Notes: generated from the letters alone by a model not told the origin. Shown: positions 1 through 44,607, numbered from the stretch's first letter. The stretch: DNA of 44,607 bases from Bacteroidota bacterium (GCA_039806065.1 JBDKJS010000213.1:1-44607); one strand, 5' to 3'. Translations and numbers: made by a program.

Positions 1-1
1 T

Positions 2-1087
2 ACCTATAATGCCAATATCCATCGTGGGGTTCATTTCCTATCTCAAAAAGGATCGCAAGCTTATGATGAAGTTAGAACCAAAGTGAAACATCTAATAAAT
101 GCTAACGCTGATAACGAAATCGTTTTTACCAGAGGAACCACTGAGGGCATTAATCTTGTGGCACATTCATATGGAAAGCTATTTTTAAAACCTGGTGACC
201 AAATCTTAATAAGTGAAATGGAGCACCACAGCAATATTGTTCCTTGGCAATTACTTTGTGAAAATACTGGTGCCGTTCTCAAAGTAATACCCATCAATAC
301 TAATGGTGAAATCATCGAAAATGAATATCATAAACTATTGACTCATGCTGTAAAAATAATCTCTGTAGTACATGTTTCAAATTCACTTGGCACCATCAAT
401 CCTATTAAACCAATGATTGTCGCTGCTAGGCAAATGGCTCCAAACGCGGTAGTATTAGTAGATGCCGCACAAAGCATTGTCCATGGAAAAATTGATGTCC
501 AAGATCTAGATGCTGACTTTTTAGTTTTTAGCAGTCATAAAATGTGTGGGCCCACAGGCACGGGAGTGCTTTATGGCAAGCACCATTTATTGGAAAGGAT
601 GCAACCCTACCAGGGCGGTGGCGATATGATCAAAGAAGTAAGTTTTGCCGGCACTAGTTACAATGAAGTACCCTTTAAATTTGAAGCAGGCACTCCTAAT
701 ATTGCCGATGTAATTGCCTTTGGTGCTGCAATAGATTTTTTAAATTCTTTGAAACTGCCTTTGCTTTATGAACATGAAATAGCCTTAGCAAGATTTAGTG
801 AGACAGAACTACTGAAATTGCCTGGCGTATCAATTATTGGCAATGCCCCTAACAAGGCAGCTGTAGTCTCTTTTGTGATTGAAGGAATTAATACCTTGGA
901 TGTAGGAATGTATTTAGATACTCAAGGTATTGCCGTACGAACAGGGCAACATTGTACTGCCCCATTAATGCAGAAACTTTGTATTGACACTACTATTAGA
1001 GCTTCATTTTATTTTTACAATACTTTTGATGAAGCAACAGCTTTTGTGAATGCGGTTGCTAAAGCAATCAAAATACTTAGACCTTAA
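2..1087 (+). CDS. sufS: Cysteine desulfurase SufS (5'-truncated by window edge)
   Basis: Frame open from base 2 (TYNANIHRGVHFLSQ). Motifs FTRGTTEGIN, EHHSNIVPW, PLP lysine in FSSHKMCGPTG, and group II desulfurase catalytic motif RTGQHC. Confidence 0.95.
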   Translation, partial: TYNANIHRGVHFLSQKGSQAYDEVRTKVKHLINANADNEIVFTRGTTEGINLVAHSYGKLFLKPGDQILISEMEHHSNIVPWQLLCENTGAVLKVIPINTNGEIIENEYHKLLTHAVKIISVVHVSNSLGTINPIKPMIVAARQMAPNAVVLVDAAQSIVHGKIDVQDLDADFLVFSSHKMCGPTGTGVLYGKHHLLERMQPYQGGGDMIKEVSFAGTSYNEVPFKFEAGTPNIADVIAFGAAIDFLNSLKLPLLYEHEIALARFSETELLKLPGVSIIGNAPNKAAVVSFVIEGINTLDVGMYLDTQGIAVRTGQHCTAPLMQKLCIDTTIRASFYFYNTFDEATAFVNAVAKAIKILRP

Positions 1088-1097
1088 ATTAATTATA

Positions 1098-1406
1098 ATG
1101 ATATCATTCATAAAAAAAATATTCGGTTTAAAATCGGTAGATTATAAAATGCTCGTTGAAAATGGAGCCACACTTTTGGATGTGCGAAGCTTGGATGAAT
1201 TCAAAGCAGGTTCGTTACCCAATGCTATTAACTTGCCATTACAAGATGTAGTGCCCTCTAAATTAAAAATTGATAAACAAAAACCCATCATCATTTATTG
1301 TGCTTCAGGAATAAGAAGTGCTATGGCTGCAAGTGTATTGAAGGCTGCAGGCTTCGTTCAAGTTTACAATGGCGGAGGAATGCATCAACTAAAAGAAAAA
1401 TTGTAA
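1098..1406 (+). CDS. Single-domain rhodanese-like sulfurtransferase
   Basis: LLDVRSLDEF..G.LPNAINLPL and active-site loop YCASGIRS. Start moved to ATG 1098 to avoid overlap with sufS. Confidence 0.88.
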   Translation: MISFIKKIFGLKSVDYKMLVENGATLLDVRSLDEFKAGSLPNAINLPLQDVVPSKLKIDKQKPIIIYCASGIRSAMAASVLKAAGFVQVYNGGGMHQLKEKL

Positions 1407-1429
1407 ACCAACCATTAACGATAAAATTT

Positions 1430-2320
1430 ATGAATGATGTAGTTTTAGAAATTAATGCACTCACCAAAAAGTATCAATCAACAGTGGCCGTGAATGGACT
1501 CTCATTCAAGGTTCAGAAAGGTAGTATATTTGGTATGTTAGGCCCTAATGGGAGTGGTAAAACTACCACATTAGGGATGATACTGGGTGTGACATTACCT
1601 ACAACAGGAAACTTTAAATGGTTCGGAAAACCTTTTGAAGCGTCTTTGCTCAGAAGGGTAGGAGCCATACTTGAAACACCTAATTTTTATCCTTATTTAA
1701 GTGCGCAACAAAATATGGAAGTTGTGGCAAAAATTAAAAACGTAGATCATTCAGCTATTCAACAAGTACTAGAATTGGTGGGTTTGGCAACAAGAAAGCA
1801 TGATCCTTTCAGGGCATATAGTCTCGGAATGAAACAACGATTGGCCATAGCGGCTGCTTATGTCAATAGGCCAGAAGTCCTCTTACTTGACGAGCCTACC
1901 AACGGATTAGATCCTCAAGGTATTGCTGATGTGCGTACTTTAATCAAAGATATTGCCAGCCATGGTACTACCATCATTCTAGCAAGTCATTTGCTTGATG
2001 AAGTTGAAAAGGTTTGTACTGATGCGGTTGTTCTAAAACAAGGAACAGCATTATTTGCAGGACCAGTTAAAAATTTAATGACCCAAGAGATGTCGTATGA
2101 AATTGCAGCATTAGATATGGCATTGTTAAAAAAAGTAATCCTTACTTTAGAGGGGATTACCTTAGTGAATGATTTTAACAAAAAACTATTGGTAAAATTA
2201 TCGGACGGATTAAATGGCGCTTGGCTTAATGATGCATTGCATAAGCACCAAGTTGTACTCACTCATTTAAGTGAATACCATAAAAGCTTGGAAAAACATT
2301 TTTTAGATTTAATTAAATAA
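1430..2320 (+). CDS. ABC transporter ATP-binding protein (BcrA/ABC-2 exporter type)
   Basis: Walker A GPNGSGKT, signature YSLGMKQR, Walker B LLLDEPTNGLD, H-loop ASHLL. ATG 1430 (MNDVVLEI) chosen. Confidence 0.93.
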   Translation: MNDVVLEINALTKKYQSTVAVNGLSFKVQKGSIFGMLGPNGSGKTTTLGMILGVTLPTTGNFKWFGKPFEASLLRRVGAILETPNFYPYLSAQQNMEVVAKIKNVDHSAIQQVLELVGLATRKHDPFRAYSLGMKQRLAIAAAYVNRPEVLLLDEPTNGLDPQGIADVRTLIKDIASHGTTIILASHLLDEVEKVCTDAVVLKQGTALFAGPVKNLMTQEMSYEIAALDMALLKKVILTLEGITLVNDFNKKLLVKLSDGLNGAWLNDALHKHQVVLTHLSEYHKSLEKHFLDLIK

Positions 2321-2326
2321 TCATTT

Positions 2327-3118
2327 ATGTTGCAACTACTAAAAACCGAATGGCTGAAATTGAAAGGTTATAAAACCTTTTGGATTATTGTTGCTGCCTA
2401 TGCCGTATTAATGGCTATTACTTTGTTTTCACTGGAATCCTTCAAGTTGAATACAGGATCTACTGCCCAACCTGGTATGCAAGTAGATTTTAAATCGCTT
2501 GGACTGTTTTCATTTCCCGATGTATGGCAAAACCTTACTTATGTAGCTGGGTTTTTTAAATTCCTTCTCGCCATTTTAATTGTGGTGATTATTAGCAATG
2601 AATATGAATTTAAAACTATAAGACAAAATTTAATTGACGGATGGAGTAGAAAACAATTTTATACCGCTAAATTCTTACTCATCGTAGCATTAGCACTTGG
2701 TGCCACTTTATTAGTAATGTGTTTAACTGTTGTGCTTGGTGTGCCAAATACGTACCATATTACCCCTTTAGTTTTTTTTACAAGAAGTCAATTTTTAATT
2801 TGGTTTTTTATTGAATTATTTGGGTTTCTAAGTTTTGTGATGCTGGTTACATTACTTATTAGACGCGCTGCTTTTGCAATAGGGATTTACCTCATGTATG
2901 CAGTTATTATTGAACCATTACTGGCCCTTCGGTTTGATAACTTGGCGCCATTTCTTCCACTTGAAAGTTTTAGTAATTTAATACCGTTGCCCTTTGTAAA
3001 AATTATTGGACAGTCTGTTCAAACTTCAATACCATTCTCCAGTATTGTTATTGCACTTGGTTTTATTGTAGTTTTTCAATTTTTGAGCTACAAGCTTATC
3101 CAAACACGCGATTTTTAG
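2327..3118 (+). CDS. ABC-2 family transporter permease
   Basis: About six hydrophobic segments, N-terminal LLKTEWLKLK and SNEYEFKTIRQNLIDGWSR motif, 6 nt after the ATPase gene. Confidence 0.88.
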   Translation: MLQLLKTEWLKLKGYKTFWIIVAAYAVLMAITLFSLESFKLNTGSTAQPGMQVDFKSLGLFSFPDVWQNLTYVAGFFKFLLAILIVVIISNEYEFKTIRQNLIDGWSRKQFYTAKFLLIVALALGATLLVMCLTVVLGVPNTYHITPLVFFTRSQFLIWFFIELFGFLSFVMLVTLLIRRAAFAIGIYLMYAVIIEPLLALRFDNLAPFLPLESFSNLIPLPFVKIIGQSVQTSIPFSSIVIALGFIVVFQFLSYKLIQTRDF

Positions 3119-3187
3119 CTAAATTCCCTTTTGAACAAAGCATAATTTCAAATACATTGCCCTCCTAACCAATAATCAAATATTAAA

Positions 3188-3697
3188 ATGGAACTATTAA
3201 ACCTAAAATTTTACATGGTTTTTATTACTGCCCTTGTACCACTTGTAGTTGGTATGATTTGGTATAATAAAAACGTTTTTGGTAATGCTTGGATGAAAGC
3301 AACTGGCATTACTGAAGAAAGTGCAAAGGAAGTGAACATGGCAAAAATGTTTTTATTGACCTACTTATTTGGCGTACTTGCATCAATAGCCTTAATGCCT
3401 ATGGTTATTCACCAGATGGGTTTTCTATCAATGTTGCAAAATGATATGATGGATCCTGCCACCAAGCAAGCTACCACCACTATGGCTACTGAAATATATT
3501 CCCAATATGCTTCTGCTTTCAGGTCTTTTAAGCATGGGGTTTTTCATGGTGTTTTAACCGGCCTTTTCTTTGCCCTTCCTGTAATTGGATTAAATGCCAT
3601 CTATGAAATGAAAAAAATAAAATACATCCTCATCAATACTGGCTATTGGGTGGTTTGCCTTGCTTTGATGGGCGGTATCATCTGTGCTTGGGCTTAA
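3188..3697 (+). CDS. DUF1761-family membrane protein
   Basis: GMIWYN..VFGNAWMKA motif, FRSFKHG..HG and KYILINTGYW, four hydrophobic helices. Confidence 0.8.
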   Translation: MELLNLKFYMVFITALVPLVVGMIWYNKNVFGNAWMKATGITEESAKEVNMAKMFLLTYLFGVLASIALMPMVIHQMGFLSMLQNDMMDPATKQATTTMATEIYSQYASAFRSFKHGVFHGVLTGLFFALPVIGLNAIYEMKKIKYILINTGYWVVCLALMGGIICAWA

Positions 3698-3712
3698 CCC
3701 CTACTTTTTTAT

Positions 3713-3748
3713 AAGTGCTATAACTTTTATAGCACTTTTTTGTTTTTC
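3713..3748 (+). terminator. Probable intrinsic terminator after the DUF1761 gene
   Basis: Perfect inverted repeat AAGTGCTATAA-CTT-TTATAGCACTT (3713-3737) followed by a T-rich tract. Confidence 0.65.
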
Positions 3749-3779
3749 TAAGGCTGATCTAACTTTAAAATATCATTTC

Positions 3780-5120
3780 ATGAAAAAACTTTTATTTTTT
3801 GTAATCTTACTTTCAAATGCCTTAGTAGCCATTGGGCAAACACCCATGTATGGAACAGTAAGAAAAAACTATTTTACTACCATCGTTGATCCCTTTGATT
3901 CCACTAATACCTTCCAACAATTTGATTCTGCCACATTTAGATTAGGTTTGTTAAGTACCCAATCAGGTTTTGTTGCCAATGTAGGGAATACAGCCTATAC
4001 AGATTATATAAACCTTACAGGAGCTGCACTCAACCCATATGATCTAACATTCAATTTTATAGGTGCTACTTCTCTCAATGTGATGGACCTAATTTCAGGA
4101 GATAGACTTAGAAGCCTGCCGTTAACCAATCCACTTGGTCAAAGTTACTATGATAATTTTCGGTTCAATAACGCTGATAGTTCATTGTATGGTCTGGCTC
4201 GAAGAAATATTTTTGATCCAGTTACCCAATCATACACTGGCCAAATGTATCTTGCTAAATTGAATACTTTAAATGGAGTGATTACACAGATTTCACCATC
4301 TTCAATTGGACAAGGTTTTGCTCTAGCAGGAAGTGCTATTGACCCATATCAAATGGTTTTTTATTATTCTACAGGCGCATCGCTCATGGGCATAGACATG
4401 TACACTGGTTTGATTTATTCAAACGCCCAGTTTCAAATTACTGACGGTTTTTCTTTTGATAATTTTACCTACAGTTGTGCCGACACGGCCATTTATGGTC
4501 TTGTGCGAAATAACTACTTTAGCTACATCGTTGATTCGCTAAATCCAAATGATAGTATTCAAGTATTGGACTCATCAGCTATAAGGCTTGGAAAAATAAA
4601 TCCAGCTACAGGAGTTGTTACCAATATTTCACCCTATTCCATCATGCCTGGTGGTTATAGCCTCAATGTGGGATCAGCTATAGATCCAAGTACCATGACT
4701 TATTATTTTAGTAATGGTTTTGCATTAGTGGGCGTTTCATTGTACACCGGATTGGTTACTAGCACTCATCCCTTCTCTTTTGCAGATGGAGATTATTTTG
4801 ATCTGATGCGCAATACCGAAAACTGTATTGCCGCCACCGCACTTCGAAATAACCCGCTTATAGCAGGAATTAACAGCATTGGCAATGATATTTTCTTGAA
4901 GTGTTATCCCAACCCCGCCAATACACAAATTACCCTTGTTGCCAAACAAAATTTAACGGCCATTACAATTTATAACAATATGGGTGTGTTGGTGCTGCAA
5001 CAAGACGGTCGCCAACAATTGACCAGTATTGATGTAAGTACATTGGTTCCTGGAATTTATACCGTGCTTGCCAATGATGGCGGCAGGGTAGGAAAATCAA
5101 CTTTTGTTATAAGCCGATAA
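3780..5120 (+). CDS. Secreted T9SS type A CTD protein with internal repeats (probable beta-propeller)
   Basis: Signal peptide MKKLLFFVILLSNALVAIGQ, C-terminal YPNPA...IYNNMG...GIYTV CTD pattern, three internal repeats starting YG(T/L)(V/A)R. Confidence 0.85.
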   Translation: MKKLLFFVILLSNALVAIGQTPMYGTVRKNYFTTIVDPFDSTNTFQQFDSATFRLGLLSTQSGFVANVGNTAYTDYINLTGAALNPYDLTFNFIGATSLNVMDLISGDRLRSLPLTNPLGQSYYDNFRFNNADSSLYGLARRNIFDPVTQSYTGQMYLAKLNTLNGVITQISPSSIGQGFALAGSAIDPYQMVFYYSTGASLMGIDMYTGLIYSNAQFQITDGFSFDNFTYSCADTAIYGLVRNNYFSYIVDSLNPNDSIQVLDSSAIRLGKINPATGVVTNISPYSIMPGGYSLNVGSAIDPSTMTYYFSNGFALVGVSLYTGLVTSTHPFSFADGDYFDLMRNTENCIAATALRNNPLIAGINSIGNDIFLKCYPNPANTQITLVAKQNLTAITIYNNMGVLVLQQDGRQQLTSIDVSTLVPGIYTVLANDGGRVGKSTFVISR

Positions 5121-5183
5121 AATGCCACACTTGTTGAATGCCTAAGTGGTAAAGTCATCGCTAGTAGAATCCCTACTTTTCAC

Positions 5184-5191
5184 TACTTTTG
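5184..5191 (+). promoter_or_regulatory. Bacteroidota -7 promoter element for glnS
   Basis: TACTTTTG matches TAnnTTTG, 14 nt before ATG 5206. Confidence 0.6.
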
Positions 5192-5205
5192 CAATAACTG
5201 CAAAA

Positions 5206-6888
5206 ATGAAAAAAGAGAAGAAAGAACTGCCCAAGGAGCATTCAAAAAATTTTTTAGAATTATTAATTGAGGAAGATATCCAAGCTGCTAAACACGATGG
5301 CCGCATACTTACGCGCTTCCCTCCCGAACCTAATGGCTATCTACATATAGGTCATAGTAAAAGTATTTGTATCAATTTTGGTTTGGCACAAAAATATGGT
5401 GGCAAAACAAATTTACGATTTGATGATACAAACCCTGTTAAGGAAGATACTGCATATGTAGAGAGCATTAAAGAAGATGTGCAATGGTTGGGATTTAATT
5501 GGGATAAAGAGTTATATGCCTCAGACTATTTTGAACAATTGTATATTTATGCAGTTGACTTAATAAAAAAAGGGCTTGCCTATGTTGATCATCAATCGGC
5601 AGAAATGATAGCTGCACAAAAAGGTACTCCTACCCAGCCTGGTATCAATAGCCCCTACCGCGAAAGAACCATTGAGGAGAATTTACTATTGTTTGCACAG
5701 ATGAGAGACGGAAAATTTAAAGAAGGCGAATGTGTACTAAGAGCTAAAATTGATATGGCTTCGCCTAATATGCACTTCAGAGATCCGTTGATGTATAGAA
5801 TAAAATTTGCGCATCATCATCGTACAGGCGACCAATGGTGCATTTATCCAATGTACGATTTTGCTCATGGACAAAGCGATAGTATTGAGAATATTACCCA
5901 TTCTTTTTGTACACTTGAGTTTGAGGTGCATAGGCCACTTTACAATTGGTACATAGAAAAATTAAATATTTTCCCTTCAACTCAAACAGAATTTGCTCGG
6001 CTTAATATTAACTACACCGTAATGAGCAAACGAAAACTATTAAGGTTGGTGCAAGAAAAATTAGTGAGTGGATGGGATGATCCTAGAATGCCTACTATAG
6101 CAGCGCTAAGAAGGAGAGGTTTTACCCCTGAAAGCATCCGTGAATTTTGTGATAGAGTAGGAGTGGCTAGGCGTGAAAATATTATTGATTTTGGATTACT
6201 CGAATTTTGTATAAGAGAACACCTCAATAAAATAGCACAACGATTGATGGTAGTGCTAGATCCACTAAAGATTATCATTACCAATTTTGCTGAACCGAAT
6301 GCCATAGCTATGCCGGCCGAAAATAATCCTGAAGATAAAAGTACTGGTAGCAGAACTATTAATTTTGGGAGAGAAATATTCATTGAACGAGAAGATTTTT
6401 TAGAAACCCCTATTGAAGGCTACAATAGGTTGGTACTTGGTGGTATCAGCAGAATGAAACATGGATTTATTATTAAAGCTGATGAAGTGATTAAAGATGA
6501 CCAAGGTAAAATAGTAGCCTTGCATTGTACCTATTACCCAGAAAGCAAAAGTGGTAGCGATAAAAGCGGCTTAAAACCAAAGGCAGTGCTACATTGGGTG
6601 AATGCTCAAGAGGCTGTTCCTGTGCAAGTAAATTTATACGATAGATTATTCAATGCTGAAAGTCCTGATGCGGGCGATGAAGATTTTTTAAAACACCTCA
6701 ATCCTGATAGCCTCAAAGTAATGGATCATGCCTTAGCCGAACCAGCCATAATGAATTTTACCAAGGATCAAAAATTTCAATTTCTGAGATTAGGATATTT
6801 CTGCTTTGATAAGGACAGCCAACCTCATAAACCTATATTGAACAGAACAGTTACCCTTAAAGATACTTGGACCAAGGAGACAAATTAA
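5206..6888 (+). CDS. glnS: Glutamine--tRNA ligase
   Basis: TRFPPEPNGYLHIGH (HIGH), RFDDTNP, CTLEF, VMSKRKL, GWDDPRMPT, FQFLRLGYF. Confidence 0.96.
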   Translation: MKKEKKELPKEHSKNFLELLIEEDIQAAKHDGRILTRFPPEPNGYLHIGHSKSICINFGLAQKYGGKTNLRFDDTNPVKEDTAYVESIKEDVQWLGFNWDKELYASDYFEQLYIYAVDLIKKGLAYVDHQSAEMIAAQKGTPTQPGINSPYRERTIEENLLLFAQMRDGKFKEGECVLRAKIDMASPNMHFRDPLMYRIKFAHHHRTGDQWCIYPMYDFAHGQSDSIENITHSFCTLEFEVHRPLYNWYIEKLNIFPSTQTEFARLNINYTVMSKRKLLRLVQEKLVSGWDDPRMPTIAALRRRGFTPESIREFCDRVGVARRENIIDFGLLEFCIREHLNKIAQRLMVVLDPLKIIITNFAEPNAIAMPAENNPEDKSTGSRTINFGREIFIEREDFLETPIEGYNRLVLGGISRMKHGFIIKADEVIKDDQGKIVALHCTYYPESKSGSDKSGLKPKAVLHWVNAQEAVPVQVNLYDRLFNAESPDAGDEDFLKHLNPDSLKVMDHALAEPAIMNFTKDQKFQFLRLGYFCFDKDSQPHKPILNRTVTLKDTWTKETN

Positions 6889-6889
6889 C

Positions 6890-7309
6890 ATGACTGATAT
6901 TGAAAAAAATATAGTTGAAGACTTTAACCTTTTTGATGAATGGGAAGAAAAATACCAATATATAATTGAGCTTGGACAAAAACTACCACCTTTAAACCCC
7001 GAACACAGAACAGAAGAAAATAAAATTAAAGGTTGCCAAAGCAATGTTTGGTTGCATAGCTACACCAATAATAATCTAATATATTTTGTAGCTGATAGCG
7101 ACAGCACCTTTGTAAAGGGTGAAATAGCCTTACTCATTCAAGTGCTTAATGGTTTAACGGCCGATCAAATTTTAGCCCACCAGCTTGAGTTTATAGATGT
7201 AATAGGTTTAAAACAACACCTTGCTATGACCCGCGCCAATGGACTTGCCAGTATGATAAAACAAATGAAGGCGTATGCTATGGCCAATAAAATCACCACT
7301 CAATCGTAA
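6890..7309 (+). CDS. sufE: Fe-S assembly sulfur acceptor SufE
   Basis: WEEKYQYIIELG, IKGCQSNVW (acceptor Cys), ADSD, RANGL. Confidence 0.93.
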   Translation: MTDIEKNIVEDFNLFDEWEEKYQYIIELGQKLPPLNPEHRTEENKIKGCQSNVWLHSYTNNNLIYFVADSDSTFVKGEIALLIQVLNGLTADQILAHQLEFIDVIGLKQHLAMTRANGLASMIKQMKAYAMANKITTQS

Positions 7310-7319
7310 ATACTTATAA

Positions 7320-7637
7320 ATGACTGAAGAACTATCGGGCTTGGCCCTTCGAGTAAAAGATGTTTTGAAAACATGCTATGACCCGGAAATTCCTGTGGAC
7401 ATTTACGAGCTTGGGTTGATCTATGAGATAAATATCAATGAAGGCAATGATGTTCACATCAAAATGACGCTTACTTCACCAGCTTGCCCCGTAGCAGAAA
7501 CCCTCCCAGTGGAAGTGGAAGAAAAAGTAAAGGCCATGCCCGAGGTAAATAGCGCCAAAGTAGAAATTACTTTTGATCCACCTTGGGAAAAAAGCATGAT
7601 GAGCGAAGAGGCCAAATTAGAATTGGGAATGTGGTAA
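7320..7637 (+). CDS. SUF-system Fe-S assembly protein (DUF59/SufT-like)
   Basis: YDPEIPVDIYELGLIY, MTLTSPACP, FDPPW..MSEEAKLELG. Confidence 0.9.
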   Translation: MTEELSGLALRVKDVLKTCYDPEIPVDIYELGLIYEININEGNDVHIKMTLTSPACPVAETLPVEVEEKVKAMPEVNSAKVEITFDPPWEKSMMSEEAKLELGMW

Positions 7638-7658
7638 CTTTGATTAATTGTTTACAAA

Positions 7659-8168
7659 ATGAATGATGAAATTCAAAATAAGGTCGCACAAAGTGGAATC
7701 ATAAGTTTTGACCTAGAAGCGCAATATCCCAGCCAGTCAAGAGTTATTGTTGACCTAGAGCCATGGCTTTTTGAAGGTATCATTCTGCGCGAAAAAGAAT
7801 TTAGACAATTTGTTAAGGATCATGATTGGAGTATTTATTCCAATAAATTTATTGCTATTAATTGCAGTGCCGATGCCATCATTCCTACTTGGGCTTACAT
7901 GATCGTGGCTAGCGCATTGGCCAATTATACCTTGTTAACAGTAGTGGGAGATGCACAAGCATTAGAACAAGCCATAGCACTTCAATTCATCAATGGATTA
8001 AATTTTGAACCCTATAAAGATCAAAGGGTAGTGATTAAAGGTTGTAGTAAAATTCAGATTCCTCTAACAGCATTCGCCATCATTACTCAACAGATGCAGG
8101 CCGTTGCAAAATCTGTAATGTTTGGTGAACCTTGCAGTACAGTGCCCATATATAAGCGCAAGGGTTAA
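7659..8168 (+). CDS. DUF2480 family protein
   Basis: EIQNKVAQSG, LREKEFR, CSADAIIPTWAYM, IKGCS, SVMFGEPCSTVP. Usual position after sufE and DUF59 in Bacteroidota. Confidence 0.85.
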   Translation: MNDEIQNKVAQSGIISFDLEAQYPSQSRVIVDLEPWLFEGIILREKEFRQFVKDHDWSIYSNKFIAINCSADAIIPTWAYMIVASALANYTLLTVVGDAQALEQAIALQFINGLNFEPYKDQRVVIKGCSKIQIPLTAFAIITQQMQAVAKSVMFGEPCSTVPIYKRKG

Positions 8169-8252
8169 AATTTTTTGTTTTTAAAAAAATCCGTAGGGTA
8201 AAAATATGGTAGATCAGCTATTAGTAATGATTATAATGTTAATCTTTGCTTT

Positions 8253-9503
8253 ATGTTTTACCTAGAACAACATTGGAAAAATAAAACTGCCTTGCTTCAA
8301 GAGGCCGTTACAAAATTGGGTTCGCCACTTTATTGCTATGATAAAGAAATTATTACTAGTAAATACCATGAACTTAAGAATGCATTCTCATGGCCTAATA
8401 TAAGAATTCACTACGCCTGTAAGGCAAATAATAATTTGCATATACTTAAACATATCCATCAATTGGGTGGATGTATTGATGCTGTATCAATTTTCGAAGT
8501 GCAAATTGCTTTGAGAGCAGGATTTGACCCAGAGCAAGTTCTTTTCACTCCCAATGGGGTTTCATTTGAAGAATTAAAACAAGGCATTGAACTTGGTGTA
8601 AAAGTAAACGTTGATAATCTATCATTACTCGAGCAGTGCGGTGCAGCATATGCAAGCAAGATACCCATCTGCATAAGACTTAATCCTCATATTGCGGCCG
8701 GAGGAAATTACCATATCCAAACAGGACATATCGATTCTAAATTTGGAATCAGTATTCACCAGCTAAGACATGTAATACGAATTGTAAACCACTATAAATT
8801 AAATGTGGAAGGATTGCACATTCATACTGGAAGCGAAATTTTGGATGCCGAAGTTTTCCTGAGAGTTGCAGAACTCTTGTTTGAATGCGCTCGCGATTTT
8901 CCCGATTTATCTTATATTGACTTTGGAAGTGGATTTAAGATCCCCTATCACGAGCATGATACCACCACAAATATAGCCGAGTTAGGATTGCAGTTAAGCA
9001 ATTGCTTTGAAAAATTTTGCAGCTCTTACGGCCGAAAACTTACCCTATGTTTTGAGCCTGGTAAATTTCTGTTGAGTGAATCAGGAATACTTTTGGTAAA
9101 TGCCGAAGTGGTCAAACAAACCTTGAGTACCGTTTTTGTGGGGGTTAATTCAGGGCAAAACCACCTCATCAGACCAATGTTTTATGATGCATACCATCAT
9201 ATTGTAAATCTCACTAATCTCTCAGGACGTACGCGCATCTACACCGTTACGGGCAATATTTGCGAAACCGATACTTTTGGATGGGATAGAAAATTAAATG
9301 AAGTTCATGAAGGTGACCTTTTAGGTATTCTTAATGCAGGGGCTTATGGTTTTAGCATGTCAAATAATTACAATAGTAGACCTAGACCTGCCGAGGTGCT
9401 TCTTGATGGAAATGACTCCTTTCGTTTAATAAGAAGACGTGAATCTTTAGATGATCTGTTAAACACTATAGCACAGCCTTGTAAATCTTTGATCAGTACT
9501 TGA
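8253..9503 (+). CDS. lysA: Diaminopimelate decarboxylase
   Basis: YACKAN (PLP lysine), DSKFGI, HIHTGS, FEPGKFL, GNICETD, GAYGFSMSNNYNSRPRPAEV. Confidence 0.95.
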   Translation: MFYLEQHWKNKTALLQEAVTKLGSPLYCYDKEIITSKYHELKNAFSWPNIRIHYACKANNNLHILKHIHQLGGCIDAVSIFEVQIALRAGFDPEQVLFTPNGVSFEELKQGIELGVKVNVDNLSLLEQCGAAYASKIPICIRLNPHIAAGGNYHIQTGHIDSKFGISIHQLRHVIRIVNHYKLNVEGLHIHTGSEILDAEVFLRVAELLFECARDFPDLSYIDFGSGFKIPYHEHDTTTNIAELGLQLSNCFEKFCSSYGRKLTLCFEPGKFLLSESGILLVNAEVVKQTLSTVFVGVNSGQNHLIRPMFYDAYHHIVNLTNLSGRTRIYTVTGNICETDTFGWDRKLNEVHEGDLLGILNAGAYGFSMSNNYNSRPRPAEVLLDGNDSFRLIRRRESLDDLLNTIAQPCKSLIST

Positions 9504-9522
9504 ACTAAGACTTACTATTGAG

Positions 9523-9530
9523 TACATTTG
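9523..9530 (+). promoter_or_regulatory. -7 promoter element for lutB
   Basis: TACATTTG (TAnnTTTG) ending 6 nt before ATG 9537. Confidence 0.6.
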
Positions 9531-9536
9531 CATATC

Positions 9537-10916
9537 ATGTCCGGTCAAAGTAAAAAATTTTTAGCCGATGCTGAACTCAAAGCCTTCAACGATGAGCACA
9601 GGCGAAAACTTGCCTTCAACATTTTGCAATACGACAAAAAAGTTGATGATGGTAAAAAACAGTATGATGATTTAGAGCTTGCCAAATACAGAGCTTCTGC
9701 CATCAAAACCAGAACTATTGAAAATTTAGACAAATATGTAATAGAGTTTGAGGCCAATTTCACCAAAAGAGGAGGAAAGGTAATTTGGGCATGCAATGCT
9801 GAAGAAGCCAATGCTGAAGTGCTAAAAATAATGCAAGCAGCCAATGCCCGCACTGTTGTGAAAAGTAAAAGTATGACTACCGAGGAAATACATGTAAACA
9901 GTGCATTGGAAAAAGCTGGAATAGAATCTTTAGAAACCGATTTGGGGGAATATATAGTTCAACTACGCGATGAAACGCCCTACCACATTGTAACTCCGGC
10001 AATGCACCTTAGCAAGGAGGATGTAGCTAAAACTTTTAATGAAAAATTTAATCTGCCTATTGAAAGCACGCCAAAGGAAATTACCGCTTGGGTAAGAGAT
10101 TTGCTTCGTGTTAAGTACCAACAAGCTGATGTAGGAATTACCGGGGTTAATTTTATTATTGCCGATACTGGGGCCATTGCTATTACCGAGAATGAAGGCA
10201 ATGCAATGATGACAGTAGCTTGCCCTAAAATCCACATTGCTATCGCAGGTATTGAAAAGATCATTCCTTCAATTAATGATCTCGACTTATTTTGGCCCCT
10301 CCTTGCTGTGCATGGTACTGGACAAAATGTAACCGTTTACAACAGTATTTGTACTGGCCCTAAACAAGATGGAGAGCCTGATGGCCCTGAAGAAATGTAT
10401 GTTATACTTTTAGATAATGGTAGAACTAATTTATTGGCTCAGAAAGATCAACGACAAGCACTCAATTGCATAAGATGTGGCGCCTGCCTTAATGGTTGCC
10501 CTATTTATAAAGGTGTAGGGGGGCACAGCTATGGTTCAACTTATAGCGGGCCCATTGGTTCGGTTATCACACCACACTATAAGGGAATGGAAGAATTCAA
10601 GCATCTTAGCTTTGCTTCTTCGCTCTGTGGAAAATGCACAGAGGTGTGTCCAGTAAAAATAGAATTACACAAGTTATTGTTGCTTAACAGACGCGATAGT
10701 GTAAACAGTGGACTCAATAAAACTTCGGAAGCATTTTCTTTTTTCCTTTGGAAGAAAGCAATGCTTAGCCGACAACTAATGAATGCCGGTACAGCTAGTA
10801 TTAAAAATACAGTACTGCAAACATTATTTAAAAAGCAGTGGGGAAGTAGAAGAACCATGCCAGAAGTTAAAAAATCTTTCAACCAGCTTTGGAAAGAAAG
10901 AAATGCTACCAAATAA
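9537..10916 (+). CDS. lutB: Lactate utilization Fe-S protein B (LutB/LldF/YkgF family)
   Basis: KSKSMTTEE, ETDLGEYIVQL, HIVTPAMH, ENEGN, LDNGR, CIRCGACLNGCP and SSLCGKCTEVCP ferredoxin motifs. Confidence 0.9.
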   Translation: MSGQSKKFLADAELKAFNDEHRRKLAFNILQYDKKVDDGKKQYDDLELAKYRASAIKTRTIENLDKYVIEFEANFTKRGGKVIWACNAEEANAEVLKIMQAANARTVVKSKSMTTEEIHVNSALEKAGIESLETDLGEYIVQLRDETPYHIVTPAMHLSKEDVAKTFNEKFNLPIESTPKEITAWVRDLLRVKYQQADVGITGVNFIIADTGAIAITENEGNAMMTVACPKIHIAIAGIEKIIPSINDLDLFWPLLAVHGTGQNVTVYNSICTGPKQDGEPDGPEEMYVILLDNGRTNLLAQKDQRQALNCIRCGACLNGCPIYKGVGGHSYGSTYSGPIGSVITPHYKGMEEFKHLSFASSLCGKCTEVCPVKIELHKLLLLNRRDSVNSGLNKTSEAFSFFLWKKAMLSRQLMNAGTASIKNTVLQTLFKKQWGSRRTMPEVKKSFNQLWKERNATK

Positions 10917-10926
10917 TTGAGTGCTC

Positions 10927-10968
10927 AAAATAAAAAAGCCGGTCGTTTAATACCGGCTTTATTTTTTT
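10927..10968. terminator. Bidirectional intrinsic terminator between convergent lutB and pdhC
   Basis: Stem AAAGCCGGT (10935-10943)/ACCGGCTTT (10952-10960), with an A tract on the left and a T tract on the right. Confidence 0.85.
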
Positions 10969-10980
10969 AGATTTAGCGGG

Positions 10981-12258
10981 TTATATGTTGCCTTGACCAA
11001 GCATTAATAACGGTTCTTCTAAGAAAGTTTTTAGGGTATTTAGAAATGAAGCACCCGTTGCACCATCAACTACTCTATGATCACAACTCAAGGTAACTTT
11101 CATTTCATGCCCCACTTGCAATTCCCCATTTTTTACAACAGCCTTTTCTAAAATACCTCCTACAGCAAGAATACACGCATCAGGCGGATTAATAATGGCT
11201 GTAAACTCTTCAATCCCATACATTCCAAGGTTTGAAATTGTAAAAGTATTCCCCTCCCAGTCTGCTGGTTGCAATTTTTTATCTTTTGCGCGTTTTGCAT
11301 AATCTTTTACTTCTGCATTAATTTGGCTCAAAGTTTTTCCATCGGCATATCTTACTACCGGCACCAACAATCCTTCATCAACCGCTACAGCTATTCCCAC
11401 ATTTACATGATGATTTGTTCTAATAGTTTCGCCAAGCCAACTACTATTTACCTTAGGATGCTGTTTAAGTGACATGGCCACCGCTTTCACAACAAAATCA
11501 TTAAAAGATATTTTTAATCCATAAGCCTCATTAATCCGGCCTCTTGTGTTCACAATAGCATCCATATTAATACTCATGGTTAAGTAAAAATGAGGAGCTG
11601 TAAACATGCTTTCACTTAATCGCTTGGCAATAGTTTTGCGCATTTGCGATACTGGCGTGTCATCAAATTTTACTTGTGTTAAAGCATTAGATGTAGCACT
11701 TGAAGCCACAAATGATCCCGGTTTATACCAATCAATGTCACGCTTCACGATTCTACCTTCTAATCCACTGCCTGCTACGGTATTTAGGTTAATTCCCTTT
11801 TCGGCTGCTAATTTTTTAGCGAGTGGCGAAACTTTCATTCTACCATCACTACTGGCCACTGGGTTAGAAGCGGTTGCTACTGTAGTAACAACGGTGGAAG
11901 AAGATGTCACACTCGGCTCTTTTGCTGGAGCTACTGAAGTTGGTGTAGCATTGGGCGCGGGAGCAACTACTTCTGCTACCTTGGATTTTTCGGCTTCTAA
12001 TAGTTTATTAAAATCTTCTCCTTCACTGCCCAGTATGGCTAATATTCCATCTACCGGTGCAGCCTTACCTTCTTCTACGCCACGGTATAACAATACACCC
12101 TCTTGGAATGATTCAAATTCCATGGTGGCCTTATCAGTTTCTATCTCAGCAACTAATTCTCCGGTTTTAATTTTTTCGCCTATTTTTTTATGCCATTTTG
12201 CTACCACGCCCTCTGTCATGGTATCACTCATCTTTGGCATGCGCACTATTTCTGCCAT
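10981..12258 (-). CDS. pdhC: Pyruvate dehydrogenase E2, dihydrolipoamide acetyltransferase
   Basis: One lipoyl domain (IETDKATME), E3-binding SPLAKKLA..G.GRI, catalytic DHRVVDG. Confidence 0.95.
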   Translation of the reverse strand: MAEIVRMPKMSDTMTEGVVAKWHKKIGEKIKTGELVAEIETDKATMEFESFQEGVLLYRGVEEGKAAPVDGILAILGSEGEDFNKLLEAEKSKVAEVVAPAPNATPTSVAPAKEPSVTSSSTVVTTVATASNPVASSDGRMKVSPLAKKLAAEKGINLNTVAGSGLEGRIVKRDIDWYKPGSFVASSATSNALTQVKFDDTPVSQMRKTIAKRLSESMFTAPHFYLTMSINMDAIVNTRGRINEAYGLKISFNDFVVKAVAMSLKQHPKVNSSWLGETIRTNHHVNVGIAVAVDEGLLVPVVRYADGKTLSQINAEVKDYAKRAKDKKLQPADWEGNTFTISNLGMYGIEEFTAIINPPDACILAVGGILEKAVVKNGELQVGHEMKVTLSCDHRVVDGATGASFLNTLKTFLEEPLLMLGQGNI

Positions 12259-12311
12259 GGTATATTGATTGTTTTTATATTAAAATAATTTTATTGATCC
12301 CTAATTGTAAT

Positions 12312-13343
12312 TTATTCCTTAATATAAGGGTAATCTGATTGTACATATACGTCCTTAAAGAGTTCTGAAGGATCAGGCCAAGGCGACTCTTCTGAAAACT
12401 TTACTGAATCTTCTACCACATCAGTGACCCTTTTTACTATGGCTGCAAGTTCACTCTCATTCGCAAATTTATTGTCAGTAATAATTTTCAATACATCTTC
12501 AATTGGATCTTGAGCTTTATAGGATTCTACCTCTTCTTTGGTTCTATATTTAGCGGGGTCACTCATGGAATGGCCTTTGTATCTATAAGTTTTCATTTCC
12601 AATAAATAAGGTCCATTGCCATTGCGTGCATGATTGATGGCTCGCTCCATAGCTGCATGTACTGCTTCCACATCCATACCATCCACTGCTTCTGCTGGCA
12701 TATCATAACTTTCGCCAATGGTATATAGGTCATGCACATTGCTTGTACGCTCTACCGATGTTCCCATTGCATAGGCATTATTTTCTATCACATATACTAC
12801 TGGGAGTTTCCATAACATGGCCATGTTAAAAGCCTCGTGTAATGCTCCCTGCCTTACTGCACCATCTCCCATATAGCACACTGTAATTAAATCTTTACCA
12901 AGGTATTGATCGGCCATTGCAATGCCTGCACCTAATGGGATTTGACCGCCCACTATACCGTGACCTCCAAAAAATTTAGTTGCAGCATCAAACATGTGCA
13001 TTGATCCTCCTTTGCCTTTTGAACATCCGGTAGCTTTGCCATAGAGCTCGGCCATTACTGCTCTGGCTGTAACACCCTTGGCCAATGCATGTGCGTGATC
13101 GCGATAGGCGGTGATCATGTTATCTTCAGCGCGCATGGCACTTATTGCCCCGGCCACTACTGCCTCTTGACCTATGTATAGATGGCAAAATCCTTTGATC
13201 TTTTGCATGCCATACAATTGGCCCGCCCGCTCTTCAAATCTTCGCATTAAGAGCATGTCTTCATACCATTTTAAGTATTGATCTTTAGCATATTTTGGCT
13301 TTAGTCCAGCTTTCTTTTTAGATGGTGTTTTGATCTCTGTCAT
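12312..13343 (-). CDS. pdhA: Pyruvate dehydrogenase E1 alpha subunit
   Basis: GFCHLYIGQEA, GKGGSMH, ThDP motif GDGA...ENN, YRYKGHSMSDP. Confidence 0.96.
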   Translation of the reverse strand: MTEIKTPSKKKAGLKPKYAKDQYLKWYEDMLLMRRFEERAGQLYGMQKIKGFCHLYIGQEAVVAGAISAMRAEDNMITAYRDHAHALAKGVTARAVMAELYGKATGCSKGKGGSMHMFDAATKFFGGHGIVGGQIPLGAGIAMADQYLGKDLITVCYMGDGAVRQGALHEAFNMAMLWKLPVVYVIENNAYAMGTSVERTSNVHDLYTIGESYDMPAEAVDGMDVEAVHAAMERAINHARNGNGPYLLEMKTYRYKGHSMSDPAKYRTKEEVESYKAQDPIEDVLKIITDNKFANESELAAIVKRVTDVVEDSVKFSEESPWPDPSELFKDVYVQSDYPYIKE

Positions 13344-13362
13344 TGGATTTTAAATTGCGTTA

Positions 13363-13370
13363 CAAATATA
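13363..13370 (-). promoter_or_regulatory. -7 promoter element for pdhA-pdhC
   Basis: Reverse complement TATATTTG about 20 nt upstream of the pdhA start. Confidence 0.6.
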
Positions 13371-13403
13371 AGTTTTTTTCTAGTGATTGCAGATTGTAAA
13401 AAT

Positions 13404-13940
13404 TTATCTAGCCCCATTGCTAAAGCTTTGGTTAAAAGCCTGTGATTCTCCTTTGGCAATACTCAATTGGGCAAAGTTATTTCCCTTTAATAATTTGGCC
13501 AGGTAAACTATTTGCCCACAGTGATAACTGTGATGTGCTAGCTGTCGCAGGATGGCTTGCAGTACGGTGTGGTGTTCGCCTCTGATGGTTACTGTTTTTA
13601 ACAAATCAGGCGTAGTAAGGTTGGTGGTAATTTGGAATAATGCGGCCCATCCTTCTTCCCATAATTGGTAGATTTTTTTTCGATCCCTCCATTCGTCTAC
13701 AAATTCGGAATCTCGGTTTCGCCAAGGTTTTTCCCCATCAGAGGTGTAAAAGTTAATAAATCGCGATTGTAAATTTCCTCCCATGTGATGCATGATCATT
13801 GCAACACTATTATCACTTGGGCTTGCTTGATGATTCCACTCTTGATCGGTAAGTTGTTTGGCAGCTTTTTCAGATAAAGACTTATATTGTTCGAATAGGT
13901 GATGAACCGTAAGACAAAAGTTTTCTCCTTCTTGTATCAT
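13404..13940 (-). CDS. DUF1572 / DinB-superfamily protein
   Basis: NSVAMIMHHMGGNLQSRF..F...DGEKPWRNRDSEF and RQLAHHSYHCGQIV His motifs. Confidence 0.85.
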   Translation of the reverse strand: MIQEGENFCLTVHHLFEQYKSLSEKAAKQLTDQEWNHQASPSDNSVAMIMHHMGGNLQSRFINFYTSDGEKPWRNRDSEFVDEWRDRKKIYQLWEEGWAALFQITTNLTTPDLLKTVTIRGEHHTVLQAILRQLAHHSYHCGQIVYLAKLLKGNNFAQLSIAKGESQAFNQSFSNGAR

Positions 13941-13964
13941 TTTACAGTTGCTTAAATGGTTGAT

Positions 13965-14459
13965 TTATATTTTGACTTGTAAATCATCTGCCTTAAATTG
14001 ATAGGGCAAAAAATTTGCAATAGTGTCTGTGACCAGTACCTTACCATGTTCTCCCATCATGATGATTTTGATTTTTGATTGATGCCTGTTTTCATACTCT
14101 GCTATTGCCTGCCGGCAAGCGCCACATGGGGTTATTGGTTTATGAATGTCAAATTGACGAGAGAATGCTGTAATGGCAATTGCCTTTATCTTAATTCCTG
14201 GATAATTTGCACCAGTGGCAAAAATGGCAACCCTTTCGGCACAGAGGCCTATTGGATAGCTAGCATTCTCCTGGTTATTGCCCTTTAATACCACTCCATT
14301 TTCAAGTAACACTGCTGCTCCCACATTGAATCGCGAATAGGGGGCATAGGCATCATTGGCTGCAGCCTGCGCCTGAAGCATCAAAAGCTGGTCTTCTTCA
14401 TTTAATTCGCCTAAATTATTGTATTCATCAAAAATGGATTGGAGTGTGATTTTTTGCAT
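13965..14459 (-). CDS. cdd: Cytidine deaminase
   Basis: AYAPYSRFNVGAA, NQENASYP.GLCAERVA, PCGACRQ zinc motifs. Confidence 0.94.
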   Translation of the reverse strand: MQKITLQSIFDEYNNLGELNEEDQLLMLQAQAAANDAYAPYSRFNVGAAVLLENGVVLKGNNQENASYPIGLCAERVAIFATGANYPGIKIKAIAITAFSRQFDIHKPITPCGACRQAIAEYENRHQSKIKIIMMGEHGKVLVTDTIANFLPYQFKADDLQVKI

Positions 14460-14622
14460 CGCGTGAATTTTGTTTAAAAGTACGTTTTTTTAATTTATGT
14501 ACAAGGCCATTTTAGCATGAACTCCATTTCTTGAATACAATTAAGTGGCATATTTGGTGAAACTCACATACTTTTATAAATTGCCTCTGATTAATGATTG
14601 TTATATCCAAGCTATACCGCTA

Positions 14623-16548
14623 GTGTATTTTTTATCAAAGCATAAGCTACTTTATTTATCTACTGTATTTTTACTCTTAAAGTGTACCGCCCTGTGTGCA
14701 ATTGATAGTAAAGTCATTGCTATTAAAGGCTTGCCTCAACTTTCTATTAATACCGAACTGCAATATGCTATTACCGATGGCAATGATTTAAATATACCCC
14801 CTGATGATAACCAATTTAATATTGGTAATCAGTTTAATTTTTATCAAAATATCATTGAGTCGGATAAAAAATGTAATTGGTTACAACTTGAGTTAATTAA
14901 CAGTGAACCTAATAATCTAAAAGCCATTCTTAAGCTAAACATGTATGGTGAGGTTTTTATTTATAAACGTTTATCAAATAAAAGGTGGCAGCAAATTCAT
15001 AAGGGGGGAATTCTAAATATGAAATTGGTGCAACCTGATTTTACTGAAGCCATTTCGCTTGACCTTGTTTCAGGGTCAAATAAACTATTAATTGGCTTTA
15101 ATAATAATGGGTTTTTTCAACGCCCATTTAACTTAACTTTTTTTAATCAAAGTGATTTCGAATCGCAGCGATTGGCTTTCAACGACCAAAATAAAATTAA
15201 TTTTATCATTCAATTAGTATGCTTCTCTATTTTGTTTTTCCAGTTTATCTATCTCTTGTTTCAATATTTTATTATTCAAAAAGGTGAATATGTATTATAT
15301 CTGGTTTATTTACTTTTTATTTCATTGCACTTTTTAAGTGAAGCAGAATTTTCATTAGACATCCATTTGCTATTTGGATTGTGGCCTTTAAGTTATATTT
15401 ACTTAATGCATCTCTTGCCTTGGATTGCTATTGCTGTGTACCTGCAGTTTATAAAGTATTTTGGTGATCTGGAAAAAATAGATATGTCACTTTTCAGGTT
15501 CATTTCATATTGCCAAGTTTTTATGATTATCTATTTAACGGTTGATACTGTGTTTTTAATTTCAACAAAGTGGTTTATCACAATTGATTTAACATTCCGA
15601 TATATGAGTTTTGTACTCATTGCAATGGTTGCTTTTATTATTTTTAGACTTTATAAACTTCACAGTACCCTTCATAGCTTAGTTGGTGTAGGGTTACTGT
15701 GCCTTACCATAGGAGGAATGGTAAGTGTGTTATTATACAATAGTTATAATAACAATATATTTCAAACTAGGCTACATCCCATTTCATGGTTTGAGTTTGG
15801 GGCCCTTGCCGAACTTTTTTGCTTCTCCACGGCATTGGCATATAAAAACAGAATTAACTCGAAAGAAATTTTTGAAGAACGAGAGGCAAAAATTGTAGCA
15901 TTAGAAAACAGACATCAAACTCAAATAAAGTATTATGAAGTAAGAGATAGAATAGCACGCGATTTGCATGATGAAATAGGTAGTAGCCTTGGTAGTGTGA
16001 ACCTATATACTGAAGCAGCCAAGAATAAAATTAAAGCACAGCAACATGAAGAGGCATTTCAAATATTGAGTAAAATAGCTCACATATCACGCGAGGTAAT
16101 GATTAAAATGAGTGACATAGTTTGGGGTCTTAATGCAAAGAATGATACTACTGATCAGTTATTTCAAAGAATGAATAGCTACTGTGCTGAAGTGCTTCCA
16201 ATGGCAAATATTGCTTTTAATATTCAAACACAGGCTGGAGTGGAACATATTTCGCTCGATATGGTAACTCGTAAAACGCTTTACCTAATTTTTAAGGAAG
16301 CCATTTACAATGCGGTGAAACATGCTGGTTGCAAAAGTGTTTTTATTTCTTGTAGTATCCATAATCAGCAACTCCAAATTAGAATAGCTGATGATGGCCG
16401 AGGATTCGATCAGCGATTACTCTTGACTGGAAATGGACTTCGAAATATGAAGGAGCGTGCATTGGAAATGAATGGAACCCTTTCTGTTAATACCAGTGCT
16501 GGGGCTGGTACCATAATTATTATTCAAGCACCTATATTGGAATTATGA
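14623..16548 (+). CDS. 7TM-DISM-type sensor histidine kinase (HisKA_3/NarX-like core)
   Basis: Signal-like N-terminus, extracytoplasmic domain, about 7 TM helices, H-box RIARDLHDEIG, N-box KEAIYNAVKHA, DDGRGF and GNGL.NM G-boxes. Start uncertain (GTG 14545 or 14623). Confidence 0.88.
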   Translation: MYFLSKHKLLYLSTVFLLLKCTALCAIDSKVIAIKGLPQLSINTELQYAITDGNDLNIPPDDNQFNIGNQFNFYQNIIESDKKCNWLQLELINSEPNNLKAILKLNMYGEVFIYKRLSNKRWQQIHKGGILNMKLVQPDFTEAISLDLVSGSNKLLIGFNNNGFFQRPFNLTFFNQSDFESQRLAFNDQNKINFIIQLVCFSILFFQFIYLLFQYFIIQKGEYVLYLVYLLFISLHFLSEAEFSLDIHLLFGLWPLSYIYLMHLLPWIAIAVYLQFIKYFGDLEKIDMSLFRFISYCQVFMIIYLTVDTVFLISTKWFITIDLTFRYMSFVLIAMVAFIIFRLYKLHSTLHSLVGVGLLCLTIGGMVSVLLYNSYNNNIFQTRLHPISWFEFGALAELFCFSTALAYKNRINSKEIFEEREAKIVALENRHQTQIKYYEVRDRIARDLHDEIGSSLGSVNLYTEAAKNKIKAQQHEEAFQILSKIAHISREVMIKMSDIVWGLNAKNDTTDQLFQRMNSYCAEVLPMANIAFNIQTQAGVEHISLDMVTRKTLYLIFKEAIYNAVKHAGCKSVFISCSIHNQQLQIRIADDGRGFDQRLLLTGNGLRNMKERALEMNGTLSVNTSAGAGTIIIIQAPILEL

Positions 16549-18653
16549 TTAATAACCATCGCAAGTTAATGGGAATAGTGTTTAGCGTATGGTTGTATTG
16601 CCTTACGATGTGCCAGAGCAATTGTCATGCTTATGAAGCTCACATCGAACTAAAGCGATTGCTTCATCAAAATTCAAAGGCTGCTATTGATAGTTCCACT
16701 TTACAAAAACTTTCCGACTTAATTTTTGAAAGCGAACTTAGCGAATCTAATGTTACCGGTTTTGCTCTTGCTATAGAAGAACATAAACAGCAATTACTTC
16801 AAAATAATTACAACTTATTGCGTAGTATCTTATTCCGAAATATCTATTATCGACCTTCTAAAGTTTCACATCTTTATAAAATTGCATACGGAAAACGATT
16901 GATCCAAGATTTGAGTAAACAACAATCATCATTAAATAACTACTTCCTGCAAAACGCCATTCAGGGAATTAGAGTGCCCTACAGAAATGGCGGGCTAATT
17001 AATGAAGGAATAAATTTTATAGTAGCGCAATTACAGTATTTTAAAAATATTAATGATAGCGAATCTGTAAGTAACTGTTACTATGTGTTAGCAGGTTTTT
17101 ATAGAGTACAAGGTCTTATAGATAGGGCAATTTATTTTCAAAAAAAATCTCTAAGTTATCTTACCTCTGATCAACTAGTGTTTGACAATATTCCATTTAT
17201 GCGTAACCTTAGTAGCATGCGTGGTATCGAAGCTAAAATTAATAGAAAGGCCGTACTCGCATTTATGTACGTATTACAAGATAGCTATCAAGATGCAAAC
17301 CGTGAGTTGCTTGAAGCATTGCAGTTATATAAATCTACCCAATTTGATAAAAGAATTAATGATGGTACATTTGTATTTCACCAGCTCGCAAGGTTAAAAA
17401 CATTGCGCAATGAAGATAGTGCAAGCTACTACTTCAATGTTTTTGATGAATACAACATCCGTAATGAGAATTATAACTTATACCGAGCACACATTAGCCA
17501 AGAAAATGCTTTTTACTACTACAAGCATGGTCAATATCAAAAGGCTGAAAGTTGTATAGCTGAATCAAAAAAAATAATTGACTCTTTAAGTATTCCTATT
17601 CAAACGGCTCCTGGATATTTACTTCCAGGGTACTATCATGCGTTGATTAAAACAGCAACAGGTTTGCATCTACAGGCCATTACATTACTACGAACAGAAA
17701 TAGAACAATTGAAAGCCGTGAATTTAAGAACTGAGATCTTGAAGGAACAATTGCTTTTGGCCGATTGCTATTCTAAAGCTAATCTGCCATTAATGGCTTA
17801 TGCTGTTATGCAAGATCACGCTTTACTTCAACAAGATATACTGTTAGAGCAAAATCAAAATAGAAGCCTTAGTTCAGAATTGGAGCGTGAACTTAATGAA
17901 AGAGAAATAGATTACAATAAAGTTCTTGTAGAGAATAGGTATATCAAACAATCGAGAATTTATATAATTATTTTTGCGGTGCTTATTATTTTAATCATCA
18001 TCATCTTATTGAATCGATATCAACAAAAGAAAGAAATGGCAATGGCTGCCATGCGTGAAAAACTCAGAAAGGAGTTAGACCAAGACATAGGTAGTGCACT
18101 TGGAAGTATTAGCTTGTATGCCGAAATAGTAGGGAAAAAAATTAGAGCAGGCCATACACCCGATGCTGAGGCCATCAGTAATAAAATAGGTGCCGTATCG
18201 CGCGATTCTGTAGACCAAATGAATGATATTATGTGGTCACTTAATACCAATCAAGATCATGGTCAAGCATTGCTACTAAAATTTCAAACTTATGTAGCCC
18301 AAATTGACTTCCAAAAGTTTAATTTTGTGTTTGAATCAAAGCAAGAATTTTCCAATACAAATATTTCAATGATCAATAGGCGATACCTGTACATGTTCTT
18401 CAAAACCATCGTCTCCCTTGCATCTAAATATCTTACCGCTGACAATGTTATTGTTAAACTTTCCACTTCTGGGCAATGGATAATACTAGATGTGAAGTTT
18501 GGTTCTAACAGCTTTAATTTTTCTACCCTATCGGAAATTGAAAAATCGGCTCTCGAAAATTTGTTAGTAAGGCTCAAAGATTTTGGTGGTCAATTACAGC
18601 ACAGCGGACAAATGGATACAAACTTTTCTGTTTCTATTCGCCTTCAAAATTAG
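16545..18653 (+). CDS. Periplasmic TPR-like sensor with degenerate histidine-kinase core (pseudokinase)
   Basis: Signal peptide, long helical TPR-like region, one TM (IYIIIFAVLIILIIIILL), HisKA_3-like RKELDQDIGSALGSI lacking the His, no recognisable N or G boxes. ATGA overlap with the upstream kinase. Confidence 0.75.
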   Translation: MINNHRKLMGIVFSVWLYCLTMCQSNCHAYEAHIELKRLLHQNSKAAIDSSTLQKLSDLIFESELSESNVTGFALAIEEHKQQLLQNNYNLLRSILFRNIYYRPSKVSHLYKIAYGKRLIQDLSKQQSSLNNYFLQNAIQGIRVPYRNGGLINEGINFIVAQLQYFKNINDSESVSNCYYVLAGFYRVQGLIDRAIYFQKKSLSYLTSDQLVFDNIPFMRNLSSMRGIEAKINRKAVLAFMYVLQDSYQDANRELLEALQLYKSTQFDKRINDGTFVFHQLARLKTLRNEDSASYYFNVFDEYNIRNENYNLYRAHISQENAFYYYKHGQYQKAESCIAESKKIIDSLSIPIQTAPGYLLPGYYHALIKTATGLHLQAITLLRTEIEQLKAVNLRTEILKEQLLLADCYSKANLPLMAYAVMQDHALLQQDILLEQNQNRSLSSELERELNEREIDYNKVLVENRYIKQSRIYIIIFAVLIILIIIILLNRYQQKKEMAMAAMREKLRKELDQDIGSALGSISLYAEIVGKKIRAGHTPDAEAISNKIGAVSRDSVDQMNDIMWSLNTNQDHGQALLLKFQTYVAQIDFQKFNFVFESKQEFSNTNISMINRRYLYMFFKTIVSLASKYLTADNVIVKLSTSGQWIILDVKFGSNSFNFSTLSEIEKSALENLLVRLKDFGGQLQHSGQMDTNFSVSIRLQN

Positions 18654-18786
18654 GCTTTTTAAAAAATTATCACTGTTTGCTACAACTTTTTATTCAAAAT
18701 TGCGTACTATTTTTTTATTCAATTATTAATCTATAATTCATTTTTAACCAATTTTGGGTTTGATTTTTGAAAAAACTATACAATTA

Positions 18787-19206
18787 ATGAAACAGCTAAT
18801 TTCCCTAACGCTATTTTTATCCATCATTTCAATGACCGCTTGTAAAAAAGAAGAAGGTCCAGGTGGTACTGCTTCCATAAAAGGAAAAGTTTTTTTGCAA
18901 GAATACAATTCATCTTTCACTAATATAACCACAGAATATTATGCGCCCGATGTAGATGTATTCATTATTTATGGAAATGAAGACAACATTTTTGATGATC
19001 GAACACGCACAAGTTATGATGGTAGTTTTCAATTTAAAAATTTGCAAAAGGGTGATTACCGAGTGTTTGCCTATTCCAAAGATTCTTCAGGGGCAGCTGA
19101 TGGTAACCCAACCGAACTCAATCCTGACAAAGCTATAATTAAAAGCATCAACATCGCATCCAATAAATCTGAAAACAACATAGGCGATATCATAATTCTC
19201 GACTAA
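18787..19206 (+). CDS. Lipoprotein with prealbumin/carboxypeptidase-regulatory-like beta-sandwich
   Basis: Lipobox SMTA-C followed by KKEE, resembling the Bacteroidota lipoprotein export signal. ASIKGKV ... TSYDGSFQFKNLQKGDYRVFAYS pattern. Confidence 0.75.
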   Translation: MKQLISLTLFLSIISMTACKKEEGPGGTASIKGKVFLQEYNSSFTNITTEYYAPDVDVFIIYGNEDNIFDDRTRTSYDGSFQFKNLQKGDYRVFAYSKDSSGAADGNPTELNPDKAIIKSINIASNKSENNIGDIIILD

Positions 19207-19208
19207 CA

Positions 19209-19772
19209 ATGAAACAGCTCTTCATAATTATTTGCGCACTTGGCCTATGTACCTTTGCCAATGCTCAAAGTAAAAAGGATATAAAGAAATATAAGGTCAA
19301 ATTGGTGAAAATTGAAAAAACCATACTTCGCAATGGCAATACTTTAATACTTCCTGAACTTGAAGAAAAGTATGATGCCAATTCTAATCTGTTAGAACTT
19401 AAAGAATACGATAACGAAGGAAAAATTGATAAGCATGAAAGCTATCAGTATAATAAGAATAATGATATAACTTCAGAAATTCACTATAATGCTGAAGGTG
19501 CTATGAAGAAAAAAATTCTTTCAAAATATGATGCTAACGGAAACAGAACAGAGCAAGCTGAATATGATGGAACCGGTGTATTAAAGAAGAAAGAGGTTTA
19601 TACCTATAATGCAATGGGTGATAGAATTGCTGAAGTAGAAGTAGATGGCGCAGGAAAAGTAGTTTCAAAGTCTGTAATTCTTTATAACAATAAGGGCATG
19701 CGAGTAGATAAAAAAACTACCGATGTAAATGGCGTATTGCTTAACCAACGAAAATACACCTACGAATTTTAA
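19209..19772 (+). CDS. Exported YD/RHS-like repeat protein
   Basis: Signal peptide ending ANA-Q, five 26-aa repeats Y(D/N)xxG(N/D)...(D/N)xxG. Confidence 0.75.
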   Translation: MKQLFIIICALGLCTFANAQSKKDIKKYKVKLVKIEKTILRNGNTLILPELEEKYDANSNLLELKEYDNEGKIDKHESYQYNKNNDITSEIHYNAEGAMKKKILSKYDANGNRTEQAEYDGTGVLKKKEVYTYNAMGDRIAEVEVDGAGKVVSKSVILYNNKGMRVDKKTTDVNGVLLNQRKYTYEF

Positions 19773-20545
19773 TGATACCTTCAGTAATAGATAGCTTGCA
19801 ACAAATAGCGCCCATTTCACTTTCTCAAATGGATGGGGTAAAATTACTTGACAGGGTTGACACCAAGTTTATGTTCAACGAGGCGCTTTTGCCTAGTTTA
19901 ATTAAAGCAATGGGAAGTAGCTATTATGTATTGGAAATAGCTAATCAAAGATTTAGTAATTACGAAACTTTGTATTTTGATACTAAAGATTTTGATCTTT
20001 ACAGAATTCACCATAATGGTAAGCTCAACCGGTTTAAATTTCGTTGCCGGAAATATGTTGAAAGCAACCTTCATTTTTTCGAGGTAAAATTTAAAAATAA
20101 CAAAGGACGTACTATTAAGGATAGAATAAAAAGACCGGAAATTATTAGACAAATAAGCGGCAAGGCCGAGGAGTTGGTAAAAAGTGTGACCAATGTAGAT
20201 CCTGCATTATTACAACCTAAACTATGGGTTAATTATGTGCGTATAACATTTGTAAATAAAATTTCACAAGAAAGGTTGACTATCGATACGGATCTTACCT
20301 TCGTTGATGATTACAAAAAAGTAAAACTTGAAGGATTGGTCATAGCTGAAGTAAAGCAAGGTAAAGCCTCTGATACCAGCCCTTTCATTTCCCTGATGCG
20401 CCAAAATAAAGTATTGCAAAATTCTATTTCTAAATATTGCCTTGGGGTAATAAGTCTTAATCCTGCAATCAAAAAAAATCGATTTAAACCAACGCTATTA
20501 TATATTAATAAACTACTTTCTAACTATGGACGACTTGTCGCTTGA
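19772..20545 (+). CDS. VTC (polyphosphate polymerase) domain protein, TTM fold
   Basis: RVDTKF, YFDT, RFKFRCRKY, FFEVKFK, Y.RITF, ERLTIDTDL, IAEVK, SKYC, the characteristic bacterial VTC motifs. Confidence 0.88.
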   Translation: MIPSVIDSLQQIAPISLSQMDGVKLLDRVDTKFMFNEALLPSLIKAMGSSYYVLEIANQRFSNYETLYFDTKDFDLYRIHHNGKLNRFKFRCRKYVESNLHFFEVKFKNNKGRTIKDRIKRPEIIRQISGKAEELVKSVTNVDPALLQPKLWVNYVRITFVNKISQERLTIDTDLTFVDDYKKVKLEGLVIAEVKQGKASDTSPFISLMRQNKVLQNSISKYCLGVISLNPAIKKNRFKPTLLYINKLLSNYGRLVA

Positions 20546-21119
20546 AATTTGGGATAAATTAAACGCAAAGTTTTTTATCCGCCTTGCTATTGATGTTTTT
20601 ATGATGCTTCTGCTTGTTAGGCTCATCTATTTTAAAATATATAAAAAGAAGGATTATCTATTTACTTTTTTTATTTTTAATATCATCATATTTATTATTA
20701 CCTATTTACTTAATAAGGTAGATATGAGCATGGGCGCAGCCTTTGGATTGTTTGCTGTATTTAGCATGTTGCGTTATAGAACCGAAGGCATTACCACTAA
20801 GGACATGACCTACCTCTTCATCGTAATAGCTATGGGTTTGATCTGTGCGGTTAGTAAAGCTACCTATTTTGAACTTATATTGCTCAACCTAATAATCATT
20901 TGCTTTGTATATGCGCTTGATGGGAATTGGTTGGTAAAAAATGAGCTTACCAAAAATGTACAATATGAAAATATTGAAAATATTAAACCTGAAAATCATC
21001 AGTTATTGATGGATGATTTGCGCAGGCGCACTGGACTAGCCATTCACAGAGTTTCGGTAAATAAAATTGATTTCTTGAAGGATGTAGCTATCGTAAAAAT
21101 TTATTATTACGAAACTTAG
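20526..21119 (+). CDS. DUF4956 membrane protein
   Basis: GAAFGLFAVFSMLRYRT..I..KDMTYLF..IAMGL motif, multiple TMs, C-terminal DLRRRTGL. Adjacent to the VTC gene as typical. Confidence 0.88.
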   Translation: MDDLSLEIWDKLNAKFFIRLAIDVFMMLLLVRLIYFKIYKKKDYLFTFFIFNIIIFIITYLLNKVDMSMGAAFGLFAVFSMLRYRTEGITTKDMTYLFIVIAMGLICAVSKATYFELILLNLIIICFVYALDGNWLVKNELTKNVQYENIENIKPENHQLLMDDLRRRTGLAIHRVSVNKIDFLKDVAIVKIYYYET

Positions 21120-21132
21120 TTAAGAACTGCTC

Positions 21133-21816
21133 ATGTATTTAAGGTTGCGCAAATTTGCCTTCAATATTGGTTGTTTTGGCTTCCTCATAGCCCCGCTATT
21201 TGCAGCTGCACAACCTGATTTGCAGTTGCGTGCAGGATTCACAGTGAAGCACAATTTTACACAACGCATTGAAACCTCAGTCAATTATCAAAACAGGCGC
21301 GAAGCCAATTTAGCTTTATTTACAGGCCACGTATTTAATTTAAATTTTGATTATGAGCTATCCTCTAAATTTTCATTGGGAAGCTCTTACCGATTAAGTG
21401 TGTATGATGCGTCCAACTATTGGAGCAAAAGGCATCGAGGGCATATAGAAGCAAGTTACAAATTTAAAGTTAATCCATTAACCATTACTTTGCGTAGCAG
21501 ATTGCAAGCTGGGGTACAAGATGTAATGAGTAGCGAAAAGGGTAAACTGCCTACGGTTTATAATCGAAATAGAGCCAACGTAAAACTTAGCACCAGTGGC
21601 TTTTGGTCTCCATTTGCAAGGGTGGAGCAATTCCTATTAATTAAAAATGCTGATGAAAGATTTAAATTTGCTAGAATGCGATATACACTTGGATTAGAAT
21701 ATGCACCAAACAGATTGAATAGTTTTGAAATTGGAGCATTTTTGCAAAATAAGTATGGAGGCGATGGCACCAGCCAATCAGTAGTGGTTTTAATTAATTA
21801 TTCTATTACTATTTAA
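21133..21816 (+). CDS. Outer-membrane beta-barrel (DUF2490-like)
   Basis: Signal peptide, alternating amphipathic strands rich in Arg/Lys (RSRLQ, RNR, RMRYTLG), C-terminal INYSITI strand. Confidence 0.65.
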   Translation: MYLRLRKFAFNIGCFGFLIAPLFAAAQPDLQLRAGFTVKHNFTQRIETSVNYQNRREANLALFTGHVFNLNFDYELSSKFSLGSSYRLSVYDASNYWSKRHRGHIEASYKFKVNPLTITLRSRLQAGVQDVMSSEKGKLPTVYNRNRANVKLSTSGFWSPFARVEQFLLIKNADERFKFARMRYTLGLEYAPNRLNSFEIGAFLQNKYGGDGTSQSVVVLINYSITI

Positions 21817-22290
21817 TTACTGGGCTAATAATAATACTACTGCATAACAGCAAATCCCTTCTTTTCGTCCTACATAGCCCATTTTTTCGTTAGTGGTAGC
21901 TTTGATACTTACTTGATCTATTGCACATTCTAAAATCCTGGCAATGCAGGCCTGCATTTGTGGAACATGATGCATGATTTTGGGCGCTTCTAAAACTAAT
22001 GCTATGTCCATATTACCCAACTTATATCCCTTTTGTTGGATCAGCTGGTACACATGCGATAAAAGTATTTTCGAATCGATGCTCTTATATTTTTCGTCCG
22101 TATCAGGAAAATGCTTTCCTATATCACCTAGCGCAAGTGCTCCAAGCATGGCATCGCACACAGCGTGCAGCATCACATCAGCATCTGAGTGACCCTTAGC
22201 CCCCTGATCATGTGGTATATTTATACCTCCAAGCCATAGCGGTATGCCATCAACTAAGGGGTGTACGTCAAATCCAAATCCTATTCTCAT
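21817..22290 (-). CDS. ispF: 2-C-methyl-D-erythritol 2,4-cyclodiphosphate synthase
   Basis: MRIGFGFDVH, GHSDADV..HA..DA.LGA...GDIGKHFPD, KATTNEKMG. Confidence 0.96.
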   Translation of the reverse strand: MRIGFGFDVHPLVDGIPLWLGGINIPHDQGAKGHSDADVMLHAVCDAMLGALALGDIGKHFPDTDEKYKSIDSKILLSHVYQLIQQKGYKLGNMDIALVLEAPKIMHHVPQMQACIARILECAIDQVSIKATTNEKMGYVGRKEGICCYAVVLLLAQ

Positions 22291-22315
22291 AATGTGCACA
22301 TGTATGATAATTCTA

Positions 22316-22353
22316 AAACAAAAAGGGCTGACTCAAAATTGGAGACAGCCTTT
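22316..22353 (-). terminator. Probable terminator after porV
   Basis: Minus strand AAAGGCTGTCTC-CAATTTT-GAGTCAGCCC followed by TTTTTGTTTT. Confidence 0.65.
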
Positions 22354-22430
22354 CAACATTCATTCGATCACTAGCGCAGGATGTAAAAAATTAATCTGTC
22401 AGCAATAATGGACAAGTATTTTTACAACTG

Positions 22431-23672
22431 TTATTCGTTTTCTTTATTGTCTTTTTTAAGTCCGTCAAAGTCAAAGGTGAGTGTAAAACGGAGTGTGTTT
22501 TCTAATGGATTGCGCTGAGTGGTGGGAATAAGGTAAGCAAAATCCAATCCAAATACATTGTATTTTAAACCAGCCCCAAGGGTGAAAAATTGCCGATTTC
22601 CTTTCGTGGCCGATTCATGGAAGAAACCAGCTCTTACTGCAAATTGATTGTCATACCAATATTCTGTGGCTACATTCCAAATAATTTCTCGTAATTCTTC
22701 CTTAAAGCCTGCAGGCGCATCAGACCAAGAACTAAATACCGCTTCAGGTACTCCAACTGTGGTTGGGTCCTTGCCTAATAATACAACTCTATTGCCATCT
22801 ACATCTGTGCTATCGCCAGTGCCATCGGCCCGTTGGTAATAGATCGGTTGAGTTGGGACAAGTAGCTTGTTGATATCGGCACTTATGGTTATTGTATTAT
22901 ATTGATCTAATTCAAATTTTAAACTGTTACCCAATCTAAAATTTGCAGGAATAAAATCTCTAACTCCTGTTTCAGTGTAAGAAATTTTAGCACCAAGGTT
23001 GGAGATGTTCATCCCGGCTGAATAAACTGCTTTTTTACCGCCAACTTTCACTTCAGTTTTATATAGCATAGATAAATCAGCTGCCACTGATCTACCAGCC
23101 CTTGTGGCTACTGAGCCTTCAGCAAAGGCATTACCAGTGAGATTGGAATAAATATATTTTAAAGTTAGACCTCCTGAAAGTTTTTCACCTAGCTTTCTTG
23201 CATAGGCAATGTTGAATGCAAATTCGTTTGGGTTGAAAGATCCGTTGGGGTTACCAAACTGATCGGTAAATTGAATATTTCCTAGTGAGAAATAAAGCAA
23301 CGAGATACCGATCGCTTGATTGTTTTTTAATTTTCTATAGCCTGAAAGATAGGCCAGATTGATATCGTCAACCAAAGCACGCAACCAAGGTGTGTAGGAG
23401 ATTGAAAACCCTACCTCCTTGTCAGCGGTGGCTAGCTTTGATGCATTCCAGTGAATGGAAGCGGGATCGGCAGAGGTGGCTACTCCATTGTCGCCCATTC
23501 CGCCTGCACGTGCATCCGGTGCTATCAAAAGAAATGGAACGGCTGTAGTAATTGTATTAAGCTGACCCAACAATGAATCTCTATTGATACTTGTGCGTGT
23601 TTGTGCAAAGCTATCTTTAGACAATACTAAAATACTTAGCGTTATACCAAAAAGTAGGTTTAATTTTTTCAT
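22431..23672 (-). CDS. porV: T9SS outer-membrane shuttle PorV
   Basis: ITTAVPFLLIAPDARAGGMGD, YTPWL, KGNRQFFTLGAG, NPLENTLRFTL. Directly downstream of porU. Confidence 0.95.
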   Translation of the reverse strand: MKKLNLLFGITLSILVLSKDSFAQTRTSINRDSLLGQLNTITTAVPFLLIAPDARAGGMGDNGVATSADPASIHWNASKLATADKEVGFSISYTPWLRALVDDINLAYLSGYRKLKNNQAIGISLLYFSLGNIQFTDQFGNPNGSFNPNEFAFNIAYARKLGEKLSGGLTLKYIYSNLTGNAFAEGSVATRAGRSVAADLSMLYKTEVKVGGKKAVYSAGMNISNLGAKISYTETGVRDFIPANFRLGNSLKFELDQYNTITISADINKLLVPTQPIYYQRADGTGDSTDVDGNRVVLLGKDPTTVGVPEAVFSSWSDAPAGFKEELREIIWNVATEYWYDNQFAVRAGFFHESATKGNRQFFTLGAGLKYNVFGLDFAYLIPTTQRNPLENTLRFTLTFDFDGLKKDNKENE

Positions 23673-23690
23673 TGGAGTAATTAAGGTTGG

Positions 23691-23698
23691 CAAATATA
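23691..23698 (-). promoter_or_regulatory. -7 promoter element for porV
   Basis: Reverse complement TATATTTG about 18 nt upstream of ATG 23672. Confidence 0.6.
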
Positions 23699-23803
23699 CG
23701 AGAATAGACCGTAAATGATACATTTAAATAGCATCAATAATTGGGGGTCTAATCATTTTAACACCATTTTTAATGGCGTGCTTCTAACGTGTGTTTGTTT
23801 TAT

Positions 23804-26800
23804 TTATTTTAAAATAACCAGCTTTTCTATTTTATCTGCACTTTCTCCATCATCAGTGCGCACACTTAGCTTGTATACGTACACTCCTCTGCCAATTTTA
23901 TTACCATAATCGTCTAAGCCATCCCATGTCATGCTATCATCTCTAAAACCGGTGGTCTGTATATTTTCTCGTATCGTTTTTATCAATTTTCCAGAAATCG
24001 TATAAATTTGAACTTGTGCTACCAATGGCACGCAAGGTTTATTGTGTTCAAACATGAATCGGGTATTGGTAGTAAATGGATTGGGCCAATTGAGCACATG
24101 ATTCAAAGCTAGCCCTGCCGACTCGGCTACCACAAATTCTGTATATGCCTCACTTGAATTGTTATATACATCCCATACTTTCACTTTTAAACTGTGATTA
24201 CCCGGAGCTAAATCACTAAACGGAAATCTAATTTTACCACTTTGGTAGCTATTCAAGTCGGCTGTATAATAGTCGTTTAATACATAGGTTTTAGTATTGT
24301 CATTGTCAAGTTGTGCTGTGGCATCGTGACCCAATCCTGTTCCGATGGTGTTTATGCCACTACTATCATTGGCTATGGCTAATAAAATAGGGCTATTATC
24401 AGTGCTACCACCAAAGACAAACTTCTCATCATTCATAAACAAGTTTAAGTTAGGCCCTTTATTATCTGATGGCGCATTGGCATTTACGCCTCCAACAATT
24501 ACATTGGTATTATAACCATTAGCATCTATGGTGCCATCGTAAGCATAGTAACTTATTTTACCATACCCATATTGGATGGCAATATCTTTTGGTACAATGA
24601 AAGAAAAATTAAAATCGCCATTGGTTACACTTGCAACTCCTTTGTACAAGGCATTTTTTTGCAGTTTAAAATTGGTTATAAAACTTTGTCCTGGATCATT
24701 GCCCTGGGTGGCAAAAACACCAGTCTTGTCAAAAGCAGTTGGGGTAATAAATCCATTGAATCCGGTTAATTTGTTGCCTTGTTCATCGGCTATATAGCCT
24801 GTTACTGTAACCTTGCTAAGTGCTTGTAGTGTATCAGAAATGGCTGTATTGGTATTTCCATTAATACTGGTAGTGATTACTTGATGACGGGGGAAATTGA
24901 ACTTTACTGCTGGGTCGCCCAAGAGCATAAAATTTCGAGTGTTCAGCGCATTGTAGCTTGCCTTTGTTCGCTGAAATACTTCTCCAAAGGTGGGAATTCT
25001 GCTTTCTCGGATGTTGAAGAGGTGATAAGTGAAAAATTTTGAGAGTGTAAAATTTTGTGCTGAATAGGCAAGGCGAGTAGTAGTGAATAAGGCAATGCCC
25101 CCACCTTGAGGATTGATTAATAACAATTCACCCGCTGAAGTACGTGCAGGATCGTCAGGCCTGCTAAATTCGCATGTGGCAGTTAAAAAAGCTGGTAGCT
25201 TATTGATATTTGTAAAACCTGTTATGTCATTTACTTCGAGCACTCGCTCCAAGGTCCAACCCAGTTCACCTCCATGACCTATGTAAGTAAGTAGTAAGGA
25301 GCCTCTTTGAATTCTATTCACAATGGCCGATTGTGCACTTGGATAACGCTCGCCTCCTGCCAATACTTCTTGCTCATAGGCATCTAAAAATATTTTATCT
25401 ACGTTGATTGATTTGTGCTTATTTCCCACGCTGTCATCAGCCAGAATCTGTGCCTGTGATAAATGCGTGTTGCCATCTTCATCATCGGCAACATAGGTAA
25501 ACACATTGCGCCAATCACCAAATGGCGATGTACTGCTAACAGTACAGTTAGGGTCCGAGGTATTTATATTTTCTGTAGCCGAATATACTTTTATCTTATT
25601 AACCACACCATTGGCTTCATCAACTGTTTTTACCGGATGGCGGCCTATGGCTATATCCACTACTTCTGTGGCTGAAGGCAGCCACTCACCTTCATTGACA
25701 TCCAGCTGTCCGAAGAAATCATCACTCGTATAGGAATTACTTAAGTTAGTAGAATTTTGCGACTCGTATGCAATCACAAAGTTGGTATTGTTAGTGATTC
25801 TATCTTTGGGATCATAACTACAATCACCATGCAGTAGTAAATATTTTGGATATATATTTCCAGGGGTTGACCGGTCGTAAAACATTTTCATAAAATCGCG
25901 AATGGCTGTTACATCTTGTGCGCCTGAACTAAATTCATTGTAAACCTGTTCTGGTGTAACCACTGCCACGCTTAAACCATCTTTGGTGCGGTGCAACGTA
26001 GCCAATTCTTCAGCACTGGCCATAAATGCCGGATGCGAAATGATGATCATGTCCGTTTGTGCAAGGCCGTGCAAATCTTGATTATTTACTTTACCACTTA
26101 GGTAAGGGTTCAAATAATTGTTGCCTGATATGACGTATGTTCTTAAACTATCAGTACTTTGTACAAAAGTTGCCGTGTTGCCATTGAGCACATATTGCTG
26201 ACTTTTTATGTTCAAAGGGTCAGTAATTTCCCAAAGCAATGCATTAGTCACCACACTCCCTATTTCATATTGTGCTATGGTGCCCAGACCCACACTGCGG
26301 CTGTCTCTGAAAATTGTTTGCCCATTAAGTGAAGTTTGTGCTAAAGCTCGCCTTGCGTTTATTTCTATAAAATTTAACCAACCGCTAGCTGCCTGATCGG
26401 CACTGCTAAAATTGATTCCTACGTTTAAGGTACTTCCATTGATGAGTACTCCTGAACAGGATCCACCATTGTTAGCATAATCTAAGTAATAAATCGGTGG
26501 ACCGGGTACTGTATTCACATTGAAAGTGGTGACTGGCTGCCCGTTGGCACTCACTTGCCAGCTATTTATTGCGCTAATGCTTCGGCCGGCTACTGAAACA
26601 TTAATCTTTACTTGCTCGGATGTTATTAAGTTTGGAAACTCAAATGCAATATTTCTAGTGCTATTGATTACGTCAAATTGTTCGCCATACCATTCCCTAC
26701 CACTTTTGATCAAGTTCACCTGATCTACTTCATGGTATTTAAAATCGTCAAAACTGTTTACTACCACAGTGGGAGCAAGGGTGCTGCTCGCTTGCTGGGC

Positions 26801-27700
26801 TATGCGCTTGCCTACCCCTAGATCAGAGGTGATAAAAAAATAGGTGCTATCGGCATACAAATTTATTTGGTGTTCAAAATTTAAACAGGTATTTGCCGGC
26901 TTATACCGCCATTGGTTTTGTGATTCACCAAAGAATAATACATAATCGGTGCTATTAAACACACCATCTTGCGCCCCTTCTACATATATGGCATTCTCTT
27001 GCAAATCGTCATAGCGTAATACCGCATTCGCCTGTGGTAACATGCCACCACCATTGCCGTACATTCTCAAATTGCGAGGGTCTAAATTGTCTACATCCAT
27101 GCCAAGTGATTTTAGCTGCTGATAGCTAAGCTTGTGAATGCCATTTTGTAAAGTGGCTATTTTATACCAATTGCCGTTGGCCAATACACTACTTGCTGCT
27201 GCCGCTTGTTGCAAATTGCTGCCTGTGCGTTGCCTGGTGCCATCACTGCTTAAGCTTAATGTAAAACTTAGTAAACGTTCTATAATACCAGTGGTCACAT
27301 TTTTTCTAAAGGGTACTATTTGAACCTCACAATAAGCACGCTTCTGTTCCATTGCTAAATTGGTTTGAACTGAAACGGCTTCGCGTACTGCTCCATCAGG
27401 AATGATCACTCCCTTAGGCACTGGTTCATACAATGCATTGGTGATACTGGCTACTACATTTTTATCGCCAAAGTCGTCAAACCTTTTTTGCCAAACCGGA
27501 AGCATCCACTCATTGTAACCAGCCCCTTCAAAATTTAAAAATGTGAGCTTGTCATCACTACCTTGAATTTTTTCTGCTTGCAATGGCTTCCAATCTAATT
27601 TGATGTACGATTCCACCAGTTGCGCTTGTAATGCTGTGCTCATCCCTAGCATCGCCAAAATGATCGTTAAAAAAAACGGACTTCCAAAATTAAATTTCAT
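23804..27700 (-). CDS. porU: T9SS sortase PorU (peptidase C25 family)
   Basis: SVLANGNWYK, YGNGG.ML, YNEFSSG..D.TAIRDF, catalytic YIGHGG and TATCEF, WDVYNNS, own CTD (NWPNPFT). Confidence 0.95.
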   Translation of the reverse strand: MKFNFGSPFFLTIILAMLGMSTALQAQLVESYIKLDWKPLQAEKIQGSDDKLTFLNFEGAGYNEWMLPVWQKRFDDFGDKNVVASITNALYEPVPKGVIIPDGAVREAVSVQTNLAMEQKRAYCEVQIVPFRKNVTTGIIERLLSFTLSLSSDGTRQRTGSNLQQAAAASSVLANGNWYKIATLQNGIHKLSYQQLKSLGMDVDNLDPRNLRMYGNGGGMLPQANAVLRYDDLQENAIYVEGAQDGVFNSTDYVLFFGESQNQWRYKPANTCLNFEHQINLYADSTYFFITSDLGVGKRIAQQASSTLAPTVVVNSFDDFKYHEVDQVNLIKSGREWYGEQFDVINSTRNIAFEFPNLITSEQVKINVSVAGRSISAINSWQVSANGQPVTTFNVNTVPGPPIYYLDYANNGGSCSGVLINGSTLNVGINFSSADQAASGWLNFIEINARRALAQTSLNGQTIFRDSRSVGLGTIAQYEIGSVVTNALLWEITDPLNIKSQQYVLNGNTATFVQSTDSLRTYVISGNNYLNPYLSGKVNNQDLHGLAQTDMIIISHPAFMASAEELATLHRTKDGLSVAVVTPEQVYNEFSSGAQDVTAIRDFMKMFYDRSTPGNIYPKYLLLHGDCSYDPKDRITNNTNFVIAYESQNSTNLSNSYTSDDFFGQLDVNEGEWLPSATEVVDIAIGRHPVKTVDEANGVVNKIKVYSATENINTSDPNCTVSSTSPFGDWRNVFTYVADDEDGNTHLSQAQILADDSVGNKHKSINVDKIFLDAYEQEVLAGGERYPSAQSAIVNRIQRGSLLLTYIGHGGELGWTLERVLEVNDITGFTNINKLPAFLTATCEFSRPDDPARTSAGELLLINPQGGGIALFTTTRLAYSAQNFTLSKFFTYHLFNIRESRIPTFGEVFQRTKASYNALNTRNFMLLGDPAVKFNFPRHQVITTSINGNTNTAISDTLQALSKVTVTGYIADEQGNKLTGFNGFITPTAFDKTGVFATQGNDPGQSFITNFKLQKNALYKGVASVTNGDFNFSFIVPKDIAIQYGYGKISYYAYDGTIDANGYNTNVIVGGVNANAPSDNKGPNLNLFMNDEKFVFGGSTDNSPILLAIANDSSGINTIGTGLGHDATAQLDNDNTKTYVLNDYYTADLNSYQSGKIRFPFSDLAPGNHSLKVKVWDVYNNSSEAYTEFVVAESAGLALNHVLNWPNPFTTNTRFMFEHNKPCVPLVAQVQIYTISGKLIKTIRENIQTTGFRDDSMTWDGLDDYGNKIGRGVYVYKLSVRTDDGESADKIEKLVILK

Positions 27701-27992
27701 TTGATCTTTATTTAAAAAAATTCTAAACGCTTATTGATTCCTAATATTTTATAATACCAACATTCATCAATACTTTATTACAATTCCATAATTCAACAAA
27801 ACTAAGCAATGGAAAGTTAAAAACATGATTCCCATTTTAAAAAATTAGGATTAGCAAAAAAGCTTTGCTAATTTTGAAGAGTAATAGTGGTAATTTTATT
27901 ACTATTCTTACACCTTAACCGTTTAAACCTTTTTTCCCAACTAGCATTAGGGTAACCTAGTATATTGATCTCCGTAAATAGTGAATCTTACC

Positions 27993-28961
27993 ATGATGAA
28001 ACTCAAGCTTTACCCCATTCTGGCACTTGTTTTTTTGAGCAGCCTCACCACATTGGCCCAAGATCCTGCATTCACGCAGTTCTATGCCAATCAGCTTTAC
28101 CTTAATCCAGCATTTGCTGGCACACAGCGCTGCCCACGGCTAGTGGTTAACTACCGCGATCAATGGCCGGCACTCAAAGGCACTTTTAAAACGTATGCTG
28201 CTAGCTTCGATACTCATGTGGATGCCGTTGGTGGTGGATTGGGACTCATTGTACTTAGTGATAATGCCGGGCAGGGCACCATCAATACGACCAGCTTTAG
28301 TGGAGTGTATTCTTACCAACTTAACATCACCCGCGAATTTAGCATCAGAGCCGGATTTCAAGCTAGCTATATGCAAAAGTCAATTAACCGTGATAAACTC
28401 AATTTTGGCGATCAAATAGACCCTCGCTATGGATTTATCTATCCCACCAATGAAGTAATCAATACCACTTCTATTGGATTTATGGACCTATCAACCGGTC
28501 TTTTATTTTATAGCACCAAATTCTACGGAGGCTTCGCAGCCCACCACCTTACACAACCCCAAGAATACTTCATCCGCGACCAAGGTGATGACAGCCGCTT
28601 ACCCATGAAACTTACCGGACATTTTGGAGCACTCATCCCAGTAGGAGGTAATAGAAATGAAGAAACTTTCATATCTCCCAATATCCTATACCTCCGCCAG
28701 CGCGATTTTCAACAAATAAATGTAGGCGTATATGTAGCCAAGGCACCATTAGTGGGTGGACTATGGTACAGAAATAAAGACTCTTTTATTGCCCTCGTTG
28801 GATTACAACAAGGTATTTTTAAAATAGGTTATAGCTATGATATTACCGTGTCTAAACTTGCAGGGGTTTCTGCCGGATCACATGAAATTTCATTAGGATT
28901 CCAATTTCAATGCCATCCTAAAAAGAAAAGATTTAGAACCGTTAGGTGCCCAAGTTTTTAA
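27993..28961 (+). CDS. PorP/SprF family T9SS outer-membrane protein
   Basis: AQDPAFTQFYAN.LYLNPAFAG, NYRDQWP, GYSYDIT.SKL, GSHEISL. Confidence 0.92.
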   Translation: MMKLKLYPILALVFLSSLTTLAQDPAFTQFYANQLYLNPAFAGTQRCPRLVVNYRDQWPALKGTFKTYAASFDTHVDAVGGGLGLIVLSDNAGQGTINTTSFSGVYSYQLNITREFSIRAGFQASYMQKSINRDKLNFGDQIDPRYGFIYPTNEVINTTSIGFMDLSTGLLFYSTKFYGGFAAHHLTQPQEYFIRDQGDDSRLPMKLTGHFGALIPVGGNRNEETFISPNILYLRQRDFQQINVGVYVAKAPLVGGLWYRNKDSFIALVGLQQGIFKIGYSYDITVSKLAGVSAGSHEISLGFQFQCHPKKKRFRTVRCPSF

Positions 28962-28978
28962 ATTTCAACAAAATAAAA

Positions 28979-28986
28979 TACATTTG
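28979..28986 (+). promoter_or_regulatory. -7 promoter element for gldJ
   Basis: TACATTTG about 50 nt upstream of ATG 29038. Confidence 0.55.
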
Positions 28987-29037
28987 ACCCTCGTTTAACC
29001 AATCAAACTCACACACTACTCACATATATTTAGGAAA

Positions 29038-30507
29038 ATGAAAAAAGTATTCGCTAATGGTTGTCTGATCATCACCGCTATAGTGCTGCTTACCGCATGT
29101 GGTAAAGAAAAATCTTCAGTAACCGGTTGGAACTACAACGATCCCAAAAATGGTGGATTCGAAGTAGTACCCTATGATGAACAAGAAACAGGCCCTGGCC
29201 TTATCCTTATTGAAGGTGGTACTTTCACCATGGGACGCACAGAGCAAGAAATTGCCATGGAATGGGATAACATTCCCAAACGAGTTACCGTGTCTTCCTT
29301 CTATATGGACGAAACCGAAGTGGCCAACATTCACTACCTCGAATATCTTTATTGGATTAGCAGGGTATTCGGTGCCGATTATCCTGAAGTTTACAAAAAA
29401 GCACTGCCCGATACGCTTGTGTGGCGCGATAAAGTGGGCTATAACGAAGAATTGATTGAACTTTACCTCAGACACCCCGCTTATCAGCAATACCCAGTTG
29501 TGGGTGTAAATTGGCTACAAGCCAACGACTTTTGTAAGTGGAGAACAGACCGTGTAAACGAAGCCATCATGATTCGTGAAGGGATACTTCGCGTTAATCC
29601 CAACCAAATTAATGAAGATAACTTTAACTCTGAAGCTTACCTAGCGGGCCAGTATGAAGGCTTGGTAAAAAGTGATCTCGTAGACCTTAACCCCAGCTCA
29701 GGCTCCAATGGTACCCGAAAAGCTAGAATGGAAGACGGTATTCTGCTACCTCGCTATAGACTCCCCACTGAAGCCGAGTGGGAATATGCATCACTAGCCC
29801 AAATAGGAAACACCGTTTATGAACGTGTACTAGACCGTAAACAATATCCTTGGAATGGTCACATTGCCCGTAATAGCGATGATAAATACAAAGGGCAAAT
29901 GATGGCCAACTTCAAACGTGGACGTGGTGATATGATGGGAACAGCAGGCTACCTTAATGATAATGCTGATAGGCCAGCTCCTGTACACAGCTTCTGGCCC
30001 AATGACTTTGGCCTCTACTGTATGGCCGGCAATGTAAATGAATGGGTAATGGATGTTTACAGACCCCTTTCACCCGAAGATAAAAGCGATTTTAACCCCT
30101 TCCGTGGAAACGTGTTTCAAACCCAAGTACGCGATGAAGAGGGTGCCATAGCCGAAAAAGATTCCTTAGGCCGCATCACCTACCGCGATGTAACTCCTGA
30201 AGAAAATGTAGACCGCAGAAACTATGTTAATGCCGACAATATAGGCTACCTCGATCAAGATGCCAAAGACGAACTAACTACTGAAAGCGTGGTGTATGAT
30301 TTTGGAAAAGCCAGCCTCATTAACGATAAAGCACGTGTGTTCAAGGGTGGCTCCTGGCGCGATAGAGCCTATTGGATGAGCCCAGGCGCACGAAGATTTA
30401 CTGACGAATTGCAACGTACCGATGATTTAGGTTTCCGCTGTGCCATGATCAGGGTAGGAAGCCCAGTGGGTTTAGGAACCAAATCGAAAACAAAAATTAA
30501 AAGATAA
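29038..30507 (+). CDS. gldJ: Gliding motility lipoprotein GldJ (FGE-sulfatase domain)
   Basis: Lipobox LTA-C, GPGL..IEGGTFTMG, LPDTLVWR, YLRHPAY..YPVVGV, RLPTEAEWEYA, KGGSWRDRAYW. Lies near porU/porV and is not followed by gldLMN, favouring GldJ over GldK. Confidence 0.82.
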   Translation: MKKVFANGCLIITAIVLLTACGKEKSSVTGWNYNDPKNGGFEVVPYDEQETGPGLILIEGGTFTMGRTEQEIAMEWDNIPKRVTVSSFYMDETEVANIHYLEYLYWISRVFGADYPEVYKKALPDTLVWRDKVGYNEELIELYLRHPAYQQYPVVGVNWLQANDFCKWRTDRVNEAIMIREGILRVNPNQINEDNFNSEAYLAGQYEGLVKSDLVDLNPSSGSNGTRKARMEDGILLPRYRLPTEAEWEYASLAQIGNTVYERVLDRKQYPWNGHIARNSDDKYKGQMMANFKRGRGDMMGTAGYLNDNADRPAPVHSFWPNDFGLYCMAGNVNEWVMDVYRPLSPEDKSDFNPFRGNVFQTQVRDEEGAIAEKDSLGRITYRDVTPEENVDRRNYVNADNIGYLDQDAKDELTTESVVYDFGKASLINDKARVFKGGSWRDRAYWMSPGARRFTDELQRTDDLGFRCAMIRVGSPVGLGTKSKTKIKR

Positions 30508-30545
30508 TAAGTCTATGTGCTCATAATTTAAGCGTATAAATTACT

Positions 30546-30579
30546 AAGGCTGTCTCACCCCTGAGGCAGCTTTTTTTTT
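30546..30579 (+). terminator. Intrinsic terminator after gldJ
   Basis: GGCTGTCTCA-CCCC-TGAGGCAGCT stem followed by a run of T. Confidence 0.85.
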
Positions 30580-30706
30580 GGGCGGCATCACCACCACCGC
30601 CCTTCATCATCAGCAGTGCCGGGGTTCGCTCATAGTGCCACCAAAAAAAGTTTTTTGGCGGCAGCTAATCCGCTCACCCCGGGCCGCAGGGCCAGCTATT
30701 CACCGA
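30580..30706. repeat. GC-rich REP-like palindromic element (left)
   Basis: GGGCGG...CCGCCC hairpin, outer CCGGGGT/ACCCCGG arms (30619-30682), inner hairpin TAGTGCCACCAAAAAAA-G-TTTTTTGGCGGCAGCTA (30633-30667), CGCTCA repeated on both sides. Confidence 0.65.
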
Positions 30707-32179
30707 TTACAATTTCTGAAGCTTTCCTCTAAACTCCTTCCCGCTCCTTGTTTTAACTCTGTAAAGATAAACTCCACTGGGTTCACCACTCAAATTAATA
30801 TTTGGCTTGGTGCTGGTAACGGTAACCTCTCCAAACAAATTATAAACCGCTACACTGCTCACCGTTTCGTTTTGAATAAGAAAATTGAACCATGATGCCG
30901 AAGGGTTGGGGAAAACGGTAACGCTATTTGCTTCATTGCTTTGGTTAATGACTGCTACATTGTTTAAACCTAAACTATCGCATGCGCTGCCATCTATGGG
31001 CCCCAACTCATAGTTGGTGTGGTTGGGCATGCTAAAGGCATTGTACCAAGGCAATACCAAACCCTGCTGCACCACATTGCAGGCCATGCCTGCACTATCA
31101 GGGCTGTTGATGACATGCAGCACATTGGTGCCATTAAACGTGCTTACATAAATTTTATTATCAGGCGCTAACTGCATCATGAAAAAAGTTGTATTAAATC
31201 CCTGAACATTGCTGCCATCCCATTGGGCAACGGTATCACATGTGGAGGATACATTGGTAGCATAGGTATCATACTGCAAAATATTTAAATTGCTGCAACG
31301 GTATAAATACCTGCCATTGGGTGAAAAAGCTACACCAACATTGGCTAATGGTGTATCTGGAGCCAATATGCGTTCTTTAAAAATTAAATCGCCACTGCAA
31401 CGGTCAAAATCAAACAAATCATAGTAGGGGTATTGTTGCATCAGTACACATTGATCACCTTGTTTTGTAAAGACCAATTGCGAACCAATGGCATCTTGTG
31501 TAAACAAGGGTCCTTCAACCTGACTTGAAACACTGATGCCATAAGGTGTGAGCAGTGCTTTATAAAAAAGCGAATTGTAAAAACCATGTATCATCACCCA
31601 CCAATCTCTGCCATTGGCATGTTTCACTGCTGTGAGGCCACCATGGCTCAAGGTATCAGAAATAATCACTTCGTTTTTAATTGATGTAATCCCTCCTTTA
31701 CCGCTGTCTAAATTCATATCAATAACAGTGTGCATTAAATTTAGTGGTTGTAATTGATTCACATTATACATGGTAAAAAACTCCCCAGAAATATGAAATA
31801 TGTCATATAAATTACTACTAACTGGGTTTGGTAAAATTGATGCAGCTTGTTCCGTTTCTTGTCCATAAGGATAATTCCATGTTTGTAGGCCCCCCGGATT
31901 AAAATTATTACTATTCATCATGGGTTGGTGAAAACGATTGTATAACAGTTGACCATTGGTATAGAACAATAAATTGCCTGCTGTGTCGCAGATGCTGGCA
32001 TTGGTGAGGAAGAAACCGAGCGTAGATCTTAAAGTACTGGTATCAGGATTGCCGTTGTTAAAATCGAGCAATACCTGATAGTCGGGAAATGTACCTGCTA
32101 TTGGCCATTGCCTATCTCTTTTTTGAGCATTGTTTAATAATGAAATTAAACAAAAGATAACAATAAAAACTACTTTCAT
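30707..32179 (-). CDS. T9SS type A CTD protein, probable beta-propeller
   Basis: Signal peptide, ASICDTAGNLLFYTNG, KHANGRDWW, FDFDRCSG, FSPNGRYLY, QLAPDNKIY blades, CTD VFPNPS...YNLFGE...GVYLY. Confidence 0.85.
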   Translation of the reverse strand: MKVVFIVIFCLISLLNNAQKRDRQWPIAGTFPDYQVLLDFNNGNPDTSTLRSTLGFFLTNASICDTAGNLLFYTNGQLLYNRFHQPMMNSNNFNPGGLQTWNYPYGQETEQAASILPNPVSSNLYDIFHISGEFFTMYNVNQLQPLNLMHTVIDMNLDSGKGGITSIKNEVIISDTLSHGGLTAVKHANGRDWWVMIHGFYNSLFYKALLTPYGISVSSQVEGPLFTQDAIGSQLVFTKQGDQCVLMQQYPYYDLFDFDRCSGDLIFKERILAPDTPLANVGVAFSPNGRYLYRCSNLNILQYDTYATNVSSTCDTVAQWDGSNVQGFNTTFFMMQLAPDNKIYVSTFNGTNVLHVINSPDSAGMACNVVQQGLVLPWYNAFSMPNHTNYELGPIDGSACDSLGLNNVAVINQSNEANSVTVFPNPSASWFNFLIQNETVSSVAVYNLFGEVTVTSTKPNINLSGEPSGVYLYRVKTRSGKEFRGKLQKL

Positions 32180-32184
32180 AAGAA

Positions 32185-32217
32185 TAAAAAATGCACCCGC
32201 ATATAATATGCAGGTGC
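32185..32217 (-). terminator. Terminator-like hairpin between the two T9SS cargo genes
   Basis: Minus strand GCACCTGCATAT-T-ATATGCGGGTGC followed by ATTTTTT. Confidence 0.7.
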
Positions 32218-32226
32218 TATTAAAAA

Positions 32227-35200
32227 TTAGTGGATGATACTTATTTTTCCAATTGCCTTCACTACATCATTTGATTTAACAATATATAAATAGAGGCCAT
32301 TGCTCAAAGATTCTACATTAATCTTATTGTCAACAACTTTTTCTTGCACAACTATATTACCTAATTGATTTTTTATTTCAATCTGCAAAACTTCGCTGTT
32401 AAGATTTTGGATATTTAAAACTGTAGAGGCAGGATTAGGAAAAACTTTCAAACCTCCATCAAAATAGCTTGTAGAGTCGATTTTCCTTTTCCGCATAGCT
32501 ACATTGGCGCAAAACAACTGATCATCAAATATCAATTCCTGATTCTGCGAATAAACAATAGCACGCGCTTCGTAAACAGAAGGCCCTCCAATATAGGGAC
32601 ACATATTGGCAATGGCAAGATTTTCATCATACTCTTGTTGTGTGAGAATAGTTCTTTCTTCGCCCCACAAATTGAGCTTTGTTTCAGTAACTTTTTTCTC
32701 ATTGATTGCATAGATTTCTATAGGATTAACCTCAGCCAATTTCTCCTTAGCCTCATTGATACGCATCAAGCGAATTTCAGGGGTTATTGCACCACTGCTT
32801 TCATCGGTGATAAATGAAACTGCCACTTGAGTTTCGGCTAATTTCTCTTTATCACTATTCATCTGATCCTGATAAAAGTCATTCAAGATGGCACTGGTGA
32901 GCAATGTAGGATCTTCTTTTATTTTCTTCAATAACTCTTTCTCTTGCAACCACTGATAAAGTGCTTCGTCATTGGGTTGTGTGCTTAGCTGCTCACTAAA
33001 TTGCTCTAAGCCTTCCAGACTGGCCTCATCCCATGGGATATCATTTTCACATTCACGTGGGCAAGCAAATGGAACATATGCTGGCTGATTATTGGGCAGA
33101 AAAGCAGTTGCCAAACCAATAGCATTGTTTGTAAGCGGATTGTAGATTCCGTTATTGACCCAGAAAGCATTATTTGCTGCATAAGAATTTATACTCAAGA
33201 TAGCGGCTCCATAAAATGTTCCGTTGTTATCATAGCCGAGGTATTTGTTGCCGGGGGTGTTGTTTTGGTTGTTGAGCTGCTGCGGGCCCAGGGTGCCGCC
33301 ATAGAGGTTGCTGCCCACTTGCTCGCCCAGCACCAAACCATAGAAAGAGCCGCGAAACTGGTTGCCCAATATTTTGCTGCCAAGGCTGTTGCCTGTGAAC
33401 TGAATACCCTGCCGCGCATTCCAGTTGTTGTTGCACTGAAGGGTCATGTCAGTAGAATAGGCATTGGTGATGTTGGTAAAATTACCCAAAGACCAGGCTC
33501 CCTGGGTGATGTAATTTTGATTGCAACTTACTGTCATTTTTACATTGTTCTGCAATAGTATGCCTGCATATTTATGGGTGCTTTGGTGGTTAATATTTCG
33601 GGCATTTAAAATATTGTTTTGGTCAATGTTGCCATAGCCATTGTTAGATACATGTATGCCTGCATAGCCCCCGGTGGTGATGGCATTGGCGGTTATGCTA
33701 AGGTGATTGCCGGCATTGGCATGGTCCAGGTTTAAGATGCCAAACTCTTTCTGGTAGTTAGGGTTAACAGTAGTAATGCTGTTGTTCTTAATATTAATAC
33801 CCGAGTTAACGGAAGCATTCAGCGAAATACCGGAACCTACAAAATCCATCTGGTTATCAGTGATACTAATTGTTTTACCAATATTAAATGCTCCAGCTAT
33901 GGCATTGTCGCATAGGGAAAAAGAGGTGGAGGTTACATTAAAATCTCTGTTGTACTCTAAAATGCCACGGCTGCAATCGGTAAAGCTCACGGCATGTTTA
34001 GGCAAGGCACTGCCTATGTTTAGAAAATAGCTGCGCGATGGATTTCTGTCGCAATACACACCACCTGCATGTGAGGCCGGTGTAGCACCGCGATTGATGT
34101 TAGAGAAATCAGTACCGTAGAGACCAAGGTCGCTTTCTTTAATATCTATTCCAATAACAGCATCAGAGATGGTGTTGTGCGCTTCAAAAGTACCGTTCGA
34201 TAACTGGCGGGGTCTGATGAAAACATTGCGGCAGTTGTTAAAAGAAATTTGTTGGTCGCTTTGGGTCACCTGCCATGCATGGGGGGTGGCAGGGCAACTG
34301 AAAGTGTTATTACCACCAATAACGTATGCAAAAGCAGGTTGACGAGATACCAAAATATCATCCAAATTAAATATTTGAATTGATTTTTTATTGTTGTAAA
34401 ACATGCTGCCATAAATACCGAGTCTGCCCCCATCGGTGAGCACTAAACCATTGGTAGCATCTTGCAAGGTGATGTGGTATAAAATGGCATCGTTGCCTCG
34501 GCCTTTAAAATAGATACCATCCCACAGGCCATCGCAGCCCCTAAAAATATTGTTATTTTCAGAGGGAGTACGCAAGCCTGTACCATCGGTAAAAACCATT
34601 TTAGTGCCGGGAGACATGATAAAAGTATTCTCATCAAAATTAATTGAATTACCGGTGTAAGGTACATCAAAAATAATATCGCTGGTACAGTAATAGGTAG
34701 TGTTTGCAGCGAGAAAAGTACCAAGGTTTTGTGCATTGATGATATTGTTATTTCTATTGACCATGGTATAGCCTTGTCCCAAACAGCCACACGTATTGGT
34801 AGATTGAGGGGTAACATTGGCAACGGTGGTGCAACCTCTGTTATCTGTTATTAAAAAAGAGTATGGAGTAGCGTCCTCAAGATTCTTTACATTATTGCTA
34901 TTGAGCAGTATGTTACCGGGATTCATCACTACATTGTAAGTAGTATAATTGATCCCCGATGCAGCCATGGGTGTGCCTCCCGTGATGTGCAATGCTATTT
35001 CGGCATCATTGCCTTCCTGGCAACTGCTTTGTGTAACAGTAGTTTGGGCTGTGAGCGGGGCAATGGGGTGAAGCACTATATTGGTAATGGTGGAGCAATT
35101 AGCTGAAACAGCCAAAATAGGATATGTACCAGCATTAACTCCATTTAATCTGTAACCAAAGTTTGTAGAATTTAAAGTTGTTCCGTTATACCAATAAGTT

Positions 35201-37929
35201 GTGCCTATTGGGCTTATCTGTGATATGTTTATTTGCGCATTTGATGTTGAACATGCGCTAAGGTTAGAAGTAACTACTTGTGTCACTTCTTGATTTTGCT
35301 CGATAGTGAAAGACTGGTATGTGTGGCAAGTTCCATTTACTCCGTGCAGCGTGTAAGTACCTGCAGGAATATTACTGATAGAAATGCCTGTTGCACCGTT
35401 GTTCCAGCCATAGGCATAACCGGAAGCACCTGTTAAAGTAATACTACCAGTATTAGAGCCAAAGCAACCTGCATTTGTAATCGCGGGCGTAGTTGCCGGA
35501 GATGTTCCTGAATTGGATAAATTATGGGTTAAAATACTGGTGCAGTTATTAGCCCCGCTGCCGGTGAAATAGAGTTTGCTATAATAAACACCTGCCGATA
35601 AATCGCTGATGCTATTGCCTTGTGAATAAGGTTGAAGAAACAGATTACTGATAGTAGTTGTTGCAGGGGTAACTGTTATACTACCATTGGCACTTGCACA
35701 ACTGGGCTGTGTATATGCCGTTGTAGCTGCTGGCGATGTAGCTCCAAAATCTGCAGCTTCAACACGCTGTGTAATTTCCTGCTTGCATCCATTGTTCATT
35801 ATTTGAACAGTATATCTACCTTCTATATTGCCCGTTCCTCCACTACCATCCAAAATAATGCTGCTGCCTAATTGTCCATTGCTCCAGCGATAGTAGTGAT
35901 TGGCTGAGGTTGGTAAAGCAGGCACTACCTTGAGAGAAATAACATTGCCGCCTGCACAATTGAGTTCAATGGCGGCATGCACCGGGTCGTTGTGGGTGAT
36001 GGTTTGGGTAGTAGATTGATTGATGCCGCAAACTGCAGTGGTTGTAGTATATTTATAACCTCCACCACTGTTGATAGTAATTTCCGCTTGCTCGGCATCA
36101 CTAGCAGCCATTCTTTGGTAGCTACCAATAACTACTCCATTTCTATACCATGTTAATTGATTATTCAAAGGCAATGCCATCGAAACCAGGTTTGTTCTTT
36201 GTCCATCACAAAGTGCAGTGCTGCCTAACACTCCTACAGAGAGTGTATTAGAAACTACAATATTTTGAAGCGGTGTTTTGTAGGAACACCCCGTGCTGTA
36301 GATTAGTTCTAAAGTAGCAGTGTAATTTCCTACAGGCAAACTCACATTATTAAAAAGAATGCTTGAGGTATTTGAATTAGAACCATCATAGGCCTTTGAA
36401 GTCCCTGTTTGAACTGAGACAATAGAATTGCTGTTGTTCAAAATTTCTAAGCGATATTTAATTCCATTTTCCAATGGGCCTGAATAATTAATTCTAACAG
36501 TGCCACTACCACCGCTTGCACACACGGGCGTGTTGGTAGAGAACATCAAAGGCTCCTGATCGTTTTTGCTGAGGTGGGTATAGTTGAACCAACAAAAACC
36601 ACCTGCTTGAATATCATTGCGCACAGTGGGAGAGCTGGCTAATTCGGAAGCTTTGAGCCAATCATAAACTACTTTTTCAGCAGAATAAATATTGTTTCTG
36701 CTATTTTGAGAAAACCATTCACCAAAGTAATTATCATAGCCATTATTATACAAACGTTCTGCACTTACTAAAGGATGAAAATCGGTAAAACGGTTGGTTG
36801 TTCCTCTTCTATAGGCATCTGCGTTGCTCAATGCATGTTGTGGTGAAGAAGGATCTGTACCAAAGTTAACTTGTAGTATTCTATCAATATACTTAGGCCT
36901 AACAAGTGGGTACAGCCCACTAAGGGGTCCATCATTTTCTGCTGCCATCTGTTCTGCGTTCAACGGGCCTAATGTACTGCAAGCTGATTGAGGATCAGGC
37001 ACATTAGGGTCAGGCCCATATTGCAAATAAAGTTGAATTTTTAATTGATGAATATTTTGGTTGAGAGCATTGTACATCTCTTTAATTTGATAAACATGAT
37101 TTCTCAGATTACGATAAAAAGCATATCTGCGGTCAACAGGATTATTTAAAATCAAACTTGGGCATTCATCATATACGGAAGCCATTAATCCATTGCTGTT
37201 CCAATACTCCAATTCAATGTGCAGTAAATCGAATTTTTGAGCGCAACCATTGCCGCTCACACCAAAATTGGCCACTCTCAATTGGAATTTCACCAATTCA
37301 CTCATTACCTTGTCGGCATCAGAGATTGTGCTGAGCGTATTGTCCTGTTCGGCAATGGCAAGCCCTTGAGAATAGGCATTTGTGTTTTTTTGTTGTTGGG
37401 AGAATACAAAAGGTGCGGTTATACGCAATGGCGCACCACTTAGGCGGTCGAAAAATGCCTGACTTTCGCCTGCTGCTATTATTTCGGTAATGCAGTAGTT
37501 GTTTCTGGCTTTCTGCATAAAGCGGCAAAGGTGAGTTTCTAGGTCTTCCATCACACCTGTATTATAATTGTAAGCCAAAATTCCCCTGCCTATTATTTTG
37601 TGCAAATCATAAAGTATAATACTGGTGATATGCCTGTTGCGGCAAAACAACAATGCTTCGTCTTCTTTTTCAAAAATTCCATCTTCGTTTGCATCAACAC
37701 TGAGAATGGAATTGTTAGGATCAATAATGTAATTACCGCTATTGATAGTTTGTGTTTGAAATCCTAAAAAATCATTGATGTACAATCCGCGATGCGGATC
37801 TTTTTCAGGTAGTGGACTAACTTGGGCTAAGGCTGTAAATTCTGAAAATAGAGCAACTCCAAAGAGTACCCAAAATAGGATTTGCTTCTTTTTTTTTAGT
37901 GTGGTTAGGTTAGCAATTTTAGTTTTCAT
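32227..37929 (-). CDS. Giant 1900-aa multidomain T9SS-secreted protein (putative TIM-barrel, Ig/SprB-like repeats, beta-helix, CTD)
   Basis: Signal peptide ending ALA-Q, SprB-like units (CFGSNTGSITL..Y.YGWNNG...IPAGTY), Asn/Gly-rich parallel beta-helix-like region, CTD VFPNPAST...NQLG...NGLYLY. Confidence 0.85.
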   Translation of the reverse strand: MKTKIANLTTLKKKKQILFWVLFGVALFSEFTALAQVSPLPEKDPHRGLYINDFLGFQTQTINSGNYIIDPNNSILSVDANEDGIFEKEDEALLFCRNRHITSIILYDLHKIIGRGILAYNYNTGVMEDLETHLCRFMQKARNNYCITEIIAAGESQAFFDRLSGAPLRITAPFVFSQQQKNTNAYSQGLAIAEQDNTLSTISDADKVMSELVKFQLRVANFGVSGNGCAQKFDLLHIELEYWNSNGLMASVYDECPSLILNNPVDRRYAFYRNLRNHVYQIKEMYNALNQNIHQLKIQLYLQYGPDPNVPDPQSACSTLGPLNAEQMAAENDGPLSGLYPLVRPKYIDRILQVNFGTDPSSPQHALSNADAYRRGTTNRFTDFHPLVSAERLYNNGYDNYFGEWFSQNSRNNIYSAEKVVYDWLKASELASSPTVRNDIQAGGFCWFNYTHLSKNDQEPLMFSTNTPVCASGGSGTVRINYSGPLENGIKYRLEILNNSNSIVSVQTGTSKAYDGSNSNTSSILFNNVSLPVGNYTATLELIYSTGCSYKTPLQNIVVSNTLSVGVLGSTALCDGQRTNLVSMALPLNNQLTWYRNGVVIGSYQRMAASDAEQAEITINSGGGYKYTTTTAVCGINQSTTQTITHNDPVHAAIELNCAGGNVISLKVVPALPTSANHYYRWSNGQLGSSIILDGSGGTGNIEGRYTVQIMNNGCKQEITQRVEAADFGATSPAATTAYTQPSCASANGSITVTPATTTISNLFLQPYSQGNSISDLSAGVYYSKLYFTGSGANNCTSILTHNLSNSGTSPATTPAITNAGCFGSNTGSITLTGASGYAYGWNNGATGISISNIPAGTYTLHGVNGTCHTYQSFTIEQNQEVTQVVTSNLSACSTSNAQINISQISPIGTTYWYNGTTLNSTNFGYRLNGVNAGTYPILAVSANCSTITNIVLHPIAPLTAQTTVTQSSCQEGNDAEIALHITGGTPMAASGINYTTYNVVMNPGNILLNSNNVKNLEDATPYSFLITDNRGCTTVANVTPQSTNTCGCLGQGYTMVNRNNNIINAQNLGTFLAANTTYYCTSDIIFDVPYTGNSINFDENTFIMSPGTKMVFTDGTGLRTPSENNNIFRGCDGLWDGIYFKGRGNDAILYHITLQDATNGLVLTDGGRLGIYGSMFYNNKKSIQIFNLDDILVSRQPAFAYVIGGNNTFSCPATPHAWQVTQSDQQISFNNCRNVFIRPRQLSNGTFEAHNTISDAVIGIDIKESDLGLYGTDFSNINRGATPASHAGGVYCDRNPSRSYFLNIGSALPKHAVSFTDCSRGILEYNRDFNVTSTSFSLCDNAIAGAFNIGKTISITDNQMDFVGSGISLNASVNSGINIKNNSITTVNPNYQKEFGILNLDHANAGNHLSITANAITTGGYAGIHVSNNGYGNIDQNNILNARNINHQSTHKYAGILLQNNVKMTVSCNQNYITQGAWSLGNFTNITNAYSTDMTLQCNNNWNARQGIQFTGNSLGSKILGNQFRGSFYGLVLGEQVGSNLYGGTLGPQQLNNQNNTPGNKYLGYDNNGTFYGAAILSINSYAANNAFWVNNGIYNPLTNNAIGLATAFLPNNQPAYVPFACPRECENDIPWDEASLEGLEQFSEQLSTQPNDEALYQWLQEKELLKKIKEDPTLLTSAILNDFYQDQMNSDKEKLAETQVAVSFITDESSGAITPEIRLMRINEAKEKLAEVNPIEIYAINEKKVTETKLNLWGEERTILTQQEYDENLAIANMCPYIGGPSVYEARAIVYSQNQELIFDDQLFCANVAMRKRKIDSTSYFDGGLKVFPNPASTVLNIQNLNSEVLQIEIKNQLGNIVVQEKVVDNKINVESLSNGLYLYIVKSNDVVKAIGKISIIH

Positions 37930-38250
37930 AACACCATATTTTATTGTTTGTAAAAATGATTATATACTACCACCTATGTAGCATATTTTAATTACAATAA
38001 TAGAATAAACAGATCTTAAAAGGTGAGCTCTGTTAAATATTCTTTTGGTGGAAGAAATTCTTTTTGTAATGGTTAATTACCATGTAAATTTAAAAACAAT
38101 CAATAAGAAAACAAAAAAATAATTTACACTGCATATTTTATCTTCAAAGTTTTGTAAACAAAAAGACAAACTACCATTTAGTAATAAAAAAGTAAATTGA
38201 ATTAAGTTAACCTTTAGTCCAATAATTAAAGCATGGTAGCTTGCAGTGTT

Positions 38251-38326
38251 GGCCCGCCCCCGATAGAGGCAGGTAGCTGCTGCCCGCAGGGCAGCACTAC
38301 GGCCGATAGCGGGATCAGGCGCCTGA
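38251..38326. repeat. GC-rich REP-like palindromic element (right)
   Basis: Inner hairpin GTAGCTGCTGCCC-GCA-GGGCAGCACTAC (38273-38300), CCGATAG on both sides, CCCGC/GCGGG outer arms, palindrome TCAGGCGCCTGA (38315-38326). Confidence 0.65.
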
Positions 38327-38421
38327 ATAACTTTACGGTTGGGTGGTGGATGCTAAAAATGAACTGAGAGTATGGGTCAGAGAAAAAGGGTTAAAGGAGA
38401 AGGCGGGTAGTAGTGATCAAA

Positions 38422-38811
38422 TTATTTGGTGGCGGTAGCGGTTACCACATCGGTACTTACTCCATCTTTGACAGTGTAGTCAAAAGTTATTTTTCCACCG
38501 CTGTACACTCCGGTGCCGCTGATGGTGTCGCCACTGACGATTTCGTAATAGCTGATGTTGTTACCGCTGGTTTCGCCTCTAACGGTGGTATTGGTGCCTT
38601 GTTTGTCGAAATTTTTTAAGAGTACTCCTGCAGCGGTGCTATTGCTGGTACTTATGGTGAGGCTCCAGGCAAGGGTGCCGCTTTGGGTGCCGGTACTGCT
38701 TACATTCCATGTGCCGATGAATTTGTCACGATCGTCAATGGCGGGGTCTTCAGTACTATCGCAGGCTATAAGAAGTGAGGCTAGAAATGCGAAGGCGATT
38801 ATTCGTTTCAT
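38422..38811 (-). CDS. Small lipoprotein, lipocalin-like beta fold
   Basis: Lipobox LIA-C with acidic tail DSTEDP, KFIGTW (GxW) motif, beta-strand-rich. Confidence 0.7.
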   Translation of the reverse strand: MKRIIAFAFLASLLIACDSTEDPAIDDRDKFIGTWNVSSTGTQSGTLAWSLTISTSNSTAAGVLLKNFDKQGTNTTVRGETSGNNISYYEIVSGDTISGTGVYSGGKITFDYTVKDGVSTDVVTATATK

Positions 38812-38879
38812 AATTAGTTTAAATTACAAGTATGCAATGATATGTTGGTGATTGCTAGGTTTGTAAAAATGATCTAAAA

Positions 38880-40562
38880 TCATGCCAAGCGATCGCGTAA
38901 ATTTAATCTGTGTTGGCGGGCTGTATCGGCAGCTATATCGTAGCCGGCATCGAGGTGGCGCAATACGCCCATGGCGGGATCATTGTGCAGTACTCGATGG
39001 ATTCGTTCGGCTGCTTGGGTAGTGCCATCGGCAACGATGACCATGCCGGCATGGATGCTATAGCCTATGCCCACCCCACCACCATGATGGAGGCTTACCC
39101 AGGTGGCGCCACCGGCTGTATTGATAAGGCTGTTGAGCACGGGCCAATCGGCAATGGCATCGCTCCCATCTTTCATGGCTTCTGTTTCGCGGTTGGGTGA
39201 GGCTACACTGCCGCAGTCGAGGTGGTCGCGACCGATGACGATGGGGGCTTTTACTTTTCCTGTGCGCACTAGCTCATTAAAAGCTTGACCTGCTTTTTCG
39301 CGTTCGCCCATTCCAAGCCAGCAAATACGAGCCGGTAGGCCTTGGAAGGTTATTCTTTCTTGCGCCATGGTGATCCACCGGTGGAGGGGTTTGTTGTGGG
39401 GGAAGAGGTCCAGTATGACTTTATCGGTTGTGTAAATATCTTCAGGATCGCCACTGAGGGCTGCCCATCTGAAGGGGCCTTTGCCTTCGCAAAAAAGTGG
39501 TCGAATGTAGGCGGGTACAAATCCTGGAAAATCAAATGCATTGGTAACTCCTTTGGCAAAGGCTTGACCGCGGAGGTTATTGCCATAATCAAAGGTAACG
39601 GCTCCTCTTTTTTGGAGAGCTAGCATAAGTTTTACATGATTGCACATGGATTGGGTGCTCAGGTGTGCATAGGTAGTAGGGTCTTGATTGCGAAGGGTGC
39701 GCGCTTCTGCCACGGTGAGCCCTTGAGGAAAATAACCAACTAGCTCATCGTGTGCACTGGTTTGATCTGTAAGCGTATCGGGTGTAATGTTGCGGTCGAT
39801 GAGGCGTTGCAATAAATCAATGGCATTGCACACCACGCCTATGGATCGGGCTTGGCCTTGTGCTTTATAGGCCAGGGCTTGGTCTATGGCTTGGTCTATG
39901 TCATAGGATATTTCATCGATGTATCGGGTTTCTAATCTCTTTTTAATTCGCCATTCTTCCACTTCAGCAGCCAGGCAGGTGCCTTCATTCATGGTGATGG
40001 CCAGTGGTTGTGCACCGCCCATACCGCCCAAACCGGCAGTAACATTGAGGGTGTTTTTTAAACTTCCAGAAAAGTGCTGGCGTGCTACTTCGGCATAGGT
40101 TTCAAAGGTGCCTTGTACAATACCTTGGGATCCAATGTAGATCCAGCTTCCAGCAGTCATTTGGCCATACATGATTAGTCCTTTGTCTTCTAGTTCTCTA
40201 AAGTAATCCCATGTGGCCCATTTGGGTACCAATTGTGAATTGGCAATAATTACTCGTGGAGCATTCTCATGGGTGGGAAGGATGCCTACGGGCTTGCCAC
40301 TTTGTATTAAAAGAGTTTCATCGTTATTTAAATCTTTTAATGCTTTAACTATTAATTCAAAGCTTTCGACATTTCTAGCAGCTTTGCCAGTGCCACCATA
40401 TACGATCAAATCTTGGGGGCGCTCTGCCACATCAGGATCTAGATTGTTATATAGCATACGAAGGGCAGCTTCTTGAAGCCAACCTTTGCATTGAAGGGTG
40501 GTGCCTGTTGGTGTTTTTAGTTGGGAAAGTTCTATTTGTTTGCTAGAGCCGGCTATGTTCAT
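38880..40562 (-). CDS. hutU: Urocanate hydratase
   Basis: [55 protein letters not shown]. Confidence 0.97.
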
Positions 40563-40783
40563 AGTGTGCAGTATTTTACAGTTTATAAAGTTGGGTAAAG
40601 TTACAAAAACTATTGGTAATCATTGGAAGGTGGGAGGTGCTTATTAGTTGGCGCCATTTTGTAGTCTTTGGTTCATAAATAATAAATGATGTAGAAAGTT
40701 GGTATTGCAGTCATAATTTGCTTTCAATTACTTTGTGCTCATATTTAGCTGGTTTGTTTAATTGTAATTAATTTTTTTTAGGT

Positions 40784-41380
40784 ATGAGTAAGGTAAACAT
40801 TGCCATTTTTGCTGGTGGTACTGGTAGTAATGCTTTCAGAATTGATGATCATTTTAAAAATCATTCACAAATTCAAATAGCTGCGCTCTATTGCAATGTG
40901 GCAGATGCTCCTGTAGTGAGTGGGATGCAACAGCGGGGTGTACCAGTGGTATTGTTTAACCGGCAACAATTTTATAAGGAAGAGACCATTGCCATTGACC
41001 TTAAAAGGAGGCAGATTGATTTTGTGGTTCTGGCGGGATTCATGTGGTTGATTCCTCTGCAGCTGATTAAATTATATGATGGTAAAATGCTCAATGTTCA
41101 TCCATCGAAATTGCCTGCATTTGGCGGTAAAGGAATGTATGGCATGCACGTGCATGAAGCCGTGATTGCATCAGGTATGAAATCAAGTGGCATTACCATA
41201 CATTATGTGAATGAATATTTTGACGAGGGAAGAATAGTGCATCAAGTGGATGCTCCCGTGCTTTCTGGTGATTCGCCTCAGCAACTTGCCGAACGTATTA
41301 AAGTGTTGGAACACTTTCACTATCCAAAGGTGATAGAGTCTGAGGTGACAAAACACTTTCAGCTAAAGGCCCATTTATAG
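40784..41380 (+). CDS. purN: Phosphoribosylglycinamide formyltransferase
   Basis: GGTGSN, VLAGFM, NVHPSKLP.FGGKGMYG, SGITIHYV.E.FDEG, LEH. Confidence 0.93.
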   Translation: MSKVNIAIFAGGTGSNAFRIDDHFKNHSQIQIAALYCNVADAPVVSGMQQRGVPVVLFNRQQFYKEETIAIDLKRRQIDFVVLAGFMWLIPLQLIKLYDGKMLNVHPSKLPAFGGKGMYGMHVHEAVIASGMKSSGITIHYVNEYFDEGRIVHQVDAPVLSGDSPQQLAERIKVLEHFHYPKVIESEVTKHFQLKAHL

Positions 41381-41476
41381 TCAAGTTTTCTTCTAGTTTT
41401 ATTTAACATTATTTTAGCAATCTTATTCCGCCTAAAGGTAGGATAATAACTAACTTGCGGCCTTAAGTTTTATAAT

Positions 41477-43873
41477 ATGCGATATTTTATTGCCATACTC
41501 TTCAGCAGCGTGGTTTCATTTATGGCAGTAGCCGAAAATTTTACTATAAGTGGGTTTATAAAAGATGCAGGAAATGGGGAATCATTGCTTGGCGCTTCAG
41601 TATATGTACAAGAAACTCAAAAGGGAACAGTGACCAACCAATATGGCTTTTATTCAATTACATTGCCAGAGGGTGATTATACACTCCGGTATCGCTTAAT
41701 AGGCTATGCCGATGTGTTTAAAAAAATAAAATTAGCTAATAGTATTAAAATAGATCTTGAGCTTGGCGCGCAGCAAATCGAAATGAAAGAAATTAGCATT
41801 GCTGCAGAAAGAGCCGATAAAAATGTGAGTGATACCAAAATGGGCACTACCACTCTTGAGGTAGAAAAGATAAAAACACTGCCAGCTTTTTTTGGCGAAG
41901 TGGATGTTCTTAAAACCATTCAATTAATACCTGGGGTGAAATCGTCAGGTGAAGGGAATAGCGGTTACTATGTAAGAGGTGGTGGGCCTGATCAAAATTT
42001 AATTTTATTAGATGAAGCACCAGTATACAATGCAAGTCATCTATTTGGCTTTTTTTCAGTCTTTAATGCTGATGCGCTACAAAATGTTACCCTTACCAAG
42101 GGAGGTATGAATGCTAACTATGGCGGAAGACTGGCATCAGTATTGGACATAGGAATGAAAGAAGGCAATGCTAAAGAATACCATGCTGAGGGTGGTCTGG
42201 GTTTCATTGCCTCGCGTCTTACACTTCAAGGTCCTATTAAAAAAGATACCGCTTCATTTATAGTTTCGGCAAGGCGAACTTTTGTAGATCTTTTCTTGCG
42301 CGAACCCTTTATACCTAAAAATAGTAATGCAATTGGTAATTCTTATTTTTTTTATGACCTTAATGCAAAGGTAAATTATAAAATAAATGATCAGCACCGA
42401 ATTTTTTTAAGTGGATATTTTGGTCGCGATGTTTTTAGATTCAATAGCCCGAATAGTGATTTTGCAGTAAATATTCCTTGGGGAAATGCTACAGTTACGG
42501 CTCGTTGGAATTATGTATTGAACAATAAGACATTCTTAAACACATCAGCAATTTTTACTGATTATAACTTTAGTTTTACCGGAGGCCAAGATGCTTTTGA
42601 ATTTAAATTGTTTAGTGGCATCCGCGACTATGGCTTGAAATCTGATTTGACTTGGCTGCCCAATCAAAACCATACTATCAAAACCGGTGCTTATTATACC
42701 TACCATGTTTTTACCCCCAGCAGTGTATCGGCTCGCAGTGGTGATGTGGTATTTGATCTAGGTGGTATAGTTAAAAATTATGCTCACGATGTGGCGTTGT
42801 ACATTACTGACCAATGTGATATTACCGAAAGGCTAAGCGTGGACTATGGTTTGCGATATACTTTATTTCAACAGGTGGGCCCCTTTACAAGGTATGTTAC
42901 AGAACCAATTCGCGACAATGTGGTGGATACTATTAAATATGCAGCGGGCGATAATGTGAAAACTTATGCAAATGTTGAACCTAGATTAAATCTTAGATTT
43001 TCGCTTAATGACGTTTCTTCTGTTAAAGCTTCGTACACCCAAAATTATCAATACATCCATTTAGCATCTTTATCTGCTGTAACACTGCCTACCGACATTT
43101 GGGTACCCAGTTCTTCTATAGTTAGGCCACAATATGGAGTGCAATATGCCCTAGGGTATTTTCGTAATTTTAAGAATAACATGTATGAATCTTCTGTAGA
43201 AGTCTATTATAAAAAGCTCACTAACCAGGTAGAGTATAAAGATGGTGCATTGCCAGAAAATAATGTGGGCAACAATGCTGATAATCAGTTTACCTTCGGA
43301 AATGGTCAAGCATATGGGGCAGAATTTTTTCTTAAAAAAGCTAAAGGTAAATTTAACGGCTGGTTAGGCTATACACTCTCATGGACAGAACGCACCTTCG
43401 AAAATCTGAATTTCGGAAATACTTTTTATGCAAAATATGATAGAAGACATGATGTAAGCATTGTATTGAGTTATGCCTTGAACACCAGGTGGACCTTTGG
43501 CGCCACTTGGGTATATGCCACTGGCAATGCACTCACATTACCACAAAGTAGATTTTTAATCAACGATGGTTTTTTATTAGGTAATAGTAATGTTTTTCCC
43601 GGTACAATTGCATTTGAATACGGTGCTCGAAATAGTTATCGGCAACCTGCATACCACCGAATGGATGTTTCTGCTACGCTCCAAGGAAAGCCTCATAAAC
43701 ATTGGCAGGGAAGTTGGAATTTTAGCATATTCAATCTTTACAACAGGTATAATCCTTATTTTATTTATTTTGATGATGTAAGTAATTATGCTGCCGGTCA
43801 AATTGCAGTCCAGGCGAAACAAGTGAGCTTGTTTCCAATTTTACCAAGTGTGACTTATAATTTTAAATTTTAA
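41477..43873 (+). CDS. TonB-dependent receptor with N-terminal carboxypeptidase-regulatory-like domain
   Basis: SGFIKD...GESL.GASV, plug motif VRGGGPDQNLILLD, YGGRLASVLDI, C-terminal YNFKF. Confidence 0.92.
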   Translation: MRYFIAILFSSVVSFMAVAENFTISGFIKDAGNGESLLGASVYVQETQKGTVTNQYGFYSITLPEGDYTLRYRLIGYADVFKKIKLANSIKIDLELGAQQIEMKEISIAAERADKNVSDTKMGTTTLEVEKIKTLPAFFGEVDVLKTIQLIPGVKSSGEGNSGYYVRGGGPDQNLILLDEAPVYNASHLFGFFSVFNADALQNVTLTKGGMNANYGGRLASVLDIGMKEGNAKEYHAEGGLGFIASRLTLQGPIKKDTASFIVSARRTFVDLFLREPFIPKNSNAIGNSYFFYDLNAKVNYKINDQHRIFLSGYFGRDVFRFNSPNSDFAVNIPWGNATVTARWNYVLNNKTFLNTSAIFTDYNFSFTGGQDAFEFKLFSGIRDYGLKSDLTWLPNQNHTIKTGAYYTYHVFTPSSVSARSGDVVFDLGGIVKNYAHDVALYITDQCDITERLSVDYGLRYTLFQQVGPFTRYVTEPIRDNVVDTIKYAAGDNVKTYANVEPRLNLRFSLNDVSSVKASYTQNYQYIHLASLSAVTLPTDIWVPSSSIVRPQYGVQYALGYFRNFKNNMYESSVEVYYKKLTNQVEYKDGALPENNVGNNADNQFTFGNGQAYGAEFFLKKAKGKFNGWLGYTLSWTERTFENLNFGNTFYAKYDRRHDVSIVLSYALNTRWTFGATWVYATGNALTLPQSRFLINDGFLLGNSNVFPGTIAFEYGARNSYRQPAYHRMDVSATLQGKPHKHWQGSWNFSIFNLYNRYNPYFIYFDDVSNYAAGQIAVQAKQVSLFPILPSVTYNFKF

Positions 43874-43982
43874 TAAAAGCCATACTTTTTATTCGTTACT
43901 TTATGTTTCAATAAAATGTTTAAGGTAAAATTACCACACCTTAACTTTTAATCTCACAAGTGAAATTATGTTTCTAGGTAAA

Positions 43983-44607
43983 ATGAAAGTCAGAAGTGGA
44001 GGCTTTAGGTATAGCTACAGGATGAGTGGATGTGTTAATCCCATATGGAAAGTTGCTGCCCCTTGTTTATTTCTTCTATTGCTCATGCGCTCCAATGTAA
44101 ACAATGCTCAGCCTTTTATCACCAACCTTCCTGGCGATAGCATTTATACCGATACGATCATTGCCCGTATAGATATTACCATTCATCCAGATTCACTTAT
44201 CAATATTTTAAATAACCCTTCGCAGGATATAGAACACACGGCAACCTTTAAGTTTTCGAGTTCGCTAATTAATGATAGTTTACCGCTTGTAGGGTTTAGC
44301 CTTAGAGGAAACACCTCGCGATATGCTGAAAAAAAATCTTTTAAGGTTTCATTCAACAGTTATTTGCCCAGCAAAAAATTTTTTAGCCTGGAAAAAATGA
44401 ATTTGAATGGTGAACATAACGATCCAACAGTACAACGAGCCAATACCTATTGGCGTATTTTAGAAACAATGGGTGTGCCAGGACCTAGAGCCAGTCACGT
44501 ACTATTGTATATTAATCAACTTTATTATGGTGTTTATCTAAATGTTGAACATGTTGACGAAAATTTTATTGCTAAAAGATTTCGATATAAGAATGGAAAT
44601 TTATACA
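43983..44607 (+). CDS. CotH-family protein kinase (3'-truncated; absent from the ORF track)
   Basis: Open frame to the window end: LRGNTSR...KKSFKVSF...LNGEHNDP...YYGVYLNVEHVDENF. Alternative in-frame ATGs at 43968 and 44022. Confidence 0.85.
   Translation, partial: MKVRSGGFRYSYRMSGCVNPIWKVAAPCLFLLLLMRSNVNNAQPFITNLPGDSIYTDTIIARIDITIHPDSLINILNNPSQDIEHTATFKFSSSLINDSLPLVGFSLRGNTSRYAEKKSFKVSFNSYLPSKKFFSLEKMNLNGEHNDPTVQRANTYWRILETMGVPGPRASHVLLYINQLYYGVYLNVEHVDENFIAKRFRYKNGNLY

Follow-up and report, generated by a model that had tools for sequence, protein, structure and literature searches.

On the prevailing view, bacteria synthesise polyphosphate (polyP) with Ppk1 and Ppk2 and retain it in the cytoplasm. 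The eukaryotic VTC complex (yeast Vtc4/Vtc3 or Vtc2/Vtc1; PDB 3g3q, 7ytj, 8i6v) acts instead as a polyP polymerase-translocase that targets the vacuole, and the yeast complex is described as having a positively charged path from the tunnel exit to the membrane channel (PMC9911596). Among bacteria, pel loci of Gram-positive species are described as carrying a cotH/VTC/DUF4956 trio alongside (bioRxiv 10.1101/768473; PMC12345266); in Streptococcus intermedius these accessory genes (SIR_1592-1594) encode the same VTC-DUF4956 core with a secreted CotH kinase-family protein, and the organisms covered in these sources are single-membraned, with DUF4832 or a diguanylate cyclase as the additional component. 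Our literature search found no experimental study of any bacterial VTC or DUF4956 protein.

We analysed a 44,607-nucleotide stretch of DNA from a Bacteroidota bacterium (GCA_039806065.1 JBDKJS010000213.1:1-44607), hereafter the window, in which five same-strand genes span positions 18787-21816 in the order lipoprotein, YD-repeat, VTC, DUF4956 and DUF2490:

18787..19206 (alternative ORF start 18754), + strand: lipoprotein, 139 aa (ORF list)
19209..19772, + strand: exported Lys-rich YD/RHS-repeat protein, 187 aa (ORF; RHS_repeat PF05593)
19772..20545, + strand: cytoplasmic VTC-domain protein without signal peptide, 257 aa (PF09359)
20526..21119, + strand: DUF4956 inner-membrane protein, 197 aa (PF16316)
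21133..21816, + strand: DUF2490 outer-membrane beta-barrel with signal peptide, 227 aa (PF10677)

The first-pass annotation had described these genes as tightly coupled, and the ORF coordinates confirm all four junctions: genes 1 and 2 lie 2 nt apart, genes 2 and 3 overlap by 1 nt (TAATG), genes 3 and 4 overlap by 20 nt, and 13 nt separate genes 4 and 5. Its description of a Lys-rich repeat protein (14.4% Lys, pI 8.9) and an Arg-rich barrel (7.9% Arg, pI 10.06) was borne out as well. Like the eukaryotic VTC complex, the operon encodes a cytoplasmic protein, here a candidate polymerase, together with a membrane protein; the catalytic fold and the tunnel residues are the same, and conserved arginines at the predicted cytoplasmic face of DUF4956 recall the basic path of yeast. 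Unlike the eukaryotic complex, the VTC protein has neither an SPX domain nor a Vtc1-type three-helix channel domain, the membrane partner is a separate and unrelated five-helix protein, and the presumed destination is not a vacuole but the envelope of a bacterium, outer-membrane parts included. What sets the operon apart from the pel accessory genes is its set of three envelope genes (lipoprotein, YD-repeat protein and outer-membrane barrel); it also adjoins neither pel genes nor CotH. We propose, with about even confidence, that it is a conserved operon for a bacterial analogue, split between separate proteins, of the eukaryotic VTC polyphosphate polymerase-translocase. Judging from the sequences, the five genes probably make a phosphate polymer and move it into or through the cell envelope.

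NCBIfam assigned families to none of the five proteins, and an Rfam scan of the window returned no RNA families. A sigma-70 promoter scan performed at chance (18 found versus 19.5 expected). The Bacteroidota -7 motif TANNTTTG had 0 plus-strand matches in the 133 nt of spacer that precede the operon, and it occurred at chance over the whole window (57 found versus 63 expected); we claim no promoter for the operon from either scan. A look-up of RNA evidence listed no RNA run that contains the sequence; one run of unspecified kind, stored as contigs, contained 0.31 of the sampled words.

The VTC-domain protein and its catalytic tunnel

The VTC protein matches PF09359 over model positions 2-234 of 235 (E 6.1e-29, 101.7 bits versus a cut-off of 23); VTC is the only Pfam domain in its 257 residues, the SPX sensor and the Vtc1-type transmembrane domain being absent. 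Across 54 aligned sequences, 16 residues are invariant. Searching the PDB with the single sequence yielded spurious designed propeller proteins only, and a profile search was required instead: the 54-sequence profile matched the whole catalytic domain of yeast Vtc4 (3g3q, E 1.1e-16) and, more weakly, the non-catalytic Vtc2 and Vtc3 (1.1e-10 and 9.8e-07). In this alignment R91, R93 and E193 correspond to Vtc4 R264, R266 and E426, while K32, K106, R157, R168 and S220/K221 correspond to K200, K281, R361, R373 and S457/K458, further catalytic tunnel residues of Vtc4. The mapping was counted by hand on the printed profile alignment, and all mapped tunnel residues are invariant or at least 90% conserved in the 54 sequences. 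In yeast, the R264A/R266A/E426N mutant is described as a catalytically impaired VTC complex (PMC9911596). The earlier assignment of this protein as a Vtc4-type tunnel enzyme is thus supported, with its catalytic residues intact, and the protein is a candidate Vtc4-like polyphosphate polymerase. From this we infer polymerase activity: the enzyme would polymerise the gamma-phosphate of ATP into polyP in the cytoplasm, as Vtc4 does.

Searches for fused or longer VTC forms, with the single protein and then with the 54-sequence alignment, returned none at E <= 1e-5, which is weak evidence. A 778-aa "fused VTC" at one locus (L157) proved to be an artefact, a long spurious frame in a GC-rich genome whose upstream portion runs across a membrane-fusion gene read in a different frame.

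Does the enzyme make a polymer at all? The TTM superfamily includes triphosphatases, other hydrolases and cyclases, and conserved tunnel residues are therefore not proof of polymerase chemistry. Alternatively, the tunnel enzyme could hydrolyse or cyclise a triphosphate, be it a nucleotide, inorganic triphosphate or a similar compound, and in this way control DUF4956. The latter would then be a membrane effector in phosphate or cation homeostasis, a role that has been proposed for MgtC-like proteins. This alternative would fit the streptococcal DUF4956 homologue, which is described as an MgtC-like membrane domain followed by an ACT domain (PMC12345266). However, Pfam assigned the protein to VTC, with no match to any CYTH model at E up to 0.1, and among solved structures it is closest to Vtc4, the active polymerase, ahead of Vtc2 and Vtc3. 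Pfam also gave no MgtC match for DUF4956 proteins at E <= 0.01 or 0.1, leaving the suggested MgtC relationship unsupported. We consider a non-polymerising enzyme quite unlikely.

A Ppk1 gene lies elsewhere in the genome, outside the operon, which corrects the first-pass annotation on Ppk. Because of this gene, the VTC pathway would be a second polyP route and not the sole one, and polyP in this organism need not come from VTC.

The DUF4956 membrane partner

A neighbourhood survey of 301 Bacteroidota genomes found the pair to be near-constant: for 48 of the 51 VTC matches the next gene downstream, in the same orientation, is a DUF4956 match, a count made by comparing two match lists by hand, and the median gap is -4 nt in 46 five-gene loci. 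VTC and DUF4956 form an obligate pair. DUF4956 occurs without VTC in 43 of the 301 genomes, and one locus (L135) combines DUF4956, DUF2490 and CotH in the absence of VTC; the membrane module is therefore not strictly dependent on VTC.

The window protein matches PF16316 strongly (E 2.7e-53, 180.6 bits versus a cut-off of 30.6) and no other Pfam family. Its AlphaFold2 model (pLDDT 83.2) begins with a short helix, continues with five helices that span the membrane and closes with a beta-alpha-beta-beta domain at the C-terminus. Among 56 sequences L75 and R85 are invariant and R83 and T86 at least 90% conserved, and the near-invariant LRYRT motif is located where helix 3 is predicted to meet the cytoplasm. 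Loops 1 (KIYKKKD) and 3 (RYRTEGITTKD) are rich in basic residues, and the positive-inside rule accordingly puts the conserved R83/R85 on the cytoplasmic side, where we infer that VTC would dock. Prediction of a VTC-DUF4956 complex, run without controls, scored 0.00 against a mark of 0.32 and speaks neither for nor against contact. In the proposed mechanism, VTC would work at the cytoplasmic face of a probably oligomeric DUF4956, which would carry the growing chain across the inner membrane.

What if DUF4956 does not translocate anything? PolyP synthesis could be cytoplasmic and membrane-tethered, with DUF4956 serving as anchor or regulator and the exported proteins being co-regulated without ever touching the polymer. 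DUF4956 has no detectable channel homology: neither fold nor sequence searches found a solved relative, the Vtc1-type channel and transporters included. Its C-terminal domain resembles small ligand-binding regulatory domains, an ACT-like domain has been proposed for the streptococcal homologue (PMC12345266), and the envelope genes vary among clades. The genes that surround the pair bear on this alternative and are considered below.

Envelope genes around the pair

All five genes occur in the same order in 44 of the 60 related loci with room on both sides, with median junction gaps of 9, 2.5, -4 and 9.5 nt (46 five-gene loci). The downstream neighbours ispF and PorV are found in 46/68 and 44/68 loci and lost in about a third, and the upstream histidine kinases are not conserved with the cassette (HK1 in 1/80 loci, HK2 in 0/80). 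The five-gene arrangement is beyond chance. The relatives found are mostly uncultured Bacteroidota genomes; in control searches, the genome of the cultivable Bacteroides thetaiotaomicron gave matches to VTC, DUF4956, DUF2490 and CotH. Four paralogous loci hold the bare VTC-DUF4956 pair only. When the same DUF4956 clade was sampled more widely (21 loci), 14 loci had DUF2490 as an adjacent gene, 5 the lipoprotein and 2 the YD protein, and in a sister clade each of the three is found at 0 of 19 loci. The three envelope genes are thus conserved with the pair within this lineage only, which, by the standard that the first-pass annotation set for itself, partly counts against its interpretation. Of the split VTC machine proposed to thread polyP outward, the Vtc4-type enzyme, the DUF4956 pairing and the presence of envelope neighbours have stood, but the particular envelope genes are lineage-limited.

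In the sister Bacteroidota clade, an efflux-type membrane-fusion protein adjoins the pair at 18 of 19 loci (profile matches to MacA, 2.7e-11, and EmrA, 2.4e-10). This periplasmic adaptor independently points to a trans-envelope function of the pair. By analogy with tripartite efflux systems of the MacA, EmrA and AcrA type, it suggests that VTC-DUF4956 serves as the inner-membrane component of an exporter. Unlike those systems, the pair is accompanied by no ABC, RND or MFS pump, and a search of the window with a locally built model turned up no membrane-fusion protein. A Porin_O_P gene flanks the pair at two separate loci (L049, 31.5 bits; L150, 22 bits; cut-off 20.9); jackhmmer started from these two neighbours found no further copies in the ORFs of 120 loci and the window. 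Such recruitment of different envelope parts by different clades, DUF2490 in one, a membrane-fusion protein in another and Porin_O_P twice, is hard to explain if nothing exits the cytoplasm.

The lipoprotein consists of a signal peptide, Cys19, a Gly-rich tether (CKKxxGxGG) and a small beta-sandwich of the CarboxypepD_reg/prealbumin type, for which Pfam gives sub-threshold matches only (prealbumin-like and CarboxypepD_reg-like beta-sandwiches); the ESM Atlas returned Bacteroidota hypothetical proteins only. Cys19, K21, G24, G26 and G27 are kept in 59 of 59 relatives. The signal for export of lipoproteins to the surface in Bacteroidota is a lipobox Cys followed by a short acidic motif. The window junction reads ...MTAC-KKEE, and the first-pass annotation had called it surface-export-like. 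The acidic motif does not appear to be conserved: after the Cys, K is near-universal at +3, D/E (23/52) and P (16/52) occur at +4, and A (30/52) and E (16/52) at +5, so that CKKEE is one variant among many.

The neighbouring repeat protein passes the RHS_repeat threshold (24.3 bits versus 22) and groups with YD/RHS-repeat clusters in the ESM Atlas. It carries a type-I signal peptide ending in ...ANA/Q, a conserved basic N-terminal stretch (K22, K23, K26, K27, K31) and about one conserved K/R per repeat. In this lineage, the basic YD-repeat protein and the tethered lipoprotein would handle the polymer in the periplasm.

Outer-membrane barrels lined by basic residues are known from OprP and OprO, the phosphate- and pyrophosphate-selective porins, where they serve phosphate anions. 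The operon barrel may share this concept with these porins (Pfam Porin_O_P) and with the 12-strand acidic-sugar porin KdgM. It is a DUF2490 protein (PF10677, E 1.8e-16, 60.8 bits versus a cut-off of 29.8) and by Pfam not a member of Porin_O_P, than which it is much smaller; the DUF2490 profile matches KdgM marginally (E 0.0076). Its AlphaFold2 model (pLDDT 92.2) shows an N-terminal helix followed by 11 DSSP strands, and we put the barrel at about 12 strands. Foldseek superposed it on outer-membrane barrels, the best real ones being 12-stranded (TM ~0.5); the highest TM, 0.52, came from the EspP beta-domain.

The DUF2490 family is described as having a conserved charge network buried in the barrel interior (preprint 10.64898/2026.07.29.741452). 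When we compared 44 VTC-linked members with 14 free ones, a small and non-random sample hand-picked among the matches listed, several features emerged: (i) both groups share R55, R102, R121, R123, R145, E165 and R183; (ii) only the VTC-linked subfamily carries R87, R100, Q125 and K151; and (iii) free members have G/A at 87, E at 100 (14/14), E at 125 (14/14) and N or another residue at 151. VTC-linked barrels have lost two conserved glutamates and gained basic residues. The host genome also encodes a free DUF2490 paralogue, on contig C145. Of the free-member glutamates at alignment positions 100, 125 and 165, the window barrel keeps only E165; with R100 and Q125 (found in 35/44 and 37/44 VTC-linked members) it departs from the balanced network. 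With some 12 strands and a charge network packed inside, such a barrel may lack an open pore. The polymer would reach or cross the outer membrane at this barrel, whose interior is predicted to be net cationic. This charge shift in VTC-linked barrels argues for contact with an anion and, together with the varied envelope recruitment, against synthesis without export, which we regard as rather unlikely.

CotH kinases and the possible fate of the proposed polymer

If a phosphate polymer is exported, what uses it? LTD-CotH-Por_Secre_tail proteins are encoded directly upstream of the operon in 13 of 80 close loci (three checked by Pfam), and CotH lies near the VTC-DUF4956 pair in other clades too. 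CotH proteins of this type are secreted by the type IX system (Por_Secre_tail) and would be likely surface users of the polymer. The host genome has five CotH matches. These associations open another explanation, in which the operon would be an accessory module that helps to modify a polymer or protein of the cell surface: CotH-type kinases would immediately use up the phosphate donor supplied by the operon, phosphorylating exopolysaccharide or surface protein, and no free polyP would be released. In S. intermedius, deleting the DUF4956-like and CotH genes is reported to lower Pel-dependent aggregation (PMC12345266), which speaks for such a module. In the window, however, CotH is not adjacent to the operon (the closest copy begins at 43968, some 22 kb from it), and a three-sequence model found none in the fetched flanks of 67 of the 80 close loci. 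CotH enzymes are, moreover, known as ATP-dependent kinases. We hold this accessory-module reading to be improbable.

Starting from the split polymerase-translocase that we favour, a bolder extension may be considered, in which VTC-DUF4956 exports polyP as an energy and phosphoryl currency of the cell surface, an ATP substitute for secreted CotH kinases and possibly for other extracytoplasmic chemistry. DUF4956 would then represent a new class of polyanion translocase, and its outer parts (the cationic DUF2490 barrel with lipoprotein and YD protein, the efflux adaptor, or Porin_O_P) would be interchangeable, each recruited in a different lineage. This extension is speculative, and we think it unlikely.

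If the split polymerase-translocase reading is true, a Vtc4-type polymerase wired to the envelope would constitute a third bacterial polyP route, and the first to place polyP outside the inner membrane. It would bear on phosphorus cycling, given that uncultured Bacteroidota supply most of the related genomes, on biofilms and surface chemistry, and on the source of phosphoryl donors for secreted kinases such as CotH.

Layout and inheritance of the operon

The first-pass annotation had described five coupled genes on one strand encoding, among others, a Lys-rich repeat protein, an Arg-rich barrel and a lipoprotein with a CKKEE motif. The four junctions, in gene order a gap of 2 nt, a TAATG overlap, an overlap of 20 nt and a gap of 13 nt, agree with it exactly, as do the compositions computed for the repeat protein (Lys 14.4%, pI 8.9), the barrel (Arg 7.9%, pI 10.06) and the lipoprotein (N-terminal region MTAC-KKEE). 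NCBIfam has no family name for any of the five proteins.

Features of the window, in coordinate order
14545-18653, + strand: two overlapping sensor-kinase-like genes, directly upstream of the operon
18787-19206 (alternative TTG start 18754), + strand: lipoprotein; Pfam beta-sandwich matches below threshold only
19209-19772, + strand: YD-repeat protein; Pfam RHS_repeat, 24.3 bits against a cut-off of 22
19772-20545, + strand: VTC protein; Pfam VTC, E 6.1e-29
20526-21119, + strand: DUF4956 protein; Pfam DUF4956, E 2.7e-53
21133-21816, + strand: DUF2490 barrel; Pfam DUF2490, E 1.8e-16
21817-27700, - strand: ispF, PorV and a 1298-aa PorU-like C25 peptidase, convergent to the operon
30707-37929, - strand: two genes for cargo of the type IX secretion system (490 and 1900 aa) with Por_Secre_tail domains
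41477-44606: TonB-dependent receptor (CarboxypepD_reg, Plug and barrel domains), then a CotH-family gene running off the window end

A DUF4956-protein search yielded 80 close loci from uncultured Bacteroidota (50-83% identity). Of these, 60 had enough flanking sequence on either side, and 44 of the 60 kept all five genes in order; DUF2490 was undetected in seven, the YD gene was missing in three, the VTC-DUF4956 pair stood alone in four, each time as the genome's second copy, and two showed other partial patterns. Median intergenic gaps were 9, 2.5, -4 and 9.5 nt (46 five-gene loci). Outside the operon, the two upstream histidine-kinase-like genes lie near the cassette in 1/80 and 0/80 close loci and are not conserved with it, and the convergent ispF and PorV are kept in 46/68 and 44/68. 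Thus, the five genes travel as a unit. The ispF/PorV synteny is also seen at L121 and L123, which belong to another family, and is missing in the sister clade, so the ispF/PorV/PorU adjacency seems to have been inherited rather than to mark a functional link.

Some further features of the surroundings were recorded. One upstream gene encodes a 7TMR-DISM/HisKA_3/HATPase kinase and the other a TPR-like protein of 702 aa that has a single membrane helix and in which Pfam recognises no kinase domain; no response regulator adjoins them. There is no spacer between the DUF2490 and ispF stops, and the 1900-aa cargo protein also has an SprB-repeat match below threshold.

The VTC-DUF4956 pair

In an alignment of 54 VTC sequences, 16 residues, mostly Arg and Lys, are invariant. 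The VTC profile matches the catalytic domain of yeast Vtc4 (E 1.1e-16) and, more weakly, the non-catalytic Vtc2 and Vtc3. Counted along the alignment, K32, K106, R157, R168, S220 and K221 of the window's protein correspond to yeast K200, K281, R361, R373, S457 and K458, which Hothorn and colleagues reportedly described in 2009 as substrate-binding residues. By the same count, R91, R93 and E193 correspond to R264, R266 and E426, and an excerpt of the yeast cryo-EM study describes the triple mutant at these positions as the catalytically impaired complex used for imaging (PMC9911596). Pfam found neither an SPX nor a membrane domain in the VTC protein.

Among 56 aligned sequences of the partner, DUF4956, L75 and R85 are invariant and A72, G74, R83, T86, Y96 and F98 nearly so, giving the motif AFGLFAVFSxLRYRTE. 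In its AlphaFold2 model (pLDDT 83.2) a short helix at the N-terminus precedes five long ones, and a beta-alpha-beta-beta domain forms the C-terminal end. Because the loops after helices 1 and 3 are basic, the positive-inside rule would place the N-terminus outside and the RYRT motif and C-terminal domain in the cytoplasm. Neither a fold search (0 at E <= 0.001) nor a sequence search returned a solved structure resembling it.

Among 301 sampled Bacteroidota genomes, 47 have VTC matches, 90 DUF4956 and 103 DUF2490, often in several copies. When match positions were compared by hand, DUF4956 lay directly downstream of VTC on the same strand in 48/51 cases; of the other three, two have DUF4956 within 3 kb in another order and one is a 54-position fragment. 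Since 43 genomes carry DUF4956 without VTC (DUF4956 being the sole Pfam match of four such proteins), VTC depends on DUF4956, not vice versa. A less likely alternative is that the tunnel enzyme is no polymerase and instead regulates DUF4956.

The matches fall into two clades, the window's type with a strong DUF4956 match and a second type with a strong VTC and a weak, partial DUF4956 match. Local models derived from the 80 close loci were run over 21 first-type and 19 second-type loci. First-type loci hold VTC in 18/21 and an adjoining DUF2490 in 14/21 (three upstream), the lipoprotein in 5/21 and the YD protein in 2/21; in the 19 second-type loci the models detected no lipoprotein, YD or DUF2490 gene. 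As a set, the three envelope genes are conserved with the pair only in the window's lineage, to which the lipoprotein and YD protein are mainly restricted; this counts in part against the first-pass reading. Second-type loci instead carry a ~357-aa protein, directly upstream of VTC in 15/19 and in one more of the 19, L157, and directly downstream of DUF4956 in two. Its family profile matches the membrane-fusion proteins MacA (2.7e-11), EmrA (2.4e-10) and AcrA, and Pfam HlyD_3 matches 7/17 members.

Porin_O_P, the phosphate-selective porin family, directly adjoins the pair in two unrelated loci, L049 (4778-5968, 31.5 bits) and L150 (7525-8529, 22 bits; cut-off 20.9), and in no other among the fetched loci and the window. 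One of these pairs is a second, bare copy in a genome also holding the five-gene cassette. Locus L135 (G135:C1:2178000-2190600) has DUF4956, an adjoining DUF2490 and a nearby CotH gene, with no VTC match anywhere in its genome and VTC in 0/8 of its family; its membrane and outer-membrane proteins may serve another polymer source.

Envelope proteins and CotH neighbours

The barrel's AlphaFold2 model (pLDDT 92.2) has 11 DSSP strands following a signal helix. Among genuine superpositions the best are with 12-strand barrels: EspP (TM 0.52), then LpxR, BrkA and intimin. The DUF2490 profile has weak matches to intimin (3.8e-4) and KdgM (0.0076). In the 301-genome survey DUF2490 is a large multi-copy family, mostly away from VTC. 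We set 44 VTC-linked members against 14 free ones, the latter hand-chosen from listed survey matches. R55, R102, R121, R123, R145, E165 and R183 are common to both; linked members have R87 (42/44), R100 (35/44), Q125 (37/44) and K151 (33/44), where free members have G/A, E (14/14), E (14/14) and N or other. An excerpt of a 2026 preprint (10.64898/2026.07.29.741452) describes a conserved cation/anion/tyrosine network of DUF2490 as buried within the barrel. Judging from these sequences, the linked subfamily thus retains one of three conserved anions, two having been lost, and carries up to three additional cations, which fits a candidate role for its interior in binding or passing an anion. The window's genome also encodes a canonical DUF2490 away from the operon (G000:C145:14306-14890, E 1.7e-45) that retains the glutamates lost by the operon's copy.

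In the lipoprotein family, of beta-sandwich type with the signature G-x-F...L..G.Y, Cys19, K21, G24, G26 and G27 are kept in 59/59 members. KKEE does follow the Cys in the window, but the acidic residues vary among relatives, so the surface export first read from CKKEE is uncertain. The YD protein, grouped by the ESM Atlas with small YD/RHS-repeat proteins, belongs to a family in which a basic stretch near the N-terminus is conserved and each repeat retains roughly one K/R.

A CotH local model, built from three sequences, matched in 13/80 close, 2/21 first-type and 5/19 second-type loci, and a blastp cluster points to CotH in 8/19 of the latter. In the 13 close loci CotH precedes the cassette and shares its strand; in one (L046) its ORF ends ~100 nt before the lipoprotein gene. 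All six proteins checked with Pfam are CotH-family, four with LTD and CHB_HEX_C and three with Por_Secre_tail, a mark of type IX cargo, above cut-off. Excerpts of published work describe a cotH/polyP-polymerase/DUF4956 set beside Gram-positive pel loci (10.1101/768473), lowered Pel-dependent aggregation in S. intermedius after deletion of DUF4956-like and CotH genes (PMC12345266) and VTC-domain and CotH genes in C. perfringens NELoc-2 (PMC2879425). On another less likely reading, the pair would supply a phosphate donor that CotH uses up immediately; in the window's 2.8-Mb genome, none of five CotH matches (one starting at 43968) adjoins the operon.

A candidate split polymerase-translocase

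A less likely reading would have polyP synthesis anchored at the membrane but confined to the cytoplasm. What joins the same pair differs between clades (barrel, efflux adaptor, phosphate-type porin), and among the arguments from context this variety is the strongest for something anionic leaving the cytoplasm. We hold the export model, in which VTC makes polyP and DUF4956 and the envelope proteins pass it on, to be about as probable as its negation.

The five-gene finding is real, conserved and uncharacterised. As the first-pass annotation had held for VTC/DUF4956, literature searches on DUF4956, DUF2490 and VTC gave no test of a bacterial VTC protein and no description of the Bacteroidota cassette, though supplements may hold more; an excerpt on B. 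thetaiotaomicron lists BT3498-99 as adjoining DUF4956 and DUF2490 genes (PMC10434189). This analysis contributes the clade split, the pairing asymmetry and the barrel charge shift. The split VTC machine first suggested is the best-supported model and is backed in part, by its Vtc4 residues, pairing and envelope context; we infer that VTC polymerises, contacts DUF4956 and has its product translocated, as well as where that product goes. Like eukaryotic VTC, the operon would couple a VTC-type polymerase to membrane passage (the latter proposed here), as a split bacterial analogue built on a constant inner-membrane pair, with outer parts that differ by lineage.
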